Made by a program: the position numbers and the translations under genes
IMG/VR virus record: IMGVR_UViG_2913177423_000001
Location: 1 to 64,000 of that record
DNA: 64,000 bases
Source of the DNA: a virus
Taxonomy: Duplodnaviria; Heunggongvirae; Uroviricota; Caudoviricetes
Reading direction: 5' to 3' (one strand)
In this document: positions 1 through 64,000 of the stretch, one piece after another
Position numbering within the stretch: the stretch's first letter is position 1
Layout: every line of letters begins with the position of its first letter
Notes under the pieces: generated by a model
The model's database searches: none
The model's input: only the letters and a program-made list of their open reading frames with translations
What the model was told of the DNA's origin: nothing

Positions 1-4
1 CGAG

Positions 5-30
5 TTCTCTTAAACCAAGGTTTAAGATTA
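5..30. other. hix/gix/cix-like DNA-invertase crossover site
   Basis: 26-bp near-palindrome TTCTCTTAAACCAAGGTTTAAGATTA with AAACC-AA-GGTTT core typical of hix/gix sites; overlaps the stop codon of the adjacent invertase gene. Confidence 0.5.
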
Positions 31-609
31 AAAGGATGATGCCGGAAACTTTTTATAAAGCGTGGATACAGCAACATCATAGATAATTGCAATCTGCTTA
101 CGTGAGATGCCATTTTCCAGTAAACGGCGCATTTGCTGCCATGTTTCCTCTGGATATTTAGGCCGACGGCCTCCTATTCGGCCCTCTGCGCGAGCTGCAT
201 CAAGCCCGGCGCGAGTGCGCTCAATGATTAGTTCGCGCTCCATTTCAGCCAAGGCACCCATAACATGGAAGAAAAAACGCCCCATTGGTGTGCTGGTATC
301 GATGGAATCAGTGAGACTACGGAAATTAATGCCTCTGTCACGCAACTCTTCAACCAGCACAACCAGGTGGCGCATACTGCGCCCAAGCCTATCCAGCTTC
401 CAGACAACCAAAGTATCTCCTTCCGATAGTGTGCGTAGAACCTTTTTTAAACCAGGTCGATCGGCATTTTTCCCACTCGCCTTGTCCTCGAAAATTAGCT
501 CACATCCTGCGCATTCAAGCGCATTTCTCTGTAAGGCGGTGTTTTGGTCATTTGTTGATACGCGGATGTAACCAATAAGCATGTGCCTCCCCTTATATAT
601 GAACGGCAT
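28..609 (-). CDS. cin: serine recombinase, Hin/Gin/Cin-family DNA invertase
   Basis: 193-aa ORF; N-terminal GYIRVSTNDQ catalytic-serine motif, resolvase core VWKLDRLGRS, C-terminal HTH; close resemblance to P1 Cin and Mu Gin. Confidence 0.9.
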   Translation of the reverse strand: MPFIYKGRHMLIGYIRVSTNDQNTALQRNALECAGCELIFEDKASGKNADRPGLKKVLRTLSEGDTLVVWKLDRLGRSMRHLVVLVEELRDRGINFRSLTDSIDTSTPMGRFFFHVMGALAEMERELIIERTRAGLDAARAEGRIGGRRPKYPEETWQQMRRLLENGISRKQIAIIYDVAVSTLYKKFPASSF

Positions 610-672
610 TTTAGTTGGGAAATAACAAACTGGATAAGTTTAAGCGGCGTTAAACGTCATTTCTGGAGGGGT

Positions 673-999
673 ATGTTTGCAGATTATGAAAATCTGGCTG
701 TAGCAGTCATAACATCCCTGCTAAGTGGAACCGGTGTATTCCTTCTCGGGGTTAGGGACGGACGTATTTCTGCGTCACTGCTCAATCTCGCGAGTGAATT
801 GTTTACTGCGGTGACTGCCGGGCTTGCGGGGTTTTGGGTGGCGGATAGCTATGAATGGCCTGAAGGCATCATTTACTGCGTTGTTCTGATTGCCAGTAAC
901 AACGGTAGTGAAATTTTACAGGGCTTGAAGTCCAGAGCTAGCAACGTTTTGAATCTCTTAAGCGTAATAGCGAATGGGGGAAAAGGTGGAGAGAAATAA
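673..999 (+). CDS. small membrane protein, holin-like (position comparable to P1 lydA)
   Basis: ATG at 673 preceded by GGAGG; hydrophobic segments and charged C-terminus; the track start at 583 would overlap the invertase gene. Confidence 0.4.
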   Translation: MFADYENLAVAVITSLLSGTGVFLLGVRDGRISASLLNLASELFTAVTAGLAGFWVADSYEWPEGIIYCVVLIASNNGSEILQGLKSRASNVLNLLSVIANGGKGGEK

Positions 1000-1445
1000 T
1001 GGGTAACTTTGGGAATTATTTCATTTTTATCATGGCGTTTGTTGCCATCATTGACCGTTTCATTTTTCGTCGCAAGAGTGTTGAAATTTTGAGTATTGGT
1101 GACGCTGTAGTGAAAGAATCTGCTATCGCATTTCCTGTTTCGCTACGTGTTAAGCGAAGCTGGGTTAGCAATGCTCAAATCGAATATTGGCTGCAAGACC
1201 TGAAAAATCCATCTGTGGTTATTTCAGGGAAAACGCGACCAGTTGACGCTTCAAAACGCGGGGAGAGAGAAGAGTATTTGCTCATTGATACGAAATATCT
1301 TGAGCCAACGAAGTGGGATCTGAAAGTCACATTGACTAACGGTAACTGCCGACTGAATCCGCTTTATCGCATTTTCCCTATCAATGACTGCATAGAGCGC
1401 CAGTTTACGATCGAAAAACGTGAAGGAGACTGGAATGTCGAATAA
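999..1445 (+). CDS. hypothetical membrane-anchored protein (antiholin-like position)
   Basis: 148-aa ORF with N-terminal hydrophobic helix; start overlaps upstream stop. Confidence 0.4.
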   Translation: MGNFGNYFIFIMAFVAIIDRFIFRRKSVEILSIGDAVVKESAIAFPVSLRVKRSWVSNAQIEYWLQDLKNPSVVISGKTRPVDASKRGEREEYLLIDTKYLEPTKWDLKVTLTNGNCRLNPLYRIFPINDCIERQFTIEKREGDWNVE

Positions 1446-2052
1446 GGCTAATTATGTTCTTCTTAATTATGATGAGTTAAACGAAAAGGGACTGGCAAAA
1501 CTCGTCAAAGAAATCAGCAAAGGTGGTTACAAGATAGCGAGGGTGATCCCTGCCAGCAATGGCAGGAAGAAAGATGGGATCATGACACGCACGTTTACCC
1601 TTGTTGGTATTGATGAACAGACAATGGAAGTCCAGGTTAACGATACCGGAGATATATCTGGGATAAAACTGAACGGTAAAACAGTACCGTTCAAGCCAGT
1701 AAAAACAATGGCGGCTTTGGGGCAGTCTCTCGCGGCTTTATTTAATCGCGGAGCAACATCTTTCCAGAAATCATTAGCTCGAAAACTTGCTCGTGCAGCA
1801 AAAAATATTGATGAAGGAAATAAGAAGCGACAAGGGGTTAAATCCAACGCTCAGAAGTTAGCTGAAGCGAAAGAATCACGTGATGCGCTTCGTGAAGATA
1901 TCGCTAATGCTAACGACAAACTGGCTAAGATCCAAAGCAAGTCAGACAAGGCAATGCAAGATGCGGATAACGTTAAAGCGGCATTGTCTCAGGAACAAGC
2001 TAAGACGCGTGCGCTTAAAGAAGAAATCGCGCGTCTGGAGGATGAAGCATGA
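1435..2052 (+). CDS. hypothetical protein with C-terminal coiled coil
   Basis: ATG at 1435 with AAGGAG 6 nt upstream; Lys/Ala/Glu-rich C-terminus; stop overlaps next gene. Confidence 0.55.
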   Translation: MSNKANYVLLNYDELNEKGLAKLVKEISKGGYKIARVIPASNGRKKDGIMTRTFTLVGIDEQTMEVQVNDTGDISGIKLNGKTVPFKPVKTMAALGQSLAALFNRGATSFQKSLARKLARAAKNIDEGNKKRQGVKSNAQKLAEAKESRDALREDIANANDKLAKIQSKSDKAMQDADNVKAALSQEQAKTRALKEEIARLEDEA

Positions 2053-3998
2053 TTAAGAATCCCATACGGATCAATATTCAATCTACTTTCGCTGATACGA
2101 TTCCCGGTTATACACCGAGCCGCTGGTCTTCGGAGGATTTAAGTGAAGATGATCTGATTTTTGAAGCGGCTACATTAGAAGATATCGAGCTTGCCTATAT
2201 GGGCAATGAAATTCTTGTTGTGTCCGACGAAGCTATGTTTGAGGCCATTACTACGACCAGAATTAGGCTTGCACAAACAATGCGGGCTTTCGTGCGTGCG
2301 CTAAATCGTGGCTTGAATGGAACGAATATATCAGCAGGAACTGATGAAGCCGGGGCGGATGAAAATGGTCGGAATTGTATTGGCGGAGCAATTATCGGGC
2401 GTGTTCGTCGCGTAGCTAATATTCCTGTTTTAACAGCACAGATACCACTGACTGATGGGCAAAGCACAAGTATCATCTTCCACTCTCCAACCGCCGATGG
2501 CGCGAAAATCAAGAGTAATGATGAACTGGTTGCATTTCAGTTTTTACTTAATAAGCGTAACGTAACTCACGTTGTTGCCCCGATCGGCGGGAGAGATGTT
2601 TCTTTAAGCCAGGTTTGCCAGGCGCTTTCTAATTTGATTGAGCGTAACAGCGCAAAATTCAAGAAGGCAAAAGAGCGACAGGACAAAATGAAGGCGGATA
2701 TTGAGAGTTATCTCAATGAAGCTGATAAGCTGGCTGAAGAACGGTCAATGATGATTGAGCGGGTGGAAGTAGCGCAGCGTGGACTGACAGAAAAGCGCAA
2801 TGCCCTCGCGGAAATGCAGAAACAACTTGATGCACAGAAAGTCCTTAACGCAGAGTTGCAGGAAAAACGAGATAAGTTGCTGTCTTATAAAAAGAATAAA
2901 GCAAAAGAAAGAACTTTTAATGACCAACTTCGACACGTAAAACATAACCTTGCCACTGATGGTAAAACTACGCTGGATAACGGCGCTGTTGTAAATTATG
3001 TGACGTTAGATGGTGATAGCTTCGTTACGATCGCGGCACCAGAAGGTAATTTCAGTATTGATGTCGGTGACGTCAAAGGTGGCAGCCTGGCAGACGCGGC
3101 AACCAAACTACTTAAAGCCTATCGAGAACATAATGCTGATAAATACAAAGTAGATGTGTTGCCAGGACAGCCGGAGCCAACTGTTCAGTCACAGCCAGAA
3201 TTACAACAAGATTCTGATCCACAACCAGCATCTCCGCAAGATACTCAGCATGTAGGCAAATACCGCTATGCTCTTCAATCGCGCCCGGCGGGGGTTGGTG
3301 CGGTGCCGGATGGAAATACAGCCGTGCTTGACCGTCCCGACCAGGCTGACCCGTATTACGAGTATGCTCGTTACGGGATCATTACGTATGACCGTAAACT
3401 GACAGATGAAGAAGTCAGTCAGTATGAATTACGCTATCTACCTGATGACGATGAACTGAAAAATATGGCGGGGGAACTGGTTGCGTCCAGCATGGCAAAA
3501 CACATTGATGGCTATGTAGACCTGTTTGGCAGTGACTTGAAAACATTCAAGGCGCAAGTAAAAATTCTTTTCCGCAAAGAGTTTCCGAACGTGGCTTATC
3601 CGCTTGGTGATGGGGAGAACCTTTTCATTATGGACGTATATAACGCCCTTCAAAATCATTCAAACGAAGCAACGCCAGAGCCTGAATTAGCACCTGTAGT
3701 TGAGCCAGAATCACACCCACAAACAGAACCAGAGCAACAGCCAACGCCGGAAGATGCTGGAGAAGCGGCAACTGAAGCTGATCAGGAAGCAGATAAAGCG
3801 TTGGAGTACCTTAAATCCGTCCCGGTGCAGTTTACATCCCGCGATCTGACGGTAATCAGTGCCGAACTTGACCATGTGCAGGAAGCTGCAAACGCTCTTA
3901 TCAGTGCTGGTCGATACGACGAGAACGAATCAACGGTTGGCGCAGCAGTTGACTACCTGATCAACATTCTGGCTGAAATTCAGCAGGGAGGTGCTTAA
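2049..3998 (+). CDS. large acidic coiled-coil protein, possible DarA-like head-internal protein
   Basis: 649-aa ORF coupled to upstream gene; size and position after invertase and lysis-like genes recall the P1 darA operon; no motif-level confirmation. Confidence 0.5.
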   Translation: MIKNPIRINIQSTFADTIPGYTPSRWSSEDLSEDDLIFEAATLEDIELAYMGNEILVVSDEAMFEAITTTRIRLAQTMRAFVRALNRGLNGTNISAGTDEAGADENGRNCIGGAIIGRVRRVANIPVLTAQIPLTDGQSTSIIFHSPTADGAKIKSNDELVAFQFLLNKRNVTHVVAPIGGRDVSLSQVCQALSNLIERNSAKFKKAKERQDKMKADIESYLNEADKLAEERSMMIERVEVAQRGLTEKRNALAEMQKQLDAQKVLNAELQEKRDKLLSYKKNKAKERTFNDQLRHVKHNLATDGKTTLDNGAVVNYVTLDGDSFVTIAAPEGNFSIDVGDVKGGSLADAATKLLKAYREHNADKYKVDVLPGQPEPTVQSQPELQQDSDPQPASPQDTQHVGKYRYALQSRPAGVGAVPDGNTAVLDRPDQADPYYEYARYGIITYDRKLTDEEVSQYELRYLPDDDELKNMAGELVASSMAKHIDGYVDLFGSDLKTFKAQVKILFRKEFPNVAYPLGDGENLFIMDVYNALQNHSNEATPEPELAPVVEPESHPQTEPEQQPTPEDAGEAATEADQEADKALEYLKSVPVQFTSRDLTVISAELDHVQEAANALISAGRYDENESTVGAAVDYLINILAEIQQGGA

Positions 3999-4366
3999 TG
4001 ACTATCTCTGTTTTAGACCGTCTGAAATTGGGTAAAGAGCTATCAGATTTAATGCAGGCGCAGAAAACCGCGCCAGTATTACAACGCGTCGCAATTGGTA
4101 AGCAGATTGTTGATCTGATGCTTAAGCTGGGGCTGGGTGCTGCCGCTCAACCGATATCGGAACCGCAACCACAGTCTGATCCTGTTGCAGATGAAGTTCC
4201 TAAGATAGTGACTGACTTCTTGGGCGGTGTGTTCACAAAGTCGACACAAATGGAATTTATTGATGCGCTGCGTGGGATCTCAAACTATGTTGGCGAGTTC
4301 CTTACGTTGGAGCAGGCTAAAGAGCAGACCATCGGTTGGGTTAAAGCCAACGGATATGCCGGGTAA
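3998..4366 (+). CDS. hypothetical protein (122 aa)
   Basis: ATGA-coupled to the upstream gene; same operon. Confidence 0.55.
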   Translation: MTISVLDRLKLGKELSDLMQAQKTAPVLQRVAIGKQIVDLMLKLGLGAAAQPISEPQPQSDPVADEVPKIVTDFLGGVFTKSTQMEFIDALRGISNYVGEFLTLEQAKEQTIGWVKANGYAG

Positions 4367-4370
4367 TCAA

Positions 4371-4392
4371 AAGGGGCTGAAATGCCCCTTTC
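4371..4392 (+). terminator. putative intrinsic terminator or attenuator
   Basis: hairpin AAGGGGC-tgaaat-GCCCCTT just after stop of 3998..4366; weak U-tract. Confidence 0.4.
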
Positions 4393-4460
4393 ACTTATCT
4401 GTTCTCACATAAATCACACACTTTTTACACTTCCAGCTTTCTCTATAGGGGGAGTGTATT

Positions 4461-5846
4461 TTGAACAAGTCAGTTACTTCTGCGCTTTCCGAGGCCGCAG
4501 ACATTAACAGCGTCATTGCTCTGGTTTCTTCATTAGAGAGGAAGGAAACACGCCTGGGGCGAAGTAGCTACGTAGTCACCAGCAAAGGCGCAGAGGTAAA
4601 GACAGCTTTTAAGGTTGTTGATGCCAGTAGCCTAATCATTTCGAATAACCTTGACGGTACGATTAACACTGCATTCCCGGAAGAACTCCAGCCACGTGAT
4701 CGTACACGTCTATCTAGCAAACTTCAGGTTAACCGTATTGCCTCCAATTTACGCCCAGCACAATTAACGGATTCAGGAATGAGTAGCCACGGAGCGCCAA
4801 TAGTTGGGCCTGACAACGTTGTTGAATCTGGTAATGGAAGGAGTATGGGGATCTGGCGCGCCTATGAGCAAGGACAGGCAGATGAATATCGCCAGTACCT
4901 GATCGACCATGCGAAAGAGTTTGGTCTGAATCCTGACGAAATTTCGCAAATGTCTATGCCCGTACTGGTGCGTGAAAGACTCACTGATGTAGATCGTGCG
5001 CAGTTCGCTCGCGATTCCAACATAAGTGATCTGCAAGAGATGGCGGCGAGTGAGAAAGCGTATGCTGATGCGCAATTCCTCACTGAGAGCGTCATGGCGC
5101 TATTTAATCCTTCAGAAGATGGAAATCTACTGGCGCGGTCCAATGATGCTTTTATTCGTGCGTTTTTGCGCGAAATAGGCGATACCGCGACGGCGGGTTT
5201 GCTTACTGCCGATGGGCGCCCTACGAAACAGCTGATCGACCGCATCCAGAATGCGATTTTTGCCAAAGCCTACAAAGATGAGCGACTGGTCCGGTTGGTG
5301 GCGGAAGAGCCAGATCCGGAAATGCGTAACATCCTGACCGCACTCAATACGGCAGCCAGCGATTTTGCGCAAATGCAGTCGCTGTCTGGCGACGTTCACC
5401 ATGACGCCGTAACTGGTTTAGTGGACGGTATAGAGCAGGTTAACGGTCTGGATACACAGGCAATTGCGGCACTCCAGGAAGCAATCAATCTTGTTCGTGA
5501 AGCCAAAGACAACGGTCAGGCCGTTGAAGAAGTGATCGCCCAAAGGGGGTTATTCGGCGACAGCACGCCAGAAGCAGAGGCGTTGGCGCTATTCATCGTA
5601 GCAAATAATCGTAGCGCGAAGCGTATGGGGGCAGCATTCAAAAAAATGGCGCAAAAAATCAACGACGAGCTGATTCATAAACAACAGGCGCTTGGCGATA
5701 TGTTCGGTGGTGAAGAAGTCGATTTGCGCAGTATTTTGTCTGTTGTTTCTGATGAAATTGAGGCTGAGTTTGGTGAAGGGAAAGGTCTGAACTTTGCTAT
5801 GTTCGAAAATTCTACAGCCCTAAATAATTGCAGTACGGAAAACTAA
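4461..5846 (+). CDS. hypothetical protein (461 aa), possible virion-associated protein
   Basis: long ORF; TTG start at 4461 preceded by GGGGGAG; no recognisable catalytic motif. Confidence 0.55.
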   Translation: MNKSVTSALSEAADINSVIALVSSLERKETRLGRSSYVVTSKGAEVKTAFKVVDASSLIISNNLDGTINTAFPEELQPRDRTRLSSKLQVNRIASNLRPAQLTDSGMSSHGAPIVGPDNVVESGNGRSMGIWRAYEQGQADEYRQYLIDHAKEFGLNPDEISQMSMPVLVRERLTDVDRAQFARDSNISDLQEMAASEKAYADAQFLTESVMALFNPSEDGNLLARSNDAFIRAFLREIGDTATAGLLTADGRPTKQLIDRIQNAIFAKAYKDERLVRLVAEEPDPEMRNILTALNTAASDFAQMQSLSGDVHHDAVTGLVDGIEQVNGLDTQAIAALQEAINLVREAKDNGQAVEEVIAQRGLFGDSTPEAEALALFIVANNRSAKRMGAAFKKMAQKINDELIHKQQALGDMFGGEEVDLRSILSVVSDEIEAEFGEGKGLNFAMFENSTALNNCSTEN

Positions 5847-5910
5847 ACCAACCGCTGAAATCACATACTGATTATGCTGCCGCGAAACTGGAAACAATTC
5901 GCGGTGATTC

Positions 5911-7593
5911 ATGGCAACGAAAGACAAAAACAAAGGTTTTCTGTCGGCATTGAAGAAAGCCTTCAACGGTGGTGATGTTACGCCCGCCGATCCGGTCGTT
6001 TTTACGAGCGGGCATAGTGTCGTTGCTCGTTCCGGCCTGTCCGCTTTACGTCCAGGCATCCTGGGGGGCAACAGCGATGGCATGACGAGTGCAGCAGATT
6101 CAATTTCTTTATCCGCTGAACTGCCCGGCGAGCGCCTGCAAAAGTACAACATCCTGGAAACGATGGCTAAAAGCCCGACTATCTCGACGGCTTTAAACAT
6201 TCACATTGCACATGCGCTTGCGCCTTCAAAAAAAACCGGGCTGGCATTCACGCTTTCGCCAAAAGATGGTTCCGATGCCGAGGCGGTAAGTAGATGTGAA
6301 GAGTTAACCGCAGATTTAGGGGCGATGATTAATGACGGTCTGCCTTCATGGGCCATGATTATGGCGATCTTTGGGGTGTCTTATGTCCGACCTTATGCTG
6401 AACAGGGCAGAGGGATAACTGGCATTGAATCCAGTTATTACACTCTTCCACACTTCGTCCAGGAATTTTATCGCGGTAGCCAGCTGGTCGGTTTCAGTGG
6501 TGATTACATTCTGGATACGCATAGTTTGCGCAGGGTAATAACCGAACCGTGGAATCTTGTTTCCATGAAAAACCCGTATTGGACGCCGCAGCATAAGGTT
6601 ATTCCGGTTAGCTACGGTACAAAAGGGTATTCACTGTTAAGTGATCAGGCTGATAAGCCGTTAATGGAGACGCAGAATTACGGAACTTCATTCCTGGAAT
6701 ACAGTTATGAACCCTACCTGAATTTATGTGCTGCGCTCGCCGCGCTGAAATCAACTCGAAATAATGCAGCCAAAATTGACCGTCTGATTGCTCTTACGAC
6801 GAACACACTGGACCCAGTTAATGCGGCTAACTATACGCGTGGCGTCAGCCAGGCATTGAAGCGTCATAGTGACCTGGTGGCACAAAGATCGATTAATGCC
6901 AACGCTATTCCTACGGTGCTTAACCATCTGATACCAGTTATGGGCGATGGGAAGAACGGCATCACTATTGATACGCAGTCTATACCCGCAGATATCAGCG
7001 GAATTGAAGACGTTATGTTTCATCTTCGTCAGTTAGCGGCCAGTTTAGGCATTGACGCCACGATGCTCGGTTGGGCAGATCAAATGAGTGGCGGGCTTGG
7101 AGAGGGAGGATGGCAACAAACTGCTATCCAAGCTGCATTACGTGCGAACTGGATCAGACAGGCCGCCCAGCGAACTATTTATCGGCTTCATGACATTCAC
7201 CTCGCCTACAAATACGGGAAGGTTTACACCGAAACAAACCGCCCGTATGACGTGCAATTCAACTCAATGAACACGGCTATCCAGGAGGAAGAAAACCGAG
7301 AACTGGATGCGCGCGCCAACTTTGTAGCTGTCATCTCGCAAATTATGGACCAGGTCCAGAACAACCCGAAACTGGCTGGTAGCGACGCGTTTATGCGCTA
7401 TCTGTTCACCGAACAGCTGCACATCGACGATGACACTCTCAATACCATGATCAAAGAGTTTAAGGCGAATGAATCAGAGCAAAACAACGAGCATGGCATG
7501 TACGAATCCGCGCCGTTGTCGTCAGGCGACAATCCAGAAAACTGGACGCTAGAGCAGTTAATCAACTTTGCAAAATTTGTGATGAGCAATTAA
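5911..7593 (+). CDS. hypothetical 560-aa protein, portal-protein candidate by size and context only
   Basis: ATG at 5911; long ORF in same rightward operon; no diagnostic motif seen. Confidence 0.4.
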   Translation: MATKDKNKGFLSALKKAFNGGDVTPADPVVFTSGHSVVARSGLSALRPGILGGNSDGMTSAADSISLSAELPGERLQKYNILETMAKSPTISTALNIHIAHALAPSKKTGLAFTLSPKDGSDAEAVSRCEELTADLGAMINDGLPSWAMIMAIFGVSYVRPYAEQGRGITGIESSYYTLPHFVQEFYRGSQLVGFSGDYILDTHSLRRVITEPWNLVSMKNPYWTPQHKVIPVSYGTKGYSLLSDQADKPLMETQNYGTSFLEYSYEPYLNLCAALAALKSTRNNAAKIDRLIALTTNTLDPVNAANYTRGVSQALKRHSDLVAQRSINANAIPTVLNHLIPVMGDGKNGITIDTQSIPADISGIEDVMFHLRQLAASLGIDATMLGWADQMSGGLGEGGWQQTAIQAALRANWIRQAAQRTIYRLHDIHLAYKYGKVYTETNRPYDVQFNSMNTAIQEEENRELDARANFVAVISQIMDQVQNNPKLAGSDAFMRYLFTEQLHIDDDTLNTMIKEFKANESEQNNEHGMYESAPLSSGDNPENWTLEQLINFAKFVMSN

Positions 7594-7606
7594 CCGGAGG
7601 GAAATA

Positions 7607-8605
7607 ATGCAATCACTGAACACTGTTACGGATCGCTTCTCCCTGGTAGAGAAAATCCGCAAACACACACCGCAGAACAATCGAAATTACGTTATTCAGT
7701 CGGTGCGAGACACATTCAACTCCCCAGAAACAAAAGAGCGTATCGCACTTGGTGAGATGTATGGCTATTACGGACATGGTCGCCGGGCGATGCACTATAA
7801 CAAAACGAAAAGCCTGAACCTGCCGGAAGTCTCTGTTGTGATGGTTGATGGGAAACCTGTTGTATTGGAGAACGTGCCATCAAACAGGACTATCGACATT
7901 TCGATTGACGACAACGGCATTGTTACCCATACGCAGGAAATACTGGATACAGACACCGGGCGTATTGTACAGGGAATGATTAATTCTGGTGCGGGTGGTT
8001 GGTCGTGGGCTACATCTGGCCCAGATTCATCTGTATCTCTGGTAAAGTCTTTTCACGGCTTTGATTACGTAACTGTGCCTAACTATATCAGTCTGGACAA
8101 GAAAAGCCTGATGCTGGAATCAGCAGAAGAGCGCGACGCGGCTATTCATGCGGCACTTATCGAACAAGGTTTTACCGATAACGCGGCTACGGATCTTGTT
8201 CACCACTTTTCAGCAATGAAGAATCAGCAGGCTATTTTCGAGTCAGCACAGCGTGAAGCCCTTGAGTCAGAATTGATGCTCCTTGAAGTGGAAAATATGC
8301 AACTTCGCGACAAATTACGCAACCAGGCCGAAATGATGGAAAGCCAAGGCGAAGATGCGAAGAAATGCCGTAGGATTTTGCGTGATGCTATCCAGGAAAT
8401 GCCTGTTTTTATCAGCGCAGAACAGCGCCGGGCGCTCTGCCGTATGCAGTCTGAAGATGATGCTCGCATAGTGGCTGCGATGCTTGAATCTCTGGGGGCA
8501 AATGCGACTTATGGCTTGCCGATATCAGGCAAGAAAGAGCCGGAGTTATCGCCGAAGGAGAGCAAAAATACTACCCCATTACTCTTCGTTTCGCGACGGG
8601 CATAA
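7607..8605 (+). CDS. hypothetical 332-aa protein with C-terminal coiled coil
   Basis: ORF 13 bp downstream of preceding gene; last gene of the block before a terminator. Confidence 0.5.
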   Translation: MQSLNTVTDRFSLVEKIRKHTPQNNRNYVIQSVRDTFNSPETKERIALGEMYGYYGHGRRAMHYNKTKSLNLPEVSVVMVDGKPVVLENVPSNRTIDISIDDNGIVTHTQEILDTDTGRIVQGMINSGAGGWSWATSGPDSSVSLVKSFHGFDYVTVPNYISLDKKSLMLESAEERDAAIHAALIEQGFTDNAATDLVHHFSAMKNQQAIFESAQREALESELMLLEVENMQLRDKLRNQAEMMESQGEDAKKCRRILRDAIQEMPVFISAEQRRALCRMQSEDDARIVAAMLESLGANATYGLPISGKKEPELSPKESKNTTPLLFVSRRA

Positions 8606-8615
8606 CTGCCATATG

Positions 8616-8632
8616 AAATTAAATTTCTAACA
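8616..8632 (-). promoter_or_regulatory. C1-like operator motif copy
   Basis: AAATTAAATTTCTAACA, reverse complement of the recurrent TGTTAGAAAATTAATTT motif. Confidence 0.5.
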
Positions 8633-8720
8633 TAGTGTATTTATATACACTGTTGATCCTGTCCGATGTGATCGAGTAGGATCGCGGTCACTGCTCCGGT
8701 AGCGACTGCCAAAAAAAAGC

Positions 8721-8746
8721 AAAAGCCGCTGAGAAGCGGCTTTTTG
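8721..8746. terminator. bidirectional intrinsic terminator
   Basis: GCCGCT-gaga-AGCGGC hairpin flanked by A-run upstream and T-run downstream. Confidence 0.7.
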
Positions 8747-8748
8747 GT

Positions 8749-8776
8749 GTATAAATCTACGGACATAGATTTATAC
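8749..8776. promoter_or_regulatory. perfect 11-bp inverted repeat, candidate operator
   Basis: GTATAAATCTA-cggaca-TAGATTTATAC immediately upstream of gene 8806..9768. Confidence 0.4.
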
Positions 8777-8805
8777 GGTAGATAGATTTTTCACGGAACT
8801 ATCTG

Positions 8806-9768
8806 GTGAATATTTTAAATTCAGTTTCAGTAACTTTCAACACTTCTGAGTATAAAAACAACACTGAATACCACAAAAAAATCAAAGGTCATCAGTTGAG
8901 TTTTTTTGCTCGCCACTGTGGTTTTCTTTCCCCTTCACATAGCGCCATTATTGCCGAGTTCGCCAACCTGGCAGGGGCTACCGATGAATACATGATCCGT
9001 CGCTCATATGCCGATATGTCAGATATTACGGGACGCAGTATTTCAACTGTACGCCGGGCATTTGCTGAAGCGACGAAGTGTGGAATGCTTGTTAAACAAC
9101 ACCAGGTGGCGAATAACAATGCCCAGGTTTGTAACGTATATCGGTTTACAACACAATTTCTCCACTTCATTCATGTTGCAATGGAGATCGGGGGTAAGCA
9201 GGGCATTAAATTTGCCAACGCAACAAAACTGGTTAAGCAGTTGATTTCAAAGGTTCGTTATTTTTTTGAAACTGGGAACCCCCTGTTCAAATTGAACAAG
9301 TCCCCCCATGTTCAAAATGAACAGCCAATAGAAAATAAGAGTAAACCCATAACCAAAAGAAGAGAAAGATCATGCGCGGTTCAGCCGAAGGCTTCACCAG
9401 CAGATAGTTCTCAAGCGGGTAATGGCTTACTGGATAAAAAACCAGTGATTAGAGAAGAGCATGTCAACCACAGCCTGGCTGCGGCAAAAGCGAGAGCTGC
9501 AAAGCGTCGTTCAGACGAGGGCTATGCAAAACAACAGGCTCTGTATCGTACCGCTGAAAAGCTGGCAAAAAAATTTGCATGGATACGTAATGCAGCTGCC
9601 GCAGTGAATAAGCCCAAACCATCCAGTGCTCTGGATTTCTCTATGGATTATTCTGGCTATCAGGGATGTAAAACAGTTGCTGAAGCCTTTGAACTGATGA
9701 AACAGCGTGGCTATCAGTCTGAATTTGACCGTGAAGATTGGTCAGTTCCAGCGGGCTTCAGAGGATGA
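8806..9768 (+). CDS. winged-helix DNA-binding protein, possible regulator or replication initiator
   Basis: 320-aa ORF with GTG start; HTH-like segment DITGRSISTVRRAFAEATKCGMLVK; basic C-terminal region. Confidence 0.4.
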   Translation: MNILNSVSVTFNTSEYKNNTEYHKKIKGHQLSFFARHCGFLSPSHSAIIAEFANLAGATDEYMIRRSYADMSDITGRSISTVRRAFAEATKCGMLVKQHQVANNNAQVCNVYRFTTQFLHFIHVAMEIGGKQGIKFANATKLVKQLISKVRYFFETGNPLFKLNKSPHVQNEQPIENKSKPITKRRERSCAVQPKASPADSSQAGNGLLDKKPVIREEHVNHSLAAAKARAAKRRSDEGYAKQQALYRTAEKLAKKFAWIRNAAAAVNKPKPSSALDFSMDYSGYQGCKTVAEAFELMKQRGYQSEFDREDWSVPAGFRG

Positions 9769-9824
9769 CTCGCGAGTGCCTACAAAATATCCCAATGACC
9801 GGAAAATGTTCGCTCGGAAATTTG

Positions 9825-9841
9825 TGTTAGAAAATTAATTT
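9825..9841 (+). promoter_or_regulatory. C1-like operator motif copy
   Basis: TGTTAGAAAATTAATTT, exact match to the inferred consensus. Confidence 0.5.
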
Positions 9842-10183
9842 GCTGTTGCTAAATCGCAATGTATGATCTGCATCATCGACTGAAATCATCCATTGCTGAA
9901 ATTTTTAGTTGATCTTCCTAATGTTCAGGCTTATATTCACGTCGTCGTAGCAAATTCTGCGACCAGGTTTGACAGCCTGAATGTTAGTGCGGACAACCGC
10001 AGATTTCCGATATTGCGGTATTTTTGTGTCCGTAAACCGCGTTACGCCCGAATTATGGTGGGGCGTGATGGGGAGGCTTCGGCCTGCTGGTTTCACTAAC
10101 GCCAGTCTGTCAACCCTGTCACGTCCTGCCACCTGTTTGACAGCGGGTAGCAGGTTGTTAAACCTGTTAGTGAGGCCGTAACT

Positions 10184-10408
10184 ATGGTTAATGCCAATCC
10201 TTGCTCACGTCCAGAATTCATCTGGCGTTTCCACTCCCTGCAAAAACACTGCGATCACTTCGCAATTGCCGCAACCGAAAAAGAAGCCCGTTCTCTGATC
10301 CCTGATCAGTATGGTGTTCTTACTGGTCGTTTCTCTACTTCCCAACAACCAAACACTAATCCCTGGTATCGCAATATTACCAATCCCGGCATTGCGGAGG
10401 CACACTGA
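10184..10408 (+). CDS. hypothetical 74-aa protein, paralog of 46953..47168
   Basis: ATG with GTGAGG upstream; shares EFIWRF and AATE-EAR motifs with ORF 46953. Confidence 0.5.
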   Translation: MVNANPCSRPEFIWRFHSLQKHCDHFAIAATEKEARSLIPDQYGVLTGRFSTSQQPNTNPWYRNITNPGIAEAH

Positions 10409-11115
10409 TGGATATCTGCATTCTTGAAAAGCCATCAATGACCAGCATTGAGATCGCGGAGCTGGTGGGAAGTCGTCCAGATAACGTAAAAATATCAATA
10501 GAGCGCCTGGCTAAATCTGGAGTTATTCAACTTCCTGCATTGCAGGTTTTCGAAAAAATCAATAACTTAGGACTACGCCGTAGTGTCGAGGCTTACGTCT
10601 TCGAAGGCGAGCAAGGCAAACGAGACAGCATTATTGTCGTTGCGCAGCTCTCTCCCGAATTCACCGCCCGGCTGGTGGACCGCTGGCGCGAACTGGAAGA
10701 ACAAGCACGCCAGCCGTTGACCGAAATAGAGATGATCGCCGCAATGGCTGCAAATGCAGTTCAGCAACAAAAGCGGCTTCATGTTGTTGAGTCAAAGGTT
10801 AGCCAGGTGGTAGAAACCGTCGAGCAAATCAAGAAGGGCAACATGCCAGATGGTTACATTGGCTACCGCCAGCTGGCGGCGAAATGTGGCCTGACCGAAG
10901 CCAAATGTCGCAACCTGGTTAACGCTTACCGGATTCCCACCGATACGCATGAGTTTTTAACGCCAGAGGGGATATTGTCGCGTCGTTCTATTGTGGCCTT
11001 ATTTCCCTTTATGAACGCTTTTACCCTGATGATGTCGGAGGCCGAGCGCCGCGGGAAACGCTGGTATCACCCAAGAATGGGCCAATTCCAGGTGATCGGT
11101 TGGGGAGGTGAGTGA
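10408..11115 (+). CDS. Rha-family phage regulatory protein
   Basis: N-terminal MTSIEIAELVGSRPDNV motif typical of Rha proteins; ATGA coupling; paralog of 47168..48094. Confidence 0.6.
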   Translation: MDICILEKPSMTSIEIAELVGSRPDNVKISIERLAKSGVIQLPALQVFEKINNLGLRRSVEAYVFEGEQGKRDSIIVVAQLSPEFTARLVDRWRELEEQARQPLTEIEMIAAMAANAVQQQKRLHVVESKVSQVVETVEQIKKGNMPDGYIGYRQLAAKCGLTEAKCRNLVNAYRIPTDTHEFLTPEGILSRRSIVALFPFMNAFTLMMSEAERRGKRWYHPRMGQFQVIGWGGE

Positions 11116-11312
11116 TGGACATCATGCAGGCGGTAAAAAATATCAGGGAAGGACGGGCTGAAGTGTGCCGCCGCAAAGCATGGAATATTGGTGTATGGGC
11201 ATGGCCTGATAATTGCTCTACAACCGGATGGTTTTGTATTAACGGACACCAGATCCGGGAAGTTGATTTATCGACGGCTGATATAGTCGGTAATGATTGG
11301 ATCGCGACTTGA
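11112..11312 (+). CDS. hypothetical 66-aa protein, homologous to the C-terminus of 47168..48094
   Basis: shares VCRR, GVW-WP and DWI motifs with the C-terminal part of the fused paralog. Confidence 0.45.
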   Translation: MMDIMQAVKNIREGRAEVCRRKAWNIGVWAWPDNCSTTGWFCINGHQIREVDLSTADIVGNDWIAT

Positions 11313-11320
11313 AGCGTGAT

Positions 11321-11346
11321 GCCCCGGCCTGGCCGGGGCTTTTTTC
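11321..11346. terminator. bidirectional intrinsic terminator
   Basis: GCCCCGGCC-tg-GCCGGGGC hairpin followed by TTTTTT; lies between convergent genes. Confidence 0.7.
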
Positions 11347-11830
11347 ATGCCTCATTGGTTGAGGTTGCTGCATCTCCGACTGGTAACAGAGCTGTATTGC
11401 GTGGCTCGCCAGCAGGCCAGCGATAGCCCGACACTCTTGATGTCGGGAATGCACGAATATTCACCGCATCCCCCTGGTTCCCACCCAGGACAAGCAGATC
11501 GCCATTGGCGCGGCGTCCGACGATGAAGCCTACATGCCCACCGCCTACGCGGGTAAATACAACGATACATCCGTATGCTGGTGTATCCAGTTTCTCGCCC
11601 CAATCCAGATAGGATTTTGCCGACTCAAATCTTGTTGAGCGGATACCCACACGCTCTAACATTGCGCCAACAAATGCTGCGCACCACGGAGTTTCATCGT
11701 CTTTAATTCCGCCGCGTTTAATATCCCTCCAGAACTGGACGATTTCTGGATTGTGTTTAGCCCCTTTGATTTCAGTCAGGCCAATATGTTTACGGGCTTC
11801 CATCAGCCAACGAGGATCGGAACTTACCAT
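11345..11830 (-). CDS. CHAP/TIGR02594-like peptidoglycan hydrolase, endolysin candidate
   Basis: ATG with GAGGGG upstream; Cys motif TPWCAAFV and His motif GGHVGFIVG typical of CHAP-type hydrolases. Confidence 0.5.
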   Translation of the reverse strand: MVSSDPRWLMEARKHIGLTEIKGAKHNPEIVQFWRDIKRGGIKDDETPWCAAFVGAMLERVGIRSTRFESAKSYLDWGEKLDTPAYGCIVVFTRVGGGHVGFIVGRRANGDLLVLGGNQGDAVNIRAFPTSRVSGYRWPAGEPRNTALLPVGDAATSTNEA

Positions 11831-12021
11831 AACTACCCCTCTGATTAACAAACGAACATAAACTATGGGGAGTATGTGATTTTCATGGCAGCAATTTTCT
11901 TATCCCGGTACGCCCATAAGCCTTCCTTGTCCGTGGCATGTTGAGTGTTAACCGTATACTGAATGTTTGAGCTTTCTCATTAATTAACTATATGATTTAA
12001 ATCATAAATGTTGTTACGTTT

Positions 12022-12053
12022 CTTATTGTAGGATAGAACTGTCCCACAATAAG
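12022..12053. promoter_or_regulatory. imperfect 12-bp inverted repeat, candidate operator
   Basis: CTTATTGTAGGA-N8-TCCCACAATAAG just upstream of gene 12065..12436. Confidence 0.35.
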
Positions 12054-12064
12054 AGATTGCAAAC

Positions 12065-12436
12065 ATGAGACTGACAAGAAGAAAAAAAGAGATACTCAGC
12101 TACTTTGAACCGGATAACCGTGAGTGGGTGACAATGGAGATTGGATCGCCTCCGTTTGATGTGTCCGGGGTGGCTTACTTGCTGCATAGTACGGATGCAA
12201 TCGACAAACAGTATTATCTCGAATCAACAAGGCGAACACTTGAGGCTATGGTGCGTGATGGCCTGCTTGAACGGGTAAAATCGTATGAGAGGCGACAGAA
12301 CAGGACTCAGAGCGGTTGTGGCGATGGTGTTCGTTGTATGGTTGTTCGTTATGGCCTTCCAGGTCAGTGTGCTGTTATGCGAGATGATGCCGGGGGTGAA
12401 CACGCAATAGACGGTGAGTTCGTTCGTATCGCCTGA
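12065..12436 (+). CDS. hypothetical 123-aa protein upstream of darB-like gene (Ulx position)
   Basis: ATG at 12065; stop abuts the giant ORF; function inferred only from position. Confidence 0.45.
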   Translation: MRLTRRKKEILSYFEPDNREWVTMEIGSPPFDVSGVAYLLHSTDAIDKQYYLESTRRTLEAMVRDGLLERVKSYERRQNRTQSGCGDGVRCMVVRYGLPGQCAVMRDDAGGEHAIDGEFVRIA

Positions 12437-15400
12437 CCTTTTCCGCTCTTATTCTTCCAAATTAACACACTCCATACCCTTTCAAACCGTACCGCTACAG
12501 GCGGATTTAACGGTTTTGAGGGGGCTTCCTTTGGACAAAATAATTGATTCAATTAGCCAGGCCACCAGCATTGGGGCGCTGATTGAAATTGTTAGTCGGT
12601 TGCATAAACCGCGATCTGTTGCGACCTTTGGCGTTAAGAAAGTCGATGGTGTCAGCATTCAAAAAACACGGCGGGCAGCAAACAACGCCGCAGTAGAGCT
12701 TCTTAATTCCCTTCCGCCCGGATTCGATGGGGCGAAATTAACTGAAGAACAGCGTCAGATTCTCGCCGGGTATACAGGTGAAGGCGGCCTTACTGACGGC
12801 GAGGGCAGCCAATACGAATACTACACACCACAGTTTATGGCTGAAGGTATATGGGATCTGTTTGCTGACTACGGTATTGATGGGGGTCATGTACTGGAAC
12901 CATCAGCTGGCACGGGTATTTTCCAGGAGACAAAACGGCAGGGAATGATAATGACCAGCGCCGAGCTGTCTCCGATCTCCGGTCGAATCAACCAGCTGTT
13001 GCACCCGGAAGACGATGTGAACATTGGGGCGTTCGAGGCTCTGGCGGCGAAAGACGCAATGTATGACCACGCTGTTGGTAACGTACCGTTTGGCGAAGGC
13101 CGTTCCGGCGTTGCAGGGCTTGATCCGGCATATGCAAACGAGAAGAACGTTGGCAATTACTTTGTGCTGCGCACGATCGACAAGGTTAAACCTGGTGGGC
13201 TTATCGTATTGGTGGTGCCGAATGGCATGACTGATGGTACGAAATACAAAAAATTGCGCGATAAAGTCAGCCGTAAAGCGGAATTTTTGGGCGCGCATCG
13301 TATGCCTTCCGGTACGTTCAGTGAATCAGGTACAGATACCGTGGTGGACGTATGGGTATTGCGTAAACATCCAGAAGCCTTCCTGGAGATGATCCCCGAT
13401 ACGGACGATTCGACGCTCAAATCGGCAAACGTCCTTTGGGATACCTTTCTCAAAGGGAAATGGTTCACTACGGAAGGAAAACGCTTTGTTTACGGCGATA
13501 TGGAGCGTACCAGCTTCCGCAATACCCTGGTGGTGAAAAAGGACGGTCGTGTATCCAATGAGTCGATGAAAACCGCGCTATCTCGTCGCTTTGATAGTCG
13601 CATCAATTGGGATTTGCTCGGCGTAACTACTCAGGCATGGCAGGGCGCGAAAGTGGGCGATAAACGCCTTGTAGGCGGCATCTGGCATGAGTTTGATGGC
13701 CTGAAATGGGTCAAGGACACGACAACCAAATCCTCCGCGCTTGATGTAAGCCGATATGGTGTTTCGACGTTTGGCGATCTGCAGATCGCGTTTCAGTCAA
13801 CAAATGGCATTCTGGCGTTGTCATGGGACCAGATATCGGCGATCGCGTCCGACTATCCATCGGTTATCAGTGATGAAGTAGCTGCAATGATTCGCTTTGC
13901 AGGCAAGCAGCGAGAAAAAGACAGAGAGCGCGTTATGCGCGGCGCACTGATAGGGCAGTTGATCAACAAGGCGCTTGATTTGCGTAACCTGGGGGTGAAT
14001 GTTGATGACAAACTGGCAGATGCATCCCGCCTGGCGGCAGCAGAAGTTGCGAAGTATGGACCACCGCACGCGATTAAGCTGAATGGGATTGTTGAAGCTG
14101 GCGCTAAAAACTGGATGACGTTCACTGGGAACGTGAAACAGGATGGCTCTACTTCGGACCTTCTTGCCGGACGACTTGATGTAACTAATGGCGCATCAGG
14201 TATCGACTTTGCTCGCCCGGAACAGGTTGTTACACACCTTTTCAGCGATGTGGCCCTTAATCCGATAACACTGGACGATTTCCGTGAGGCGTTTACTGGC
14301 GAACTGCCAGAAGACGACGATGCCGCTCTGGAATACCTGGCTAAATTTGAAGATATCGCTATTGATGGGTATGGCTGCCTGCTACCAATGGACCGCGCCA
14401 CCAGCGGCGACATTGCAACCAAAACAGCATTGCTGGTGGGCTGGCGTGATGCAGCAACAGGTGAGCAGAAAGCGAACTTTGAGCGCCAGTTGGCGAAAAT
14501 CGAAGAGAAACGCATTTTCACGCCACTAAATAAAGTCACCGTTAATCTGAATGCCCGCTGGCTGGACCGCCGCTTGATAAAAGAGTTCCTGGCAGAACAG
14601 GGCTATGACGAGTTTAAGTACACAGAACCTGATCTGAAGGTCGTCGATGGCATTCTGGTATCCCCGGACGATTACGAAGGTAAGGACGGGGTATTTACTG
14701 GCTATCAGCTACGAACCGTAAACGGCAAAAACGGGAATGAGTTCAAGAAGGCCAACAATAAAGACGGCTTCCTGAACCAGTTAGAAAACTACCTGAACGG
14801 CGTCAAACCGCGAGGGCAGAACGCTAACGAGTACCTGGATAAGATTGCTCAACTTGAAGTTAGCTTTAACGACTGGTTACGCACTCACCCGCAGGCTGAT
14901 CAGATAGCCCGCGACTATAACGACGCATTCAATGGCTTCATCCCGTTTACACATTCTGACGCACCGCTTGGCCTGGAAGGGATTAGTGGGAAGCGCATTC
15001 CTCTGACTTATCAGAATGAGGAAGTTCGTCGCTTGTCAGAAGATGGGCGCGGCATCATGGGATTTGGCACCGGGCTTGGTAAAACCACGACTGCGCTTGC
15101 ACTTGAGGCGTATAACTTCGAAACAGGCCGAACTAAACGCACCTGTATTGTTGTCCCGAAAGCGGTTTATCAGAACTGGTATCACGAGGCTCAGAGCTTC
15201 TACAGTCCAGAAGCCTTCTCAAATATGATGTTTATCGGGCTTGATGAAGTTCGTGATGACGGCGGCAATATTCTTACCGCGCCAGTGCTTGATGAAAATG
15301 GTGAACCACGTCTGGACAGAAACGGTCAGCCTCTTACCCGCAATGTGGTGAAAGAGTCCTCCAGTGCCGTTATCGTTCAGCGCATGAACATGATCCCGTC

Positions 15401-18400
15401 GTCAAATTGGCGAACGGTCATCATGACAAAAGAACAATTCGCGTCTATCCCGCTACGAGAAAAAACCATCGAGGAGAACTCACAGCAAGCTGTCTTTAAT
15501 GCTGTTGAAATGGGGCGTCTTGACCTGGCGTCTGGCAAGCACCGTGACGCGCAGAAGAAGAACAAGATTAAGGACCAGGCCGCAAATACCGGGACCACGA
15601 AGAAGCAGAATATCCCGTACTTTGAGGATATGAACTTCGATAGCGTGATTGCCGACGAAGGGCATAACTACCGCAACTCATTTAATGCCGGGCGTGAAGC
15701 GGGGCAGATGGCATATTTGCCTAACCCGGCAGTATCCAAAATGGCCCGCGACATGGCTGTAAAAGCTGCGTACATGATGAAACGCAACAACGGGCGCGGA
15801 GTAGTTATGCTGACGGCAACACCGCTGGTGAACAGTCCGATTGATGCTTTCAACATGCTGTCTACTGTTATTCCGCAGGAAGAGTGGATGCGCATGGGCA
15901 TTATTACGCCGGATGATTTCGTTCGTGTGTTTGGCAAAACTGCCACCGTTCAGGTCCAGAAAATTTCCGGGGAAGTGGAAGAGAAGCAGGGGCTGGTGGG
16001 CTTCCAGAACCTTGATGGTCTGCGTGGTATTTTCCACCGTTGGACCACTCTGAAGACTGCTGCGGATGTTGGAGCGACGGTCAAAATCCCCGACATCATC
16101 GAGAATACCTTGCAGATCCCGATGACAGGGGAGCAGGAGGCTGCTTATGAAGAGCTTCGCAAGCGTGCACAAGAATTAAGTCGTAAAGATGCGCTGACAG
16201 TCGATGAAAGCGGGCATATCACAAGCGAAAAGCCGGATGACTTCATCTTCTCCATCATCCGCGACATGGATAAGGTTGCTATAGATCCGGATCTGTATGC
16301 CAGTGCGATTACATTCCAGTTCCCCGTTGAGCTTGCAGACAAGGTAAAAGCTATTGCTGATGGCCTGCCAAAAGTAGCTGGCGGTAAAGTGGCAGATGAT
16401 GCAGACGAGGCCGAGGAAGACGGCGCTGGCGGGCTGGTTAGTACGCGTACCAGCAAGGTAGTGAAGACCACCTTTAGTGAACATCCGGCGCATGTTGAAA
16501 TACGTGCCAGCATTGAACTGGAGGCTGAAATACTGAAGGCCATTGCTGCCGCCGGGATTGATATGCAGCAGGTATCACACCCCATCCCGCCGAAGTATGC
16601 CGCGCTGATCGAAAACCTTCGTGAAGGCCTGAAGAACGGTAAACAAATCGTCTTCATTGATGAAAAAGCCCAGCACCAGAAGCTGCGCCGTATTATCGCC
16701 AGTGCACTGCAAATGCCGGAGCAGGAGATAGGCATTATCAATGCGACGACCGTTAGCCAGGCTGGCGGCATCAAGCTGAAGAAGGTGAATAAGCCGACCG
16801 AACCTACTCCGAATAAAAACGGTGAATACAAAGAAGGGGCATGGGAAACCTACTACAGCAAACTTGCCCAATATGAGGATTATCTCTCAGCTAAAAATGA
16901 TGCTGGCCTTGAGGGTATGGAAGGCATTGCCGCCGACTATAACGAAGGTCGCACGCGCATCATTATCTGTAACAAGAAGGCTGAAGTAGGTATTAACCTG
17001 CATATCGGGACAACCGATATCCACCACCTGACACTACCCTGGACACCAGCCAGTATCGACCAACGAAATGGGCGCGGTGCGCGCGTAGGTTCACCGCAAG
17101 AGAAGGTCAATGTTCACTACTATTGTGGCAAAGGCACATTCGACGACTTCCGTCTGGATACGCTGAAACGTAAGAAAGACTGGATCAAGATGGTGATGAC
17201 CTCCGACATGTCAGAGATCGCCAATGGTGATGCGGATGATGCTGATGAACGCGCCATTATGCTGGCGGCAAACCCGGAAGAACGCCGCGCAATCATGGCT
17301 CGCCAGGCGCAAGAGCGTGAAGAACGTCTGAAACTGAAAGCACAGCGCGAGGCCAACAATGCTCTCGATATCTACCTGAAAGCGGCAAACGCCGCCGGAA
17401 AAGATATCGGCATGATGGAGACAGAACTGAAAAGCGCGATGGAACAGATAGAGTATTACCAGCGAAATCTTGACGACCTGATAAAAGCGGGTACGAACAG
17501 GAATGGGCAAAAATACGCGCTTGAGCAGTTGAGTAGCTACAGAAAACGTGCGCGGGTGCTGCGGTTTGCGATCACCAGGGCAAAAGACGCGGATACCATA
17601 ATGAAACGCTCTCGTGGTGATGTGGAGCGCGCTATTAAGTCTGGTGTGCTGGATATCAGTATCGATGTTATTCAGAACCCACAGGAATATATGCGCACTG
17701 ACAAGAATATCCTGTTGCATAAAGGTAGTTATTACCGTGCAGTCATTGATGATCGCGAAACAACAGCGATTGTCCGGGTGGAAAAAATTGACGGTGAAAA
17801 AGCACAATACCTCTGCCGTATCGCCTGGCTGGATAGAGCAAGTCGTTACGCTCGATCACCGGGGTCTATCGTTACATTGCCGTTTGACTCTGTGATTGAA
17901 GCGGTAACTTTTGAAGAGGGGGTAGCTGAATCGCGCGCAACGGCTGCGCGTGGTGTTCAGTGCCACCAGCTATCAACAATACTTACTCGCGATCAGTTCT
18001 ATGATGCTATTCGCAATGGGGTAATGAATGTTATTGCTGGTAAACCTGGTAATGCATGGGGCGGTGGGTCAGCTATTAAATACTGGGCATATCGCACAGA
18101 TGATGGTCAGATCGCGCTGTCATCGGCCTATGATGGCGTGATAGGCCAAAAAATCGGGCGAGCATCGGATATAGCACCTGAGCGATGGATATATCCTGAT
18201 GGCAACGACGAGGCGCTGAAGCGTGAAGTGGCAAAAATACAAGCCAGTGATAACCCGCTGAATATCGTGGACGGCGAGGGATTCCTCCAGGCATTGTATG
18301 GGTATGATTACATCCAGGGAATGCAGGCATGGGGCGCACAGGCAACGATGGATGATGTTGCCCAGGAGTTCGAAAACTGGATGGCTGGGCGTGGTCTGTC

Positions 18401-19367
18401 AGGTCGCTCGCTTAATAAAGTCACTTCTGAAGATATTCTTAGCTTGTTCCGCAAACCGTCCGGAGAAGGTCTGGAATCATTCTGGAGGACCGTGCTGGCA
18501 TACCGTTTATTCAAGGGCAGGATGAAAGCCTTTAGCAATATCGATGATATTGAACGGATGTTTAATCAGGTCAAGATCGCGAAAATTAAGACGAAGATCG
18601 AAAAGACACGTTCTGCGCTGGTGGCCTGGCGCGATGCATTGTTTGAGCAATATAAATCACTCAGTGATGCAGATGGATGGGCGGCACTGGAACAGTTGGC
18701 GAATAATGGGGTAGATGGAGCGAAACTCGCCATAGTCCAGGCTGATAACCCCCTGGAATCACCGGCAGCACAGTGGATTAAGGTGGGTGCTGTCATCAAT
18801 GCCTTTGATGAAAAACACATCAGTAAGGACGATTTTGCTGATGCTGTTTCCCTTAATCGCCTGGTAGAAATGGCTGTCCGCCGCGCTCGTGAGTTGAAAG
18901 ACGGTGACTATGTGAATGAGTTGCCAGATGCGCTCAAATCGGCAACGTGGCAAGACTATGTATCGCTGAAAAACGGCGGGGCCACTGAATCAGAGATCGC
19001 GGAAAGGCTTGAGCAGGCTGAAAGCAAAAGAGAAGAGCAGGCGGCAGAGGCTGAAGCCAGGGCTGATGAAGCGGCGAATGATGACTATATCATTGTGGTT
19101 AATGATAAGCCGATTCGCGCTAAGGCACGTGTTCGCGGGCGCTGGTGGAGTGTCAGCGAGGACGTTGGCGCGGTTTATCTCATTGCCGATCAGCCAGGTT
19201 CCTCGACAATACGGAACGCCAAAGACGCCATTAAGAAGATTGGCGGGCGTTTCTGGAATTTTGAAGCAAACCCGGTTGCTGATGTGAACTTTGACCGTCC
19301 GGCATGGATGGTATCTACGCGTTACTCGGTAGATGAACTGCGTAAAATAATAACCAACGCGGCCTAA
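12414..19367 (+). CDS. darB: DarB-like giant methyltransferase-helicase, putative anti-restriction protein
   Basis: 2317-aa ORF; SAM-MTase motifs LEPSAGTGIF and NVPFGE, helicase motifs GFGTGLGKTT, DEGH and QRNGRGARVGS; true start probably TTG near 12531 after GAGGGG. Confidence 0.8.
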   Translation: MSSFVSPDLFRSYSSKLTHSIPFQTVPLQADLTVLRGLPLDKIIDSISQATSIGALIEIVSRLHKPRSVATFGVKKVDGVSIQKTRRAANNAAVELLNSLPPGFDGAKLTEEQRQILAGYTGEGGLTDGEGSQYEYYTPQFMAEGIWDLFADYGIDGGHVLEPSAGTGIFQETKRQGMIMTSAELSPISGRINQLLHPEDDVNIGAFEALAAKDAMYDHAVGNVPFGEGRSGVAGLDPAYANEKNVGNYFVLRTIDKVKPGGLIVLVVPNGMTDGTKYKKLRDKVSRKAEFLGAHRMPSGTFSESGTDTVVDVWVLRKHPEAFLEMIPDTDDSTLKSANVLWDTFLKGKWFTTEGKRFVYGDMERTSFRNTLVVKKDGRVSNESMKTALSRRFDSRINWDLLGVTTQAWQGAKVGDKRLVGGIWHEFDGLKWVKDTTTKSSALDVSRYGVSTFGDLQIAFQSTNGILALSWDQISAIASDYPSVISDEVAAMIRFAGKQREKDRERVMRGALIGQLINKALDLRNLGVNVDDKLADASRLAAAEVAKYGPPHAIKLNGIVEAGAKNWMTFTGNVKQDGSTSDLLAGRLDVTNGASGIDFARPEQVVTHLFSDVALNPITLDDFREAFTGELPEDDDAALEYLAKFEDIAIDGYGCLLPMDRATSGDIATKTALLVGWRDAATGEQKANFERQLAKIEEKRIFTPLNKVTVNLNARWLDRRLIKEFLAEQGYDEFKYTEPDLKVVDGILVSPDDYEGKDGVFTGYQLRTVNGKNGNEFKKANNKDGFLNQLENYLNGVKPRGQNANEYLDKIAQLEVSFNDWLRTHPQADQIARDYNDAFNGFIPFTHSDAPLGLEGISGKRIPLTYQNEEVRRLSEDGRGIMGFGTGLGKTTTALALEAYNFETGRTKRTCIVVPKAVYQNWYHEAQSFYSPEAFSNMMFIGLDEVRDDGGNILTAPVLDENGEPRLDRNGQPLTRNVVKESSSAVIVQRMNMIPSSNWRTVIMTKEQFASIPLREKTIEENSQQAVFNAVEMGRLDLASGKHRDAQKKNKIKDQAANTGTTKKQNIPYFEDMNFDSVIADEGHNYRNSFNAGREAGQMAYLPNPAVSKMARDMAVKAAYMMKRNNGRGVVMLTATPLVNSPIDAFNMLSTVIPQEEWMRMGIITPDDFVRVFGKTATVQVQKISGEVEEKQGLVGFQNLDGLRGIFHRWTTLKTAADVGATVKIPDIIENTLQIPMTGEQEAAYEELRKRAQELSRKDALTVDESGHITSEKPDDFIFSIIRDMDKVAIDPDLYASAITFQFPVELADKVKAIADGLPKVAGGKVADDADEAEEDGAGGLVSTRTSKVVKTTFSEHPAHVEIRASIELEAEILKAIAAAGIDMQQVSHPIPPKYAALIENLREGLKNGKQIVFIDEKAQHQKLRRIIASALQMPEQEIGIINATTVSQAGGIKLKKVNKPTEPTPNKNGEYKEGAWETYYSKLAQYEDYLSAKNDAGLEGMEGIAADYNEGRTRIIICNKKAEVGINLHIGTTDIHHLTLPWTPASIDQRNGRGARVGSPQEKVNVHYYCGKGTFDDFRLDTLKRKKDWIKMVMTSDMSEIANGDADDADERAIMLAANPEERRAIMARQAQEREERLKLKAQREANNALDIYLKAANAAGKDIGMMETELKSAMEQIEYYQRNLDDLIKAGTNRNGQKYALEQLSSYRKRARVLRFAITRAKDADTIMKRSRGDVERAIKSGVLDISIDVIQNPQEYMRTDKNILLHKGSYYRAVIDDRETTAIVRVEKIDGEKAQYLCRIAWLDRASRYARSPGSIVTLPFDSVIEAVTFEEGVAESRATAARGVQCHQLSTILTRDQFYDAIRNGVMNVIAGKPGNAWGGGSAIKYWAYRTDDGQIALSSAYDGVIGQKIGRASDIAPERWIYPDGNDEALKREVAKIQASDNPLNIVDGEGFLQALYGYDYIQGMQAWGAQATMDDVAQEFENWMAGRGLSGRSLNKVTSEDILSLFRKPSGEGLESFWRTVLAYRLFKGRMKAFSNIDDIERMFNQVKIAKIKTKIEKTRSALVAWRDALFEQYKSLSDADGWAALEQLANNGVDGAKLAIVQADNPLESPAAQWIKVGAVINAFDEKHISKDDFADAVSLNRLVEMAVRRARELKDGDYVNELPDALKSATWQDYVSLKNGGATESEIAERLEQAESKREEQAAEAEARADEAANDDYIIVVNDKPIRAKARVRGRWWSVSEDVGAVYLIADQPGSSTIRNAKDAIKKIGGRFWNFEANPVADVNFDRPAWMVSTRYSVDELRKIITNAA

Positions 19368-19403
19368 CTAATAAGGAGCGGCCCCGGTTGGGGCCGAATT
19401 AAA

Positions 19404-19838
19404 ATGACGACATTAATCGATACCGTTAAACCGACAGAATCTTACCTTGAAGAAATTTTGCCGCAGGCGCTCAATGGCAGGAGTGAAGACGAGTTCCTGA
19501 CAGTATATCTTGCTGGGATGGTTGAAAGGCTAAAGAAAGATCCACAGCTTTATCACCTTTATGGTCCGTGGTGGCCTGCGCTTAAAACGATATTGCTGGA
19601 GCGCGGCGACACATCATTTGGACAGGTTGTAGATAGCGATGTGGCAGAGATCTACAGAATGAGTCGCCCGGCGCTTACGGTTTTAGCCGGGCATCTGTAT
19701 TCGAGCGAGCGCCTGGAAAATGACGCGGTATACAATCCAGTTCATGCTCTGGAAGTTGCACCTTATGCTGATGATACAGAGCCATACGTATACACTAGTT
19801 ACGACGAGTCTATAGAGAAATATCGAATTATGGGGTAG
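19404..19838 (+). CDS. hypothetical protein (144 aa)
   Basis: ORF following a GC hairpin after darB-like gene. Confidence 0.5.
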   Translation: MTTLIDTVKPTESYLEEILPQALNGRSEDEFLTVYLAGMVERLKKDPQLYHLYGPWWPALKTILLERGDTSFGQVVDSDVAEIYRMSRPALTVLAGHLYSSERLENDAVYNPVHALEVAPYADDTEPYVYTSYDESIEKYRIMG

Positions 19839-19840
19839 TC

Positions 19841-20101
19841 ATGCGAAAGAACCGTCGGTTTACGCTCGAAGACCTAAAGGAATATTCCATATCGAAGGGG
19901 TATGTCCTTGAGTTCCACCGTTACAAGAAGGTTTTTACGCTGCGAAAAGCAGAAAAACCAGCGAGCTGGAGCTGGGTATACTTCCCTCATACAGAAGACA
20001 AACTGGTAGAGCTTGTTGACGATTTGACCTATGAAGGTTGGCTAATCGCAATCGACAAGACAATCACAGAAATATCCGAACCGGATAAAATAAATCTTTA
20101 A
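19841..20101 (+). CDS. hypothetical protein (86 aa)
   Basis: tightly spaced after the preceding ORF. Confidence 0.45.
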   Translation: MRKNRRFTLEDLKEYSISKGYVLEFHRYKKVFTLRKAEKPASWSWVYFPHTEDKLVELVDDLTYEGWLIAIDKTITEISEPDKINL

Positions 20102-20240
20102 AAATAACAGGTTGGGTAAATGCCATGCGATTTACCCGCCTTGTTGATTAAGGTCACTCTTTACTCTAAAAGCAAATCCGACCTGTTGCATATAGCCCAG
20201 CCTTGAGTAGTATCTCTCTTGTTTTACAAATCTAACGTAG

Positions 20241-20732
20241 TTGTTATTATTTCGCTTATTTACTATCAATGGGTGTGTTAGAAAAATAGCGCGAAAAAGA
20301 AGGCGTCGCAGTGAATATTCTGAAACATCCCCACATGCCGCAGCTCTCAGAGAACTGGAGAAAAACCCAGATCTAATCAAAAGGAACCATGAGCATTACG
20401 AGCAGGTTCGCGTCCTGGACTGGTTGTATCGCAATATGCGCTATGTGTATGAGCATACTCACGCCACTCCAAACGGCGGTCTGCGAGGCATAAGGACGGC
20501 AATAAAGATGGTGGCAGAAGGCCAAAAGAAGGGATATCCCGATCTTTCTATAGACCTTGCTTGCGGGGGATACCACGGAATGCGCATTGAGATGAAACAT
20601 GGGAGAAATCGCCTGACTCCCGAACAACTCGTCTGGATGACTCGCCTCACTGAAGCAGGTTACTACTGCTTTGAGGCGCGCAGTGCCGCTGAAGCCATAA
20701 AAGCTATCACGGAATATGTTTGTCTTGATTAA
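20241..20732 (+). CDS. VRR-NUC domain nuclease-like protein, start uncertain
   Basis: C-terminal KGYPDLSIDL, GYHGMRIEMKHG and LTPEQLVWMTRLTEAGY resemble VRR-NUC; first in-frame ATG is at 20436; track start is TTG. Confidence 0.5.
   Translation: MLLFRLFTINGCVRKIARKRRRRSEYSETSPHAAALRELEKNPDLIKRNHEHYEQVRVLDWLYRNMRYVYEHTHATPNGGLRGIRTAIKMVAEGQKKGYPDLSIDLACGGYHGMRIEMKHGRNRLTPEQLVWMTRLTEAGYYCFEARSAAEAIKAITEYVCLD
20276..20292 (+). promoter_or_regulatory. weak C1-like operator motif copy
   Basis: TGTTAGAAAAATAGCGC matches the left 11 positions of the motif. Confidence 0.3.
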
Positions 20733-20746
20733 ACGGAGAAATCGTT

Positions 20747-20947
20747 TTGCGTTTACTTAACGTGGCTGAACTTATCCCTGCTGGTGCTAACGTTGTTGCT
20801 CGCCGTCGGTCCTGGCAGCAACCATTGTGTGTTGAGTTGTCGAAACACAGCAATGGAACAATAGAGGCTCGCAATATTGTTACTGGTGATAAGGTTCACA
20901 TTACCCCGGAAAGTACAGGCGCTGATGATTGGGAGTTTGTACATTGA
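20747..20947 (+). CDS. hypothetical protein (66 aa)
   Basis: TTG start with GGAG upstream. Confidence 0.35.
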   Translation: MRLLNVAELIPAGANVVARRRSWQQPLCVELSKHSNGTIEARNIVTGDKVHITPESTGADDWEFVH

Positions 20948-21243
20948 GCAAAAAACATTATGTGAACCTGACGTTTGCTGATGACGCCGGGAGAACGCGG
21001 AGCATAACGCTCAACACTGCCCGCAAGGTGGTAACCGCGCCGTTAATCCGTGAAGCCCTCAGGGAGCTGGATATGGGTGAGAACTCGGCCCTGTTGTCGG
21101 TTAGCTGGCTAGGGAAAATGTCAGAGAAAGAATACGTAGACGGACTTACTCCAATAACAGCTATGAGACTGCTTTCATTGTTGCAATGGGCTATCGTGCC
21201 TTTATGCATCGTGTATTTTATCTACCAGGCAATGACACAATAA
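20929..21243 (+). CDS. hypothetical protein with C-terminal transmembrane helix
   Basis: hydrophobic C-terminus LLSLLQWAIVPLCIVYFIY; start uncertain. Confidence 0.4.
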   Translation: MGVCTLSKKHYVNLTFADDAGRTRSITLNTARKVVTAPLIREALRELDMGENSALLSVSWLGKMSEKEYVDGLTPITAMRLLSLLQWAIVPLCIVYFIYQAMTQ

Positions 21244-21250
21244 CCGCTCA

Positions 21251-21277
21251 AAAACCCGCCGACTAGCGGGTTTTTTG
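21251..21277 (+). terminator. intrinsic terminator
   Basis: CCCGCC-gacta-GCGGG hairpin followed by TTTTTTG. Confidence 0.7.
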
Positions 21278-21318
21278 TTTATCACATCTTTCGCTCTTGT
21301 TCTCATGCTAATAAAATG

Positions 21319-21335
21319 TGTTAGAAAACTAATTT
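21319..21335 (+). promoter_or_regulatory. C1-like operator motif copy
   Basis: TGTTAGAAAACTAATTT, one mismatch to consensus; directly upstream of gene 21346. Confidence 0.5.
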
Positions 21336-21345
21336 TGCAAAAGTA

Positions 21346-22566
21346 ATGGGAACTGCAATGAGTCAACAAACTGATACTTCTAATCTGGAAATCATCTCAG
21401 CCGCGATTGAAACGCTGCGGACACAGATCGCCCTTATTCAAAAGCGGAATCCGGGGGATGACCTGTCTAGGCGACTACATGAGAGCGTCATTGCCACTAC
21501 TGATAACCTGGTCGCGGAGATCAACCAGCTACTTGAGGAAGGGACGGTTGATTACAACAAGCTGGTGGATCAGTTTGAGGAATATCAGCAAGCTGTTAAT
21601 GATGGCCTGATTCGTTTTTCACAAGTCACAGGCGTATCAGCGACAGTTGAAAGCCTGGGCGATGCAGTTAATCAATTTGCCGCTAATATGCGTAGTGAGA
21701 TCGGCAATCTGGAAGCGCGTCTTGAACAGGCAAATACACTGCGCAAATCTGCTGAAGCCGATTTGAGCCGTTACAAAAAAGACTATCCGCCCAGCCTGTC
21801 AAAACGTCTGGATGTTGCGGAGAAGGATAACCGCGCACTGAAAAGAGAGCGCCGGGAGCTGAAAGAGCGTTTAACAGAGCTGAATCAGCAATGTATTAAG
21901 TATCAAGGTGAAGGCGTCACTCTGCGTAAGAAGTTAGCAGCTGCGCAGAACATTATTGAAACTCTGAAACGAGAGTGCTCACAGCTTGGGCATGATCTGA
22001 ATCGCGCTTGTGGCATGGGGCAAAGACCAGAGACATTTCCGCTTATGTATGATGGGAGGGAAGCTATTGCCTATATCCATGAGTTTCCGCATGGCCTGGT
22101 CGCGGAGACTGGGCAGCGAGGAGAAGCATTACTGACGGCTAATTACCATCAGCAAATCAGAACTAGCCGCCTGCTGACTATGGATGTGATCCCATCTGTA
22201 TGGGGAACGCCGCTTTACTATCGCCTCCCCGGCTTCGAAAAGGACTGGAACAACGACATAGACGAATGTCTGGCAGATAAAATAATGGCGTACCTGGAGA
22301 CTGATTTCCCACGCCTGCATCGCCGGATTATGGACTCTAAGGACGCGCCGATCGATGAATTGAAAATGCGCCCAGAGACGCTGGAGGCAATCAAGCAGAC
22401 GGAGTTTGACACTGTATTCAGTGTGGCCTGCATTCCAAGCTGTTTCCATGAAAGTATCCCGTTCATGCAAGGCGATCGTCGTCAGGAAATCATTGATGCT
22501 TGTCGCGTATGGGCGAACGAATGGGACAAGAAGAATGGGGGAGTAGAAGATCTTTACGGGAAATAA
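21346..22566 (+). CDS. hypothetical coiled-coil protein (406 aa)
   Basis: long ORF with heptad-rich N-terminal half; no catalytic motif recognised. Confidence 0.55.
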   Translation: MGTAMSQQTDTSNLEIISAAIETLRTQIALIQKRNPGDDLSRRLHESVIATTDNLVAEINQLLEEGTVDYNKLVDQFEEYQQAVNDGLIRFSQVTGVSATVESLGDAVNQFAANMRSEIGNLEARLEQANTLRKSAEADLSRYKKDYPPSLSKRLDVAEKDNRALKRERRELKERLTELNQQCIKYQGEGVTLRKKLAAAQNIIETLKRECSQLGHDLNRACGMGQRPETFPLMYDGREAIAYIHEFPHGLVAETGQRGEALLTANYHQQIRTSRLLTMDVIPSVWGTPLYYRLPGFEKDWNNDIDECLADKIMAYLETDFPRLHRRIMDSKDAPIDELKMRPETLEAIKQTEFDTVFSVACIPSCFHESIPFMQGDRRQEIIDACRVWANEWDKKNGGVEDLYGK

Positions 22567-22568
22567 TG

Positions 22569-22585
22569 TGTTAGAAATTTAATTT
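22569..22585 (+). promoter_or_regulatory. C1-like operator motif copy
   Basis: TGTTAGAAATTTAATTT, one mismatch. Confidence 0.5.
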
Positions 22586-22600
22586 CAACATACGAACATG

Positions 22601-22629
22601 TTGATTGTAGGTGTAACATAACATAGAAT
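22601..22629 (+). promoter_or_regulatory. sigma70-like promoter
   Basis: TTGATT, 17-nt spacer, TAGAAT; downstream of operator copy and heading a non-coding region. Confidence 0.4.
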
Positions 22630-22724
22630 TTTCCTTGCTGGTGGAGCGTTGCCACATTTCGCTTGCTGGGCTTGATAGTCACTTATTGGTTGTTGTTCGC
22701 CCACCAGCAAATAACAAATTAAAG

Positions 22725-22741
22725 TGTTAGAAAATTACAGG
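22725..22741 (+). promoter_or_regulatory. C1-like operator motif copy
   Basis: TGTTAGAAAATTACAGG matches first 14 positions. Confidence 0.4.
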
Positions 22742-23326
22742 TATACAGGGACTCGCTTTGGCACCGAGCAAGCCAAAGTTCGGCAGGTTTAGTGCGTAAA
22801 GTGGTTTCAGAGAGAGCACTTTACGGAGTAAACGACAAGACATGTTGAGCCACGGAAGGTCTTTTTAAGATGTTCATTGATGATGGTCCGGAAGAGAGTA
22901 ACGGGACTCACCGCATCGAATCATCATCAATGCACATCCTCAACATTAAGGAGGCGCAGGGTTGGTTTTGTGCTCGCTTTTTTACTGACTCTGAGTCTCC
23001 TTAATGTTGCGGTAATGCACCTATGCGGATGCGGCCTTGCATTGTGTCTTGAAAGAATGGGGTAAGGCCGGGGATATCCCCAGGGGGAGGCACCCCCGCC
23101 GCAACGAACAGCCATAGACGGCAGTCGAGTGATGAAAACGTGAAAAGACTTTAAACCTCGTTACGGCTGGCGTGGCAAACGCGACAACCGGGATAGGACG
23201 GTGACGGGCGGAGAGAGTGCCGCATCAAGAAAGAAGCCGACTTGTGATTACTTTCTGCGGGCCTTTGAAAGTGAATCCAGCTCAGGCAGTCGGCTTCTTT
23301 CTTGTGTGAGATGTAGTAGCGTGTTT

Positions 23327-23352
23327 GCCCATCTTCGGGTGGGCTTTTTTAG
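23327..23352 (+). terminator. intrinsic terminator
   Basis: GCCCA-tcttcggg-TGGGC hairpin followed by TTTTTT. Confidence 0.6.
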
Positions 23353-23533
23353 GGTTTTCGTCATTGTTAGCGACTTTGCGGCTGTTTATAAACTGACCAT
23401 TAAAGTAAATGCAAACGATGATCTGATGATGGTAGCGGCCTAATAAGCCTGACGCCACGGGGTATGAGTCGTCCCCCGTCAAAAAATCGACCACAGAGTG
23501 TCCCCGTCTGTGTATTAGGGAACGGGGAGGCAT

Positions 23534-23610
23534 AACAGGCAAGGGCGCTGGTGTGATTAACCAGATGAATGAGAAGGGTCAGGTCTTTCTGGTCAGCGCC
23601 CTTACCTGTT
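23534..23610 (+). repeat. structured hairpin element of the tRNA island (copy 1)
   Basis: 17-bp arms AACAGGCAAGGGCGCTG and CAGCGCCCTTACCTGTT around a 43-nt loop; shares the ACAGG-AAGGGC motif with the other copies. Confidence 0.45.
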
Positions 23611-23811
23611 ACGTCCCTCCCGCGTAACAGCCATTGCTTGATGGTATAGGGGAAAGTTTGTTGGTTACGGGTATATCCCGTCATGCTGAAGGCGCTAATC
23701 ACGCTGGAAGCCAGGGTTATGCATCCCCTGTTACCGAATTGCAGCCAGGGCGCGTTGCGCCGAAAAGCATACGGAGGTGGAAGCCCTCGCCGGAGACGTA
23801 CCCGGCACAAT

Positions 23812-23888
23812 GGTGGTGTAGCTCAGTAGGATAGAGCAGCAGCCTTCTAAGCTGTCGGTCGGTGGTTCGAATCCACTCACCATCGCCA
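23812..23888 (+). tRNA. tRNA-Arg (anticodon UCU)
   Basis: cloverleaf readable by eye: acceptor GGTGGTG/CACCATC, D-arm GCTC-AGTAGGATA-GAGC, anticodon loop CTTCTAA, T-loop TTCGAAT, encoded CCA. Confidence 0.8.
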
Positions 23889-23892
23889 AATT

Positions 23893-23968
23893 GCCGATTT
23901 AGCTCAGTTGGTAGAGCAGTCGCTTTGTAAGCGAATGGTCAGCGGTTCGATCCCGTTAATCGGCACCA
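23893..23968 (+). tRNA. tRNA-Thr (anticodon UGU)
   Basis: acceptor GCCGATT/AATCGGC, D-arm GCTC-AGTTGGTA-GAGC, anticodon loop TTTGTAA, T-loop TTCGATC, encoded CCA. Confidence 0.8.
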
Positions 23969-23970
23969 AC

Positions 23971-24036
23971 ACAACAGGTAAGGGCATTCTCCCTTATGGG
24001 GCTTGGCTTAAATGCATCGAGTGCTCTTACCGTTGT
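23971..24036 (+). repeat. structured hairpin element of the tRNA island (copy 2)
   Basis: arms ACAACAGGTAAGGGCA and TGCTCTTACCGTTGT directly after tRNA-Thr. Confidence 0.45.
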
Positions 24037-24182
24037 GATGAAGTGCAGCTCTTTGAAGCAACCAGAAGATAAGCATCTGGCTTCACAACATAAACCGCAG
24101 GAACGACCAATAAACGGTAGTCCGTATGGCGAACACCCCGTTGAGGAAGAGGCCTGGCCGGAACCGTAACCGGCACTACAAC

Positions 24183-24260
24183 GTTGAGAGCATTGGCGTA
24201 ACGGGGTCATATCCCAATCTATGAATAAATGTTGCGTTGCAGCGTGACAACCAGTGTTTT
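24183..24260 (+). repeat. degenerate copy of tRNA-island element with T-arm-like minihelix
   Basis: GGGGTCATATCCCAATCTA and TTGTGGTGAATGC shared with the copy at 24854. Confidence 0.35.
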
Positions 24261-24386
24261 CAACATTGTGGTGAATGCACAGGCTGATGTGCCGCAACTA
24301 CAGTAGTGCGCGCTTTGCGGGGCTTGCTACAACCCTGTGTCGGAGTTCAGCGCCGACCATCACAATTTATTTAGAAACTGTCATCC

Positions 24387-24800
24387 ATGAGCGCGAGAAC
24401 AGTAATTATGCAGAAAGAGCAGTTTGTTATTTCTCTAGTGGTTAGCACCAGTTATCAGGTCGATAAAGTTTCGAAAGAAAGCGTACCTGAAATTGATGTT
24501 GTCGATGTGTTCGGCAATGAACTCAAAATACCACTTCGTGAATTTAATGAAATAGCAGCTCCGTTGGGCAAAATTGAAGGCCTGGAAGAATACCACAAGC
24601 GGATGATTATCGAGCGCGCCCAACTATGCCAGCGCATAAATAAGCTGGTTAGATTTATCGGAACAGATAACTTTCTCGCCATCGGCTTGGACAGTCAGTT
24701 GGAATTACAAAATCAGCTCGAAAGCATGATTGAGTATCGAAAAGCTCTTGATTCGCGGTTGATTAAATTAACCGAATATGACCCATCAGTAAGCGGTTAA
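24387..24800 (+). CDS. hypothetical protein (137 aa)
   Basis: ATG at 24387; AT-rich ORF embedded in the tRNA island. Confidence 0.45.
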   Translation: MSARTVIMQKEQFVISLVVSTSYQVDKVSKESVPEIDVVDVFGNELKIPLREFNEIAAPLGKIEGLEEYHKRMIIERAQLCQRINKLVRFIGTDNFLAIGLDSQLELQNQLESMIEYRKALDSRLIKLTEYDPSVSG

Positions 24801-24853
24801 TTATAAATTTGGGGCGGATGGTTAGTCCGCCGTTAACTCCATGAAACGGAGTA

Positions 24854-24932
24854 CGCAACAGGTAAGAGCATTCTCCTGTAACGGGTTCATATCCCAATCT
24901 ACAGGTCCACCAAGAATGCTCTTTCCGTTGCG
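24854..24932 (+). repeat. structured hairpin element of the tRNA island (copy 3)
   Basis: 20-bp arms CGCAACAGGTAAGAGCATTCT and AGAATGCTCTTTCCGTTGCG; loop carries GGGTTCATATCCC. Confidence 0.45.
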
Positions 24933-24979
24933 GTGAATGCGGCTAAGCGCACGCGGAACAGTTAAAACAATCTTCCTTA

Positions 24980-25303
24980 ATGTTTAAGTCAAACATCCCG
25001 GCGTTAATTGTTAACTGGTTAACGTCACCTGGAGGCACCAGGCACCGCAATCTAATAAAGTTTCAAGCAATGGAGTTTTTGTTGTCAGACTACAGATATA
25101 GATGGTTGTGGAAGAATATCCTGTCCATATTCAAGTTTTTTCTTCCGCTATTTGTCTGCTTTGTCATGCTTCCTGAGCTGAAATACGCAATTTCAGACAC
25201 CTTAAGCACTATCGTTACTTTTGTGTTTTATCTTTACTTTGATTACTTATTGAGCACTAAAATCTATGAATTATCCGATGAAATGCAAGGTGGCTGTAAG
25301 TGA
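24980..25303 (+). CDS. small hydrophobic protein (107 aa)
   Basis: ATG at 24980; predicted TM helices; AT-rich. Confidence 0.35.
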   Translation: MFKSNIPALIVNWLTSPGGTRHRNLIKFQAMEFLLSDYRYRWLWKNILSIFKFFLPLFVCFVMLPELKYAISDTLSTIVTFVFYLYFDYLLSTKIYELSDEMQGGCK

Positions 25304-25440
25304 TGAATTTTTGGGCGTTTGCCGATAAGAACCCTGGTTGGACATTTTTATTTCTGCTGGTGGTTGCATATGGGGTCGAGCAAGCGGCAAAAGCCTTACG
25401 CGGTTCTGGCAAAAAGCGTAAGCGGAATTGACAGTAATCT

Positions 25441-25516
25441 GGCCCCTTAGCTCAGTGGTTAGAGCTGGCGACTCATAATCGCACGGCCATCGGTTCAAAT
25501 CCGGTAGGGGCCACCA
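25441..25516 (+). tRNA. tRNA with CAU anticodon, probably tRNA-Ile2 (lysidine) rather than Met
   Basis: acceptor GGCCCCT/AGGGGCC, D-arm GCTC-AGTGGTTA-GAGC, anticodon loop CTCATAA, T-loop TTCAAAT, CCA; 5-prime half resembles enterobacterial ileX as recalled. Confidence 0.75.
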
Positions 25517-25702
25517 TATTTGGTTGTAACACGGCGTCTGGCACATGCGTCGTTAGCGGTCTGGTGACGTTAAAGGGATTCCCTCCCTCGCTTAGGCAAA
25601 CAAATCAGGTAGCCGGAATGTGCAAGCCACCGTTTAGTTCTTTCTCGGATAAAGGGGCTCACCACCCTGGCGACGCGGTGTGACAGCCGGAAGAGCACGG
25701 CG

Positions 25703-25750
25703 CACAACAGGAAAAGGCGTTTAATTAGCGTGAGCGCCGTTTCCGTTGTG
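25703..25750 (+). repeat. structured hairpin element of the tRNA island (copy 4)
   Basis: arms CACAACAGGAAAAGGCG and CGCCGTTTCCGTTGTG. Confidence 0.4.
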
Positions 25751-25972
25751 GTAATTGCGGCTATGCGCTCGTGACGAAGCCATTTTCATTCATTGCGGTT
25801 CTGATAAGTGTCGTCGCCGGGCGTGGCTGACCTGGCAGGTGGAGGCACCACCGCCACAACTCCTTTCAATTCATCATATAGCCGCTCAGGCTGTAACCCT
25901 TAATTAATACGAAGTTTCGACATCTCTATCGGTTTAACCGAGGGATGGTCGCGCGTGTAAAAAGGAGACGTT

Positions 25973-26548
25973 ATGTTAACGGCGAACGATAACGCGTATG
26001 CAGAAGCAGATCTCATATTGAGTGACTTCATCGGTCAGCGGGAACGCTGGACACAAAAGCGAGAGGAACTTTATGCCTCGTTAGTTCGCAAAGGTGTCAA
26101 CATTGAAACCGCTCAAAGCGGCGATATGACGGTAGTCAGTGTTGGATTACATGGTGTGAGCGTGTCCGCAGCCAATCATGAGCCATACGTAGCGTTATCC
26201 GAGTCGATGGCAAGGCTAATTAAGTTTCTGAAGCAAACAGAAGCCAATAATGTTTTCATCGCCAAAAAGAACATCAATTTTTCTGCCGCCGTGTTCTGGA
26301 TGATGAAGGGGCTTGACGCCCGCCGGGCATCATGGCCTAAAGGGAGCTATATGTCGATGTTCCGTGGCAGTATTGGCAGTAAAGAAAAGCTCGTCGAATT
26401 CCTGCCGGAAGAAGCATTCGATATTGTGGAAGGGTGCGATGTGATGGTTATGCCTCGCCTGGTAATGATGAATGGAGATTTACAGGCACAGACAGACTGG
26501 TTCGCCACTGGCGTGGATATTATCGCGACTGACTGGGAGGCATTCTGA
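25973..26548 (+). CDS. protein with C-terminal DUF2829-like (Tad2-like) domain
   Basis: ATG with AAGGAG upstream; C-terminal AAVFWMMKGLDARRASWPKG and DWFATGVDIIATDW fit the DUF2829 pattern. Confidence 0.45.
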   Translation: MLTANDNAYAEADLILSDFIGQRERWTQKREELYASLVRKGVNIETAQSGDMTVVSVGLHGVSVSAANHEPYVALSESMARLIKFLKQTEANNVFIAKKNINFSAAVFWMMKGLDARRASWPKGSYMSMFRGSIGSKEKLVEFLPEEAFDIVEGCDVMVMPRLVMMNGDLQAQTDWFATGVDIIATDWEAF

Positions 26549-26940
26549 TGTACGAGACTACAAAATTAAGCATTCATGAAGCCACCAATATGGAGTGGAA
26601 TATCGTCACCTGTAAGATTGTATCGTGTAATGCTGCGCGTACTGATGCAGGCCATAAGAGCACGATAACAGGCTACATGGTAATGGCTTATAGGGGATTG
26701 AGAGTTCGCTTTATCTGGAAAGCTCGGCAATTGACACCATTCAGAGAGCCGTCAATGCCATTAGAGGTAGAACAGGATTATTTAAGCCTGCCGGAAATAG
26801 ACGGTGCAACGCTGGTGGATTCTGATGGTCGTAAGGCTGATTTTGAAGTCAGCTTAAAGGTGGCGCAGGCCGTAATTAATAACTCACGTGGTAAGTGGAT
26901 CGCTAAGGTAAAACACGTCGTTCGCTTATCTCGCTGGTAA
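26548..26940 (+). CDS. hypothetical protein (130 aa)
   Basis: ATGA-coupled to the upstream gene. Confidence 0.5.
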   Translation: MYETTKLSIHEATNMEWNIVTCKIVSCNAARTDAGHKSTITGYMVMAYRGLRVRFIWKARQLTPFREPSMPLEVEQDYLSLPEIDGATLVDSDGRKADFEVSLKVAQAVINNSRGKWIAKVKHVVRLSRW

Positions 26941-26970
26941 TGTTAGATAAATGGAATTAATTTTCTAATA
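26941..26970. promoter_or_regulatory. overlapping inverted pair of C1-like operator motifs
   Basis: TGTTAGATAAATGGAAT on plus strand overlapping GAATTAATTTTCTAATA on minus strand; upstream of gene 27049 and the terminase genes. Confidence 0.5.
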
Positions 26971-27048
26971 TAGCTAACTTTTTGCCAGTCTATACAGAAA
27001 TAACATTCTCATTATCATCCCCTCGGTCATTTCCTGCCTGGGGGATTA

Positions 27049-27441
27049 ATGGAGCATATCAGCAGCGCAGAAATTGCGGATATCATGATTAGGGCTGACT
27101 GCTATCTGACAGTCACCGAAATCACCACTCTCGCTAAAGAAAAATATCCTCACCTTCATGTTTCACGCGTAAGTGTAACCAACATCATTCGGCATTTTGT
27201 GCGGTCAAGCCGAGCTATTTGTGAGCTTGATGATCGTGTTTACCCACGGAAATACTGGTTGCATGGCCTGAACGGATATCAGTTCAAGGTGCGCGGGCGT
27301 ACCCCTGAATACGGCAGTTTGCTGGTTAAAAACTGTAGCAGGAAGTCTGCCGAACTGGCGCGACAAGAGCAGCGCGAGCTGGTGGACATGGCTAATAAGC
27401 TGTGGAATGCCGCAGTTAAAAAGCGTGGTGTTGCTTTATGA
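27049..27441 (+). CDS. hypothetical protein, late-promoter-activator (Lpa) candidate by position only
   Basis: 130-aa ORF directly upstream of small terminase gene and downstream of an operator pair. Confidence 0.35.
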   Translation: MEHISSAEIADIMIRADCYLTVTEITTLAKEKYPHLHVSRVSVTNIIRHFVRSSRAICELDDRVYPRKYWLHGLNGYQFKVRGRTPEYGSLLVKNCSRKSAELARQEQRELVDMANKLWNAAVKKRGVAL

Positions 27442-28802
27442 GCCTGGTTAATTGGGAAGAGCACCGCGCCAAATTTATAGCGTTGCGTGAAGAAAAAGGG
27501 ATCACCGTAAAGGAATACTGCGAGCAACACGACCTTAGCTTCAATACCGCCAGAAAGCATCTCAATATGAAAAAAAATGAGGTGCGGTCGCAGGTGAAGA
27601 CTACAAAAAAAAGCACCAAATCACCTGAAAAAAAACGGGCAGGAAGAGCAAAAAAAAGGCCAGAAGAGGGTACAGAAACAACAAAATTTACAGAAACTGA
27701 CAATTCACAGAGCGGAAGTTCTTTCCGGAGCATGCCGAGAAAGAAAACTTCGGATCATAAAAATAACGACAATAATAACAATGAGATAAAAGAATCTGTC
27801 AGGAGATCATTGCGCGAAAAAATGGCGAAAATGATCCCCGCCGAAGATAAATGCGCCTCAAAAACCGAGGGATCTTCAGCAATGATCCCTGGCGGTGCTG
27901 TGCAGCGTGCCACGTTGCCCACTACGAGTGTGGCTCGCGACATGATGAAGAACGGCGCAGAAGAGCACCTGCGGTTAGCAATTCAAATGGCGCAAGAACG
28001 CGCACTTCAGTACCAAAGCATTGTTGATCAGGAGGCCGAACGCCTACAGGCGGAGATAGACGCCCTGGGTGATGAACAGCCAGAAGGAATGCACCCTGGG
28101 CAGCGACTTCTCGGTCTAATCAGTGACGCGGCCTACTACATGAACGATTTTATCAGTAGGTTGGCAGCGATATATCAGTCCGAACAAAAGCTGCGACAGG
28201 GTGATGAAAAACTTCGTCAGGGTGCTCGCCAGCAAGCATTCAGAGAGGCCGAGGCCAGAGAAAAACTCGAATTAGCACGCCTACAGGCCGAACAGCGCGG
28301 CAAAGAGATTGAATATCGAATTGGCGCTGACGCACGCGCAGCCAGAGTTATCGCCGCCGCTATACGTATGCGTGAGCGCGAGGAACTGGACGATATCGGT
28401 GTTGCTGAATACATCGAGCGTCAGGGTGTCAGTGTCCCGGCTATCCTCGCGGCGCGCGCGGCAAAAGCTATCGATCTTCTCGAACCGCCAGTTTCTGACA
28501 TCAATGATGTTGATGATGAACAGCTGGACAAAGAGGCAAGGGAGTATGCATTGCTTCAGGCAAACCATTCTCAATGGCTGGCAGAGCGCCGGGCAGATGT
28601 GGCTACCATTGTTGAAGACCTGGGGTGCGGAGATTACGACAGCAATGGCGAGCGTAAGGCTGGGGAATTCGAGGCCAACGACGAAGAGTTAGATATTGAC
28701 CCTTCGGCAACGGCTGAAATTTACGGTGATTATGATGCATCAGACGTAGGGTATGACGCCGGAGATGATGATATCGCGATAGAACCTCCGGAGGACGATT
28801 AA
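27438..28802 (+). CDS. terminase small subunit, PacA-like
   Basis: 454-aa ORF ATGA-coupled to the large terminase; N-terminal HTH-like region, basic low-complexity stretch and acidic C-terminus. Confidence 0.6.
   Translation: MSLVNWEEHRAKFIALREEKGITVKEYCEQHDLSFNTARKHLNMKKNEVRSQVKTTKKSTKSPEKKRAGRAKKRPEEGTETTKFTETDNSQSGSSFRSMPRKKTSDHKNNDNNNNEIKESVRRSLREKMAKMIPAEDKCASKTEGSSAMIPGGAVQRATLPTTSVARDMMKNGAEEHLRLAIQMAQERALQYQSIVDQEAERLQAEIDALGDEQPEGMHPGQRLLGLISDAAYYMNDFISRLAAIYQSEQKLRQGDEKLRQGARQQAFREAEAREKLELARLQAEQRGKEIEYRIGADARAARVIAAAIRMREREELDDIGVAEYIERQGVSVPAILAARAAKAIDLLEPPVSDINDVDDEQLDKEAREYALLQANHSQWLAERRADVATIVEDLGCGDYDSNGERKAGEFEANDEELDIDPSATAEIYGDYDASDVGYDAGDDDIAIEPPEDD
27753..27887. other. 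candidate pac site (GATC cluster inside small terminase gene)
   Basis: five GATC sites within 135 bp (27753, 27805, 27833, 27871, 27884), analogous to the methylation-sensitive hexamer repeats of the P1 pac site. Confidence 0.35.
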
Positions 28803-30310
28803 TGGCTGGCGGGCGCAAGATTAAATGCGTCACCAGCGATCCACGCTGGCGCGATTGGGTAATCAAATACCGCTACAACTTTACCAAGGCTGTTATTGAT
28901 ATTTTTGGATTGTTTCCCTCACCTCAGCAGCAGGAGATTATCCAGTCCGTACAGCAAAAAGGGAGCAGAACCACTGTTACCTCTGGTCACGGTACAGGGA
29001 AATCGTCGTTAACGGCTATGTTGTTGCTGATTTATTTGATTCTGTTCCCCGATGCCCGTGTCATCATTGTTGCTAACAAGATAGGCCAGGTTAAAACAGG
29101 CGTATTCAAATACGTTAAACAGTATTGGGCGAATGCAGTTAAGCGTCACGGGTGGTTACAGACCTATTTTGTCCTGTCTGACACCATGTTTTATGAACGT
29201 TCCCGCAAAGGGATCTGGGAAGTTCTCTGCAAAGGTTATCGACTCGGTAACGAAGAAGCACTGGCGGGGGAGCACGCGGCACATTTGCTTCTAATTCTGG
29301 ATGAAGCATCAGGTATATCTGATAAAGCGATCGGCGTAATGACTGGCGCTCTGACTGAAGAAGATAACCGAATGTTGATGCTATCCCAGCCAACAAGGCC
29401 AAGTGGTTATTTCTACGATTCGCACCATTCTCAAGCTAAAACCCCAGACAACCCGAAAGGGATCTGGACAGCAATTGTTCTTAACTCAGAAGAATCACCG
29501 TTCGTCACACCACAATTCATCAGGCAGAAACTCCTGGAATATGGCGGTCGCGATTCTATTGAGTACATGGTTAAGGTGCTTGGTCAGTTCCCTCGGGAGA
29601 TTAACGGCTATTTGCTTGGTCGTGATGAATGCGATCGCGCAGCGCGGCGCAAGGTGTTGTTGGAGAAAAACTGGGGATGGGTGGCAACAGCTGACGTTGG
29701 TAACGGGCGAGACAAGTCAGTTCTTAATATCTGTAAAGTGTCTGGTCACCGGGAAAAGCGGCGTGTTGTTAACTTTAAGATAATGGAAATGCCAGGGACT
29801 ATGGACCCGCTGGCTTTTGCTGACTTTATATACAACGAATGCACGCCGGATAAATACCCGAATATTACAATCGCGGTTGACGCTGATGGTTTTGGTTCAG
29901 ATACCTGTGCGCAGTTGGTGCGCCGTGGTGCTAATCCGGTACGTATTCGGTGGGGGAAACCCATGTTTTCGAACAAAGACAAGGAGCGTTTTGTTAACCA
30001 GCGTGCCTACGCAAATATTATGGCTCGTGATGCCATAAAGTCAGGCCGTATGCGTATAGACAGTGACCCTAAAACGGCAGAGCAAGCGTCAAAAATCCCT
30101 TTTTTACTGAATGAAGAAGGGAAGATGGCGATGATGCGCAAAGAGCACATGCGGCAAAAGCTAAACATCAAATCGCCTGACCGATGGGATACCTACTGCT
30201 TCACTATGCTGGTGGACTATGTGCCTGCAAATGAAGATATCGGTGCGGAAATGGCTACCTTCCGCGACCAGGTTCTTGCAGACATAGAAATGCCGGATCT
30301 GGATATATAA
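28802..30310 (+). CDS. pacB: terminase large subunit, PacB-like
   Basis: Walker A TSGHGTGKSS, Walker B LLLILDEAS, 502 aa with C-terminal nuclease-size domain. Confidence 0.85.
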   Translation: MAGGRKIKCVTSDPRWRDWVIKYRYNFTKAVIDIFGLFPSPQQQEIIQSVQQKGSRTTVTSGHGTGKSSLTAMLLLIYLILFPDARVIIVANKIGQVKTGVFKYVKQYWANAVKRHGWLQTYFVLSDTMFYERSRKGIWEVLCKGYRLGNEEALAGEHAAHLLLILDEASGISDKAIGVMTGALTEEDNRMLMLSQPTRPSGYFYDSHHSQAKTPDNPKGIWTAIVLNSEESPFVTPQFIRQKLLEYGGRDSIEYMVKVLGQFPREINGYLLGRDECDRAARRKVLLEKNWGWVATADVGNGRDKSVLNICKVSGHREKRRVVNFKIMEMPGTMDPLAFADFIYNECTPDKYPNITIAVDADGFGSDTCAQLVRRGANPVRIRWGKPMFSNKDKERFVNQRAYANIMARDAIKSGRMRIDSDPKTAEQASKIPFLLNEEGKMAMMRKEHMRQKLNIKSPDRWDTYCFTMLVDYVPANEDIGAEMATFRDQVLADIEMPDLDI

Positions 30311-30335
30311 AGCCCCGGCGATGCGGGGCTTGTGA

Positions 30336-31373
30336 TTACCAGAGTTTGGCGGCGCGCTGTGTTTGGGAGAAAGTGAACCCGTAACGTTCTTCTATGGTTT
30401 TACCGTATCTTTTACGGGCATCTGTCAGTTTTATGCCCGTAAGGTCATCTCCGGACATCATCATTACGTCTATTAACTCCAGATCCATTTTATTCAGTCT
30501 CGCCATTGCTTCGCGCGCAGTTTGTATTTTACGCTCAATGATATGGCGAATAGCCGGATCGGCTTCTTCAAGCATTTTGGTCGATTTGTTCTTTAAGCTC
30601 TCACTGCGGATATCGATGTTCCGCAAGATGTATGACTTCGCAACATAGCTTGGTTGGTGCTTCTCCAGATCGCGAACGCGATAAAGACTAAAATCACCAA
30701 TCAGGCCACAAGGTATCGACTCGACCCCAGAATAAATAGTAATGCTGCGACGTTCGCCGACATTATTAACAACGGGTACTGTGGTATCCGGAAGTTTTGC
30801 GAAAACTAAGGCGCCATGTGCGCCGACCCTGAATCGTGACAGAGTATTGCTGTCTTCGATGTTTGTTGTCAGCACGACATCTGTATATCCCTCTTTGCGC
30901 GCCCGGTAAATTTCACCTTCAGGTTCCGCCGCAAAAAAGCGGCGCTCTTCTTCAAGCGCCCCAACAATTTGTGAAAAAATCTTGTTTTTCAGGCTCTTCT
31001 TAATAATTGCGTCATACTTTTTGAGCAAATTTTCGCGTGTAAATGAGCGAGTAGTAGTCGCGCTTTGCACAACAATATGCGTGCTTTGATTCGTGTCCTC
31101 TATGATGATTGGGATCGGAGAATATACAGACTCAACAATGTTAGACGCTTTGCCGTCGGCATTACGGCACAAGTCAACAAAGGCTTTCCATTCTGCGAGG
31201 CACTTTTCAGCTTCTTCTAGTACATTCTGGTCATGCGTTAGTGCAACGTGGCGGAATTCCTCGCCAGCATAACTGGTATCATGGAAAACAGAGTTTGCGA
31301 CCACCAGCTCTTTCCACCGTTCAGCGGTTTGCAGGAACCGTTTGTACTCTTTCTCGATCGACTTCTTACTCAT
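30336..31373 (-). CDS. hypothetical 345-aa protein; C1-like immunity repressor candidate by position
   Basis: convergent with large terminase and preceded by operator-like motifs, as for P1 c1; no sequence-level confirmation. Confidence 0.35.
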   Translation of the reverse strand: MSKKSIEKEYKRFLQTAERWKELVVANSVFHDTSYAGEEFRHVALTHDQNVLEEAEKCLAEWKAFVDLCRNADGKASNIVESVYSPIPIIIEDTNQSTHIVVQSATTTRSFTRENLLKKYDAIIKKSLKNKIFSQIVGALEEERRFFAAEPEGEIYRARKEGYTDVVLTTNIEDSNTLSRFRVGAHGALVFAKLPDTTVPVVNNVGERRSITIYSGVESIPCGLIGDFSLYRVRDLEKHQPSYVAKSYILRNIDIRSESLKNKSTKMLEEADPAIRHIIERKIQTAREAMARLNKMDLELIDVMMMSGDDLTGIKLTDARKRYGKTIEERYGFTFSQTQRAAKLW

Positions 31374-31384
31374 TATTCCTACTC

Positions 31385-31401
31385 GATTTAGTTTTCTAAC
31401 A
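31385..31401 (-). promoter_or_regulatory. C1-like operator motif copy
   Basis: GATTTAGTTTTCTAACA on plus strand, 12 bp upstream of the start of gene 30336..31373. Confidence 0.45.
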
Positions 31402-31562
31402 TAAAATTACTATGACAAATCTATGTCGAATAACAGGGTGAGTAAAGGATCAAGATGCGTTTTTTTATCATCAAATTTAGAAAATTCTGCTTAAAAACTG
31501 CCAGGCATAACTTAAAGCCCACGCCAGCAATGCATTGCCCATCTACGCGGGAAGGAAAAAAA

Positions 31563-31579
31563 TTCCTAATTTTCTAACT
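31563..31579 (-). promoter_or_regulatory. C1-like operator motif copy
   Basis: TAATTTTCTAAC core within the intergenic region between the repressor candidate and cre-like gene. Confidence 0.4.
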
Positions 31580-31758
31580 TTAGATAATTGGCATTATTTA
31601 AAGTTAGTATATAATAATGATCAAACGATCAGTATTGACAGACTCAAAAAGTCATGGTTCGAATCAAGGGCTTAAATTTTAAATTCTCACGGATAACTAG
31701 CCTGTCATTTTTTGTTTTTTCGCGTAGCGACACCAATTTATAGAGGTGAAATGATTAC

Positions 31759-32787
31759 ATGAGTAAACTTATTATCTCCGGTAATCCTGGCATGTTTCTT
31801 CGTGATATTGGTGCTGAGTACCAGGAAGCCGCCAAAAATTTCATGCAGTTCCTTAATGACCAGGGCGCTTACTCACCTAATACACTGCGCGATCTGCGCC
31901 TGGTCTTTCACTCCTGGGCGCGTTGGTGCCACGCTCGTGGTCTTGCGTGGTTTCCGATCTCCCCGGAAGCTGCCCGCGAATACCTGCTTCAACTGCATGA
32001 TGCGGATCTGGCTTCAACCACCATTGAAAAGCATTACGCCATGCTCAATATGCTGTTGTCACAATGCGGACTGCCGCAACTCTCTGATGACAAAAGCGTA
32101 TCCCTGGCGATGCGGCGCATCCGGCGCGAAGCTGCAACCGAAAAAGGCGAACGCACAGGCCAGGCTATACCGTTGCGGTGGAATGATCTGAAATGGCTCG
32201 ACGTGTTGCTGTCCCGTTCCGAGCGGCTGGTGGACCTGCGCAACCGGGCGTTTCTCTTCGTGGCATACAATACCCTGTTGCGTATGGCTGAAATGTCCCG
32301 CGTGCGTGTTCGCGATCTGGAACAGACTGGTGACACTGTAACGCTTCACGTATCCCACACCAAAACCATCACGACCGCCGCCGGACTTGATAAGGTGCTC
32401 TCCCTCCGGACAACTGCGGTTCTCAATGACTGGCTGGACGAGTCCGGACTACGTGATCACCCGGATGCGATACTTTTCCCGCCAGTACACCGGAGCAACA
32501 AAGCGCGGATCACCACCACGCCACTAACCGCGCCCGCGATGGAGAAGATTTTCAGTGACGCCTGGGCGCTGCTGGGTAAGAGTGATGCCACCCCAAATAA
32601 AGGCCGTTACCGGACGTGGACAGGCCACAGTGCGCGTGTTGGTGCCGCCATAGATATGGCTGAAAAACAGGTGTCTTTGGTTGAAATTATGCAGGAAGGT
32701 ACATGGAAGAAGCCCGAAACACTGATGCGTTATCTTCGTCGTGGCGGTGTGACAGCAGGTGCCAATAGCCGCCTCATGGATTCATGA
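31759..32787 (+). CDS. cre: Cre-like tyrosine site-specific recombinase
   Basis: 342 aa; near-colinear with P1 Cre including SWARWC, AMLNMLLSQCGLP, SLAMRRIRRE, AYNTLLRMAEMSRVRVRD and WTGHSARVGAA motifs. Confidence 0.9.
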   Translation: MSKLIISGNPGMFLRDIGAEYQEAAKNFMQFLNDQGAYSPNTLRDLRLVFHSWARWCHARGLAWFPISPEAAREYLLQLHDADLASTTIEKHYAMLNMLLSQCGLPQLSDDKSVSLAMRRIRREAATEKGERTGQAIPLRWNDLKWLDVLLSRSERLVDLRNRAFLFVAYNTLLRMAEMSRVRVRDLEQTGDTVTLHVSHTKTITTAAGLDKVLSLRTTAVLNDWLDESGLRDHPDAILFPPVHRSNKARITTTPLTAPAMEKIFSDAWALLGKSDATPNKGRYRTWTGHSARVGAAIDMAEKQVSLVEIMQEGTWKKPETLMRYLRRGGVTAGANSRLMDS

Positions 32788-32803
32788 GATTAAATTTCTA
32801 ACA
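32787..32803 (-). promoter_or_regulatory. C1-like operator motif copy
   Basis: AGATTAAATTTCTAACA overlapping the cre stop codon. Confidence 0.5.
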
Positions 32804-32861
32804 CACCTTTTTAGATTGTTATCTTTGCTGTAAAGTACCCTCTCCTATTTCGGAGGGTGCT

Positions 32862-33206
32862 TTGCAGAGTCAAATCACGGAATCAAGACGCTTTAAGGTT
32901 GATGGTTACACCGTAACCTTCGCCGCTGGTGTTAAGAACAGTCATGCTGTCGTTGTATTTGGCATCATGACCGGACTTGAGGCCGTCCCTGTGTTTACCC
33001 TCGAAAAAAACTGGCGAAATCTGGAGGAAGCGGAAAGCTACGTCCGGAGAGTAACCATCGCTGCCGCCGAAAAACTCCTGTCCCACTATCAGGAAAATTA
33101 TCGCACTATGGTCGAGAAGATTAATCTCGCTTTCACTCGCCCCACTACAGGCTTTATCGCCCCGGAGACTAATGCAGGTCGCTATCCTGCAAGGGGGCGT
33201 CGGTGA
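32862..33206 (+). CDS. hypothetical protein (114 aa), cra-like position
   Basis: TTG start with GGAGGG upstream; downstream of cre as cra is in P1. Confidence 0.45.
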   Translation: MQSQITESRRFKVDGYTVTFAAGVKNSHAVVVFGIMTGLEAVPVFTLEKNWRNLEEAESYVRRVTIAAAEKLLSHYQENYRTMVEKINLAFTRPTTGFIAPETNAGRYPARGRR

Positions 33207-33679
33207 AAAATTATTACCCATCTCTGAATTGTTACCCGTCTTCGTATCCGGAATTGTCCGGGAAGCTGTTAGCTCTATTGGCTAAATCACCAACTGAATG
33301 GTTTAGGCCAGTCGTTATCAATCCGCACTTCCTGGATTACGGATCTGTTCGCACTCGTAACGAACTCAAAAACCTGCTGGCGCATGGATTCATTCGACAT
33401 CGCGCCGGGAAAGGCTATCAGTTAGCGATTGCGCCAGAAGAGGCCGTGCGGCTATTCGCATATCGTGACAGCCAGACAAAAGCGCGGGTAATAGCTCAAA
33501 TACTTCATAACGGCAGCACCTATGCCCGCCAGTTTGGCGGCGACACGTCGCAGTTCTTGCGGGCTGTGCGATCGCTGGAAGAACAAGGAGTTATTGAAAG
33601 TTCCTGTCTTCCTGTTCCTACCGTTCCACATATCAAACGTCGGGTTTACACCTTCACGCAGAGAGCAAAAAAACAATGA
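33203..33679 (+). CDS. hypothetical protein (158 aa)
   Basis: GTG start with AAGGGGG upstream; coupled to flanking genes. Confidence 0.45.
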   Translation: MKNYYPSLNCYPSSYPELSGKLLALLAKSPTEWFRPVVINPHFLDYGSVRTRNELKNLLAHGFIRHRAGKGYQLAIAPEEAVRLFAYRDSQTKARVIAQILHNGSTYARQFGGDTSQFLRAVRSLEEQGVIESSCLPVPTVPHIKRRVYTFTQRAKKQ

Positions 33680-34170
33680 TTTACGTAAAAGTGAAACGCC
33701 TACATCCGGCAGCGAAACTTCCAGCTTATGCCACTGCCGGATCGGCGGCGATGGATTTTGAGGCTGTTGAAATAACACCGTGCGTCGATAGCAATGGTGC
33801 AATTTCCTCAAGCTGGTGGGTGCATACCGGGCTGGCTATGGAGATCCCGCCCGGCTGGTGTCTGAAACTCTATCCGCGTTCCGGATTGGGCTGCAAAAAA
33901 CATACTCGCCTGGCTAACTGTGTAGGAATTATCGACTCCGATTATCGCGGTGAAATCATGGCAAAACTGATTACTGATCCCGGCGGTGAAGGCGTTTGCC
34001 TCAAGCCAGGAATGGCGGTCATGCAAGGCATTTTTGAGCGTGTTGAACAAGTCTCTCTTGTCGAAGTTGAGGAACTCAACGAAACGGAACGTGGTGCTGG
34101 TGGCTTTGGTAGCACATCAGAAGGCCGCTTTGAAATTAAGCGTTCACCGCTTCAGTACGAAAAGTTATAA
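33676..34170 (+). CDS. dut: dUTP diphosphatase (dUTPase)
   Basis: trimeric dUTPase motifs RSGLG, GIIDSDYRGE and GGFGSTSEG. Confidence 0.85.
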   Translation: MIYVKVKRLHPAAKLPAYATAGSAAMDFEAVEITPCVDSNGAISSSWWVHTGLAMEIPPGWCLKLYPRSGLGCKKHTRLANCVGIIDSDYRGEIMAKLITDPGGEGVCLKPGMAVMQGIFERVEQVSLVEVEELNETERGAGGFGSTSEGRFEIKRSPLQYEKL

Positions 34171-34184
34171 GCAGAGGGACAACT

Positions 34185-34871
34185 ATGAAGGAAAAGCTTT
34201 TGAAGACGCTCCCTGAGTACAAATACCACGGAACCATTCGCGCATCGAAAATCAAAAAGATCAAGCCTATTGGCGGATTAATTCCTCTCTGGGGTGATAT
34301 TGAGGTCACCGAACCAAAAGGGGTAACGATTCGTGTTGATTTAATGTTTTTACAAAAATACCGACCACAAATTGGCGGGTATTTGGTCGTTCATGAGGAC
34401 GGATATTTGTCCTATTTATCAGAAAAAACATTTAAAGAGGGCTTTAGTCGAATTGATGACATCTCAGAAAATGAAACAACAGTCATCATTGCCGATGACA
34501 AAGGCATGATGATTAATCTTGCCGGGATCGTATCTATTTATGCTGATGACATCACTAACCAACAAGAAGAAATCGACCTTGAGGCAGCCGACTTTTCTGA
34601 CGCGCTGATGTGGCTGAAGGATGGCAAGAAAGTTGCTCGACGCGGGTGGAACGGCGAAAACCAATTCTGCTGGCTGGTTCCTGACAAACAGGGCGCTTCA
34701 AGACTAACCCCTATAAAACATGCCGCAAGCGGAGAGCTTGAAATCAATTTCGGCTCGCCCCTTGCTCCTTATGGAGAGCATTTCACTTTGAAAAATGCAC
34801 AAGGTGTCTTTCTTCCGTGGCTACCTTCTGTCGGCGACCTGCTGGCATGTGACTGGTTTGTAGTGGAGTGA
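34185..34871 (+). CDS. protein with C-terminal DUF2829 (Tad2-like) domain
   Basis: C-terminal ALMWLKDGKKVARRGWNGENQF and WLPSVGDLLACDWFVV are a strong DUF2829 signature; unique 130-aa N-terminal domain. Confidence 0.6.
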   Translation: MKEKLLKTLPEYKYHGTIRASKIKKIKPIGGLIPLWGDIEVTEPKGVTIRVDLMFLQKYRPQIGGYLVVHEDGYLSYLSEKTFKEGFSRIDDISENETTVIIADDKGMMINLAGIVSIYADDITNQQEEIDLEAADFSDALMWLKDGKKVARRGWNGENQFCWLVPDKQGASRLTPIKHAASGELEINFGSPLAPYGEHFTLKNAQGVFLPWLPSVGDLLACDWFVVE

Positions 34872-34877
34872 TTTGAC

Positions 34878-35651
34878 ATGGAAAGCACCAAAACAACTCA
34901 ATACCGCTTGCGTAATGGCCTGCTGGTGGCTGTTAACGCCGACATGTCACTGCCGTTTGACACGATAGAACGCACTATCATGACGTATCTCGGCTTTAAT
35001 GAAGAGCTGAATGAAGAGCATGGCGTAGCTATATGGAGTGATGCAGACAGCGGCGTTCGTCGTTACATCACTGCCAGAGGCAAAGACTACTCTCTGGAAG
35101 AACTGTTTACCCTTGCGCAGTCTTTCGAATGTGTAGCATTGGACCTGTTTAATGATCCTGCTATAGCGCAACGACTTATCCGCGAGCTTGGGCTGTCGGT
35201 TACCCCAATTATCTTTAAAAATGGCAGCCTGACTGGCACATGGCGCGTAGAGCGCATCTCAAACTACCTTCCATATAACCGCCAGTTAAACGGGGTAATT
35301 TCCGGCGTCAATCAGCCTGTAGCGTGTGAAAACGCAAACCTGGTTGTCGCTGTTTTGGCAACTGCATGTCGCGTTATTGGTTTGACTAAACAGGCATTTA
35401 TCCATTTTCCCAATGGTGCAGAAGGTGGCGTAGAAATTATCGCGTGTGATTTCGAATTTACCTGGATGCTTCGTGAATATCTGGACCGAACAGTGTTCCG
35501 CGCCGAAGAACTGGATCTGTATATCACGTCAACGATTCCTGATGATGTGCGAGCTGAAGCAATCGCTACAGCCAGAGCGAAATGCCGTGCGTCGATTGCA
35601 GAACAAGCCAAAGAAGAAGTTACAGTTAAGGAAGTGGCAGATGGTAACTAA
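34878..35651 (+). CDS. hypothetical protein (257 aa)
   Basis: ATG at 34878; stop overlaps start of next gene. Confidence 0.5.
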   Translation: MESTKTTQYRLRNGLLVAVNADMSLPFDTIERTIMTYLGFNEELNEEHGVAIWSDADSGVRRYITARGKDYSLEELFTLAQSFECVALDLFNDPAIAQRLIRELGLSVTPIIFKNGSLTGTWRVERISNYLPYNRQLNGVISGVNQPVACENANLVVAVLATACRVIGLTKQAFIHFPNGAEGGVEIIACDFEFTWMLREYLDRTVFRAEELDLYITSTIPDDVRAEAIATARAKCRASIAEQAKEEVTVKEVADGN

Positions 35652-36735
35652 GAGCAATATTTATAAAGATCCGCGCTGGCTGTCGCTGGTGGAGAAATAT
35701 AAAGACAATTGGGTACTGGCAGCAAAAGAATTGTTTGATATTGATTTAAGCCACCAGCAACAACAAATTGTTGAAGCTATACAGCCCAATAATGCAAAAG
35801 CTACTGTCACCACTCCGCATGGGATCGGACGACCGCAAGTGCTTGCTGTTATTAGTACCCTTTATACGATTATGTATCCTGATTCCCGGACAGTAATTGT
35901 TTATCCAAAATCAAATGCTTGCAAAAGAGGAATTGTTGCATATGTGTGGCAATGTTGGGAGGCATTGCTGAAAAAACAACCTTTTATCATTGAGTATTTT
36001 AAGGTCGGTGATAGCGGTCTGATGTTCAATGAATTTTGGGGAATGTGCTTTTGTAACTACCGCCTTAACTATGAAGATAGCATTGCAGGTCACTACGCCG
36101 ACCATCTTTTATTCATTATTGTGGATTCCGCACATATCAGCGATCGGGCATACAGTATTGTGTGGGCAAGCATGACTAGTGGTGATTCACGCATATTGCT
36201 CACTTCAATTCCGTCACCAGAGGAAATAGGCTTTTTTTATGATTCACATCATGGACGTGCTTTAGCTGAAGATAATCCGAGTGGTGTCTATAAAGCCATT
36301 AAGCTGAGTGCTGAGGATTCACCATTTATTACCCAAGAATATCTTGATCATTTTGCCGAAAGGTATGGCGGGCGAAATAGTGATGACTATCGTCGTATGA
36401 TTCTTGGTGAGTTCCCTGGTATTAGGGAGGCTGTTCTTGAATCAGATATGCCGAAGACAATGCGCTTTTCGATGCCTGATGGTAGTGAATGGACAATGCC
36501 ATTACGAGTGATAGCCCGGCATCATGCGCAGCACCACGCCAAAAAACATAGCGTCACGACATTAGAATGGTTGAAATCGCACACTATTCCACTCTTCACT
36601 GCAGATCACAATGCTATCGTTGAGTGGGCCAAAACAATTCCGTGGGAGCATGTCGCTGAATACGCTCACATGCTAAAACCGCCGAAAGACAGACACGAAA
36701 TTAGCTGGCTGACAGCCGAAAAAATCATTGAATGA
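35641..36735 (+). CDS. terminase large-subunit ATPase-domain paralog with degenerate Walker motifs
   Basis: ATG at 35641 overlapping upstream stop; aligns to PacB-like N-terminus (DPRW, QQQ-I, GFFYDSHH, DNP-G, SPF-T) but Walker A is PHGIGRPQ and Walker B IIVDSAH; no nuclease domain. Confidence 0.6.
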   Translation: MVTKSNIYKDPRWLSLVEKYKDNWVLAAKELFDIDLSHQQQQIVEAIQPNNAKATVTTPHGIGRPQVLAVISTLYTIMYPDSRTVIVYPKSNACKRGIVAYVWQCWEALLKKQPFIIEYFKVGDSGLMFNEFWGMCFCNYRLNYEDSIAGHYADHLLFIIVDSAHISDRAYSIVWASMTSGDSRILLTSIPSPEEIGFFYDSHHGRALAEDNPSGVYKAIKLSAEDSPFITQEYLDHFAERYGGRNSDDYRRMILGEFPGIREAVLESDMPKTMRFSMPDGSEWTMPLRVIARHHAQHHAKKHSVTTLEWLKSHTIPLFTADHNAIVEWAKTIPWEHVAEYAHMLKPPKDRHEISWLTAEKIIE

Positions 36736-36743
36736 TATCAACA

Positions 36744-36775
36744 AAAAGCCCGCCTGGTCTGGCGGGCTTCTTTTC
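36744..36775. terminator. bidirectional intrinsic terminator
   Basis: GCCCGCC-tggtct-GGCGGGC hairpin with A-run before and T-run after, between convergent genes. Confidence 0.7.
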
Positions 36776-37163
36776 ATAACACAGGGCAATCGTCAAATTC
36801 CCCACTCCGGGCATCATTGATGATGTGGGTGATCACGCCAAACACAGCATTGCTGCCTGTATATCCATCGTCATCCTTCGGCAACGCTTCCTTCTTGCCG
36901 GATCTTAAATCCTCCAGGTGCTGATGCGGATGCTTCCGGTATCTCTTTACGCGATATTCCCCCTCTATAGCACATACAAGCAGCGAACCATCAACTGGAG
37001 TGAGTGAGGAATCGACCACAAGCAACGCTCCTTGCAATATGCCTTCGCGGTAATGGCTGTCAGCCGCCCGCATGAAGTAGGTGGCTGATGGATGCCTGAT
37101 TAGGTGCTGATCAAGAGATATGCGGCGTTCAGCGTAATCCGCCGCAGGAGAAGGGAAGCCCAT
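36774..37163 (-). CDS. humD: UmuD-prime-like protein (HumD-like)
   Basis: 129 aa; S24 peptidase core LLVVDSSLTPVDGSLLVCAIEGEYRVKRY lacking the UmuD N-terminal arm, as in P1 HumD. Confidence 0.8.
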   Translation of the reverse strand: MGFPSPAADYAERRISLDQHLIRHPSATYFMRAADSHYREGILQGALLVVDSSLTPVDGSLLVCAIEGEYRVKRYRKHPHQHLEDLRSGKKEALPKDDDGYTGSNAVFGVITHIINDARSGEFDDCPVL

Positions 37164-37181
37164 AGCGTTTTCACCTCTAAA

Positions 37182-37201
37182 TACTGTTTATATATACAGT
37201 A
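37182..37201. promoter_or_regulatory. LexA (SOS) box
   Basis: TACTGTTTATATATACAGTA, perfect CTGT-N8-ACAG, about 20 bp upstream of humD start. Confidence 0.8.
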
Positions 37202-37261
37202 TACATTAAAGAGGCTTGAAGTGTGCAATAGAGCGATGCTTTGCGCTCGCCTGGTGGCGCG

Positions 37262-37513
37262 TTATTTTTTGGCTATATCATCTTTCTGATATACCGGATC
37301 GTTCCCTTTTGGCAGCTGGAGGCTTAACTGCCGGTAGTGCCGTAGCCGTTCCATGAAATAGGTGCGCAGGTTCTCCGGCTGCTCACGGGCTACCTGTTCC
37401 GCTATGACGGGTATGTTCAATCGCTCTTTGTAGGCTACGCCGCTGGCAGCAAGATCTACGTTTACCTTGTCTCGCTCTTCCTGATTTTTAGCCGCAATAT
37501 TCCAGTCTGACAT
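37262..37513 (-). CDS. hot: DNA polymerase III theta-subunit homolog (Hot-like)
   Basis: 83 aa; [36 protein letters not shown] closely matches HolE. Confidence 0.8.
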
Positions 37514-37534
37514 AAAATAGCCCTAATTTATTGA

Positions 37535-37948
37535 TTAGTGTTCATCCCAGGGAGACATATCCGGAAGGGTATCAACAATACGGAATTTACCGGGATAACG
37601 GTATCTACAGCCCGCCTGAGTCCATACAGTAACGACAAATCCCCCGCCCTGTTCATCTTCAGGTAGCAGGCGATCTGCTTGCTCGGAAACCATGTGGACC
37701 ACAAAAGGAGCATCACTACCGTCTTCGAATAGCACCTCAAGGGCGTCCCGGCCTTCCAGGCTACCTCTGCTGATGATGACATATTCTGCACCGCGCATTT
37801 CTTTCAACAAATGCTTTGCGGAGTCAGGCACAAGCAACCTGGCTGCGCCAGCGTTCCACGAGAGATACACATATCCAGCTCGTGCATTTTCTGACTTCCA
37901 GTAGTCAGTTTCCTTTAACGCCTGACCTTCGTTCTTAATGAAAAACAT
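37535..37948 (-). CDS. hypothetical protein (137 aa)
   Basis: ATG at 37948 preceded by AAGGGAG; track start lies further upstream. Confidence 0.5.
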   Translation of the reverse strand: MFFIKNEGQALKETDYWKSENARAGYVYLSWNAGAARLLVPDSAKHLLKEMRGAEYVIISRGSLEGRDALEVLFEDGSDAPFVVHMVSEQADRLLPEDEQGGGFVVTVWTQAGCRYRYPGKFRIVDTLPDMSPWDEH

Positions 37949-38030
37949 AAAAACTCCCTTTTCAAATTTTCGAGTAAACAACTTAGCGCGGAATCAGTAT
38001 TCGCCCCAAGATGTAAAAAGTCCACCAGCG

Positions 38031-38297
38031 TTATGGTTCGCATTTCCATATGGTGTTCTGAACGCCAGTACCGGGCGCGAGATGGGGGTTAGCGTTCGCG
38101 CTATGCTGATATACGGCTTTAGACTTTCCATATTGCTGACAGGCTTTATCTGCGGTTTTTTGCAGGCTATCCAGCCCATACCAGCCATCTGACTGAATGC
38201 TTACCTTTTCACCGTCGTTGTATTGCACCATCGCACACCCGGACATAGCCAACATCGCACCGACAATAACGCTTTTCCATAAAACTCTATGCAACAT
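38031..38297 (-). CDS. small lipoprotein
   Basis: signal peptide with lipobox LAMSGC; ATG at 38297 after GAGGGGA. Confidence 0.5.
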   Translation of the reverse strand: MLHRVLWKSVIVGAMLAMSGCAMVQYNDGEKVSIQSDGWYGLDSLQKTADKACQQYGKSKAVYQHSANANPHLAPGTGVQNTIWKCEP

Positions 38298-38366
38298 ATA
38301 CAAAAATCCCCTCTGTGAATTAAGGGGATTTTAACATGGTGATCGGATATCAGCTTTATCCGGAAT

Positions 38367-39119
38367 TTAATCAGCCTCCAGTGGCAATAACGCCTTAGCC
38401 ATTTCATGAATCAGCATGGCATCAATGACGCCTAGCGTATGGCCCGGCTTAATCTTTAATGCGGCCTCAAGATAGCCTCTTTCCAGAGTGGTTTTTACGC
38501 TTTTCCTGGGCGCTTGTTGGGGACTATCCGGAAGATCCGGATGGTTGCCAGCCTCATAAGCTACCCGCAACCAGTGCATGAATGTTTCCGCAGACACACA
38601 ACCACAGTCCACATCGATTTTCCCGCGTTGCTGTTCCAGCCATTGCTCAAAATCTAACTTGCAAGCCTTACTTTCAAGTTCATCACCATTGAACTCGACT
38701 TTCTGCGACGCTATGAGAGCGGCTTCGTACTGTTCGCGAGAGACAACTGACTGGTATTCATCGCTATCAAGGTCACGAATTGGAAGCTCAATCTCACGAC
38801 AAAAATTCCGCCCATAGAACTGGTCTTTTTTGTGGTCTGAGCCAAAAGCAAAAGTCGCGCATGGCGCCATTAAATTGACACTGAGTATGTGACAATAACT
38901 CATGCCATCAGGCCATCCGCCGCACTTAGGCAACTCCTTCACTAATAAGTCGATCAGCTTCATTGTTTTACCATCTTTGCAAGTCGCCAAAGCCATTTGA
39001 GCAAGCGCCAATACTTCATCTGCCGTATATCCAGCACCGTGACCATACATTTCTATTCGGGAAATAATCTCTGATATACGCTCTTTATTGATTCTGATCA
39101 TAGTTCTATTTCCTTGCAT
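38367..39119 (-). CDS. hypothetical protein (250 aa)
   Basis: long ORF in leftward operon; Cys-rich; no motif recognised. Confidence 0.5.
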   Translation of the reverse strand: MQGNRTMIRINKERISEIISRIEMYGHGAGYTADEVLALAQMALATCKDGKTMKLIDLLVKELPKCGGWPDGMSYCHILSVNLMAPCATFAFGSDHKKDQFYGRNFCREIELPIRDLDSDEYQSVVSREQYEAALIASQKVEFNGDELESKACKLDFEQWLEQQRGKIDVDCGCVSAETFMHWLRVAYEAGNHPDLPDSPQQAPRKSVKTTLERGYLEAALKIKPGHTLGVIDAMLIHEMAKALLPLEAD

Positions 39120-39322
39120 GGTTCGCCTTTACGGCACACAGTAGCGCGATCATTTCTCACATTAACCACTGTCACCGTCCCATCATCACATTGAGTAACA
39201 ATGAAAGGGTATTCGCTCTCTTTTATGCAATGTTGCTGTTCTCCAGCCGTTACAACAAAGGGGATTAATAAAGTCAAAAGCACTGCTAATTTACTAAATG
39301 TAGCCATAGCGATCGTTACCAT
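39098..39322 (-). CDS. small secreted Cys-containing protein
   Basis: N-terminal signal-like hydrophobic segment then four Cys. Confidence 0.4.
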   Translation of the reverse strand: MVTIAMATFSKLAVLLTLLIPFVVTAGEQQHCIKESEYPFIVTQCDDGTVTVVNVRNDRATVCRKGEPCKEIEL

Positions 39323-39522
39323 AACTTTCCTCCTGACTCAAAGTCAGCTATAAGCCAGGCTGCAAAAAGCGGAAACCCGCTCCAAAAACCACACGCCTCC
39401 GTACCCCATGTCACACCACCAGCCAACAAAACAAATAAACCGCAAAAGCATACAAACAAAAAAGTAATCCAAATTTCTTTCTGTTTTTCATTATGGTTGA
39501 CTCCAGTTATCTTCAATAACAA
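39316..39522 (-). CDS. small membrane protein (68 aa)
   Basis: two hydrophobic helices. Confidence 0.35.
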   Translation of the reverse strand: MLLKITGVNHNEKQKEIWITFLFVCFCGLFVLLAGGVTWGTEACGFWSGFPLFAAWLIADFESGGKLW

Positions 39523-39784
39523 TACTTAACCTCTGAAGCCATTCAGCTAATTTCAACATGGCTTCTCTTTCGCTTAAACCACGCGGAAAATCATCAAGCG
39601 AAATTGCTGGCTTGATGATCCCCGAATTATCCATTTCAACGGTCAGATTTTGCTCCAGCACGGTATTCCTTACGCGGCTATTGTGCCGAAGCAAATATAC
39701 TGAACGTGATTTATTGGTTTTGTGGTCGAACGTATATTCGGTAAGTATCATCTGGCTTCCGCCATGATTATTACCGCGCCACAT
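39491..39784 (-). CDS. hypothetical protein (97 aa)
   Basis: ORF in leftward operon. Confidence 0.4.
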   Translation of the reverse strand: MWRGNNHGGSQMILTEYTFDHKTNKSRSVYLLRHNSRVRNTVLEQNLTVEMDNSGIIKPAISLDDFPRGLSEREAMLKLAEWLQRLSIVIEDNWSQP

Positions 39785-39796
39785 AATTACTCCGTG

Positions 39797-40213
39797 TTAA
39801 TAAGAGAAATAGACCGTTGCAACACTGTTATATTGGTCGAACGAAATAGCATTTACTTCATAGCTGGTGGGCAGCTTCTTACCAAGAATGTAGCCTGGCC
39901 ATGAGTTCCACGGAATTTCTGCACGGTCGTCGTCTTGCCACATTACGCAACCAAGAGAGCCAACCATTTCACCATATCGCTTGCCACAAGTAACAAAGCC
40001 GATATTCGGCTTTTCTTGTGTTACTGATACCGTGGTGGTATTGGCAGATGCATTGATTGCAGTACGCCGCGCTTGCTCGCTAGCGATAGAAGCATTTACT
40101 GCCGCCGTGGTCGCTGCTGTTGCCGCCGCTCCAGCGGCAATAACTGACGCGTGGGATAAATGACTGGCTGATAACATAGCCAGAAAAATAATAGCTCTTT
40201 GAAATTTAGCCAT
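39797..40213 (-). CDS. secreted protein with signal peptide (138 aa)
   Basis: N-terminal signal sequence MAKFQRAIIFLAMLSASHLSHA followed by Ala/Thr-rich region. Confidence 0.45.
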   Translation of the reverse strand: MAKFQRAIIFLAMLSASHLSHASVIAAGAAATAATTAAVNASIASEQARRTAINASANTTTVSVTQEKPNIGFVTCGKRYGEMVGSLGCVMWQDDDRAEIPWNSWPGYILGKKLPTSYEVNAISFDQYNSVATVYFSY

Positions 40214-40487
40214 TGATATTCACCTTTATTGCGTACACCTTTACCGGATTCTCTCCAAAGTGCGGATGTGTAATTGTCTTTATTTCATACCCTTCATACG
40301 GGACGTCTATTCTGCGACTGGAGTCGTCGCGCTTCGGATATCCCCTTGTGATAATCAGGCGGTCATACTCCCGGAACATAATTCGCTTATTCCAGTAGTC
40401 ATTACACAGGCGATACTCTTCCGTTTTCTCTCCGCGAATGATGGCATCGAAGTATTCACCTTTAACGGCAAGTTGCAGGTTAGCCAC
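40206..40487 (-). CDS. ASCH/PUA-like small protein
   Basis: GTG at 40487 preceded by AAGGAG; GEYFDAIIRGEKTEEYRL pattern resembles ASCH domain proteins. Confidence 0.4.
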   Translation of the reverse strand: MANLQLAVKGEYFDAIIRGEKTEEYRLCNDYWNKRIMFREYDRLIITRGYPKRDDSSRRIDVPYEGYEIKTITHPHFGENPVKVYAIKVNING

Positions 40488-40989
40488 GGTTAACTCCTTG
40501 CTGTGTGGCGTCGAGTAATAAATCCCACAACCGCTGAGAGCAATTTCCGCATGTACAGCGTTGACCCACAACGTTTATCGCGTTGCTGATTTCCGGCGTT
40601 ACCTGTTTAGGAACCATAACCCAACCATCCGGAGTTACCGGAGAGTTGCGCATTGCGACCTTTAATGCCTCATAGAAGCAACTTTTCAGATTGTTGAACT
40701 GACGCCCATTTAGAGGGCCGTGTTCAGTCAGCATGTTGTGTAATTTCCATGCCGCGTCGTTTACTTCGTTGGATGACAGGGGAGGCAGCTTGTAAGCCTG
40801 GCTTACAGGCTCGTCACCATTAAGCATGGCAGCGCGGAGTTTCTGTATCTCCCGTGCCATTATTGCGTCCTGACGAGGAGTGAACATATCACCTGCAATA
40901 ATTCTGTTTAGTTCCTCGTCAGTGAACTCATAATCATCAGGAACATTGTTAACCTCAGCATAAAGAGGCTTTTTGGTAGAAATGGTCAT
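40480..40989 (-). CDS. hypothetical protein (169 aa)
   Basis: ORF in leftward operon. Confidence 0.5.
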   Translation of the reverse strand: MTISTKKPLYAEVNNVPDDYEFTDEELNRIIAGDMFTPRQDAIMAREIQKLRAAMLNGDEPVSQAYKLPPLSSNEVNDAAWKLHNMLTEHGPLNGRQFNNLKSCFYEALKVAMRNSPVTPDGWVMVPKQVTPEISNAINVVGQRCTCGNCSQRLWDLLLDATQQGVNRG

Positions 40990-41612
40990 CGTAAAACACC
41001 CTCCACACTTACCAGTCCGTTCCGCAAAAGATAATCCATCGCCCTATCTGGTAATTTGCAATCAGGTTTTGCTTTTTTCAGTTGGCTGACCAATTGTTTA
41101 ACCAGCATTGTTAATTCGATAACCTGGTAGCGCGGCAATGGTGAATTATCGGATTTGTCCTGACTGTCTGCGCTGCATGAATGCCCTTCCAGCCAAGCCA
41201 ATGCTTGTCGCATGAAATACGCAATATGTTTGCCGTGGTAATCGTCTTCATCGATGTGAAAAGCGATACTGCGGATGTATTCAATTGCGTTTTCAATGGC
41301 CTCCGGCGTTATCGGCGCTGACATATTTTGATTTTGGAATGCCAAGACGCGGCTGGCATCCTCAACACCTTTAACTGCATCTGCGCAGTAGTTATAGCGA
41401 TTGCATTCCACTAACTTCTGCTTGAGATTTTCAATTGCTTGCGCGATTTTATCCGGCACTGGCGGTTCTGCCCGGCCTTTCCAGCCTTCCCACATGGCAG
41501 CCATCATCACGAACCAGGTGTTTCCACAGCCATCTTTTTTGTTATCAAAGAACCAGTCAGCGAACTCTAGGCTCATGCCATTTTGTTCTGCTATTTCATA
41601 TCGATTATCCAT
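40986..41612 (-). CDS. hypothetical protein (208 aa)
   Basis: ATGA-coupled ORF. Confidence 0.5.
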   Translation of the reverse strand: MDNRYEIAEQNGMSLEFADWFFDNKKDGCGNTWFVMMAAMWEGWKGRAEPPVPDKIAQAIENLKQKLVECNRYNYCADAVKGVEDASRVLAFQNQNMSAPITPEAIENAIEYIRSIAFHIDEDDYHGKHIAYFMRQALAWLEGHSCSADSQDKSDNSPLPRYQVIELTMLVKQLVSQLKKAKPDCKLPDRAMDYLLRNGLVSVEGVLR

Positions 41613-41627
41613 TGTTCATCTCCTTGT

Positions 41628-41909
41628 TTAGCATGGCGGCGCGGCGTATAGCTTACGGGTCTGAACGCCTTCCCCAAGGCGTTTCTCTCCCTCGGCAAAC
41701 CATTCGAAAGCACATTCCCCGCAATCTTCCCATTCCCCCCATTCATCATTTTCTGCATCCCACTGGCGATACTGATATGCCACAGGCTCTGCTCCCAGCG
41801 ATGCCAGCGCAATTTCATAAGCACGGCGCTCAATATTGTCTCTAACGTCCAGGCTACCGATTCGCTCTTTGATTTCTTTAATCAGTTCTTTGTCTGTAAA
41901 AGTGTTCAT
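41628..41909 (-). CDS. hypothetical acidic Trp-rich protein (93 aa)
   Basis: ORF in leftward operon. Confidence 0.45.
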   Translation of the reverse strand: MNTFTDKELIKEIKERIGSLDVRDNIERRAYEIALASLGAEPVAYQYRQWDAENDEWGEWEDCGECAFEWFAEGEKRLGEGVQTRKLYAAPPC

Positions 41910-41912
41910 AGG

Positions 41913-42101
41913 TTATCCTCTAAGTGCCACAACGCGCACTTCCGGGTCAAAGGATGATGAATTTTCATCTGTAATATCAGCGACATGGACTACGAAATCG
42001 TTATAGTCACCCTCTGATTGGTCATAGCCCTGCCAGACCACGACAGCCTCAGGAGGCATTTTTCTGAGCTTGCTGATTAACTGCCTCACTGTCAGTGACA
42101 T
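41913..42101 (-). CDS. hypothetical small protein (62 aa)
   Basis: internal ATG at 42101 removes overlap with the upstream gene. Confidence 0.35.
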   Translation of the reverse strand: MSLTVRQLISKLRKMPPEAVVVWQGYDQSEGDYNDFVVHVADITDENSSSFDPEVRVVALRG

Positions 42102-42102
42102 A

Positions 42103-42657
42103 TCACTCTCCTTTGATGCGAATGCCAGCGGCGCGGATAGATTTCCATTGTTCCCACATTCGGTTGAAGTCTGTGCCTGATAAGGTTGCGTTACGGTATC
42201 CAGTTTCGGTACGCAATCCTTCAAGCGTCGATTTGGAGATACAAATTGAATGCATTACCCATGATTCAAACAAATCACGCTCCCGAGCTTCGCAACTTTG
42301 CTTACTCATATATTCGATACGATCAGCCATCGCAGCGCACTCTTCAAAGTTGCTAAATGCCTTTCGCTCCCATTCAGCGCATTGTTTTCTAAGCTCTGCA
42401 ATCAGCTTGTCTTTGCCTTCCAGCTCAACGCGCAGCTTCCCTACCGTTAGCGCAATATCCTCATTCTCCTGATCGCGGTGTTTGATGTATTGCTGGTTTC
42501 TTTCCCGTTCATCCAGAAGCGCTAGCACAATGTGTGGCGTTATCAAGGACTCAAATTCGGTAACAGCTTGCTCACCTCGCTTGTAATTCTTAATCCCACC
42601 TAAATTTTTCGCGTTCTGTGCCGCCTCACGCAGTGCCTGGTAATTAATTTCGCTCAC
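42103..42657 (-). CDS. coiled-coil protein, member of a three-gene paralog family
   Basis: shares the L-VELE-K-IAEL coiled-coil motif with 42654..43361 and 43681..44382. Confidence 0.5.
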   Translation of the reverse strand: MSEINYQALREAAQNAKNLGGIKNYKRGEQAVTEFESLITPHIVLALLDERERNQQYIKHRDQENEDIALTVGKLRVELEGKDKLIAELRKQCAEWERKAFSNFEECAAMADRIEYMSKQSCEARERDLFESWVMHSICISKSTLEGLRTETGYRNATLSGTDFNRMWEQWKSIRAAGIRIKGE

Positions 42658-43361
42658 TGGCTGCCTCCTTTGCGAAGCTCTGCGGCAAAGTCAGTGGCAT
42701 GTTCACCGAGTAGTTTCCAGTTATCGCGTATATCAGATGCAAGCGACTGTTCGGATTTTGAGTTACATTTCTGTGCAAACATCTCCACCCCCTGCGCCCG
42801 CACTTCAGCCAGGAAAGCGCCAGTAGCAGGAGTGTCAATGCAAACACTGTCACGAAGGATGAAGAACGCATTAAGCATTCCTCTTTCTGGTACATCGTCC
42901 TGGCATTCCTCATATGCAGCCAATGCATCCATCATTTTCTGACCGAATTGCGGAGGTTGTGCAGATTTCAGTGCTATATTCTCCGCCGCCAGCGTCGCGC
43001 GATTGCTCTCCAGTTCTGCAATGCGCTGTTTTGCGGCATCAAGTTCAATCGACAATTTTTCCAACTGCTCTTTATGCTTTTTGTATGCCTGATATGCGTG
43101 CCAGGACTGTCCTTTGCGCACACTTTCAGTAATATCAGAAATCTGTTCTGGTGTTAGCGTGGTCAGTGGCTGCGCCGGGAAAATCAGCACTTTCCCGGCA
43201 TCCCAATCAAAACCCGCCTGAATTGACTGAACCTCAACTGATGGTGTTGAACCAATGCTACCTGGTGAATGGATAACAATCGCCATGTCCATATCACGAT
43301 GCTGGCAGTGTTTGTTGGACAAGATACGATTCACCAACTCAGAAAATTTGGAAAATTTCAT
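42654..43361 (-). CDS. coiled-coil protein, member of a three-gene paralog family
   Basis: [20 protein letters not shown] and C-terminal [15 protein letters not shown] match the paralogs; start likely ATG at 43361. Confidence 0.5.
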
Positions 43362-43684
43362 GCTGATTCCCTTTGCTCTTCTTGGATAATGTTGTTGCAA
43401 TCTTTCACGCACTCGTCACAGATGAAAACGTTGTCCCCGGCAATTAACTTTTTGACGGTGTGCTGGGATTTATTGCAGAAGCTGCAATAAAGCGTTGGAC
43501 TGGCTGATACGGATGGTGCTCCGGATGTCAGCCGCGCGATGTCGTCCTTGCGGCGCAACATCACACGGCAGCACTCAGCAAGTTTCTCCGGGGAGATTCC
43601 TTCCTCCGTGGCGAGTGCCTCCAGTCGTTCAAGCACGTGGAAGGCTTTTTCCTGGGTAAATGCAGAATGTGATATGGCCATCAT
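43358..43684 (-). CDS. ClpX-type zinc-binding-domain protein
   Basis: C-terminal [39 protein letters not shown] is near-identical in pattern to the ClpX N-terminal C4 zinc finger. Confidence 0.65.
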
Positions 43685-44382
43685 CTCTCCCCTTCAAAGT
43701 TCGGGCGCAGGCAGGATTGTCCTTTACGAAGCAGGGCTGCGAACCTGTCAGCCGCATCCGCGCAAGCAGAAGCAACGGAATCAAAAAATGGATCATCTCC
43801 GGTATCGCGCATCGTCAAAGCGAATGCCTCCAATCCCTGAGCCTGTATTTCTACAAGATAAGCCTCAGATATAGTGCTTTTCGCTTCACCTAACTCGTTA
43901 TGAGCTATGTTCGCTACACATGCGATGTCTATATCTGGATGATTAATTGGGAGATGGCTAAGAATTGCCTCAAGTGCTGCTTTTTTGTTTTGGCATTCCG
44001 CCACCAGCGCCCCGCTATTGCTTTCCAGCTCTGCAATACACTTTTTAGCGGCCTCCAGCTCAACACGCAGCTTCTCAAGCGTTAGGGCCATCTCCACTTT
44101 CTCGTCCAGCAGTTCAATCACATCAGGATCGCTACCATCAACTACTGATATGCGCGAATTTTTGTAATGCTCGTCAGCATAAGTTCGTCCAGTTTTGAAG
44201 CGTCCGTCAGCCTCCATGCCGGAACAGGCATAAACAACATGTGATCCAGATATGCGTTCCATTGACATTTCCTCGCCACAAACAGAGCATTTAGGCGCTG
44301 GTTTCGGTGAATAACGTTCACGTAACGGATAGTAAAGCTCGATCTCCGCCAGTTGCTCTGGCGTTAAACCTTCAGACTTCAT
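43681..44382 (-). CDS. coiled-coil protein with N-terminal Cys cluster, member of a three-gene paralog family
   Basis: [20 protein letters not shown] and [16 protein letters not shown] shared with paralogs. Confidence 0.5.
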
Positions 44383-44689
44383 GCACTCTCCTTTCGAAAT
44401 AAACGTACTGATTAATCATGCCCAGGGGCATTTCGAGTTTTTCCGCGATCTCACGGCGGGGAACGCCACACTGATGAAGCTGCCGCGCCAGCTCTATATC
44501 GCTCTGCCGATATTTGGCTGACTGGTGAAAGTCACCTTTCAGAATCATTCTGATCCCCAGTTCCCGCGCTTTAGTCCTGACAGCATCTCCGGTACGCCCG
44601 ATCAGCCTCCCGATACTCTCGACTGTCATAGTTCCGGCGCACTGGCGGAGTATCATGATTTCTGCCCTTCTCCATCCCCGCCATCTCAC
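44372..44689 (-). CDS. small HTH DNA-binding protein
   Basis: C-terminal HTH-like segment RREIAEKLEMPLGMINQY. Confidence 0.4.
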   Translation of the reverse strand: MRWRGWRRAEIMILRQCAGTMTVESIGRLIGRTGDAVRTKARELGIRMILKGDFHQSAKYRQSDIELARQLHQCGVPRREIAEKLEMPLGMINQYVYFERRVHEV

Positions 44690-45309
44690 GCTGACATCCT
44701 CTGAGACATAAACTCCACAAAACGAACTGCATCTTCAGAAACAACGCCGCATGACTTCAGATAATTCATTGCGTCATTAGGTAGCGGATTAGTTGGTTCG
44801 GCATTTGCCAGGGGTTGAGATAAACGCGTGATTAATTTGACCATTCTCCGCTGCCGGAGGTTGTATCCTTCAGCTAAAGACAGGTAACTGGAAAGGGTAT
44901 TGCTTAAGCGGGCGCGAAGCTGATCCGTGCCGTGACATTCAATAGCAACATCACGTAACGCATCGACCAGTTCACGGTAAATATGCGCAGCCATTCTGCA
45001 ATCTGAGTCAGACGGCGCTTCATAAATTACCGTCAGCTCCAGTTTTTCAGCCAGGGCGTGTTCTGCTCGTGCTCCTGCGGACGCTTCCCAGCCATTAAGC
45101 AGATAGATAGCATCAGCAGAACGCACCATTGCCAGGCAAATATCCATGTATTCGCTCTGACAAAGGCCACCAGGTAATACCGCCGGATTAAGAACGATAT
45201 GCCCTTCAGCCATCAGCTCGCTCGCTTTCGCATTAAACGCCGCGCGGTTGTAATCTGGATAACCAGTCATCGGACCCGCGATGTAAATTTTCAAAACACG
45301 TTTCACCAT
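44686..45309 (-). CDS. DUF4406 / nucleoside 2-deoxyribosyltransferase-like protein
   Basis: N-terminal KIYIAGPMTGYPDYN motif; ATG at 45309 after GGGGAA. Confidence 0.5.
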   Translation of the reverse strand: MVKRVLKIYIAGPMTGYPDYNRAAFNAKASELMAEGHIVLNPAVLPGGLCQSEYMDICLAMVRSADAIYLLNGWEASAGARAEHALAEKLELTVIYEAPSDSDCRMAAHIYRELVDALRDVAIECHGTDQLRARLSNTLSSYLSLAEGYNLRQRRMVKLITRLSQPLANAEPTNPLPNDAMNYLKSCGVVSEDAVRFVEFMSQRMSA

Positions 45310-45504
45310 CAAAATTTCCCCAGCATCGTGACGCAAAACATAAGCACTGCAAAAAGCTCAATACCAAGCTCAAGTAGCGCCAACGCGCCGAAAAACAGCA
45401 CATAAAACAGGCCGATCTCATTCACAGGTGGCTGGTGGATCGCACTTAAGGCTATAAGCATCATGTCCTCCAAACAGTAAACAGCGACTGATATTAATGT
45501 TTTG

Positions 45505-45534
45505 TGTTAGAAAATCAATTTTGAATATCTAACA
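45505..45534. promoter_or_regulatory. inverted pair of C1-like operator motifs
   Basis: TGTTAGAAAATCAATTT on plus strand overlapping TGTTAGATATTCAAAAT on minus strand, in the divergent region upstream of the ref-like gene. Confidence 0.5.
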
Positions 45535-45582
45535 AATATGATCAATCATAAAAAAATCGCTGATAAGTAAGAGGCAGCCAAC

Positions 45583-46161
45583 ATGCAGAGACAGAGTTAT
45601 TGGGAGAAACAGAGACAAAAAGCCATGCAAAAACTGGCTGATCCGGAATGGCGGGAAGAGCAAAGGGCAAAACGTCTTCAGCAGGCTCAACGCCAGCAGC
45701 AACGCGCAAGGGAAAAAGCCGCATCGCCTGAATATCGTCAAAAGAAACTTGAAAAAGTGAGGCAAAGTGAACAGCGCAGAAGAGAGAGGGCGGCGTCAGC
45801 CCTCCCCAAAAAAACGCGCCCGTCACGCGGATTAAAAGGGAGATCACTCACAGCAGAAGAGCGCCGGATACAGGAGGCTATAGGCAAACTCCCCTGTATT
45901 GCCTGCCATCTTCACGGGAAGCATAGCCCTGTCGTATCTCTCCACCACATATTTGGCAGAACGGCTAAAGATGCCCATAAATACGTTCTCCCTTTGTGTA
46001 AATGGCACCACCAGCACGCAGCGCCAGCAGAGATCCGCGAACAATATCCCTGGTTGGTTCCTGTTCATGCTGATGGAAAAATAGGCGGGAAAGCAGATTT
46101 TATACGGCACAATGCCGAAGAGATGACGCTCTATCAGACGGTGCAAGAAATGGTGAATTAA
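45583..46161 (+). CDS. ref: Ref-like HNH endonuclease
   Basis: 192 aa; highly charged disordered N-terminus followed by HNH-like Cys/His cluster CIACHLHGKH and CKWHHQ, as in P1 Ref. Confidence 0.7.
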   Translation: MQRQSYWEKQRQKAMQKLADPEWREEQRAKRLQQAQRQQQRAREKAASPEYRQKKLEKVRQSEQRRRERAASALPKKTRPSRGLKGRSLTAEERRIQEAIGKLPCIACHLHGKHSPVVSLHHIFGRTAKDAHKYVLPLCKWHHQHAAPAEIREQYPWLVPVHADGKIGGKADFIRHNAEEMTLYQTVQEMVN

Positions 46162-46171
46162 TTTTCTAACA
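46155..46171 (-). promoter_or_regulatory. C1-like operator motif copy
   Basis: GAATTAATTTTCTAACA, 16 of 17 to consensus, overlapping the ref-like stop. Confidence 0.5.
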
Positions 46172-46952
46172 TTTTATGTTGAGTTTGAAATTTACTGATT
46201 GTACATTTTGATTAGATTGGTTCACCGCTCGACGCAACGAGACAAATCCTCAAGGATTTCGTATGATTGCCAATGTCATAGTTATGGCAGCGCAATACAG
46301 GTGGCTAAAAGCCCCCGTTGACTCACGGTGTTCCAACCTGTATTGCGCCGCCACCAGACCGTGGAACAGTCTGTGACGGCTTCGAAAGCAAGGAGTCACT
46401 ATGAACAATTACAAACTTTTCCCATCACTCACCGTCTACTCACGCAATAACCTGCGTTCTTTGCTCCCATCAAAACTGGAGGGAGTATCAAAATGACCGT
46501 TCGCTACCTGAATTATCAAATCCAGAACATCACTGGCGGTTGCTATGACTGGTTTGTCACTCTTGGTAAAGAAGTGATCACCGGGAAGCTGGATGAAGTG
46601 AAAGCTAAAGCAATGGCCTACGCCTGCAAGCAAGCCCAAAAGAAGAAAAGAAAAGCATAAGAAAACACACTGTTGCGCCCTGGCATTATCGTGGGGTATA
46701 TTTCTACGGCACCTTAGAAAAACGGGTGCCGGGATTGGTCTCCCGGTAATGTCAAAGGCGACACATAGACGCCGCAAGCGTCTTTTTTGTTGTCGGCGCA
46801 CTCGCACACCTATCAATGGTGGGCTGTGTGGTGGCTTCCTCGGAAGCGCCGGTTCCCTTTGACGCCGGTAAGACCAACTCCACACAGTCCACCGCCAGTA
46901 AGATTGGTCTCTTCGGCGGTGGTATCGTTCACTGTCAAAGGAGGCTGCCAAT

Positions 46953-47168
46953 ATGGCTACTACCCCTACCCCAACTCATTCTGAATTTATCTGGCGTTTC
47001 TATTCCTGCCAAAAACACCTGTATATCTGCGTAATGGCTGCTACCGAAGCAGAAGCTCGCTCATACCTTCCTGATACTCCCTGCATTTTTGCTGCCCGCT
47101 TCACTCTTGATGCGATGGAGATCCTCAATTACTGGAATCTGCCGATGAACTGCGTGGAGGTGCACTGA
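46953..47168 (+). CDS. hypothetical 71-aa protein, paralog of 10184..10408
   Basis: ATG with AAAGGAGG upstream; shares EFIWRF and AATEAEAR motifs. Confidence 0.5.
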   Translation: MATTPTPTHSEFIWRFYSCQKHLYICVMAATEAEARSYLPDTPCIFAARFTLDAMEILNYWNLPMNCVEVH

Positions 47169-48094
47169 TGAATCTGTCCATCTCTCAAAAAGCGACAATG
47201 ACCAGCATTGAGATCGCGGAGCTGGTAGGTAAGCGTCCTGATAACGTTAAACGCACCATTGAACACCTAGCGGAACGGGGCGTAATATCTTTTCCTCAAA
47301 TTGAGGAAAAGCCCACCGCAGGGCGCCCGGCGAGCTATTACGTCTTCGAAGGCGAGCAAGGCAAGCGCGACAGCATTATTGTCGTCGCACAGCTTTCTCC
47401 TGAATTTACCGCCCGGCTGGTGGACCGCTGGCGCGAACTGGAGAATGCCAGGGGACCGTTAAAAACAAAGGCCGAAATTCTGGCTGAAATGGCGCAAATG
47501 CATCTTGAGCATGAACGCAGGATCAACGCCGTAAATGCCCAGGTAGCCGAAGTTTCGGCACAAGTGTCCAGGGTCGCTGAAACCGTCGAGCAAATAAAGA
47601 AAGGCAATATGCCGGAAGGTTACATTGGCTACCGCCAGCTGGCGGCGAAATGTGGCTTGACTGAAGCCAAATGTCGCAACCTGGTCAACGCTTACCGTAT
47701 CCCCACCGATACGCATGAGTTTTTAACGCCCGATGGTTTGCTTGCCCGACGCTCCATTGTGGCCCTGGCCCCCTTCCGGAAAGCCTTTAAGCAGGTTATG
47801 TCGGAGGCCGAACCACGTAATAAACGCTGGTATCATCCAAAAATGGGCCTCTTTCAGGCAATCCACCATCCTTTACCGAAAATCCCAAAAGATAATCTGT
47901 CACTGCATACAGCCAGAGAGAAGATCAGAAGTGGATATGCAACGGTATGCCGTCGTGCCTCATGGTCTGAAGGTGTATGGGTATGGCCCGAAGGCGGATC
48001 AAGGAAGCACTGGCGCACTATCCGAGATGGTAAAATTCATGCTATTGATTTAGCGCCAGAGGATATGGTTGCTATGGACTGGATTGTTAGTTAA
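47168..48094 (+). CDS. Rha-family phage regulatory protein fused to a C-terminal small domain
   Basis: N-terminal MTSIEIAELVGKRPDNV; colinear with 10408..11115 plus 11112..11312 combined. Confidence 0.6.
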   Translation: MNLSISQKATMTSIEIAELVGKRPDNVKRTIEHLAERGVISFPQIEEKPTAGRPASYYVFEGEQGKRDSIIVVAQLSPEFTARLVDRWRELENARGPLKTKAEILAEMAQMHLEHERRINAVNAQVAEVSAQVSRVAETVEQIKKGNMPEGYIGYRQLAAKCGLTEAKCRNLVNAYRIPTDTHEFLTPDGLLARRSIVALAPFRKAFKQVMSEAEPRNKRWYHPKMGLFQAIHHPLPKIPKDNLSLHTAREKIRSGYATVCRRASWSEGVWVWPEGGSRKHWRTIRDGKIHAIDLAPEDMVAMDWIVS

Positions 48095-48102
48095 TTACTG
48101 TT

Positions 48103-48124
48103 GCCCCGGCCTGTCCGGGGCTTT
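48103..48124 (+). terminator. putative terminator hairpin (paralogous to 11321-11346)
   Basis: GCCCCGGCC-tgt-CCGGGGC followed by a short TTT. Confidence 0.4.
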
Positions 48125-48153
48125 AACTGCTAAATAATCGGATTCTCCGCACG

Positions 48154-48465
48154 ATGAAGAAAATAGATTTCACTTACTCTGCCGCCACAGTCCAGCGACG
48201 TTTCAGTCTCATAAGGGAAGTGGAACTATCAAAAACCGGGTATCAGGTTCTGTTGGATGAAGAGTTATCACTGATGGTAATAGCAGAAAAATTGGCTATG
48301 CCGAATGATCGGCACAAAGTCATTGCAAGCCTTGACCTGGTAACAAACAGATACTGGGAAGCAGAGGGACCACATGGAGATGGTGTAATACGCGAAATGA
48401 TTGAACAAGCGACGCCCCTACGCTATCGGATACGAAATGAAGTCACCATAATTGAAAGGTCTTAA
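48154..48465 (+). CDS. hypothetical protein (103 aa)
   Basis: ATG at 48154. Confidence 0.45.
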   Translation: MKKIDFTYSAATVQRRFSLIREVELSKTGYQVLLDEELSLMVIAEKLAMPNDRHKVIASLDLVTNRYWEAEGPHGDGVIREMIEQATPLRYRIRNEVTIIERS

Positions 48466-48596
48466 CGATAGTCTGCCACGAATAGTAACTTCCACTGCCT
48501 TAAGTTATTTAATTGCATTACAAAGTGTAAATTAGTAATATTAGAGTCTCACACAGCACTATAACTATATGTTTTTTATGTAAAAGGACGATAATT

Positions 48597-48947
48597 TTGG
48601 CTACTAAAGTTAAACTAGAAAATCCGCAAACTGGCGAGTCAATAACAGGTTTTTATGGCTTTTCCTGGACTACATTCTTGTTTGGCGCTTTTCCAGCTTT
48701 GTTCAGGAAAGACTTTATAACTTTTGTTGGGGTATTCGTTGTGATGCTGATACTGGCATGCCTCACATTCGGAATTGGCCCTTGGATAGCCTCGTTTATC
48801 TGGGCGTTCATGTACAATAAATATTTCACCGTAAATAAGATAAAACAAGGATTCGTATTTGCTAGTTCTCACACAGAAAATGAGTTAGCCGCCAGCAAAC
48901 TTGGATTAGCCTTAAATCAAAACAACTGCAAAACTATTACCGCGTGA
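48597..48947 (+). CDS. small membrane protein (116 aa)
   Basis: TTG start, two or three hydrophobic helices, AT-rich. Confidence 0.4.
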   Translation: MATKVKLENPQTGESITGFYGFSWTTFLFGAFPALFRKDFITFVGVFVVMLILACLTFGIGPWIASFIWAFMYNKYFTVNKIKQGFVFASSHTENELAASKLGLALNQNNCKTITA

Positions 48948-48951
48948 AACC

Positions 48952-48983
48952 AAAAAAGCAGGCTTATTTTAAGCCTGCTTTTT
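48952..48983. terminator. bidirectional intrinsic terminator
   Basis: AAGCAGGCTT-atttt-AAGCCTGCTT with flanking A and T runs between convergent genes. Confidence 0.7.
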
Positions 48984-48989
48984 CGATTA

Positions 48990-49865
48990 CTAGTCCTGCT
49001 GACAATTAAGGAACATAAACGCACGTTTGTCCGTTAAATCAGTAACATAATATTCACGAATACCATTCGGTTTTATGCGGCGAGCATACACAAACTTATG
49101 AACTGGCTGGTCGCTGCCATAACTAACCTCAGTGCGAAATTCATCGACCGTGCTACCATCCTTTTCTGTCTCTTTGCGTATCAGTTTATTGTTCAGATCT
49201 GGCTGAGTCTCATCCATTCCGCTAAATGCATCTTGCCCGGTACTATTACCCCGGTTGCCACGTGGTAAATCCCACGAAAAATAAGTCCCATAGTCTGTAA
49301 TTACCTGATCCCACGCCCCGGTTTCATCCATATAATGACTACGCTTCCCTTGGTATGTTACGTCAACCTTACAGGAAAACGTTGGCGCGCTATTACTTGC
49401 AGCTGAGGCCGTTGAAGATTGTGTAACACTGCCATTGTTGGCATTTCCATAGTTCCAGCCATCATGCAACGCTTTAACCCACAGATTAGTCAGGGATAGC
49501 GTAACATCATTCCCCAACGCCTGGCTGATTCGAAGCCTCTGTATCCGGCGTAACCCATACTCATAGGCTTCATCGTCATTAATCACTCGCCCACGTTGAG
49601 CGGCTACCACCCCAGATTGCCACGCACGATTAATTTCACGAATAAGATACACTTGTGGATCAACGCCGTATCTGTTGTATTCATAGTAAAGGCTCATTGC
49701 GCCGTGTTGGCTCTGGTATTCATTAGCCCATGATATAACCGCGTTTCTTCCATAATCCGCGAGCGCAGAATGACTTGACAGAAGAAGAGCAACGCCAACA
49801 GTCTTCAGTAATTTGAATCGGCACAACTTTTTAATAATACGATTGGGAAATGTTTTTTTGCTCAC
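48990..49865 (-). CDS. secreted protein with signal peptide (291 aa)
   Basis: N-terminal signal sequence ending ALA-DY; Asn/Gly/Ser-rich mature region. Confidence 0.5.
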   Translation of the reverse strand: MSKKTFPNRIIKKLCRFKLLKTVGVALLLSSHSALADYGRNAVISWANEYQSQHGAMSLYYEYNRYGVDPQVYLIREINRAWQSGVVAAQRGRVINDDEAYEYGLRRIQRLRISQALGNDVTLSLTNLWVKALHDGWNYGNANNGSVTQSSTASAASNSAPTFSCKVDVTYQGKRSHYMDETGAWDQVITDYGTYFSWDLPRGNRGNSTGQDAFSGMDETQPDLNNKLIRKETEKDGSTVDEFRTEVSYGSDQPVHKFVYARRIKPNGIREYYVTDLTDKRAFMFLNCQQD

Positions 49866-50095
49866 TTTTCAACCTTTTGCCACAAATCCAGACCAACTAC
49901 CTAATAATAATAACTAACCACTCTGTTTTTTTGATAAGCACCAAATCGTTTACAAAAAAAATAGCAAATGACTATTGACACTATTCTGGAAATCACAAAC
50001 TGCACATAATCCATCGCGCTAACGGCTCCCGTTGAAGGTTCTTTTGACGATTAACTTTCAGCCGAAGCGCGGTAGGGAGTCATAACGCCAAAGCA

Positions 50096-50119
50096 GGCCG
50101 CCATGTGCGGCCTTTTTTT
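50096..50119 (+). terminator. intrinsic terminator-like hairpin upstream of gene 50147
   Basis: GGCCGC-catgt-GCGGCC followed by TTTTTTT. Confidence 0.5.
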
Positions 50120-50146
50120 GTATCCGTCATCCGTGGAGGAAGGACA

Positions 50147-50800
50147 ATGGAAAAGATCGCAATATTCAGCCTGACCACCAGCAAACCGCAAATGCTCACT
50201 GCAATACTGAAAGACGGCGCTCTCGTGATTAACGAAGTAAAACCCCTTCCCGCGTCAGCATTGGAACAAAAGCAAAAAATTCCTCCAGCTATAGCAGCCC
50301 TGCGGAAAAGCAAATTTAAGGTGCTGGTTGACGAAATTACGCCAACGATCTCCGCTGGCACCGGAGCAAGCCAGGTAACACTCAAGACACGTCATGCCGA
50401 CGGCAGAGCTGCGATCATCGTAGGGATGGAAAGATACAGAGAGCTAAAACTCCAGAAGCTATTATCCCTGCCGCAAAATAACAAAGGAGCTTTCGAAATC
50501 CCCGACTCCATCGTTGACACCGAATACAACGGTAACGGAGAAGAAGTCTACCGAGTGAACTGGCAGGATATCAGGCCGGAACATATTCTGATGATCCTGT
50601 GTTGCTACGCGACCGTATACCACAACGTTGCCAGCGCGGATTACGTGGAACAGATGACAGGCACAGTCGAGAAAGAGCACAAAACAGGCATCCTCGCTTC
50701 GTTCCTGTCCATTATTGGGCATGAAAAGGTTAAAGCAGGCACCTCCCAGCCAAAGTCACTGGCTGGGAAAGAAGTTGATGAAGATACCGTGATACTTTGA
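50147..50800 (+). CDS. hypothetical protein (217 aa)
   Basis: ATG at 50147 preceded by GGAGGAAGG. Confidence 0.5.
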   Translation: MEKIAIFSLTTSKPQMLTAILKDGALVINEVKPLPASALEQKQKIPPAIAALRKSKFKVLVDEITPTISAGTGASQVTLKTRHADGRAAIIVGMERYRELKLQKLLSLPQNNKGAFEIPDSIVDTEYNGNGEEVYRVNWQDIRPEHILMILCCYATVYHNVASADYVEQMTGTVEKEHKTGILASFLSIIGHEKVKAGTSQPKSLAGKEVDEDTVIL

Positions 50801-51129
50801 TCACATCAGTAGCTTTGTTAACTCCCTCAATACCAGGTAGAAGAGTAACAAAAATACTGACGCCAGTATTTGCGTGGTCAATGAAGCGTTCATAAACAGA
50901 TCAATTAGCATTATTAATTCGAAAATAACATCCATGTCATTCGCTCAGTTTAATTTTTAATCTACTGCCAGTAAGTAATGAAGCTGGCCCCGCATAAAGA
51001 TTAATGAAAGTCACTTGTCACCAGTGAGGGGATTTATGAATCACATCTCCCTGAGCTGGTGGCCTGTCTGTTTCTCGCATTTCACACCCTGCATACAGTT
51101 TCCCCAGGTTATGACTGAGGATTTTTGTT

Positions 51130-51459
51130 ATGGGCTATAGCAGACTCGACGATCGATACATTGAAGACGATATTCTGCGCGCACTGTTCCACCAGGAGAT
51201 GATTAAACGGGTATCGGAATATCACCCGGATAACTTCCAGTACACGATAAAAATTGATGAAGTCTATCGTTCAGACCTGGCTGCCTACCGGGCGTATGGG
51301 AACGCAGATTTACGCTGGGTATTCAGAGTGCTGGTGGGGCATGAATCAGAAATGGAAGAAATGCCCGCCGGGACCACGTTAACTCTCCCTGATGTGGCAT
51401 GGCTGAGAAACAAGATCCGTGATTATGCTGGCGCTGAACCGGAGATAAAAAATGCCTGA
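51130..51459 (+). CDS. hypothetical protein (109 aa)
   Basis: ATG at 51130; overlaps start of next gene. Confidence 0.45.
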   Translation: MGYSRLDDRYIEDDILRALFHQEMIKRVSEYHPDNFQYTIKIDEVYRSDLAAYRAYGNADLRWVFRVLVGHESEMEEMPAGTTLTLPDVAWLRNKIRDYAGAEPEIKNA

Positions 51460-52648
51460 TTTCCTGAAAAACCAGGACGGGCGCTATATCACTGACGGCC
51501 TGTCCTCTAAGGACTTCACGCGTATATTCGACCTTATCAGGAAAGAACAAACCCGTAAGCGCCGACAAGCTCACCGAACGCTTACACCTGGCAGACTGAG
51601 GAACAAATCCGCCGAAGATATTCTCAAGTTAGGGAAGAAGAAAGGCGGCACGTTCTTTACGCGAGACGATCTGAAAGGTTTCGAAAAGCTACGGAGTAAA
51701 ACGCGCGAAAAATATGACAGCAAGACGGCTGGCATTACATACGCCCAGCTGGTGGCGTCCAGCCAGGCTATCGATATTAAGCGTGCAAATAACGCCGTAG
51801 ACGACGGTTCCGGTATCAAAAGAGCTACGCCCGTATCTCTTCGCCACAACGTGATTAATATCCGCGTAGAAGCATCAGATATATCCGTCCACCAGCATCA
51901 TATCGTCCGGATACGCTTTGAAGAATGGGATCAGATGGTCGATGACATCGCAGAAGACGATAAATCAGCCCTGAAAGTCACTAAATCACTGTGTGCTGGG
52001 CGGGTATCTTTCGATTGTGACTGTGGTCGTCATCAATACTGGTATCGTTACATCGCCACTGCGGGTAACTTTGCCCTGGCACCGCCAAAAGAATACGCCT
52101 ATCCAAAAGTTCGCAACCCGAAGCTGCAAGGCGTCGCCTGTAAACACGTGATCCACTCAATGACGCGGTTACAGTCCGCCAGTTGGCAAATGAGTATTGC
52201 TCGTGCGCTACAAAAGGCTGCAACGCAAATTGCATTTGGTGACGATCGCCGCCGTACAACCAAACACTTCTCAAAAGAAGACGAGAAGGAGTTTAATCGC
52301 AATCGTAGCAGTAAAACGAACGTTGAAGCCGCCAAACGCGAATGGAGGCTCTATCAGAAACGCCAGGCCGCTTTAAGCACAAAACTGGCAAAGGACAACG
52401 GCAAGATTGACATGCTACGTGACCAGCTGACCAGGGCCAGAAAGTTGTCAGACGCACAGAAAAAACGAGCGGCAGCAAAAGAAGCGGCCTTGCAACGCGA
52501 GAAACAGAAAAACAAGGAGCTTCAGCAACGCCTTGCCGATCAGTTCGCACTGAAGAAGCAGGCGTTCATTGATGCGCTTGTCATGGCAGGAACGTCACCT
52601 GAGCAAGCTGAAAAAATGTTTATGGAGTATGTGAAGAAAGGTTCTTAA
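51452..52648 (+). CDS. SWIM zinc-finger protein with basic coiled-coil C-terminus
   Basis: CxC-Xn-CxH pattern FDCDCGRHQ ... VACKHVIH; Lys/Arg/Gln-rich C-terminal third. Confidence 0.5.
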   Translation: MPDFLKNQDGRYITDGLSSKDFTRIFDLIRKEQTRKRRQAHRTLTPGRLRNKSAEDILKLGKKKGGTFFTRDDLKGFEKLRSKTREKYDSKTAGITYAQLVASSQAIDIKRANNAVDDGSGIKRATPVSLRHNVINIRVEASDISVHQHHIVRIRFEEWDQMVDDIAEDDKSALKVTKSLCAGRVSFDCDCGRHQYWYRYIATAGNFALAPPKEYAYPKVRNPKLQGVACKHVIHSMTRLQSASWQMSIARALQKAATQIAFGDDRRRTTKHFSKEDEKEFNRNRSSKTNVEAAKREWRLYQKRQAALSTKLAKDNGKIDMLRDQLTRARKLSDAQKKRAAAKEAALQREKQKNKELQQRLADQFALKKQAFIDALVMAGTSPEQAEKMFMEYVKKGS

Positions 52649-52656
52649 TTTACAAC

Positions 52657-52680
52657 AAAGGCGGTTATCCCGCCTTTTAT
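52657..52680. terminator. bidirectional intrinsic terminator
   Basis: AAAGGCGG-ttatc-CCGCCTTT between convergent genes. Confidence 0.7.
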
Positions 52681-52681
52681 A

Positions 52682-53419
52682 TTACTTGTCCTTTGATGTC
52701 GATTGAGACTCATATATTGCCTCTACGTCATCTATTAGTTTATTAATACCCCACAATCCAGTGTCTTTATAAAAATCGCTTTCTTCAATTGCTTTTAATA
52801 AATCGGCAAAATCTTCTTGGGTGGAAATTCTTTTCTTTTTTGCTTTATATACATCGACAATTACTTTTATGCCGTGATACAGAGCCACTCTGGCACTCTC
52901 AATCTCTCTCTTCTTCTCTTCAATTGCAGACAATAATTTATATTGATCTTCTGTTTGCTTTTCTAGACTTAAAAGCTTGTTCTCTTTTTGCTTCAGGTTG
53001 ATCTGCAATTCTTTTATTCTTGCTCTCTCTTCTAAATCAAACTCATAGTCAATGTATCTGATTCTTGCATAGTTCCTCCCTGTTGCTTTTGATATACACA
53101 TTGTTATATAAGGCATTACCACTGACGCAGTGGTTCCATATATAAATGGCATAACAAAATGAGCCACAAACGGAGATACAACGATGGGACCAATATAAGG
53201 AAAGTGATATTTCTCGCCAACCCATACTATAGACAATGTTGTATATATATCGTACTTTGATTTAAATAAAATAATAATATCCTGCCAGTTAACGACAAAA
53301 AAAGAAACCACAACATATGCAAACAACTTATTAAATAACTTGTCTCTTATGGCTTCTTCGATTGTGTTCTTGACTGTGACATTTTCATCTTTATTTTCTA
53401 GTGATGAATCTTTGCTCAT
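52682..53419 (-). CDS. membrane protein with cytoplasmic coiled coil; abortive-infection or exclusion candidate
   Basis: markedly AT-rich ORF; two hydrophobic segments then heptad-rich C-terminus; single-gene unit with its own terminator. Confidence 0.4.
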   Translation of the reverse strand: MSKDSSLENKDENVTVKNTIEEAIRDKLFNKLFAYVVVSFFVVNWQDIIILFKSKYDIYTTLSIVWVGEKYHFPYIGPIVVSPFVAHFVMPFIYGTTASVVMPYITMCISKATGRNYARIRYIDYEFDLEERARIKELQINLKQKENKLLSLEKQTEDQYKLLSAIEEKKREIESARVALYHGIKVIVDVYKAKKKRISTQEDFADLLKAIEESDFYKDTGLWGINKLIDDVEAIYESQSTSKDK

Positions 53420-53480
53420 ATAAACAATCAAACCTTCTTATCTTTATTTTTGGTAAAGGCGGTCATCCAGACCGCCAAAC

Positions 53481-53840
53481 TCAAACACCAACCAGGCTTT
53501 CAAGAGGAATACCAAACTGGGAATGTAAACGACGAATCATAGGTAACGTCAAATTTCGTGTCCCATTAAGCACTTCGTAAACACGGTTTGACTTACCAAT
53601 TGCCGGTTCCAGATCCTTCACTGTCAGCCCTTGCTGTTCCATACGAAACTTAATGGCTTCAATAGGTGATGGTGGCTCTATTGGGTAATGCTTTTTCTCG
53701 TACTCTTCAATGAGCAGGCACATTACTTCAAAGAAATCGCCTTCCGGTGTGTTCATTTCCGGTTCGTTATCGAACATCGGTTCGACCGCACGCAGTGCGG
53801 CCTCATAATCTTGTTCTGTACGGATAGGTTTAATGTTCAT
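53481..53840 (-). CDS. higA: HigA-family antitoxin (HTH)
   Basis: 119 aa; C-terminal HTH LTVKDLEPAIGKSNRVYEVLNG; located 3 bp downstream of the toxin gene. Confidence 0.75.
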   Translation of the reverse strand: MNIKPIRTEQDYEAALRAVEPMFDNEPEMNTPEGDFFEVMCLLIEEYEKKHYPIEPPSPIEAIKFRMEQQGLTVKDLEPAIGKSNRVYEVLNGTRNLTLPMIRRLHSQFGIPLESLVGV

Positions 53841-53843
53841 GAT

Positions 53844-54146
53844 TTACTCCAGTTCTATTGTATCCGCTTCAATGGCATCGTATTCCTTATGTGTTCCAAT
53901 AAACTTAACGAACATCCATCCTCGCTGATAAGCAATTGCGACAATTAACCTGTAATCATTTCCCTTAATATTGAACACCACGCGCCTGTTTTTAAGGATG
54001 CTGGCTGTCCGGTACTGTTCTTTGATCTCAGCCGGATTTTTCCAGTCAGCCTTTGTTGCTTCATCAACCCATGCCTTTAATGGCTGTTCTGCATCGGGAT
54101 TCTTCGCCCAGAAATCCCTTAGTGTTTTTACCGAAATTATTTTCAT
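53844..54146 (-). CDS. higB: HigB-family (RelE/ParE superfamily) toxin
   Basis: ATG at 54146 after AAGGA; about 100 aa, toxin-first gene order typical of higBA. Confidence 0.7.
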   Translation of the reverse strand: MKIISVKTLRDFWAKNPDAEQPLKAWVDEATKADWKNPAEIKEQYRTASILKNRRVVFNIKGNDYRLIVAIAYQRGWMFVKFIGTHKEYDAIEADTIELE

Positions 54147-54176
54147 CACAGATTCCTTCTCTCTGAAAGCAGAGTA

Positions 54177-54222
54177 GTCCCAATATGGGACAATGTAAAG
54201 CACTTTAGTCCCATGCTGGGAT
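54177..54222. promoter_or_regulatory. tandem palindromes, candidate HigA operators
   Basis: GTCCCAATATGGGAC and GTCCCATGCTGGGAT directly upstream of higB. Confidence 0.45.
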
Positions 54223-54291
54223 ATGAATTGAAATCACAATCTCCAGACAATGCACCTTCGATACCTGATACATCGACCTTTGAGGATGCTT

Positions 54292-55083
54292 ATGGGCCGT
54301 TTTGACGAATGGTTTGCTGACGATGCAAACCTGGTAAGTAAGGAGTCAGAACATGACAGCACGCAGAGAGAAACGCCAGCGCCGATTGAAGAGGATGCAG
54401 GAGGCGCGCCGGAACATGGCAATACCGGATCGGATTCATTCAGCATTCTGGAAGAGCAATCCACCGCCGAAGCTGATCGCCATGATAATTTCCCTGGTAG
54501 CGGCGGTAGTTTTACTCCGGACACTGGAGAACCTGATATAGCCATTCTGCCATCTTCCCTGGCAGGCAGAGAACCAACTCCACAGCTAAAAACACGCTAT
54601 AACGGGCATAAAGCCTTTAACGACCAGATCCGTGCTGACTGGATGTTAATTATTGAATCCAGCCCAGACGCGTTCCAGGCGCTCTTATACCGACCTGATG
54701 TCGGCACATATGGCGTGGTCAGCGACGAAACTGGAGAAGAGTCATTCACTGAACTGGATAACAACCAGCGCGAACTGACTTACCAGGAACCTGAAATCGT
54801 TTATGTGCTGGATAACCCTGATGGGCGTGACTCTTTCCATGCTCTTGACTCAGACGGTGAGCAGGACGGTCTGACTGATGACGTCCTTATTCTGCGAATC
54901 GCCGCAAATAACGTACCCGTCGGCTCAATTCTTGAGTGGAATGAAGAGATGGCAAATGGTGTAGCTCGCCGCTGGTGGTATGTACACCGTATTTTCAGTT
55001 ACGGCACACAGCATGTCGGCTCGCTTTACTACTGCATACCCGCAAGAAACTTTGATACGACTCAGAATGGGGTGATCGAGTAA
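54292..55083 (+). CDS. hypothetical acidic protein
   Basis: ATG at 54292 after GAGGA; Asp/Glu-rich; first gene of a rightward structural-like block. Confidence 0.45.
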   Translation: MGRFDEWFADDANLVSKESEHDSTQRETPAPIEEDAGGAPEHGNTGSDSFSILEEQSTAEADRHDNFPGSGGSFTPDTGEPDIAILPSSLAGREPTPQLKTRYNGHKAFNDQIRADWMLIIESSPDAFQALLYRPDVGTYGVVSDETGEESFTELDNNQRELTYQEPEIVYVLDNPDGRDSFHALDSDGEQDGLTDDVLILRIAANNVPVGSILEWNEEMANGVARRWWYVHRIFSYGTQHVGSLYYCIPARNFDTTQNGVIE

Positions 55084-55847
55084 TGTCAAACAATACCCTC
55101 CTGGCGCGGATCGGCGAATGGCAGACAACACGCACAGGGAAATTCCAGACTACTGGCCTTGAGAGCGTGGATAACGCGTTCGCTTCGCTCATTAGCAACA
55201 TTTTTTCAGATATCTTGCTGGTGGAACCTACGCGAGAAGAAAAGCGTTTTGCATCGTTTCTGAATCGCCCACCAGCCGAACGTGTTTACGTGGCTCGTTT
55301 CGATAATGCTATTGAGTTTCTTAAAGCCGTGCGCCGCGCAAATGCCGGGCAAGGAAGAAAACCGGAAAACCAGAACATTAATCGCGATGCCTTGCCGTTG
55401 ATCAACATCTCCCGGTCTATGGATATCAGCTATATCAATGATGATCAGCAGATAGACCGCAGGCAAACTGCCAGTTTTTGCAACCCGGATACTGGAATGC
55501 CTTTAGCGACTCTGGAATACACCCAGGCTATCCTGACTTATGACGTTACGTTAATGGCTACTGATAAAGCAACCATGAGTCTGATGTGTAATTCGCTGGG
55601 CGCGCGGCTCCGCCTGATGACCGGAACACAATTTGAGGCAAACACTAACCTGGTGCGTGTTCCTGTTCCTCTGATTTGCTCCATTCAGGATGCTAAAGAC
55701 GTTGGATTTACGGATGTTTCGGCACCCGTGGGAGAAGAGAGGATTTATGCTACTCAGGCACCTGTAAGCGTCATTGCGGATGTAATCACAGCCTGGGAAT
55801 TGGACGCGAAACGCGTTGTTACTGAAACCTCGCTGGCTATGGGGTAA
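55083..55847 (+). CDS. hypothetical protein, possible tail/baseplate component
   Basis: ATGA-coupled within the same block as the spike-like gene. Confidence 0.4.
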   Translation: MSNNTLLARIGEWQTTRTGKFQTTGLESVDNAFASLISNIFSDILLVEPTREEKRFASFLNRPPAERVYVARFDNAIEFLKAVRRANAGQGRKPENQNINRDALPLINISRSMDISYINDDQQIDRRQTASFCNPDTGMPLATLEYTQAILTYDVTLMATDKATMSLMCNSLGARLRLMTGTQFEANTNLVRVPVPLICSIQDAKDVGFTDVSAPVGEERIYATQAPVSVIADVITAWELDAKRVVTETSLAMG

Positions 55848-55850
55848 TCA

Positions 55851-56831
55851 ATGTCCCAGGAGTTACAACAATACTTCCTCCAGTCAGTCACAATTAACGA
55901 TAACAAAGTGCCACGAGACTGGATTTTTACCGCAGTGTACGTGGAAAAGAGCAGCCTTAAAGCGCCGTTATTGAAGCTGGAAATTCATGACATGACAGGC
56001 ACCATAATTGATGACTGGAAAGCTAAATACGGTGCATCGCTGGTGGCTGAAATGGGCGATCCAAACGGTAATGCTGGCACTTTTAAAACAACTTTTTTTG
56101 TTACGTCAGCAATGCTGGCTGGGGATGTAGTTACCGTTATTGCGGTCAGTGAAGACGTGCATCGGTTTAAGATCCCCTCCCCTCGCACCAATCTACACAC
56201 GAACAAAACGCCGGACACCATATTCAAGGCGTATAGCGGCAATCTTAAAATTTCCAGCAGTGTCCTAAAGCGTGCGGTTACATATCACCTGAACGCAGGC
56301 GACAAGCCGTCAAAAATGCTCTCAGAGATAGCACGCGACAAAGGTGCATTGTGTTGGGTCTGCCGGGGAGAATTTAACTTTTACACCCTGGCTGATCTGA
56401 TGAAGCAAACTCCATCCTTCACCTACGAAGGTAATAATCCACAAGCGAAATACACCTTGTCAAAAATGCGCATGATTCAACAGGAACATGCGACAACAGC
56501 AAAGAATCAGTACCGTTTTGTGGGCTATTCCATGACTGATGGTTATATCGAATATGGCGATAGTTCCCTGCCTGTACGTTACATATCCGATTCCGATATG
56601 GAAACTCTTCGCAATATGCAGCTGTCTCTCGTCCCCAAAATGGATATAGAAGTTGCAGGCAATCCGGATATAAAGCCAGGAATGCTGATAGAGATTCTTG
56701 TATACCGTTATGATCAAGAAAACCGTATCGATGAATCAATGCCACGTAAGCTCATAGTGAAAAACGTCGCTCACTTTGAAGATCGTATAGGCTACACAAC
56801 CAGAATGATATTAGGAGTGCCAAATAAGTGA
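55851..56831 (+). CDS. putative baseplate hub protein (gpD/Mu gp44-like position)
   Basis: 326-aa ORF immediately upstream of and overlapping the gpV-like spike gene. Confidence 0.35.
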   Translation: MSQELQQYFLQSVTINDNKVPRDWIFTAVYVEKSSLKAPLLKLEIHDMTGTIIDDWKAKYGASLVAEMGDPNGNAGTFKTTFFVTSAMLAGDVVTVIAVSEDVHRFKIPSPRTNLHTNKTPDTIFKAYSGNLKISSSVLKRAVTYHLNAGDKPSKMLSEIARDKGALCWVCRGEFNFYTLADLMKQTPSFTYEGNNPQAKYTLSKMRMIQQEHATTAKNQYRFVGYSMTDGYIEYGDSSLPVRYISDSDMETLRNMQLSLVPKMDIEVAGNPDIKPGMLIEILVYRYDQENRIDESMPRKLIVKNVAHFEDRIGYTTRMILGVPNK

Positions 56832-57481
56832 AGCGTAGAGCGCAGATAGTAGGAACCGAACACCCGGCAGGACTCATGCGCGCTCAGGTTCGAATTTTAC
56901 CTGACTGGAATGGAGTTCCCGACGATGATCTCCCCTGGGCAGAATACCAGTTACCCATAGGTAACGCGTTTGTACCTACAGTAAAAGGCGACCTGGTATG
57001 GGTAGAGTTTCCTTATCTGGATGTTAATGGTCGAATTGATACCAGACGCCCAATGATAGTTGGCGCGGCTCAGGATGCGCCTGGTGGAGTACCAAACGTC
57101 GCGCCGGAGGCGTCAGGCAATGGTAGCGGCTGGACGCCACCTGAAGTAGACGGAGCGCCTCCCCGCCCGCAATTTTCGGCGACAAAAGATTTCGTTATTC
57201 ACCGCAACAATGTGCTCGAAGTGCGAACGGTTGGCGGTGGATATGAAATAGCGAATACGGCAGCAGGCTCAAGGATAGGAATGAATGAATCAGGGCAGAT
57301 ATACATCATTGGCCCGGCTGATGTAGTAGTGAATGCGGGAGGGAGTGTTAACGTCAAATCAGCCGATAACATCAGCGTTAATGGCAAAAACATTTCTGTG
57401 ACAGCCGACGAAAATATTGATTTCAAGGCAGGAGGCACCTTCCAGGCTATCGCAAGCAACTTTGATTTCAAGAAGGGATAG
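56828..57481 (+). CDS. baseplate spike protein, gpV-like
   Basis: N-terminal OB-fold pattern QVRILPDWNGVPDDDLPWAEYQLPIGNAFVPTVKGDLVWVEFPYLDVNGR typical of phage baseplate assembly protein V. Confidence 0.5.
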   Translation: MKRRAQIVGTEHPAGLMRAQVRILPDWNGVPDDDLPWAEYQLPIGNAFVPTVKGDLVWVEFPYLDVNGRIDTRRPMIVGAAQDAPGGVPNVAPEASGNGSGWTPPEVDGAPPRPQFSATKDFVIHRNNVLEVRTVGGGYEIANTAAGSRIGMNESGQIYIIGPADVVVNAGGSVNVKSADNISVNGKNISVTADENIDFKAGGTFQAIASNFDFKKG

Positions 57482-57490
57482 AAAACACAT

Positions 57491-57536
57491 CCAATTGTGT
57501 TAGATAATTGAATAGAATTTTCTAACACAATTGGTG
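57491..57536. promoter_or_regulatory. large palindrome containing an inverted pair of C1-like operator motifs
   Basis: CCAATTGTGTTAGATAATTGAATAGAATTTTCTAACACAATTGG directly upstream of rdgC-like gene. Confidence 0.55.
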
Positions 57537-57540
57537 AAAC

Positions 57541-58446
57541 ATGAGATCTGTCGCTTTCAAAAACATCTTCATCTATCGTCTTTCACGTGAAGTTAACTGG
57601 AGTGCCGCAGAAGTATCCGATGCTCTTAGCAAATTCGTGTTTACTCCTTGCGGTTCTCAGGACACAGCTAAAGTCGGTTGGACACCTGTTCTTGGTGACA
57701 ACCTCACCCATGAATACCAGGGTTTTCTGCTAATACAGCATAAGCGAGAAGAAAAAATTCTCCCTTCGCAGGTGCTCAAGGAAGAGTTGCAGAAAAAAGT
57801 CCTGAAACTCGAAGAAGAGCAAGCACGCAAGCTGAAGAAAACGGAAAGAGACAGTCTTAAAGATGAAGTCCTGCATTCCCTTTTGCCTCGCGCGTTCACG
57901 AGAAAATCACTCGCCAAAATCCTGATCGACCGCAGCAACCATCTGGTATTCGTTGAGGCAAGCAGCGCCAAAAAGGCAGAGGATCAGCTGGCTTTATTGC
58001 GAAAATCGCTCGGCAGCCTGCCCGTCATTCCATTCACACCACGCGAACCGCTGGAAATCACAATGACCGAGTGGTTTAAAAACGGCTTCCCTGCCGGATT
58101 CACAGCAGGTGAAGATGCCACATTAAAGGCTCTGTTTGATGATGGTGGTGCCGTTCGCTGCAACAAAGTTGATCTACAGTCCGACGAGATTATGTCTCAC
58201 ATTGAGGCGGGGAAAGTAGCTACGACCGTTGCAATTAACTGGATGGACCGCGCGTCGTTCAGAGTAAACGATGATATGAGTATCAAAGCCCTGACATTCT
58301 GTGATGATCTCTATGACCAGAATGACGATATCGACCGGGAGGATGTAGCACAACGATTTGATGCTGATTTCGTGCTCTTTACGGGCGAATTATCTGCACT
58401 GTTTAACGCGCTGGTGGAGGCCATTGGCGGTGAAGCAGAACGATAA
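57541..58446 (+). CDS. rdgC: RdgC-like recombination-associated protein
   Basis: 301 aa; colinear with bacterial RdgC including [33 protein letters not shown] and [20 protein letters not shown]. Confidence 0.8.
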
Positions 58447-59110
58447 TAACCGACCGCTTGTTGTGAGTGTGTGTGATTTTACGGGGGGAATGGTTGCCCC
58501 CTGGCTGGAATACGGTGTCGATGCCGCTATCGTCGATCCACAGCACTTATCGACCAGTGACGAGCTGATGCAATCAGGTGCCGTTCTGACGCGTATTAGT
58601 GCGATCATCGATAGCGATGAAGTATACGCTTTTCTCCGTAAGAATTTGCAGCGCATCGTGTTTCTGGCCGGGTTCCCACCGTGTACTGACCTGGCTGTTT
58701 CCGGCGCGCGCTGGTTTTCGGACAAGGCTAATAAAGATCCGGTCTTCCAGTTCAAAGCAATGCAGGTTGTCTGGCAGTGTTATGACATTGCAAAGATGAT
58801 CGGTTGTCCGTACATGATTGAAAATCCGGTCAGCAAAATATCGACATTCTGGCGTAAGCCAGATCACATCTTTCACCCTTACTTCTTCACTGCATATTGT
58901 CAGGAAGATAACTACACCAAAAAAACATGCCTCTGGAGCGGCCAGGGCTTTGTCATGCCTGATGCCCTAATGGACGAATCATTAGGCAAGCCAGATAACA
59001 GAATCCATGCCGCGCCACCAGGGCCTGACAGGGCTAATTTTAGAAGTGCTACTCCACATGGATTCGCAAAGGCAGTTTTCGAAGCGAATAAGGGGGTGCT
59101 CTATGAGTAA
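58430..59110 (+). CDS. short C5-cytosine methyltransferase-like protein
   Basis: GTG at 58430 after GGAGG; motif I-like CDFTGGM, catalytic PPC motif [15 protein letters not shown]-like MIENP; lacks a normal target-recognition domain. Confidence 0.5.
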
Positions 59111-60008
59111 ATCTATAGCAAGCATAGCCATAGAAAAACGGGATACGATGGCTGAAATTAGCTATATGCGCACCATTCGGACTCCGGATGAATATGAGCG
59201 TCCGATCTTCAAATGGGTAGGTGGTAAATTCTCAGAATTGCCTACAGTGCTTGAGCATCTACCACACGGCAAGCGGTTAATAGAACCGTTCGTTGGTGGC
59301 GGTTCCGTATTTACGAATGCAGGATTTCGCCACAACCTGCTTAATGATATTAACGGTGACCTGATTAACTTCTATCAGACATTGCAGCGGGAAGGACATT
59401 CGCTCGTCACGCTGTCATATAGTTTTTTCAAAAATTACAACAACGCTGACGCTTACCTCGAAGTGCGTGAGGCATTTAACAGAGGAAAGTATGACCAGCT
59501 ACATCATGCTGCCGCCTTTTTGTACCTTAATCGGCACTGTTTTAATGGCGTAACACGGTACAACCAAAATGGCGATTTCAACGTGGGGTATGGCAAATAC
59601 AAAGCGCCCTACTTCCCACATGCAGAGATGGAGGCGTTTTTGGCTGATGACGTACTCAAAAACACATCCTTTGTATCAGGTGACTTTGCTGGCGTCATCG
59701 AGGCGGCTGGTGAAGACGATGTGATTTTTTGCGATCCGCCGTATGAACCGCTGCCGGATACAGAGGGATTTACCAGCTATTCAGGAAATAGCTTCCGTTT
59801 CGATGAACAAAAAAGGCTTGTATCACTGTTGGTGGCTGCCCACCAGCGCGGCGCGAAGGTAGTGATAACAAACAGTGGCGCGCCCAAAATTCGCGAATTG
59901 TACGAAAGAAACGGTTTTAAGCTGTACCACATGCCAGCCAGACGGTCCGTGTCATGCAAAGCATCCACGCGAATAGTCGCTAACGATATCATTGCAACGC
60001 TCAAATAG
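59103..60008 (+). CDS. dam: Dam-family N6-adenine DNA methyltransferase
   Basis: ATG at 59103 overlapping upstream stop; FKWVGGK, FVGGGSV and DPPY motifs. Confidence 0.85.
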   Translation: MSKSIASIAIEKRDTMAEISYMRTIRTPDEYERPIFKWVGGKFSELPTVLEHLPHGKRLIEPFVGGGSVFTNAGFRHNLLNDINGDLINFYQTLQREGHSLVTLSYSFFKNYNNADAYLEVREAFNRGKYDQLHHAAAFLYLNRHCFNGVTRYNQNGDFNVGYGKYKAPYFPHAEMEAFLADDVLKNTSFVSGDFAGVIEAAGEDDVIFCDPPYEPLPDTEGFTSYSGNSFRFDEQKRLVSLLVAAHQRGAKVVITNSGAPKIRELYERNGFKLYHMPARRSVSCKASTRIVANDIIATLK

Positions 60009-60031
60009 AAAAAGCCCCAGGCGGGGCTTTT
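60009..60031. terminator. bidirectional intrinsic terminator
   Basis: GCCCC-agg-CGGGGC flanked by A-run and T-run between convergent operons. Confidence 0.7.
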
Positions 60032-60069
60032 GATGCCGATACAGTGTCAATTTGATATCAATATGGTTG

Positions 60070-60135
60070 TATATTAACACCATTACGGCACCACTTTGAC
60101 ACCATTATTGCACCGGTACATGATAGACACCAATG
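60070..60135. repeat. iteron-like ACACCA/GCACCA repeats downstream of ParA/RHH cassette
   Basis: AACACCATT, GGCACCACT, GACACCATT, GCACCGG, GACACCAAT within 65 bp. Confidence 0.45.
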
Positions 60136-60151
60136 AGGCATCAAATCGGTA

Positions 60152-60436
60152 TCATTTTGCATCCTCTGACTCAGCAAGCATGAGGATGGCATGTCGAATC
60201 AGGTTCAATTTGCTGCGGTTAAGCTTTTTGCTTAACGCATCGAGCACCCCGTACTCATATTCATTAAAGCTCACGCGTATGGATTTAAAGTCACGCGGCG
60301 CATCTTTATCTGGAGTTTGAGTTGCAGCCTCAACGCCCGGCACCAAATCGGCTTTAATGGCGAACTCTTCAATGCGGCGCTCTAGTTCAGGGTCTTTTAC
60401 AGCTTGTGCATTCACTGGCTCACGGCGCTTAATCAC
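60152..60436 (-). CDS. ribbon-helix-helix partition protein, ParG-like
   Basis: 94 aa; flexible N-terminus then RHH-like KSIRVSFNEYEYGVLDA; coupled downstream of ParA-like gene. Confidence 0.55.
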   Translation of the reverse strand: MIKRREPVNAQAVKDPELERRIEEFAIKADLVPGVEAATQTPDKDAPRDFKSIRVSFNEYEYGVLDALSKKLNRSKLNLIRHAILMLAESEDAK

Positions 60437-61065
60437 GATAACAACTCCTTAATCAACATCTGGATCTCGCCCTTTGCTTTCCCGTTGTCCATTTCAACAA
60501 CACCCTTCCCTTCTGCCATGCAGTCACGATAAATCTTACGGTCACGGACGACAGTTTTCAGGAGTTCAAGTTGCGGGTATTCAGCAAGATATTCCCTTGC
60601 CTCATTGGCTTCGTTAACGACCGGGTTGGATGGTGCCATAGTCAGCATGGCATACGCCTTAAGTTTAGGGTTGAAATCCATCGCCTCAGCTATAACCTCA
60701 ACAAGGTGCGGTAGAGTATCCAGATCCGGCTGGGAAGGACGGAACGGCACCAGAAGCACATCTGCCGCTGTCATGCCTGTACGCATCTCACGACTGTCGC
60801 GACCAGCAGTATCGACGACAACGTACTCGTAACGTTTATCCAGATCGAGCAGCGTCTCACGAATATTATCGAACTTCTGCACGCAGTGAATGACAGGGGC
60901 AACCTCACCTGCATTACGGTCTGACGCCCATCGAGCTGCCGTTCCCTGTTTATCAGCATCAATCAAGACGACATCTTTGTTTTTTCGGGCCAGCTCGGCA
61001 CAAATATTGACGCTGGTGGTTGACTTGCCACAGCCTCCCTTTTGACTTGCTACCAGGATAATCAT
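60433..61065 (-). CDS. small ParA-family partition ATPase
   Basis: deviant Walker A KGGCGKST at N-terminus; 210 aa. Confidence 0.8.
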   Translation of the reverse strand: MIILVASQKGGCGKSTTSVNICAELARKNKDVVLIDADKQGTAARWASDRNAGEVAPVIHCVQKFDNIRETLLDLDKRYEYVVVDTAGRDSREMRTGMTAADVLLVPFRPSQPDLDTLPHLVEVIAEAMDFNPKLKAYAMLTMAPSNPVVNEANEAREYLAEYPQLELLKTVVRDRKIYRDCMAEGKGVVEMDNGKAKGEIQMLIKELLS

Positions 61066-61142
61066 GTCCGCACCTCGGCTTTATTACGGCTCTATTTTCA
61101 CACTAAAACAGTACCGATTTAACACATCAACGGTACAGCAAT

Positions 61143-61305
61143 AGCACCATTCTTAATGCCAGGAGTATAACATCAAATCCGATGGATACTGGTACACGTT
61201 TTGCGCCTGAATAGCACTAAATTAGCACCAAATATGCACCAGTACATTAACAACACCAATTCGGCGTTGTTTTGGTGCCACTTCAACACCATTTTGACAC
61301 CAAAA
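61143..61305. repeat. iteron-like GCACCA/ACACCA repeat array upstream of ParA-like gene, candidate centromere
   Basis: at least seven copies of (A/G)(G/A)CACCA(A/T)T in direct and inverted orientation. Confidence 0.5.
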
Positions 61306-61310
61306 CTGAA

Positions 61311-61336
61311 CAAAAAAGGCTGCAATTTGCAGCCTT
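61311..61336 (-). terminator. intrinsic terminator of parMR operon
   Basis: GGCTGCAA-t-TTGCAGCC palindrome followed on the minus strand by TTTTTT. Confidence 0.6.
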
Positions 61337-61354
61337 AAGATAGTGTATGAACCG

Positions 61355-61699
61355 TCAATCAGGTAGAGAGTCAGCCAGATTGCGCGCCGACGCGCTTTTG
61401 GCAACAACTTGCTCCTTCACTGGCTCAATGGAGGCAGGTCGCTCTTCAACCGCAGCAGGTAGTTCCAGGAAGGACGCCAGCATTTTTCGGATCAGATCCG
61501 GGTTATTGTCTTCGGTTAGCAGGGAAGCCAGTAATCCTGGAAGCCTGCTATCGACTTCTCCCAGCGCAAGCCCTGCCAACAATGCAGTTCTTGCCATATC
61601 GCTATGTTTTTTTATCTTCTCGCTCGCCGCCTTTTCATTGGCATAAGCCTCTGGGCGAAGATAAATCATCACTTTCTTACGTTCCTGAGACATGGACAT
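61355..61699 (-). CDS. parR: ParR/StbB-like centromere-binding protein
   Basis: 114-aa ORF immediately downstream of parM-like gene. Confidence 0.55.
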   Translation of the reverse strand: MSMSQERKKVMIYLRPEAYANEKAASEKIKKHSDMARTALLAGLALGEVDSRLPGLLASLLTEDNNPDLIRKMLASFLELPAAVEERPASIEPVKEQVVAKSASARNLADSLPD

Positions 61700-61705
61700 A
61701 CCTCG

Positions 61706-62662
61706 TTAACCGATTGCTTTCAGGCCATGAACAAGAGCAAGTTGCGGGTCATCCGCCACGAAGAAACGGTCATCGCGAATATTAACTTGCTCGCGAATTG
61801 CATCAGCCACCAGTGGTGCGCCGCCACCGATCACCATGACATGCGTATATCCTTTAAAGTCGCCAATCACATCAAGAACGCGGGTACGCAGACGGTCAAT
61901 ACTTGCAGCAATGGCCTTTTTCACATCACCAATAGCTGATGGGTCATTGATATTGTCGTTCAGATAATCTTCATCGTGGCGGTTAATAATGAGCTGATCG
62001 ACATTGTAATTTGACGTTTCGGTATTGGCTCTGGCAAGTGCTTGCCTTACTTCCCTGGTAACCAGAGAGACGCCAAGATTCGAATCGCCAAAAACACGGG
62101 AAACTGCCGTCATTTGCCCGGCGACCATTGAAACATCAAGGGTAGTTCCACCCAAATCGACGATAAGAACAGAGTGGGCAGGGTTCAGATTGTCGCACAG
62201 GCCAATTCCTGCCGGAATAGACTCCGGGCGTACCGTAACTTTCTTAATCGTGAACACATTGCCTTTATTCAGCGTGACGGGGCGCATAAGGCTGGCTTTT
62301 TTGCGCTCGATGTTATCGAGATTGTATTGCGCGTCGTCGTCGTAAAACTCCGCCAGAGGCAGCGTGACCACGATTTCTACTTCCTGCGGCTCAATGCCAC
62401 TGGTCAGCAAAGCATGGTGAACAGCCAGGACGTTAAGCGGGCTGTATTGCCATTCCACGTTATTCGTCGGCAGAACATCTGGCGAGATCAAATCATACGA
62501 ATACTTTTCGTCGTCAATGACATAGTTAAACGGCTTGCCAGCACCAAATGTTGCGGACCAGCCGCGCTTAAAGCTGTTAGGACTGATGTGCGTGCGAGTT
62601 TCCCCGTCGTGTTCCCACAGCATTTTGATATTTGTTGAACCATCGTCGATAAAAATGCGCAT
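61706..62662 (-). CDS. parM: ParM/StbA actin-like partition ATPase
   Basis: MRIFIDDGSTNIKMLW phosphate-1 motif, DLGGTTLDVS, VMVIGGGA; ATG at 62662. Confidence 0.9.
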   Translation of the reverse strand: MRIFIDDGSTNIKMLWEHDGETRTHISPNSFKRGWSATFGAGKPFNYVIDDEKYSYDLISPDVLPTNNVEWQYSPLNVLAVHHALLTSGIEPQEVEIVVTLPLAEFYDDDAQYNLDNIERKKASLMRPVTLNKGNVFTIKKVTVRPESIPAGIGLCDNLNPAHSVLIVDLGGTTLDVSMVAGQMTAVSRVFGDSNLGVSLVTREVRQALARANTETSNYNVDQLIINRHDEDYLNDNINDPSAIGDVKKAIAASIDRLRTRVLDVIGDFKGYTHVMVIGGGAPLVADAIREQVNIRDDRFFVADDPQLALVHGLKAIG

Positions 62663-62687
62663 CTTCTTGCTCCACTTCTGAGACACA

Positions 62688-62850
62688 TTTGAGAATCAAA
62701 TCATGATTTTAAAAGAGAAGGAATCGAAAATCCACACAATTCGAGATGAAAGAGAGTCGTTATTGAGATTATTTTGAGAATATCTTTAACCACTTTCTGG
62801 GTTTGATGCAAAGGTGAGAACAATTCGAGAATAAAACGAGAATTTTAAAT
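62688..62850. repeat. parC-like centromere repeats upstream of parM
   Basis: five or more copies of TTYGAGAAT (TTTGAGAATC, ATTCGAGATG, TTTTGAGAAT, ATTCGAGAAT, ACGAGAATT). Confidence 0.5.
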
Positions 62851-62927
62851 ATTTCGTGATTTCACTCTCTCTTTGAGTGACGAAATAACAAAGTGATGAC
62901 AATAGGCGAATAACCAGGAGATGAAGA

Positions 62928-63212
62928 ATGAGCGCAATAGCCACCAGCGACACACTTTGTTCCGGTCACGGAGGATTCCCGCCGCGGCTGGTTGCTGAAA
63001 CCGTTCCCTGGTTCACCGTCAACGGTAAGCCAGTTGTTGTGGATGGTGCCATGTTCCCCAGCCATACAGACGGTAACAGCACACATCCGGGATCGGCTGT
63101 ATCGACGCGGGCATGGTATTCAATAGGTGGAAAGGGAGTCGTCTGCGTAGGCGATCCGCTTTCTTGTGGTTCTGTTATCGCCAACGGCGAGGATATTTTT
63201 CAGGTCGCATAA
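62928..63212 (+). CDS. PAAR-like spike-tip protein
   Basis: 94 aa, Gly/Cys/His-rich with GDPLSCGS motif resembling PAAR-repeat proteins. Confidence 0.4.
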   Translation: MSAIATSDTLCSGHGGFPPRLVAETVPWFTVNGKPVVVDGAMFPSHTDGNSTHPGSAVSTRAWYSIGGKGVVCVGDPLSCGSVIANGEDIFQVA

Positions 63213-64000
63213 TGCTTGATTCAATAGGTGAAGTTAAAGCCTTCCAAATTCTGTCCGGCGCTGGTGCCTCCACACCGGAATCAATATCCATAAGCCGGGC
63301 GGCTTCTTCAAAAGCTTCGTCACTCGCAAGCGACATACAGGAAATGGTTCATCCTGATAAAACCTATCCTGATTCAGTGTCTGCCTGGACGACTCAATTG
63401 CTTGGATTTTCCGAACAACTCAATGAGGCAAGCAAGGCATCATCAGCCCTGGCTGACTCTCTTTCCCCATACACGACGCCATCAGAGCTGTTACAGATGA
63501 AGATTGGCTGGGAGTGCCACGCAAAAGGTAATGAACTGATCCCCACGCCAGCGTTCGCCCTGGTTGAGGGGATGGGGAATGTTTCCATACCGCAATCACT
63601 AACGGACGCATTGGCGGCGCTGAAACTTGACGATCTGAATACCGCCATGAACGCCATAAACGCAAAAATTGAAGCTGCCGGGAGTGCTGGGGGTGATAGT
63701 GATGGTGGACAGGCTGGTGGTGGGGCAGCTCAGGCTCCGGACATTACTCAGGATGAAATTGATGATTTACGGGAAGCTGTAACAGTAGCTGAAGTTTCAC
63801 TCTCCGGGATTAATTCAGCAAGTGAGAGTGTCGTAGCCCTTGCTGACCGCATTAAAACGTCAACAACTCAGGCCGCCAAGGGGCTAGAGAACGCTGTAGC
63901 CATCACCTTAACAGGTTCTCTACTGGGCGATGCAGTAATGAGTCCGGCAATCAGTTTAATCATGCCACAAGGCGTTATCGATGCGCTCCAAAAGAGCACC
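63212..64000 (+). CDS. hypothetical protein, partial (runs off the window end)
   Basis: ATG overlapping upstream stop; open frame to position 64000 with no stop; not in the ORF track because incomplete. Confidence 0.5.
   Translation, partial: MLDSIGEVKAFQILSGAGASTPESISISRAASSKASSLASDIQEMVHPDKTYPDSVSAWTTQLLGFSEQLNEASKASSALADSLSPYTTPSELLQMKIGWECHAKGNELIPTPAFALVEGMGNVSIPQSLTDALAALKLDDLNTAMNAINAKIEAAGSAGGDSDGGQAGGGAAQAPDITQDEIDDLREAVTVAEVSLSGINSASESVVALADRIKTSTTQAAKGLENAVAITLTGSLLGDAVMSPAISLIMPQGVIDALQKST

Follow-up and report, generated by a model that had tools for sequence, protein, structure and literature searches.

The stretch of DNA analyzed here (64,000 nucleotides; hereafter, the window) probably belongs to a phage D6-like, P1-related phage-plasmid, with the two look-alike modules that it carries, A and B, as the element's immI-type immunity operons. 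Each module follows the same order: an a1/b1 leader, a C4 antisense RNA, an Icd-like gene, a gene for a putative antirepressor of the Rha/Roi type, a small domain with the predicted fold of Tad2, and a hairpin, all on the + strand. The original prediction had placed five ORFs and two hairpins, and all of them were found exactly where it put them; the homologous unit proved to be larger (about 9909-11346 in A and about 46673-48124 in B), because in each module it takes in a leader and a gene for a C4 antisense RNA that lie upstream.

The kinship with phage D6 (NC_050154) is close, at 92.6% nucleotide identity for module A and 86.9% for module B. D6 and D6-like plasmid prophages, such as pYU39_89, have the same two modules, one in a split form (orf19-18-17) and one in a fused form (orf83-82), set in the same neighborhoods as in the window (repL/darB and ref/pmgF/simB). 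Whole copies of module A occur in ~110 plasmids and of module B in 91, and the plasmids that hold either are mostly non-mobilizable and ~90 kb long. The D6 annotation names the genes icd-like (orf19 is “similar to P1 gene icd”) and anti-repressor, and it gives the small gene, orf17, as a hypothetical protein only. That a D6-like plasmid has a second c4-icd region was remarked on earlier (PMC6799933), and the duplicated c4-icd regions of these elements are known, not new. The window does differ from D6 in the C4 recognition loops and their matching targets, and it does so in both modules.

Module A may begin with a promoter-like site (TTGATC-17-TATATT; 9909..9937), found by a consensus scan just upstream of the a1/b1 leader, but the scan of the module gave one match against 1.8 expected and the position is suggestive only. 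The leader itself, with the upstream C4 targets, matches Rfam RF03163 (c4-a1b1) at 9931..9983 with 52.6 bits (gathering cutoff 46.7). By their complementarity to the C4 loops, as seen in the sequence, a1 (TTGACAG) lies at 9970-9976 and b1 (GTTAGTG) at 9983-9989, the latter beginning at the last base of the Rfam match and extending just beyond it. The C4 antisense RNA follows at 10051..10136 (RF01695, 68.8 bits against 45); its b' loop is UUUCACUAACG, its a' loop is CUGUCAA, and its minimum free energy fold, at -42.5 kcal/mol, has the expected architecture. Exact complements of these loops make up the downstream targets (10137..10175), with a2 (TTGACAG) at 10138-10144 and b2 (GTTAGTGAGG) at 10167-10176, the latter covering the Shine-Dalgarno sequence of icd-A. 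That gene (10184..10408, 74 aa) is an Icd-like cell-division inhibitor gene by NCBIfam NF033153, phage_ICD_like (40 bits, cutoff 25), and by phrog_1426 (E 1e-38), and its stop codon overlaps the start of ant-A as TGATG (10404-10410). The product of ant-A (10408..11115, 235 aa), a putative antirepressor of the Rha/Roi type that lacks the small domain, matches phrog_63, “anti-repressor Ant” (E 3e-46), and Pfam HTH_24 above cutoff; its Phage_pRha (PF09669) score of 21.5 bits lies under the gathering cutoff of 29.9.

Next comes the stand-alone small gene (11115..11312), which encodes a minimal Tad2/DUF2829 fold. Its start is most likely the ATG at 11115 (65 aa, MDIMQ...) and not the GTG at 11112 that had given a 66-aa ORF in the original prediction; the ATG start is the one annotated in phage D6 and present in protein cluster P0001. 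An intrinsic terminator called by a terminator scan closes the module at 11321..11346, with eight G-C pairs and TTTTTT: GCCCCGGCC, a loop read with some doubt as TGG, GCCGGGGC, and then T6. The same terminator is common to a convergent CHAP-domain gene at 11345-11851 on the - strand.

Module B opens differently, with an isrK-like short RNA as its leader (46709..46788), matched by Rfam RF01394 over the full length of the model (61 bits against 50) and bearing its own terminator hairpin (46767-46783; AGACGC...GCGTCT and T6, from the terminator scan). Within this leader, a1 (TTGGTCT; 46735-46741) and b1 (GTCAAAGG; 46751-46758) are complements of the C4-B loops. C4-B occupies 46812..46899 (RF01695, 73.7 bits against 45), folds at -44.1 kcal/mol, and displays UUCCCUUUGACG as its b' loop and AGACCAA as its a' loop, with exact complements downstream (46904..46943): a2 (TTGGTCT) at 46904-46910 and b2 (GTCAAAGGAGG) at 46934-46944, over the Shine-Dalgarno sequence of icd-B. 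The Icd-like gene icd-B (46953..47168, 71 aa; NF033153, 50.2 bits against 25; phrog_1426, E 9e-41) also has a stop codon that overlaps the next start as TGATG (47164-47170), that of ant-B (47168..48094). The fused ant-B protein has 308 aa: a Rha winged helix-turn-helix (residues 11-93), a Roi-like middle and C-terminal part to ~230, a Pro-rich linker HHPLPKIPKD (233-242), and then the Tad2-fold domain (244-308; nucleotides 47897-48091). It passes Phage_pRha (PF09669) with 30.6 bits against the gathering cutoff of 29.9, which ant-A alone fails to do, although the two proteins are 68% identical; its match to phrog_63 (E 4e-64) extends to the profile's end, and its residues 247-307 match phrog_7385 (E 5e-16). 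Past the gene, at 48103..48124, lies a hairpin (-16.3 kcal/mol) homologous by alignment to the terminator stem of A, followed by TTTAAC only, and the terminator scan did not call it a terminator.

How might such an operon be run? Both modules carry exact 7-8 nt complements of each C4 loop in cis, upstream and downstream, and in both, the b2 site lies 8 to 10 nt before the icd ATG. By analogy with P1, whose immI biology we take from PMC8198154, the C4 RNA would be cut in the lysogen from the operon's own transcript and would pair with a2/b2, blocking translation of icd. Because the downstream genes all begin on TGATG stop/start overlaps, they would be translationally coupled and so would be silenced along with it. 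When the element enters a cell that lacks the matching C4 RNA, the operon would, by the same analogy, yield Icd, the antirepressor, and the small unit all at once.

The two C4 RNAs differ in loop sequence, each has its own matching targets, and the pairing energies follow suit: the A targets form a duplex of -28.6 kcal/mol with C4-A versus -15.6 with C4-B, and the B targets form one of -32.8 kcal/mol with C4-B versus -18.0 with C4-A. Because the recognition loops differ and each has its own targets, the two operons should be under independent control. Loop and target covary across seven loci (A and B of the window, A and B of D6, the two other phage-plasmid contigs L006 and L007, and a P1-type plasmid), which hold five specificities for b and three for a, all with a match in cis; cognate duplexes come to -26 to -33 kcal/mol and non-cognate ones to about -16 to -18. 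D6-like phage-plasmids have a pair of immI switches whose C4 specificities differ and are compensated internally, an arrangement of which we found no earlier description; the specificities differ again between the window element and D6. The familiar picture of P1/P7 heteroimmunity would thereby be extended to two channels per genome, with at least five loop/target pairs.

The likeness to P1/P7 immI is one of layout. Shared with it are the RF01695 C4 gene, the a1/b1 and a2/b2 targets with b2 on the icd ribosome-binding site, and an Icd-like first gene with a stop/start overlap to the antirepressor gene, through which the two would be coupled. A P1-type IncY plasmid even has exactly the C4 loops and targets of module A. 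However, the DNA similarity of the module to P1-type plasmids stops inside icd, and what follows is another kind of protein: the P1 antirepressor is of the KilAC type (Ant1/Ant2), and in a P1-type plasmid (L043), icd is followed by the gene for a KilAC-domain protein of 347 aa, whereas the antirepressors of the window are of the Rha/Roi type, with no KilAC or ANT Pfam match in ant-A or ant-B. The window also differs from P1/P7 in having two operons with different C4 specificities, in the extra small Tad2-fold gene or domain, and in the position of repL, which is upstream of module A here and downstream in P1/P7. That ant-A and ant-B inactivate the element's C1 repressor is a putative role, annotated by similarity. 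The P1 C1 operator consensus (ATTGCTCTAATAAATTT) has 0 matches in the 64 kb at up to 3 mismatches, and the element's own C1 may recognize another sequence.

Two further systems bear comparison. In Gifsy-1 of Salmonella (isrK-orf45-anrP), isrK stands before a region of small ORFs and an antirepressor gene with a stop/start overlap, as in module B, and a short IsrK RNA activates translation in trans, with no C4 RNA described there (PMC4825925). The isrK model, terminator included, matches the leader of module B, and the likeness is known from this match; in contrast to Gifsy-1, module B has a full C4 RNA between the isrK-like leader and icd. The Rha/Roi proteins of lambdoid phages (Roi of HK97 or HK022 and the “DNA-binding protein” of Stx phages) share the N-terminal Rha winged helix and the Roi-like C-terminal half, and genes of Stx and Klebsiella prophages are 66-72% identical in nucleotides to the window antirepressor genes over ~675 nt. 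Unlike those of the window, the lambdoid genes have no C4 RNA or icd in front of them and no small Tad2-fold domain.

That the modules are paralogous gene for gene, as originally proposed, is upheld by pairwise BLASTP, which was significant for all three parts: 161/238 identical residues between the Rha proteins (68%, E 2e-110), 24/51 between the first small ORFs (47%, E 7e-16), and 26/65 between the 66-aa ORF of A and residues 244-308 of the 308-aa protein of B (40%, E 1e-17). Homology is not confined to the Rha domain, for the nucleotide alignment begins where the first ORF begins and continues past the stop codons into the hairpins. These, too, are related, as had been suggested, with 22/23 identical positions (TGCCCCGGCCTG[G/T]CCGGGGCTTT) between the A stem (11321-11339) and the B hairpin (48103-48124). 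Similarity of this kind is far beyond chance.

Where the two copies came from is another matter. Synonymous sites are saturated (dS of 1.1 for icd, 0.93 for ant, and 2.5 for the small unit), and this divergence is too great for either a duplication or a separate acquisition to be dated. Along the alignment, identity is a mosaic of 29-93% per 45 columns, and synonymous difference falls to 0.20-0.28 only in ant residues 147-186. One might therefore imagine that no duplication took place within the genome at all and that two immI-type cassettes, one P1-like and one Gifsy/isrK-like, were acquired separately and later homogenized in part by recombination. The mosaic identity with its single segment of low synonymous difference fits this reading, as do the leaders, which belong to different Rfam families; moreover, the 3' end of c4 and the 5' half of icd in A are 83-90% identical to ~470 P1-type plasmids and those in B are not, and natural B-type proteins (P0113 and P0122) have an A-type middle segment. 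The shared gene order, in which the small domain is rare and the terminal hairpins are homologous, nonetheless comes most simply from one ancestral unit, and we put separate acquisition at somewhat under an even chance.

Why, then, is the small domain a separate overlapping ORF in A and a C-terminal fusion in B? Both layouts were borne out, and the original prediction offered two explanations for them: that a frameshift had split A or that the duplication had produced a gene fusion. The first does not hold. The second is right in so far as a fusion in the B lineage is the likelier event, but the event is ancient and unlinked to any recent duplication.

Module A could in principle be a broken copy, in which a frameshift or an error of sequencing or assembly split a once-fused gene and left the 66-aa ORF as a pseudogene remnant; after all, the small ORF overlaps the stop codon of the Rha gene and lies in the -1 frame with respect to that gene, and frameshifted B genes do occur in public assemblies. 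The junction argues otherwise. It reads GGAGG-N5-TGATG, a Shine-Dalgarno sequence seven bases upstream of the ATG with an overlapping stop and start, and the same junction is kept in D6 and in 19 of 20 independent IMG/VR loci (with a silent T/C change in three), the 20th having a small local deletion there. Comparison of 21 A-type copies showed the small ORF intact and uninterrupted in every one, its dN/dS being 0.26-0.57, below 1, and among the ~110 plasmids with the whole of module A, all of the top ones annotate the small gene separately. Nor did the alignment deliver the single indel that was expected: it meets an unalignable stretch of 26 nt in A and 43 nt in B, and the two forms are not related by one indel. 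As a recent event or an artifact, the broken copy is already refuted, and we consider it extremely improbable.

Might the ribosome itself undo the split? Programmed -1 frameshifting at 11100-11115, also raised in the original prediction, would yield a Rha-small-domain fusion from A as well and make the modules functionally alike; the frame relation would allow it, and P1 makes two Ant polypeptides from one region (PMC8198154). Yet, as read from the sequence, GGTTGGGGAGGTGAGTGATGG has no X-XXY-YYZ slippery heptamer, no slippery site was seen over 11095-11115, what stands there instead is a textbook coupling signal (a Shine-Dalgarno sequence and an overlapping stop and start), and the icd/ant junctions of both modules share the same TGATG device. 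Recoding thus strikes us as hardly credible, and the small gene reads as translationally coupled to ant-A through GGAGG and TGATG.

The fused B gene, too, is intact in D6 and hundreds of plasmid contigs; full-length homologues of ant-B (306-314 aa, 76-96% identity) are found on hundreds of ~90-kb contigs; and the C-terminal domain of ant-B has dN/dS of 0.06-0.11. Both forms, split and fused, are intact and under purifying selection, and the difference between them is old and fixed between diverged paralogs. Some public B-type copies are broken (by a C added to a C5 run, a deletion of 2 nt or of 708 bp, or a stop codon), which indicates that some lineages may be losing the antirepressor part of B or may be able to dispense with it. 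In other plasmids, the names “transcriptional regulator” and “ash family protein” annotated under B looked like signs of a split B gene; this was rejected, for they belong to the pmgF-like gene that lies downstream and to a short CDS predicted on top of the C4 RNA. As to direction, the fusion of the B lineage is most likely the derived state, judged by parsimony with few outgroups, the junction sequences being too diverged to reveal the event. In a set of 1.84 billion representative proteins, a single 50%-identity cluster has the fused architecture and several have stand-alone forms, and in the outgroups P0124 and P0125, the small unit stands alone. The contrast is an ordinary old fusion or fission between paralogs, with no error and no recoding site, and annotation pipelines should keep both the split and the fused forms as genes.

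The small unit, gene or domain, is predicted to have the fold of Tad2, a phage protein that sequesters gcADPR and inhibits the bacterial defence system Thoeris. An AlphaFold2 model built from a 9-sequence alignment (pLDDT 92) agrees with this fold, in which alpha1 is followed by a sheet of five antiparallel strands, the last of them preceded by a short helix, and its match to Tad2/AcrIIA7 is specific. (A first model, from 3 sequences, had a pLDDT of 64 and Foldseek matches with E above 1, which are meaningless, and was discarded.) With the Tad2/DUF2829 family (PF11195; SPO1 Tad2, ModTad2, and HgmTad2/AcrIIA7), the unit shares the fold (a helix at the N-terminus, an antiparallel sheet, and a short helix at the C-terminal side) and the conserved motifs R-x-x-W and D-x-x-x-x-D-W; it differs in being ~25 residues shorter, without the beta2-beta3 loop and helix alpha2, through which Tad2 builds its dimer or tetramer, in its fusion to an antirepressor (in B), and in its place under C4 antisense control. 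The ligand contacts of SPO1 Tad2 are W25, N26, W73, and D79 (bioRxiv 10.1101/2023.05.01.538930). By sequence alignment, W25 and D79 have their equivalents in W23 and D56; the equivalent of N26, N24, is N in the window A copy and S in B and most A-type copies; and that of W73 is V50 in A and I in B.

Against the PF11195 gathering cutoff of 25 bits, the A small ORF falls below with 17.3 bits (E 0.007), and the C-terminal domain of B gives no match; of the relatives, P0127 passes with 37.4 bits, and P0124 and P0125 score 23.9 and 14. A word-indexed protein search with the 66-aa ORF found 2 close relatives only, and a single-sequence PDB search with it found nothing. Because an exhaustive search of representatives gave only 7 proteins, we regard the family as small and isolated. 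Coi, the small C1 inactivator of P1, was tried as a relative and rejected (hhalign E 0.37 over 6 columns). Elsewhere, at 34185-34871, the window has a canonical Tad2-like domain (74 bits). We found no earlier description of a Tad2 anti-defence fold for this previously unannotated small gene or domain.

What does the unit do? It occurs in four arrangements: by itself behind a C4 RNA, as the third gene in a row and coupled to the one before it, joined with the antirepressor in one protein, and as what remains once the antirepressor has been deleted. In the phage-plasmid contigs L006 and L007, it is the only gene behind the C4 RNA, and it persists alone after loss of the antirepressor part in L040 and in the P0132/P0134 families. 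Its function may be to bind an immune signaling nucleotide or to act as a partner of the antirepressor.

The first possibility would make the unit an anti-defence sponge that, like Tad2, sequesters a nucleotide immune signal (of the gcADPR type or a cyclic oligonucleotide), with the C4 switch limiting it to infection and lytic growth. The specific fold match, the presence of equivalents of W25, N26, and D79 (N24 in the window A copy), and the service as sole gene behind a C4 RNA in two other contigs all point this way, and early, C4-gated expression would suit an anti-defence role. Several things do not: V or I at the position of W73, the absence of the beta2-beta3 loop with helix alpha2 (the dimer interface of Tad2), the subthreshold or missing Pfam match, and the canonical Tad2-like domain that the element already has at 34185-34871. 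Fusion to an antirepressor would also be unexpected for a free sponge, and we hold this role to be rather doubtful.

Alternatively, the unit could be a subunit or domain of the antirepressor, serving oligomerization, repressor contact, or ligand-dependent control, and acting in trans in A, like the Ant1-Ant2 complex of P1. In the D6-like elements, it would always be co-expressed with the antirepressor, to which it is, to judge by the junction, tightly coupled in translation in A and fused in B (fusion of interacting partners is common), and the fused domain is under strong purifying selection. But the Roi/Rha-type homologues of lambdoid phages do without it, it has no similarity to Coi, the small anti-repressor of P1, it outlives the antirepressor part in L040 and in the P0132/P0134 families, and it serves as the sole C4 payload in L006 and L007. 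We think a subunit role possible, if short of probable.

Broader still, and in our view unlikely though worth stating, is the idea that C4 antisense switches of the P1 type repeatedly carry a minimal Tad2-fold unit as their payload and that this unit, if it binds nucleotides, acts as a gated sponge or makes for an alarm-responsive antirepressor. Its repeated placement under C4 control, in four architectures, is something we have not found described earlier. If the unit does bind an immune signaling nucleotide, either it would be an antisense-gated sponge, confined to infection or induction and absent from the lysogen, or, where it is fused, the activity of the antirepressor would respond to the host's immune alarm signal and so link the detection of an ongoing infection to prophage escape. 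Either would be a simple natural example of anti-defence tied to the lysis-lysogeny switch.

Each of the two modules, A (about 9909-11346) and B (about 46673-48124), has just 5' of its first ORF a C4 antisense RNA on the plus strand (10051-10136 and 46812-46899; Rfam 68.8 and 73.7 bits, both above the gathering score). Rfam also finds a c4-a1b1 target element in A (9931-9983) and, in B, an isrK-type leader (46709-46788) of the type seen in Gifsy-1 (PMC4825925), and the first ORFs of both modules pass the NCBIfam Icd-like model. Modules A and B are 92.6% and 86.9% identical in nucleotide sequence to phage D6, a plasmid prophage related to P1 whose annotation shows the same genes, the same neighbourhoods and the same two-module arrangement: A is flanked by repL on one side and by a peptidoglycan hydrolase with darB on the other, and B by ref and pmgF/simB. 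Because of these C4 and Icd-like matches and the correspondence with D6, each module is taken to be an immI-type operon like that of P1, where a C4 antisense RNA keeps icd and the antirepressor Ant from being expressed (PMC8198154), although the antirepressor is KilAC-type in P1 and Rha/Roi-type here. By analogy with P1, C4 RNA would regulate both modules.

The original prediction that the modules are paralogous gene for gene is borne out. The ORF list holds all five ORFs exactly as proposed, at 10184-10408 (74 aa), 10408-11115 (235 aa) and 11112-11312 (66 aa) in A and at 46953-47168 (71 aa) and 47168-48094 (308 aa) in B, and BLASTP pairs the first ORFs (47%, E 7e-16), the Rha-type proteins (68% identity, E 2e-110) and the 66-aa ORF with residues 244-308 of the 308-aa protein (40%, E 1e-17). 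Homology is not confined to the Rha domain, since the nucleotide alignment runs past the stop codons into the downstream hairpins, which are related as had been claimed (TGCCCCGGCCTG[G/T]CCGGGGCTTT, 22 of 23 positions identical). For the small ORF of A the most likely start is ATG 11115 (65 aa), to judge from D6 orf17 and protein cluster P0001. Convergent with module A, and sharing its terminator hairpin, is a gene for a CHAP-domain peptidoglycan hydrolase (11345-11851, minus strand) with TIGR02594-type relatives, followed by a 2317-aa DarB-like methyltransferase/helicase (12414-19367, plus strand).

How, then, did one module come to be split and the other fused? The small domain is indeed a separate overlapping ORF in A and a C-terminal fusion in B (ORF list, BLASTP). 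In A the last codons of the Rha gene are ...GGT TGG GGA GGT GAG TGA, and the ATG of TGATG opens the small gene, a stop/start overlap with GGAGG seven bases 5' of the ATG, and the icd/ant junctions of both modules use the same device; in B a 10-residue proline-rich linker, HHPLPKIPKD, joins the two parts. The original prediction offered a frameshift or sequencing error in A, or a programmed frameshift. D6 shares the A junction with 19 of 20 A-type IMG/VR loci, three of which carry a single silent T/C change (the twentieth, L029, has a small local deletion there), and the separate small gene is listed in nearly all top plasmid matches, down to about 91% identity. Fused homologues of ant-B (306-314 aa, 76-96% identity) occur on hundreds of ~90-kb E. 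coli/Salmonella contigs. The alignment offers no single indel that would turn one form into the other, because 26 nt in A and 43 nt in B, without recognisable similarity, separate the flanking alignable codons. With dN/dS below one for both the stand-alone gene (0.26-0.57, from few sites) and the fused domain (0.06-0.11), these results refute an origin by frameshift or sequencing error, and the overlap with its GGAGG, where no slippery heptamer is seen in the sequence, refutes programmed frameshifting. The dS between A and B is 1.1 for icd, 0.93 for ant and 2.5 for the small unit. Conserved junction, intact forms, dN/dS and dS together argue that the difference is ancient and fixed, and neither an error, a pseudogene nor a recoding site.

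Interruptions occur in several of the B-type antirepressor genes of IMG/VR: L035, L037, L038 and L039 gain a C within a C5 run (CTGGCCCCCTTCC becoming CCCCCC, near locus position 1875, residue ~202), L036 a 2-nt deletion (~1735) and L034 a stop codon (codon 46). These could be real decay, phase-like variation or homopolymer sequencing errors.

A fusion produced by duplication had also been proposed, and of this the fusion is plausible and the duplication uncertain. Among 1.84 billion representative proteins the small-unit profile matched seven and no more: a single fused cluster (the D6-like ant-B), fragments of the A type, and P0124 (96 aa), P0125 (68 aa) and P0127 (96 aa), all three of them stand-alone. 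Similarity to the Roi/Rha homologues of Stx and Klebsiella prophages is limited to the antirepressor part. Parsimony thus favours fusion in the B lineage as the derived state, a direction we hold somewhat the likelier, and only somewhat, because the outgroups are few. Duplication inside this genome is made uncertain by the different leaders and by identity that is mosaic along the A/B alignment (29-93% per 45 columns), with low synonymous difference only in ant residues 147-186. The 3' end of the module A C4 and the 5' half of its icd are 83-90% identical to ~470 P1-type plasmids. Recombinants between the paralogs exist in nature: P0113 and P0122 (306 aa) are fused B-type antirepressors with the A-type middle segment (EEQVRQPLTEIEMIAAMAANAVQQQKRLH...), and together with the mosaic pattern and the low synonymous difference they indicate that recombination between the copies is ongoing. 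B-type proteins vary greatly in their N-terminal winged-helix region (residues ~22-60), which is hypervariable.

The sequence evidence that relates the small unit to Tad2 is weak but consistent. The A small ORF matches Pfam PF11195 (Tad2-like) end to end at E 0.007, and the immI small units fall below the curated cutoff; among their relatives P0124 reaches E 6e-5 and P0127 E 3.6e-9, the latter above cutoff. Five of the eight PDB matches of the family profile are Tad2 or AcrIIA7 chains, and hhalign aligns the unit at full length with ModTad2 and with the window's own canonical Tad2-like domain (P 0.002-0.003). The structural evidence is clear: an AlphaFold2 model from nine sequences (pLDDT 92.3, pTM 0.75) has Tad2 structures as all of its top 17 Foldseek matches in the PDB (TM 0.68-0.76), which shows, at the level of a predicted structure, that the unit has the Tad2 fold. 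It is a shortened version, without the beta2-beta3 loop and helix alpha2 that form the Tad2 dimer. The main gcADPR contacts of SPO1 Tad2 are W25, N26, W73 and D79 (bioRxiv 10.1101/2023.05.01.538930); W23 and D56 keep two of these, whereas the N26 equivalent is N24 in the window's A copy and S in B and most A-type copies, and that of W73 is V or I. The canonical domain occupies residues 136-227 of a 228-aa protein (34185-34871, plus strand; PF11195, 74.4 bits; phmmer E 1e-12 against ModTad2) and brings the Tad2-fold domains of the element to three. According to a 2025 preprint (10.1101/2025.09.12.675607), 93% of D6-like phage-plasmids carry Tad2_AcrIIA7, a match that, because the immI units fall below the Pfam cutoff, probably reflects this canonical domain.

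Each C4 RNA appears to address its own operon. The b' loop of C4-A, UUUCACUAACG, has its complement, GTTAGTG(A), upstream at b1 (9983-9989) and downstream at b2 (GTTAGTGAGG, 10167-10176), which is the Shine-Dalgarno sequence of icd-A; its a' stretch, CUGUCAA, is matched by TTGACAG at a1 (9970-9976, upstream) and a2 (10138-10144, downstream). In C4-B the b' loop UUCCCUUUGACG has targets GTCAAAGG (46751-46758) and GTCAAAGGAGG (46934-46944), the second on the Shine-Dalgarno sequence of icd-B, and the a' stretch AGACCAA has TTGGTCT at 46735-46741 and 46904-46910. Predicted duplex energies are -26 to -33 kcal/mol where loop and target are cognate and -16 to -18 where they are not. Over seven loci (A and B of the window, A and B of D6, L006, L007 and a P1-type IncY plasmid) loops and targets covary, giving five b and three a specificities, good evidence at the sequence level for a functional pairing and for separate control of the two operons within one genome. 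Module A shares its specificity exactly with the IncY plasmid (NZ_CP122909), and window and D6 differ in the loops and targets of both modules (window 10051-10176 and 46812-46944, compared with L001, L002 and L043): in A b is GTTAGTGA versus ACTTACGA, and in B a is TTGGTCT versus TTGAGAC and b is GTCAAAGG versus GCAAAAGG. This pattern implies that immI immunity types are shuffled among P1/D6-group elements. RefSeq and GenBank plasmids carry a 39-aa 'ash family protein' CDS on the module B C4 gene (543-662 in L003 and L004; window ~46787-47034, plus strand), which is probably an RNA gene mistaken for a protein-coding one; Gifsy-1 'orf45', conserved in nucleotide but not in amino-acid sequence (PMC4825925), may be a similar case.

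The small unit also travels without its antirepressor. P0124 (88-kb contig; named by one source as a Raoultella plasmid protein) and P0125 (90.5-kb contig) stand directly behind a full c4-a1b1 and C4 module, with neither icd nor antirepressor between, the C4 b target just 5' of their start codon and a terminator 3'. This is the arrangement of L007 (3746-4207) and L006 (3752-4291), on phage-plasmid-like contigs of ~90 kb, where no other gene lies behind the module and the b2 target is CACTCAAGAAA. In L040 (1491-2230; IMGVR_UViG_2778261184_000002) a natural 708-bp deletion, equivalent to window 47131-47839, takes away the end of icd-B together with codons 1-224 of ant-B, and leaves an 83-aa ORF of linker and Tad2-fold domain four bases after the new stop of the truncated icd; matching proteins P0132 and P0134 (81-83 aa) are on 7 and 11 contigs. 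The unit thus follows C4 directly, or C4, icd and ant, or is fused to ant behind C4 and icd, or follows C4 and a truncated icd. That it is under C4 in all four architectures found argues for an independent functional unit whose expression would be meant only for cells without the cognate C4 RNA. An early anti-defence role would be fitting, and it is about as likely that the unit acts as a partner of the antirepressor; no similarity to the small P1 anti-repressor Coi was found. If the unit binds an immune signal, its significance would be the greater.

Both the kind of system (immI) and the phage group (the D6-like elements) are known. Two C4 channels of different specificity and a C4-gated Tad2-fold unit, both split and fused, appear undescribed: the literature searched, which did not cover the D6 genome paper, described no Tad2-fold domain that is joined to an antirepressor or controlled by C4. 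Three tRNA genes (23812-23885, 23893-23965 and 25441-25513, plus strand; Rfam tRNA 65-68 bits each) correspond to the tRNA region that has been described in D6-like plasmids.

What the first reader, a model, noticed from the sequence alone, without database searches (positions are those of the whole stretch)
12022..19367. DarB-like 2317-aa protein with a non-ATG start and a palindromic upstream site
The giant ORF combines an N-terminal SAM-methyltransferase-like region and SF2 helicase motifs, as described for the P1 anti-restriction protein DarB. There is no in-frame ATG near the 5-prime end; the best start is TTG at about 12531 after GAGGGG, or translation is coupled to the upstream 123-aa gene. 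An imperfect 12-bp inverted repeat (12022-12053) precedes the operon.
Basis: partly seen in the sequence, partly recalled or inferred. Interest (0 to 1): 0.45.

Follow-up and report, generated by a model that had tools for sequence, protein, structure and literature searches.

The report
DarB anti-restriction gene, TTG start
This is the already-annotated DarB anti-restriction gene of a D6-like (P1-family) plasmid prophage, which starts at TTG, while the palindrome upstream belongs to a separate small DNA-binding gene inserted next to it.

Summary
The observations hold, but the 2317 codons are only the mechanical ORF. The real product is 2278 aa, from TTG 12531 after the SD GAGGGGG. Three results support this. 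P1 DarB's Met1 aligns with that codon. Phage D6 has an in-frame TAG 36 nt upstream of its own TTG. All 28 TTG-lineage relatives examined keep CCT-TTG.

The protein is 97% identical to D6 orf15 and 43% identical to P1 DarB over 1935 residues. Its methyltransferase and SF2 helicase motifs are intact. Homologues of hdf, darA, ddrA, ddrB and ulx are all in the window. It is one gene, and it is already known.

Coupling to the 123-aa gene is rejected: a 94-nt gap separates them, and 22 of 34 relatives lack that gene.

The palindrome is not a darB element. It lies in a ~577-nt cassette inserted between two divergent putative late promoters. It accompanies the 123-aa family into unrelated prophages of at least five genera. 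That protein models as a winged-helix DNA binder, so the palindrome is probably its operator.

One extra finding: the darB leader folds into a covarying hairpin that pairs the SD with a sequence overlapping the putative late promoter's -10 box. It may silence read-through transcripts. This is untested.

The parts
12531..19367 (+). darB coding sequence: 2278 aa, TTG start, stop codon included
   Evidence: The D6 record and PGAP annotate the same start. P1 DarB aligns from residue 1. D6 has an in-frame TAG 36 nt upstream of its TTG. TTG is conserved in 28 relatives.
12414..12530 (+). Non-coding 5' extension of the mechanical ORF (39 codons)
   Evidence: Not conserved as coding. It is closed by a stop codon in D6. 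Part of it derives from the inserted cassette.
12518..12524 (+). Shine-Dalgarno GAGGGGG, 6 nt before the TTG
   Evidence: Read directly from the sequence. Conserved as GAGGGGG, AGAGGGGG, GAAGGGG, GAGGGA or GGGGGA in relatives.
12801..13520 (+). N6-adenine DNA methyltransferase domain (about residues 91-330): YYTP 97, PSAGTG 124, NVPF 184
   Evidence: Pfam N6_Mtase and Eco57I, both borderline. Weak match to HsdM 7eew. Motifs are shared with P1 and D6.
15006..17330 (+). SF2/SNF2-type helicase domain (about residues 826-1600): GLGKT 848, DEGH 1042, TATP 1095, QRNGRGAR 1511
   Evidence: Pfam SNF2-rel_dom, ResIII and Helicase_C. NCBIfam DrmD-like matches. Motifs confirmed.
18336..19364 (+). C-terminal 343 residues with no detectable similarity to P1 DarB
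   Evidence: The BLASTP alignment with P1 ends at residue 1935. No family hit.
12460..12480 (+). Putative Lpa-type late promoter of darB (AATTAACACACTCCA + -10 TACCCT at 12475-12480)
   Evidence: The motif is enriched in the window: 19 hits against 6.1 expected, 0 of 100 shuffles. It sits before late operons, including the positions of P1 LPdar and LPpro. This is an inference; no transcript data.
12471..12535 (+). Leader stem-loop. Helices: 12471-12474/12532-12535, 12477-12481/12518-12522 (anti-SD with SD), 12484-12490/12510-12516, 12492-12496/12500-12504
   Evidence: MFE fold, z = -2.9 in both the window and D6. RNAalifold consensus. 96% of cells paired, 4 pairs changed on both sides, 0 of 500 shuffles. 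Analogous hairpins with different sequence in L043 and L048.
11883..12459 (+). Inserted ~577-nt single-gene cassette, absent from D6
   Evidence: megablast homology to D6 starts at about 12459. Slot length: 23-25 nt in 22 of 34 relatives, 573-577 nt in 4. Junctions shown.
12065..12436 (+). 123-aa winged-helix protein gene (orphan family)
12021..12054 (.). Palindrome TTATTGTAGGATAG-N-CTGTCCCACAATAA: probable operator of the 123-aa protein, ending at its SD (AAGAG 12051-12055)
   Evidence: Present 32-37 nt before the start codon in all 8 family contexts examined, with unrelated flanks.
11967..11996 (+). Sigma-70-like promoter match (TTGAGC-18-TATGAT) for the cassette gene
   Evidence: Consensus scan. 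The -10 region is conserved in the E. fergusonii copy. Weak evidence.
11862..11882 (-). Putative late promoter motif for the divergent TIGR02594 hydrolase gene
   Evidence: Conserved between the window and D6.
11345..11830 (-). TIGR02594-family peptidoglycan hydrolase gene (homologue of D6 orf16)
19404..19838 (+). ulx homologue, directly downstream of darB as in P1
   Evidence: phrog_1629 'Ulx-like anti-restriction', E = 1e-58. The D6 record notes similarity to P1 ulx. P1 has the same gene order.
1420..5846 (+). hdf (1420-2052), darA (2049-3998), ddrA (3998-4366) and ddrB-like (4461-5846): the other Dar genes
   Evidence: PHROG hits. The D6 record notes similarity to P1 ddrB. P1 has the same order.
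27049..27441 (+). Lpa-like late transcription activator
   Evidence: phrog_1704, E = 1e-58.

Best explanation
The gene is the DarB orthologue of a D6-like, P1-family phage-plasmid. It encodes a 2278-aa polyvalent protein that starts at TTG 12531. The parts are an N-terminal capsid-targeting region, an EcoKI/TaqI-like N6-adenine methyltransferase, an SNF2-type helicase, and a C-terminal region specific to this lineage.

By homology with P1, the protein is made late in infection. It is packaged into the head with the help of Hdf, DarA, DdrA, DdrB and Ulx, all of which are encoded in the window. It is then injected with the DNA and protects that DNA in cis from type I restriction.

The 123-aa gene and its palindrome are not part of this system. 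They form a self-contained accessory cassette: a winged-helix DNA-binding protein with its own palindromic operator. The cassette is inserted in a variable slot between two divergent late promoters.

The darB leader forms a conserved stem-loop that pairs the Shine-Dalgarno sequence with a segment overlapping the putative late promoter's -10 box. My reading is that transcripts started at the late promoter lack this anti-SD segment and are translated. Transcripts that read through from upstream, for example from the cassette, keep it and stay silent.

Shown here: homology, start codon, domain motifs, gene context, cassette boundaries, palindrome conservation, the winged-helix fold model, and hairpin covariation. 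Inferred: packaging, anti-restriction activity, late-promoter identity, the transcription start, and operator binding.
For: Identity: 97% to D6 orf15 'defense against restriction' over all 2278 aa, and 43% to P1 DarB over residues 1-1935. phrog_1685 covers residues 1-2278.

Start codon: P1 Met1 aligns with the TTG codon. D6 has a TAG 36 nt upstream with no other start codon between. D6 and PGAP annotate the same codon. CCT-TTG is invariant in the TTG lineages. The first in-frame ATG would remove 102 conserved residues, including the region equivalent to the N-terminal 30-residue capsid-targeting signal that P1 needs (PMC9024508).

Domains and motifs. This matches the methylase-helicase dyad described for DarB (PMC5512222).

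Dar partners.

Cassette.

Palindrome with the gene family. Winged-helix fold.

Late-promoter motif.

Hairpin. SD accessibility is 0.07-0.17 in read-through transcripts and 0.29-0.62 in modelled late transcripts, in six lineages. No terminator was found between the cassette gene and darB.
Against: - No experiment on D6-like DarB is known to me. Packaging and type I protection are extrapolated from P1 at 43% identity.
- The first 30 residues are only weakly similar to the P1 targeting signal.
- Pfam N6_Mtase scores just below its cut-off (20.2 against 20.4 bits). Motif IV is NVPF rather than NPPF/Y, so catalytic activity is unproven.
- The last 343 residues do not match P1.
- The late-promoter motif is my own derivation, and the PWM scan is partly circular.
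- The transcription start is assumed to lie 7 nt after the -10 box.
- The covariation rests on roughly 4-6 independent lineages of closely related sequences, and the structure was derived from those same sequences.
- In modelled late transcripts the SD is still partly paired with the start-codon region.
- Operator binding by the 123-aa protein is untested.
Confidence: 0.85

Rival explanations
1. The hairpin is present in all darB transcripts. Together with the weak TTG start codon it simply lowers translation of a very large protein needed in only a few tens of copies per virion, or it stabilises the 5' end of the mRNA. There is no promoter-dependent gating.
For: TTG and the hairpin co-occur in every TTG lineage. 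P1 packages about 40-45 DarB copies per virion (PMC9024508; PMC12810830). The late-transcript model still leaves a 5' terminal stem-loop and a partly paired SD. The transcription start is not known.
Against: In four sequence-divergent lineages the anti-SD segment sits on or just after the conserved TAnnnT element, not further downstream. The ATG lineage L051 also pairs its SD with the CTCCA of the promoter spacer.
Confidence: 0.35
2. Translation begins at GTG 12414 to give the full 2317-aa product, or is coupled to termination of the 123-aa gene.
For: The ORF is open from 12414 and overlaps the last 23 nt of the 123-aa gene.
Against: There is no SD before 12414. The 39 extra codons are cassette and leader sequence, and they are closed by a TAG in D6. 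22 of 34 relatives lack the upstream gene. The stop codon at 12434-12436 is 94 nt from the TTG. An N-terminal extension would bury the region equivalent to the P1 capsid-targeting signal.
Confidence: 0.03
3. The 12022-12053 palindrome acts as an RNA hairpin in the 5' UTR of the 123-aa gene, controlling translation or stability, or it is a recombination site at the cassette boundary. It is not a protein-binding operator.
For: It lies between the predicted promoter and the SD, and its right arm abuts the SD. Conservation of the family unit begins right at the palindrome, with unrelated sequence upstream. That placement would also suit a cassette end.
Against: Variants in Pantoea, Enterobacter and E. 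fergusonii change one arm without compensation, and the A/C asymmetry at the eighth position is conserved. The gene product models as a winged-helix DNA binder. The Enterobacter locus has two copies flanking a -10-like GATAAT, an arrangement typical of operators.
Confidence: 0.25
4. The protein is a generic SNF2 helicase or methylase of the plasmid, for example part of a restriction-modification or defence system, and not an injected anti-restriction protein.
For: PGAP names it only 'SNF2-related protein'. NCBIfam gives weak matches to the DISARM DrmD and DpdE helicases.
Against: Those matches lie far below their cut-offs (45 bits against 610). The protein is collinear with P1 DarB from residue 1. 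ulx is adjacent and the full Dar operon is present. A late-promoter motif lies upstream.
Confidence: 0.05

Closest known systems
Phage D6 orf15 (ASR76325.1, 'defense against restriction, similar to P1 darB')
   Same: 97% identity over the identical length of 2278 aa. Same TTG start, same leader hairpin, and same downstream ulx and orf13 genes.
   Different: D6 has an empty slot of 24 nt upstream. The window carries a 577-nt cassette with the 123-aa gene and palindrome.
Phage P1 DarB (AAQ13985.1, 2255 aa)
   Same: 43% identity, collinear over residues 1-1935. All methyltransferase and helicase motifs are shared. ulx follows, and hdf-darA-ddrA-ddrB are present elsewhere.
   Different: P1 starts at ATG, after AAGGA, and has a different leader without the hairpin. 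P1 darB is divergent from prt-pro and is annotated with a sigma-70 promoter. The C-terminal ~340 residues are unrelated. The late-promoter box differs: AAGTKACTT in P1, AAATCACA..CT here.
DarB-like methylase-helicase polyvalent proteins of Bcep22-like, Thermus, Ralstonia and other phages
   Same: They share the N6-methyltransferase plus SNF2 dyad (PMC5512222).
   Different: Only 25-33% identity over parts of the protein, embedded in much larger or differently composed polyproteins.
Winged-helix repressors (MarR, ArsR, BlaI/MecI, DsrD-like), for the 123-aa protein
   Different: No sequence-family membership. It has a long C-terminal tail and sits alone at prophage edges.

Membership tests
P1-type DarB (injected anti-restriction methylase-helicase) | Full-length collinear sequence homology to P1 DarB | tested here: met
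   BLASTP gives 43% identity over residues 1-1935 (P1 residues 1-1924), E = 0. The last 343 residues do not match.
P1-type DarB (injected anti-restriction methylase-helicase) | N6-adenine methyltransferase domain with motif I (xxGxG) and motif IV ((N/D)PP(F/Y)-like) | tested here: met
   PSAGTG at residue 124 and NVPF at 184, identical to P1. Pfam N6_Mtase scores 20.2 bits against a cut-off of 20.4, so it is borderline. HsdM 7eew matches at E = 1e-3.
P1-type DarB (injected anti-restriction methylase-helicase) | SF2/SNF2 helicase with motifs I, II (DExH), III and VI | tested here: met
   GLGKT 848, DEGH 1042, TATP 1095, QRNGRGAR 1511. Pfam SNF2-rel_dom, ResIII and Helicase_C all score above their cut-offs.
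P1-type DarB (injected anti-restriction methylase-helicase) | Genomic association with ulx and the hdf-darA-ddrA-ddrB operon | tested here: met
   ulx lies 37 nt downstream. hdf, darA, ddrA and a ddrB-like gene span 1420-5846.
P1-type DarB (injected anti-restriction methylase-helicase) | N-terminal ~30-residue capsid-targeting signal and packaging into virions | not testable with these tools
   The N-termini align from residue 1, but the first 30 residues are only weakly similar. The signal is defined experimentally in P1 only (PMC9024508).
P1-type DarB (injected anti-restriction methylase-helicase) | Protection of the injected DNA in cis against EcoK/EcoB type I restriction | not testable with these tools
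   Needs plating assays with a knockout.
P1-type Lpa-dependent late promoter | -10 hexamer TANNNT without a -35 box, with a conserved upstream box about 4-9 nt before it | tested here: met
   TACCCT at 12475-12480 is preceded by AATTAACACACTCCA. The same architecture occurs at 9 intergenic sites.
P1-type Lpa-dependent late promoter | P1 -22 box consensus AAGTKACTT | tested here: not met
   The P1 consensus is not enriched in the window: 29 hits against 23.5 expected. The D6-lineage box is AAATCACA..CT instead.
P1-type Lpa-dependent late promoter | Lpa activator encoded by the element, and sites placed before late operons | tested here: met
   An Lpa-like gene lies at 27049-27441. Motifs occur at the positions equivalent to P1 LPdar (620) and LPpro (5858), and before baseplate and tail genes.
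P1-type Lpa-dependent late promoter | Lpa-dependent transcription start | not testable with these tools
   Needs 5' RACE or RNA-seq after induction.
Winged-helix (wHTH) autoregulatory DNA-binding protein (123-aa gene) | Winged-helix fold | tested here: met
Winged-helix (wHTH) autoregulatory DNA-binding protein (123-aa gene) | Membership of a curated wHTH sequence family (MarR, ArsR, BlaI and others) | tested here: not met
   No hit in Pfam, PHROGs, NCBIfam, PADLOC or the PDB profile search.
Winged-helix (wHTH) autoregulatory DNA-binding protein (123-aa gene) | Palindromic operator at its own promoter or 5' region | tested here: met
   TTATTGTRGGATA-N3/4-TATCCYACAATAA lies 32-37 nt before the start codon in all 8 contexts examined. 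Binding itself was not tested.

The most novel reading that the evidence does not exclude
The darB leader may be a promoter-coupled translational gate. The anti-Shine-Dalgarno segment is built into the -10 and spacer region of an Lpa-type late promoter. Only transcripts initiated at that promoter would lose it and be translated, while read-through RNA, for example from accessory genes inserted just upstream and expressed in the lysogen, would be silent. This would also explain why the slot directly upstream tolerates alternative single-gene cassettes. One of these is a previously undescribed, widespread winged-helix family that carries its own conserved palindromic operator.
Probability: 0.3. 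Interest if true: 0.45.

Novelty: already known. Interest (0 to 1): 0.2.

Why it matters
For the finding as stated, little is new. The D6 lineage DarB and its TTG start are already in GenBank and RefSeq.

The check is still useful for annotation. The true N-terminus matters because in P1 the first 30 residues direct DarB into the capsid.

Two by-products could be followed up:
- A covarying SD-sequestering leader overlaps a putative late promoter. It offers a simple, testable way for a phage-plasmid to keep a large injected enzyme untranslated from read-through transcripts.
- An orphan winged-helix family occurs in about 465 protein clusters across Enterobacterales. It always carries the same 30-nt palindrome and sits alone at prophage edges or in a phage-plasmid hotspot. 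It may be a lysogeny-expressed regulator, and its target is unknown.

Tried and rejected
- First structure model of the 123-aa protein, from 33 close homologues: pLDDT 48.6, unusable. A deeper alignment fixed this.
- Homologue search with the C-terminal 378 residues of DarB: it returned only fragments of the same protein, because of the candidate cap, and says nothing about the domain.
- Genome-contig scan: only 4 loci, and none added a new leader lineage. One had a D6-type leader, and the Rosenbergiella contig is cut at residue 44.
- Rfam scan of 11800-12700: only a chance-level hit.
- P1 late-promoter consensus in the window: not enriched.
- A second copy of the palindrome elsewhere in the window: none beyond chance.
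- Terminator between the cassette gene and darB: none found.
- Papers not held: Lobocka 2004 (P1 genome), Gilcrease & Casjens 2018 (D6 genome) and Piya 2017. I could therefore not check whether D6 late promoters or the darB start have been discussed in print.
- Rejected starts: GTG 12414 and TTG 12516 (not conserved, no SD), and ATG 12837 (removes 102 conserved residues).
- Rejected reading: the hairpin as a terminator, since no U-tract follows it on either strand.
Full report
**1. What is at the coordinates**

The ORF list gives 12414..19367 (+), 2317 aa, starting at GTG. The translation is uninterrupted. In that frame the only start codons before the first ATG are GTG 12414, TTG 12516, TTG 12531 and TTG 12600. 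The first ATG is at 12837, codon 142 of the ORF. TTG 12531 follows GAGGGGG (12518-12524) by 6 nt.

The inverted repeat is real. CTTATTGTAGGA and TCCCACAATAAG match at 11 of 12 positions across an 8-nt spacer. It can be extended to 16-nt arms at 12021-12054. About ten loci in the window carry a repeat of this quality, and random sequence gives few. The repeat is therefore not decisive on its own.

**2. Origin of the window and identity of the gene**

The region matches Escherichia phage D6, a P1-family plasmid prophage, and about 118 D6-like plasmids of Escherichia, Salmonella and Shigella.

The product from TTG 12531 has these matches:
- 97% identity over its full 2278 aa to D6 orf15, annotated 'defense against restriction; similar to P1 gene darB'.
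- 43% identity to P1 DarB over residues 1-1935.
- PHROG 1685 covers it end to end, and it also hits 'DarB-like antirestriction'.
- Pfam finds SNF2-rel_dom, ResIII and Helicase_C above their cut-offs, and N6_Mtase just below (20.2 bits against 20.4).

The motifs are present and identical in P1 and D6:
- Methyltransferase: YYTP 97, PSAGTG 124, NVPF 184.
- Helicase: GLGKT 848, DEGH 1042, TATP 1095, QRNGRGAR 1511.

This is the methylase-SNF2 dyad described as the DarB archetype (PMC5512222). The only solved relative by sequence is a type I HsdM subunit, and the match is weak. No frameshift or internal stop splits the gene.

The last 343 residues have no counterpart in P1 DarB. I could not identify them.

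The rest of the P1 Dar system is in the window:
- hdf, 1420-2052; darA, 2049-3998; ddrA, 3998-4366; a ddrB-like gene, 4461-5846.
- ulx, 19404-19838, directly after darB as in P1.

**3. The start codon**

Four independent lines point to TTG 12531.
- P1 DarB begins with ATG, and its Met1 aligns exactly with the TTG codon: MNKL... against MDKI....
- In D6 the frame is closed by TAG 36 nt upstream of its TTG, and no start codon lies between.
- The D6 authors and PGAP both annotate this codon.
- The string CCT-TTG-GA is invariant in all TTG-lineage relatives. This includes lineages with only 75-86% amino-acid identity and otherwise divergent leaders.

More distant relatives, at 71-72% identity, use ATG at the equivalent place.

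The 39 codons upstream of the TTG are leader and cassette sequence, so the product is 2278 aa, not 2317. [quoted passage not shown]

Coupling to the 123-aa gene is rejected. Its stop codon (12434-12436) is 94 nt from the TTG. In addition, 22 of 34 related elements have no gene there at all.

**4. What the palindrome and the 123-aa gene are**

Similarity to D6 begins only at about 12459. Two copies of a motif face away from each other, at 11882-11862 (-) and 12460-12480 (+). I interpret the motif as a late promoter (section 5). The space between the two copies varies among related elements:
- 23-25 nt in 22 of 34 elements.
- 573-577 nt in four, including the window. This insert is the 123-aa gene cassette.
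- 655-680 nt in five. This insert is a different single gene, a lipoprotein with a CarboxypepD_reg-like domain.
- 86 nt in one, a remnant of the 123-aa cassette.

The 123-aa protein has no Pfam, PHROG, NCBIfam, PADLOC or PDB sequence match. It nonetheless has about 465 homologous clusters across Enterobacterales, and 90 representatives at 50% identity.

In Enterobacter and E. coli, Serratia, Pantoea, Rouxiella and Pectobacterium it sits alone at the edge of unrelated prophages or islands.

In all eight contexts examined the same roughly 30-nt palindrome lies 32-37 nt before the start codon and runs into the SD. Its consensus is TTATTGTRGGATA-N3/4-TATCCYACAATAA. The sequence further upstream is unrelated. 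Enterobacter has two copies. The changes affect one arm only and are not compensated, which fits a DNA site better than an RNA stem.

The simplest reading is a small winged-helix regulator with its own operator, carried as an accessory cassette. The palindrome occurs only once in the window. It is therefore not a darB or 'operon' signal.

**5. A late-promoter motif and a structured darB leader (my additions, inferred)**

P1's annotated late promoters read AAGTKACTT-N4-TANNNT. That consensus is not enriched in the window.

A different 21-nt motif, AAATnACAnnCTnnnTAnnnT, is enriched: 19 hits against 6.1 expected, 0 of 100 shuffles. It lies in intergenic gaps at these places:
- Before lydA-hdf-darA, at the position of P1 LPdar.
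- Before the portal and protease genes, at the position of P1 LPpro.
- Before the ddrB-like gene, the hydrolase gene and darB.
- Before the lpa homologue.
- Before baseplate and tail genes.

An Lpa-like activator is encoded at 27049-27441.

For darB the -10 element is TACCCT, at 12475-12480. The leader folds into a stem-loop with three nested helices around an apical hairpin:
- CCCUU (12477-12481) pairs with the SD GAGGG (12518-12522).
- AAACCGU pairs with ACGGUUU.
- UCCA (12471-12474) pairs with UGGA of the start-codon region.

D6 folds in the same way, with z = -2.9 in both. Across 12 distinct leaders, 96% of cells are paired and four pairs change on both sides. No shuffle out of 500 reaches the observed score, and slid controls fall to 19-61% paired.

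Two further lineages have quite different stem sequences that still pair the SD:
- L043: CCCUUCACAU with AUGUGAGGG.
- L048: CCCCCCACU with AGUGGGGG.

In each of these the 5' arm starts on or right after the TAnnnT element.

If transcription starts about 7 nt after the -10 box, late transcripts lose the anti-SD segment. The modelled probability that the SD is unpaired rises from 0.07-0.17 in read-through RNA to 0.29-0.62 in late RNA, in six lineages. No terminator separates the cassette gene from darB.

I therefore propose that the leader silences read-through transcripts and permits translation from the late promoter. The rival is a constitutive throttle acting together with the weak TTG codon. 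That rival cannot be excluded without a mapped transcription start.

The caveats are few independent lineages, a structure derived from the same sequences, and a self-derived promoter motif.

**6. Mechanism, by homology**

In P1, DarB (about 40-45 copies per virion) is the last Dar protein loaded into the head. Loading depends on Hdf and DarA, then DdrA, DdrB and Ulx. DarB is injected with the DNA and protects it in cis against EcoK and EcoB (PMC9024508; PMC12810830; PMC5512222).

The proposed chemistry is adenine methylation of the incoming DNA coupled to SNF2-type translocation. All sequence features needed for this are kept here.

**7. Verdict**

The giant ORF is an ordinary, already annotated DarB orthologue of a D6-like phage-plasmid. 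The length, the coupling idea and the role given to the palindrome are not.

Interest in the finding as stated is low. The leader hairpin and promoter overlap, and the winged-helix cassette family with its conserved operator, are modestly interesting side results.

Noticed in passing
window 11883-12459; loci L001, L003, L013, L014, L024, L047: A variable slot lies between two divergent late-promoter-like motifs of D6-like elements. It is empty (23-25 nt) in 22 of 34 elements. Four hold a 573-577-nt winged-helix cassette, five hold a 655-680-nt lipoprotein cassette (lipobox LSGC, CarboxypepD_reg-like), and one holds an 86-nt remnant of the winged-helix cassette. TTGTTATCC-like direct repeats occur near both ends of the winged-helix cassette.
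   Followed up: partly
window 620-640, 4411-4431, 5858-5878, 11862-11882(-), 12460-12480, 26998-27018, 49990-50010, 51079-51099, 54231-54251: A 21-nt motif, AAATnACAnnCTnnnTAnnnT, is enriched (19 hits against 6.1 expected) and sits before late operons and before the lpa homologue itself. It is likely the D6-lineage counterpart of P1's Lpa-dependent late promoters, but with a different upstream box.
   Followed up: partly
window 18336-19364 (DarB residues 1936-2278): The C-terminal 343 residues of D6-lineage DarB show no similarity to the C-terminus of P1 DarB and match no family. This may be a swapped effector or packaging module.
   Followed up: partly
window 4461-5846: The ddrB-like gene encodes 461 aa and starts at TTG. 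That is less than half the size of P1 DdrB, whose CDS is 2988 nt. It matches only the N-terminal part of longer PHROG profiles.
   Followed up: no
L015-L019 (Enterobacter/E. coli chromosomes), gene at 6001-6375: The 123-aa family gene is the outermost gene of a prophage integrated next to fis. It has two copies of the palindrome about 50 nt apart, flanking a GATAAT -10-like box.
   Followed up: partly
L050, L051-L053, L055 (IMG/VR contigs): DarB relatives at 71-72% identity use ATG instead of TTG. In L051 the SD (UGGAG) still pairs with the CUCCA of the promoter-like element.
   Followed up: partly
window 8748-8777, 31574-31607, 48952-48984, 57496-57529: Other strong inverted repeats in the window, of the same or better quality than the one reported. 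I did not examine them; they may be terminators or operators.
   Followed up: no
L012 (NZ_CP091837.1): In this plasmid a transposase gene lies directly upstream of the darB leader, next to the 86-nt-type remnant. This is further evidence that the site accepts insertions.
   Followed up: no

What the first reader, a model, noticed from the sequence alone, without database searches (positions are those of the whole stretch)
22569..23352. Operator-flanked non-coding transcription unit, candidate regulatory RNA
Between two operator copies lies a near-consensus promoter (TTGATT-17-TAGAAT, 22601-22629) reading into about 700 bp without a convincing ORF, containing a 10-bp stem TTGCTGGTGG/CCACCAGCAA (22635-22710), GC-rich hairpins (23040-23100), a long inverted repeat (23228-23305) and ending at an intrinsic terminator (23327-23352). 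The layout is reminiscent of the P1 immI region, where an operator-controlled promoter drives a processed antisense RNA (c4).
Basis: inference. Interest (0 to 1): 0.55.

Follow-up and report, generated by a model that had tools for sequence, protein, structure and literature searches.

The report
Repressor-controlled non-coding phage RNA leader
In a D6-like plasmid-prophage, a repressor-controlled promoter drives about 720 nt of conserved, tightly folded non-coding RNA that ends at a terminator lying directly in front of an unannotated tmRNA-like RNA and a tRNA cluster, so the 'regulatory RNA unit' is real but is only the front end of a larger non-coding operon.

Summary
The window is a phage D6-like member of the P1 family. 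Two copies of the D6-type C1 operator (11 copies in the window, 0.3 expected) flank a promoter whose hexamers are conserved while its 17-nt spacer varies. About 720 nt follow with no ORF conserved across lineages. Its stems are conserved, with compensatory changes, and it ends at an intrinsic terminator.

This is not a c4/immI analogue. The real C4 RNAs lie at 10051 and 46812. The unit sits where P1 has its C1-controlled Pban/Op72 leader, upstream of tRNA-tci genes. The invariant core (23003-23109) has the architecture of STnc100/PasD prophage sRNAs. Four clearer copies lie downstream.

One to two nt after the terminator's U-run begins an unannotated RNA shared with P1, T1-like, N4-like, Ackermannviridae and lambdoid phages. 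It carries a start-less 10-codon tmRNA-type tag (ANDDLMMVAA here, 19 variants overall), two covarying pseudoknots and no detectable tRNA-like domain. Its 5' arm is complementary to host tmRNA nt 66-106.

Verdict: a real, repressor-controlled, multi-module non-coding leader. Its function is inferred. The adjacent tmRNA-like RNA is the more remarkable object.

The parts
22567..22581 (+). Operator O1: a D6-type C1 repressor site (TGTGTTAGAAATTTA), ending 19 bp upstream of the -35 hexamer
   Evidence: Motif enrichment is 11 observed against 0.3 expected. The same motif lies at the D6 counterparts of P1 C1-controlled genes. The site is conserved in relatives.
22601..22629 (+). Sigma-70 promoter TTGATT-17-TAGAAT, the positional equivalent of P1 Pban. 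The expected transcription start is about 22636.
   Evidence: Found by the promoter scan. Hexamers are conserved and the spacer varies in 14 relatives. Synteny with P1 P1ban/Op72.
22635..22710 (+). 5' stem-loop closed by the 10-bp helix UUGCUGGUGG/CCACCAGCAA. It may be a degenerate STnc100-like module.
   Evidence: Helix 1 has 10 pairs and 95% of cells paired. The model R1 match is weak: 8.5 bits, E 0.18.
22723..22737 (+). Operator O2: a D6-type C1 site at about +90 of the transcript
   Evidence: Exact motif match. It is conserved in relatives, but the O1-O2 spacing varies: 150, 151, 156 or 163 bp.
22756..22833 (+). Two conserved hairpins, at 22756-22786 and 22787-22833
   Evidence: Helix 4 has 3 of 6 pairs with compensatory changes. 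Helices 6-7 are conserved.
22869..22938 (+). Long hairpin with the stem CAUUGAUGAUGGU.../...AUCAUCAUCAAUG
   Evidence: Helices 10-11 have 22 pairs and 96-98% of cells paired, with WC to G-U changes only.
22941..23010 (+). Hairpin with 13-bp perfect arms CAACAUUAAGGAG/CUCCUUAAUGUUG, an extended stem and a variable tip. The inner ~39 bp is inverted in two relatives. The last 4 nt compete with the closing helix of the next module.
   Evidence: Helix 12 has 3 pairs with compensatory changes. The loop is inverted in L015 and L029.
23003..23109 (+). Invariant core: a tRNA-shaped, STnc100/PasD-like module. Its closing helix is GUUGCGGU/GCCGCAAC, it has four internal hairpins, and the last is GGGGG-AGGCA-CCCCC abutting the closing strand.
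   Evidence: Near-identical in all lineages, including relatives that are otherwise about 72% identical. RNAalifold helices 13-18. Model R1 gives 12.7 bits, E 0.017. Its ends resemble the 24928 module, which scores 42.4 bits on Rfam STnc100.
23109..23223 (+). Dispensable structured sub-module. It is absent from relatives L004/L005, and part of it is shared with Klebsiella phage Kp4865-1.
   Evidence: Alignment gaps. BLAST hit of window 23130-23200 at 80.6% identity.
23226..23304 (+). Long hairpin with a 17-bp perfect stem and an inner stem
   Evidence: Helices 26-27 are 100% paired, with 5 pairs carrying compensatory changes, for example UA7/AU6 and GC6/AU5/CG2.
23327..23350 (+). Intrinsic terminator or attenuator: GCCCAUC-UUCG-GGUGGGC followed by U6. 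It is shared with P1, where it ends the annotated 'dicF-like region'.
   Evidence: Terminator scan. P1 homology starts at 23323. In relatives L006/L010/L004 a ~120-nt P1-type 'dicF-like' cassette sits between the long hairpin and this terminator.
23352..23390 (+). Adjacent, outside the finding: the 5' arm of the tmRNA-like RNA, complementary to E. coli tmRNA nt 66-106. That span covers the PK1 3' strand, the resume codon and the first codons.
   Evidence: RNAduplex gives 32 bp and -39.6 kcal/mol. All 35 distinct arms in the family target tmRNA nt 64-107, at -29 to -41 kcal/mol, against -27 on average for reversed tmRNA.
23411..23446 (+). Adjacent: a tmRNA-type tag reading frame, GCA AAC GAT GAT CTG ATG ATG GTA GCG GCC TAA TAA = ANDDLMMVAA**. 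It has no start codon, and UA lies at -5/-4.
   Evidence: 149 complete elements (150 found, one cut off at its contig end) all have 10 codons plus TAA, giving 19 tag variants with synonymous codon changes. Weak Rfam tmRNA_permuted hit.
23458..23527 (+). Adjacent: two H-type pseudoknots downstream of the tag. The first pairs 23458-62 with 23474-78 and 23468-71 with 23488-91. The second pairs 23494-97 with 23507-10 and 23502-06 with 23523-27.
   Evidence: Covariation in 34 non-P1-type homologues: 95.6% paired, score 0.318 against 0.152 shuffled, 0/500. The P1-type equivalents were read from the alignment.
23525..23811 (+). Adjacent: a long hairpin (23525-23621) and a conserved 3' domain running up to the first tRNA
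   Evidence: 87-96% identical between D6-type and P1.
23812..23968 (+). tRNA-Arg(UCU) and tRNA-Thr(UGU), the first genes after the leader
   Evidence: ARAGORN and Rfam.
24029..25864 (+). Downstream array of STnc100/PasD-like modules at 24029-24093, 24262-24370, 24924-25055 and 25742-25864
   Evidence: Model R1 gives 18.9, 97.8, 37.5 and 22.6 bits. Rfam STnc100 gives 42.4 bits at 24929-25049.

Best explanation
The region is the repressor-controlled promoter and long non-coding 5' leader of the early 'tRNA operon' of a D6-like P1-family phage-plasmid. It is the lineage-specific counterpart of the P1 Pban/Op72 leader.

In the lysogen, the D6-type C1 repressor bound at O1 (-55 to -70) and O2 (about +90) keeps the promoter at 22601-22629 shut. 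This step is inferred.

On induction or infection, a + strand RNA starts near 22636 and folds into a chain of conserved hairpin modules. At least one module (23003-23109) has the scaffold of STnc100/PasD prophage sRNAs: a closing helix, a first hairpin, and a hairpin with an AGGCA loop abutting the closing strand.

Most transcripts are expected to stop at the strong terminator (23327-23350). That would release a ~715-nt RNA, or shorter sRNAs processed from it, whose 3' end (long hairpin, single-stranded linker, terminator with U-tail) looks like a typical trans-acting sRNA.

The fraction that reads through makes the tmRNA-like RNA, the tRNAs, further STnc100-like modules and the tci/lpa genes.

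Shown: the sequence features, their conservation, covariation, synteny and the lack of coding potential. Inferred: repression by C1, transcription, termination versus read-through, processing, and any trans-acting role.
For: - Identity and synteny: 91% identity to phage D6. pmgS lies upstream and tRNA/tciA/lpa downstream. P1 has Op72ab/P1ban, a 'dicF-like region' and tRNA-Asn/Thr at the same place.
- Operator motif: enriched in the window, and placed in D6 at counterparts of P1's C1-controlled genes.
- Promoter: hexamers conserved, spacer variable.
- Folding: the + strand RNA folds to -280.4 kcal/mol (z -8.1). The minus strand gives -234.6.
- Covariation: 182 pairs, 98.3% of cells paired, 14 pairs with double-sided changes against 7.9+-1.6 in shuffles (0/500) and 0-2 in slid controls.
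- Wobble asymmetry: G-U outnumbers A-C by 228 to 15 on the + strand.
- Coding: no ORF is conserved across lineages, and nothing is annotated in 99 RefSeq plasmids.
- Terminator: found by the scan and shared with P1.
- Module family: R1 hits are all on the + strand, including the core at E 0.017. A sister module scores 42.4 bits on Rfam STnc100.
- Precedent: STnc100/PasD are Hfq-bound prophage sRNAs with a conserved scaffold and different seeds (bioRxiv 10.64898/2026.05.13.724894).
- No other + strand promoter-like site lies between 22629 and the tRNAs.
Against: - There are no expression data, so the transcription start, the termination efficiency and any processing are all inferred.
- Neither operator overlaps the -35 or -10 hexamer, unlike P1 Op72ab. 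The O1-O2 spacing is not helically phased across relatives (150-163 bp), so the mode of repression is unclear.
- The invariant core does not reach any Rfam family. STnc100 is not even listed at E<=10, and its R1 score is modest (12.7 bits, with rough E-values).
- Covariation rests on only about four independent lineages.
- No target complementarity above chance was found inside the window. There is one 15-mer, which is not conserved in relatives. None was found to tmRNA or to the tmRNA-like RNA.
- P1 manages with a much shorter leader, so most of these ~690 nt are dispensable for expressing the operon.
Confidence: 0.6

Rival explanations
1. The region is purely a cis-acting leader or attenuator. 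The hairpins exist only to set how much RNA polymerase reads through the terminator into the tmRNA-like RNA, tRNAs and tci/lpa genes, for example by alternative pairings or a put-like antitermination RNA. No trans-acting RNA is made.
For: The strong terminator lies inside the only visible transcription unit for the downstream RNAs. There is competing pairing of GUUG 23007-23010 with either CAAC 22941-44 or GCAAC 23101-05. In lambdoid phages the related elements sit behind PR'/qut, where antitermination rules.
Against: P1 and several relatives read into the same downstream RNAs with quite different or much shorter sequences before the same terminator. Modules are gained and lost like cassettes. 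The invariant core resembles free-standing Hfq-bound sRNAs.
Confidence: 0.2
2. The region is a c4/immI-type immunity element, as the first reader suggested by analogy. An operator-controlled promoter would make a processed antisense RNA that controls an antirepressor.
For: It has an operator-associated promoter and structured RNA, and no ORF.
Against: The C4 and a1/b1 covariance models match at 9931, 10051 and 46812, not here. No icd/ant genes follow, only tRNAs. No significant complementarity to other window sequences was found.
Confidence: 0.03
3. The region is a DNA-level element. The hairpins would act in single-stranded or cruciform DNA, for example as a priming or replication signal, a recombination hotspot or an invertible switch, rather than in RNA.
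For: There are many perfect inverted repeats. One hairpin tip is found in both orientations among relatives. Compensatory changes also preserve DNA hairpins.
Against: The + strand-specific G-U wobble excess and the 46 kcal/mol strand difference favour RNA. The region has a promoter-to-terminator layout. The inversion is seen in only 2 of about 35 sequences and carries no promoter-sized content, which fits a mutational hairpin-loop flip. All family modules lie on the transcribed strand.
Confidence: 0.05
4. The region is a decayed gene or hides a small protein gene.
For: Several 25-62 aa ORFs exist in this window. Two small minus-strand ORFs are intact in nearly all relatives.
Against: The ORFs are broken by non-triplet indels or stops in other lineages. 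The two intact ones lie in an invariant block, so there is no codon-pattern evidence, and they are antisense to the promoter. PGAP calls nothing here.
Confidence: 0.05

Closest known systems
P1 Pban / Op72ab promoter-operator and the leader of the ban (tRNA-tci-ban) operon, including the annotated 'dicF-like region'
   Same: It has the same genomic slot: after a head or DNA-methylase block and before tRNA-Asn/Thr and tciA. It has repressor-operator control. It has a long non-coding leader and the identical terminator hairpin, followed by the same ~460-nt conserved RNA.
   Different: The operators flank the promoter rather than overlapping it. The operator sequence is the D6 type. About 690 nt of different, lineage-specific structured RNA replace the ~160 nt of P1 leader. 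The P1 'dicF-like' cassette is absent from this window, though present in some D6-like relatives. D6-like phages have no ban gene in this operon.
STnc100 (Rfam RF02076) / PasD prophage-encoded Hfq-associated sRNAs
   Same: The invariant core shares the multi-branch, tRNA-shaped scaffold: a closing helix GUUGYGG/CCRCAAC, a first hairpin after AAU, and a terminal 5-bp hairpin with an AGGCA loop directly abutting the closing strand. The interior is variable. It has a phage context next to tRNAs. Sister modules in the same operon reach 42.4 bits on RF02076 (literature).
   Different: The core itself is below every Rfam threshold. It is embedded in a long C1-controlled leader rather than lying behind Q/PR' of a lambdoid prophage. 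Hfq binding, seed and targets are unknown.
DicF and other sRNAs processed from phage operon transcripts
   Same: A repressor-controlled operon transcript carries an internal hairpin-plus-U-tract 3' end that could release an sRNA, while some polymerases continue. P1 annotators called the homologous terminator region 'dicF-like'.
   Different: There is no Rfam DicF match here or in P1. The window lacks the P1 cassette that earned the name.
tmRNA (ssrA), for the RNA that starts right after the terminator
   Same: It has a start-less 10-codon tag beginning GCA AAC GAx and ending (A/V)A-stop. UA lies at -5/-4. The stop codon sits in a hairpin loop. H-type pseudoknots lie downstream.
   Different: No tRNA-like domain, G3:U70, canonical T-loop or CCA was found. 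ARAGORN is negative, and the Rfam tmRNA models score below threshold. It carries a 5' arm complementary to host tmRNA.
P1 c4 antisense RNA (immI)
   Same: Operator-controlled, non-coding, structured RNA.
   Different: It is a different family at a different locus. True C4 copies are at 10051-10136 and 46812-46899.

Membership tests
C4 antisense RNA / immI | Match to the C4 covariance model (RF01695), with a1/b1 target repeats (RF03163) upstream | tested here: not met
   No hit in 22300-23900 even at E<=10. Hits lie at 9931, 10051 and 46812 instead.
C4 antisense RNA / immI | Located in front of the icd-ant antirepressor genes | tested here: not met
   tRNAs and tci-like genes lie downstream. 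In D6, icd/ant are elsewhere.
P1-type C1-controlled early promoter (Pban/Op72 equivalent) | Syntenic position upstream of tRNA-Asn/Thr-tciA, with a shared downstream leader | tested here: met
P1-type C1-controlled early promoter (Pban/Op72 equivalent) | Repressor operator of the phage's own type at the promoter | tested here: met
   Two motif copies flank the promoter. The motif is enriched 11 to 0.3 and sits at D6 counterparts of P1 C1-controlled genes. Binding itself was not tested.
P1-type C1-controlled early promoter (Pban/Op72 equivalent) | Operator overlaps the -35/-10 hexamers (bivalent Op72ab in P1) | tested here: not met
   O1 ends 19 bp upstream of the -35 hexamer. O2 lies at about +90.
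STnc100/PasD sRNA family | Reaches the Rfam RF02076 gathering score (47 bits) | tested here: not met
   The leader core is not listed at E<=10. The sister module at 24929-25049 scores 42.4 bits, E 2.7e-7.
STnc100/PasD sRNA family | Scaffold of a closing helix, a first hairpin and a terminal AGGCA-loop hairpin abutting the closing strand | tested here: met
   RNAalifold helices 13-18, compared with the RF02076 consensus line and by end alignments.
STnc100/PasD sRNA family | Significant match to a covariance model of phage modules of this type | tested here: inconclusive
   R1 gives 12.7 bits, E 0.017 in 6 kb, with a shortened calibration.
STnc100/PasD sRNA family | Hfq-bound, base-pairing sRNA with a defined seed | not testable with these tools
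   This needs RIL-seq, CLASH or Northern analysis.
DicF | Match to the Rfam DicF model, or presence of the P1 'dicF-like' cassette | tested here: not met
   No DicF hit in the window or in P1. The cassette is absent here but present in L006/L010/L004.
Intrinsic terminator | GC-rich hairpin followed by a U-run | tested here: met
   A 7-bp stem with a UUCG loop and U6. It is conserved in all relatives and in P1.
tmRNA (adjacent RNA 23352-23811) | Tag ORF without a start codon, resuming at GCA and ending in a hydrophobic-Ala-Ala type C-terminus plus a stop | tested here: met
   All 149 complete elements have 10 codons plus TAA, with 19 tag variants and synonymous changes. Six chance matches to the search pattern in other phyla lack such a tag.
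tmRNA (adjacent RNA 23352-23811) | Pseudoknots flanking the tag | tested here: met
   Two H-type pseudoknots lie downstream, with covariation. A PK1 equivalent upstream was not established.
tmRNA (adjacent RNA 23352-23811) | tRNA-like domain: acceptor stem with G3:U70, T-arm and CCA end | tested here: not met
   ARAGORN finds no tmRNA. No T-arm lies within +-1.5 kb in T1-like and lambdoid examples. The nearby tRNA-shaped modules have U3-A70, atypical loops and no CCA.
tmRNA (adjacent RNA 23352-23811) | Rfam tmRNA family gathering scores | tested here: not met
   tmRNA_permuted scores 26-33 bits (GA 47) and alpha/beta_tmRNA 16-25 bits.

The most novel reading that the evidence does not exclude
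The C1-controlled unit is the regulated front end of a phage system that hijacks host trans-translation.

The RNA beginning 1-2 nt after the terminator's U-run (23352-23811) would be a tmRNA mimic without a tRNA-like domain. Its 5' arm anneals to host tmRNA nt ~64-107, masking the host resume codon and the first codons. It then presents its own resume context and 10-codon tag (ANDDLMMVAA here). Stalled-ribosome products would therefore receive a phage-specified tag.

The same RNA family is present, unannotated, in P1, T1-like, N4-like, Ackermannviridae and lambdoid phages of Enterobacterales. The leader in the finding would supply repressor control, an STnc100/PasD-like sRNA and an attenuator that gates production of the mimic.
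Probability: 0.35. Interest if true: 0.92.

Novelty: new variant of a known kind. Interest (0 to 1): 0.7.

Why it matters
The leader shows that P1-family phage-plasmids put a cassette-like set of structured RNAs under direct control of the prophage repressor. These RNAs include relatives of the poorly understood STnc100/PasD prophage sRNAs. That gives an inducible, genetically tractable setting in which to learn what these sRNAs do.

Following the unit past its terminator also exposed an unannotated RNA family, found in 265 phage records and 618 plasmids. It combines a translationally selected tmRNA-type tag and tmRNA-type pseudoknots with an arm complementary to host tmRNA, and it has no tRNA-like domain.

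If this RNA acts on trans-translation, it would be a new way for phages to manipulate ribosome rescue and protein tagging. It would also make the old question of why phages such as P1 and lambdoid hybrids depend on, or interfere with, tmRNA directly testable.

Tried and rejected
1. Rfam at gathering and at E-value thresholds over the region gave no family. There was only noise (miRNA-like hits on the long hairpins) and a weak tmRNA_permuted hit just outside.

2. The c4 analogy is rejected.

3. The DicF idea: P1's 'dicF-like' label is not backed by the Rfam model, and that cassette is missing here.

4. Coding or pseudogene reading: tracking ORFs through the alignment shows that none is conserved. 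I did not run Pfam or PHROGs on six-frame translations.

5. Repressor looping between O1 and O2: the spacing is not phase-conserved, so this is left open.

6. Antisense targets inside the window: there is only one 15-mer (23139-53 against 8043-57), and it is interrupted in most relatives, so it is judged to be chance.

7. Complementarity of the leader to host tmRNA or to the tmRNA-like RNA is not above shuffles.

8. Direct sequence homology of the downstream RNA to E. coli ssrA by BLAST is not significant in the sense orientation. The best hit was antisense, which led to the arm observation.

9. The search for a tRNA-like domain was negative.

10. The first genome contigs pattern from the invariant core found nothing. 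The D6-type leader is confined to E. coli, Salmonella and Shigella plasmids.

11. The Lobocka et al. P1 genome paper and the Gilcrease & Casjens D6 paper could not be read. Statements about P1 Op sites beyond the GenBank annotation therefore rest on my own knowledge.

12. A programmed invertible switch at 22941-23010 is judged unlikely. It is seen in 2 of ~35 sequences and the segment is too small for a promoter.
Full report
**What the window is.** The 1.5 kb around the finding is 91% identical to Escherichia phage D6. From 23323 onward it is 87-88% identical to P1, P7, SJ46 and other punaviruses.

In D6 the flanks are a pmgS-like gene upstream and, downstream, tRNA-Asn/Thr/Ser, tciA/B, two ORFs, lpa and pacA. 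The stretch between pmgS and the tRNAs carries no annotation.

At the same place P1 carries the bivalent C1 operator Op72ab, promoters P1ban/P2ban, a 'dicF-like region' and tRNA-Asn/Thr, followed by tciABC, tRNA-Ile and ban. By synteny, the finding is therefore the D6-lineage version of the P1 Pban leader.

**Checking the observation.** All listed features are present.

- Operators. The motif is real and specific. AGTGTTAGAAAWTTA with up to 2 mismatches occurs 11 times against 0.30 expected. In the complete D6 genome it lies upstream of c1, lpa, the c4/icd-ant region, hrdC-dmt (as an inverted pair) and ref (with the gene maps). That is the set of genes P1 controls through C1 operators. The correspondence for Op99, Op86, Op51 and Op2 rests on my own knowledge of P1. 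Op68 and Op72 are in the annotation. I therefore accept it as the D6-type C1 operator. Copies lie at 22567-22581 and 22723-22737.
- Promoter. TTGATT-17-TAGAAT at 22601-22629 is one of two promoter-like sites in 2.2 kb, which is no more than chance gives. Across 14 relatives, however, the hexamers are kept while the spacer sequence changes at constant length. That is the signature of a used promoter.
- Operator placement. Unlike P1 Op72ab, neither operator overlaps the hexamers. The O1-O2 distance is 150, 151, 156 or 163 bp in different relatives. How repression works is therefore open: occlusion from upstream, a roadblock at +90, or looping.

**Non-coding and structured.** I followed 13 candidate ORFs through the alignment. 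None is intact in all lineages, apart from two 27-30 aa minus-strand ORFs lying entirely within an invariant block. Indels are mostly not multiples of three. RefSeq annotates nothing here in 99 complete E. coli plasmids, and the sequence never occurs on a chromosome.

The predicted transcript 22636-23352 folds to -280.4 kcal/mol, with z -8.1. Its complement reaches only -234.6.

On the 14-sequence alignment, a curated RNAalifold structure of 182 pairs gave these results:

- 98.3% of cells are paired.
- 14 pairs changed on both sides, against 7.9+-1.6 in shuffles (0/500) and 0-2 when partners are slid.

The best-supported stems are the 17-bp hairpin at 23226-23304 (UA7/AU6 and GC6/AU5/CG2), the hairpin at 22941-23010, and the hairpin at 22756-22786.

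G-U pairs outnumber A-C by 228 to 15 on the + strand. This count is partly biased, because the structure was predicted on the + strand. One caveat applies to all of this: the relatives represent only about four independent lineages.

**Mosaic construction.** The leader is built of cassettes.

- Relatives L004/L005 are about 72% identical elsewhere, lack 23112-23227, and still keep 23011-23110 almost invariant.
- L006, L010, L013, L014, L016, L017 and L004/L005 carry the ~120-nt P1-type 'dicF-like' cassette between the long hairpin and the terminator. This window and D6 do not.
- Window 23130-23200 is also found in a Klebsiella phage.
- The terminator (stem 23327-23344, UUCG loop, U-run 23345-23350) is common to all, including P1.

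**What the invariant core is.** RNAalifold folds 23006-23105 as follows:

- a closing helix GUUGCGGU/GCCGCAAC;
- four internal hairpins;
- a last hairpin, GGGGG-AGGCA-CCCCC, directly abutting the closing strand, which gives a tRNA-like outline.

While analysing related phages I found a recurrent domain with the same outline, GUUGUGGUGAAUGCGCAGGCUGAUGCGC...GCCGGAGAUCAGCACCGGCCACCACAAC, with a variable interior. A covariance model built from 15 such domains (R1) was run over 21500-27500 with filters off. It found only + strand members:

| Window coordinates | Bits | E-value | Note |
|---|---|---|---|
| 24262-24370 | 97.8 | - | the window's own training sequence |
| 24924-25055 | 37.5 | 1e-8 | |
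| 25742-25864 | 22.6 | 6e-5 | |
| 24029-24093 | 18.9 | 5e-4 | |
| 23003-23109 | 12.7 | 0.017 | leader core |
| 22632-22714 | 8.5 | 0.18 | leader 5' stem-loop |

Rfam's STnc100 model matches 24929-25049 at 42.4 bits (gathering score 47, E 2.7e-7), with the same GGAGGCACC hairpin and closing strand. The leader core shares 23 of 33 positions at its 5' end with that module, as well as the GGAGGCACC...CCGCAA 3' end.

The core itself is not reported by Rfam even at E<=10. It therefore works like and looks like an STnc100/PasD-type module, but formal membership is not established.

According to a 2026 preprint, STnc100 and PasD are related prophage-encoded, Hfq-associated sRNAs. They have a common fold but different seed regions and lie near Q in lambdoid prophages. 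Their functions are still unknown.

**Most likely mechanism.** The steps below are inferred unless marked as shown.

1. C1 holds the promoter off in the plasmid prophage.
2. On derepression, a + strand RNA starts near 22636 and folds into the module chain.
3. The strong terminator stops most polymerases. This gives a ~715-nt RNA, or processed pieces of it.
4. The 3' end of that RNA (long hairpin, ~20-nt linker, terminator with U-tail) has the form of a trans-acting sRNA. In relatives the cassette just before the same terminator is exchanged, much as seeds are exchanged.
5. Polymerases that read through make the downstream RNAs. No other + strand promoter-like site precedes the tRNAs (shown). 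In P1 the only annotated promoters for the operon also lie upstream of this terminator (shown).

I found no convincing target. There is one non-conserved 15-mer match inside the window. Complementarity to tmRNA or to the neighbouring RNA is no better than shuffles.

**Beyond the coordinates: a tmRNA-like RNA.** The first clue was a weak tmRNA_permuted hit at 23338-23443 (26 bits). It drew attention to GCA AAC GAT GAT CTG ATG ATG GTA GCG GCC TAA TAA (23411-23446), which reads ANDDLMMVAA**. The E. coli tmRNA tag is ANDENYALAA**.

Distribution. The segment 23353-~23545 matches 265 phage records of unrelated types, nowhere annotated as RNA:

- P1 and D6;
- Ackermannviridae, such as Serratia 3M and Klebsiella Magnus;
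- the N4-like phage Bp4;
- the T1-like phage Bas79;
- the lambdoid phage HK633, where it lies ~250 nt behind PR'/qut.

It also matches 618 plasmids.

The tag. Together with the phage, plasmid and viral loci fetched earlier, this gave 150 elements. Every complete one has exactly 10 codons plus TAA. The 19 tag variants fit A-N-[DE]-[DEN]-x-[FYMV]-[LM]-[AMVI]-[AV]-A, apart from a single record that ends in P (ANDDLMMVAP). Codon changes are often synonymous, for example GAA/GAG, GTT/GTA/GTC, CTG/TTG and GCN. There is no start codon. UA lies at -5/-4, as with U85/A86 of tmRNA (my knowledge). The alternative AUG frame gives peptides of inconsistent length.

Negative control. Six chance matches to the same search pattern in other phyla have no such tag. 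Genuine copies in species-representative genomes are all from Enterobacterales, apart from one P1-like contig binned in a Bacillota metagenome assembly, which is probably contamination.

Pseudoknots. Downstream lie two H-type pseudoknots with clear covariation:

- 95.6% of cells are paired, and the covariation score is 0.318 against 0.152 in shuffles (0/500).
- Examples of covarying stems are CAAGG/CCUUG, UGAGG/CCUCA and CGGGG/CCCCG.
- Examples of covarying loop-to-downstream pairs are CCGA/UCGG, CCAG/CUGG and CCAA/UUGG.

Promoter. T1-like phages give the RNA its own consensus promoter, TTGACA-17-TAGATT. Transcription would start just before GGUUUUCG.

No tRNA-like domain. None was found. The neighbouring tRNA-shaped modules have U3-A70, atypical loops and no CCA.

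The arm. The conserved 5' block (23352-23390 here) is complementary to E. coli tmRNA nt 66-106. That span covers the 3' strand of PK1, the linker, the resume codon at nt 90 and the first five codons. The duplex has 32 bp and -39.6 kcal/mol. All 35 distinct versions of the block choose the same target window, at -29 to -41 kcal/mol. For comparison, reversed tmRNA gives about -27 and the element's own downstream sequence -18 to -28. The z-scores are -1.7 to -6.4.

Literature. The tag strings appear in none of about 8 million papers. The tmRNA database papers of 2014 and 2025 list phage tmRNAs only where a tRNA-like domain is present.

Reading. I conclude with high confidence that this is a conserved, translationally constrained tmRNA-like RNA family. 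With much lower confidence, I suggest that it works by docking on host tmRNA.

**Link to the finding.** The link is physical and regulatory. The arm begins 1-2 nt after the terminator's U-run, and the C1-controlled promoter of the finding is the only visible promoter for it in P1/D6-type phages.

**Verdict.**
- The leader is a new lineage-specific variant of a known arrangement, the P1 Pban leader, built from modules related to a known but functionally obscure sRNA family.
- Its own interest is moderate. The interest of the transcription unit as a whole is raised substantially by the adjacent tmRNA-like RNA.

Noticed in passing
window 23352-23811: An unannotated tmRNA-like RNA lies immediately after the terminator. 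It has a start-less 10-codon tag (ANDDLMMVAA), two covarying pseudoknots, no tRNA-like domain, and a 5' arm complementary to host tmRNA nt 66-106. The family occurs in P1/D6, T1-like, N4-like, Ackermannviridae and lambdoid phages (265 phage records, 618 plasmids).
   Followed up: yes
window 24029-24093, 24262-24370, 24924-25055, 25742-25864 (+): An array of tRNA-shaped STnc100/PasD-like modules is interspersed with the tRNAs and small ORFs of the same operon. One reaches 42.4 bits on Rfam STnc100 (gathering score 47). All have conserved ends and variable interiors.
   Followed up: partly
L015 (NZ_CP058619) and L029, equivalent to window 22954-22997: The ~39-nt inner part of the hairpin between the 13-bp inverted repeats CAACATTAAGGAG/CTCCTTAATGTTG is the exact reverse complement of the common D6-type version. 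This is a small hairpin-loop inversion, seen in 2 of about 35 sequences.
   Followed up: partly
relatives L006, L010, L013, L014, L016, L017, L004, L005, between the equivalents of window 23305 and 23323: A ~120-nt P1-type 'dicF-like' cassette is present in some D6-like plasmids and absent from this window. Part of it (L004 query 677-752) also matches unrelated large plasmids and one E. coli chromosome, which suggests a mobile sRNA-like module.
   Followed up: no
window 10051-10136 and 46812-46899; also 9931-9983 and 46709-46788: There are two separate C4 antisense RNA genes. One has its a1/b1 target element, and the other lies just after an isrK-like RNA. The phage therefore appears to carry two immI-type modules. 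D6 also annotates two icd/ant pairs.
   Followed up: no
window 23812-23888: The first tRNA of the cluster is tRNA-Arg(UCU) here. D6 and P1 have tRNA-Asn at this position. Relatives show Arg, Asn, Tyr and Ser in varying combinations, so the tRNA cassette is exchanged between otherwise similar plasmids.
   Followed up: no
window 8620, 9823, 20274, 21317, 31567, 32791, 45503, 46159, 57515: Further copies of the D6-type C1 operator motif occur at these positions. Those at 45503 and 57515 have an inverted partner a few bp away, making them bivalent operators.
   Followed up: partly
window 23139-23153 against 8043-8057: A perfect 15-nt complementarity exists between the leader and the + strand inside the pro-like gene. 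It is interrupted in most relatives and is probably chance.
   Followed up: partly
window 23130-23200: This leader sub-module is 80.6% identical to a stretch of Klebsiella phage Kp4865-1 (40.9 kb, unannotated record). It is absent from relatives L004/L005.
   Followed up: no
window 23968-24035: A hairpin ACAACAGGUAAGGGCAUU[variable tip]AGUGCUCUUACCGUUGUG lies after tRNA-Thr. It is the same 'variable-tip' hairpin type that follows the pseudoknots of the tmRNA-like RNA in other phages and precedes STnc100-like modules.
   Followed up: no
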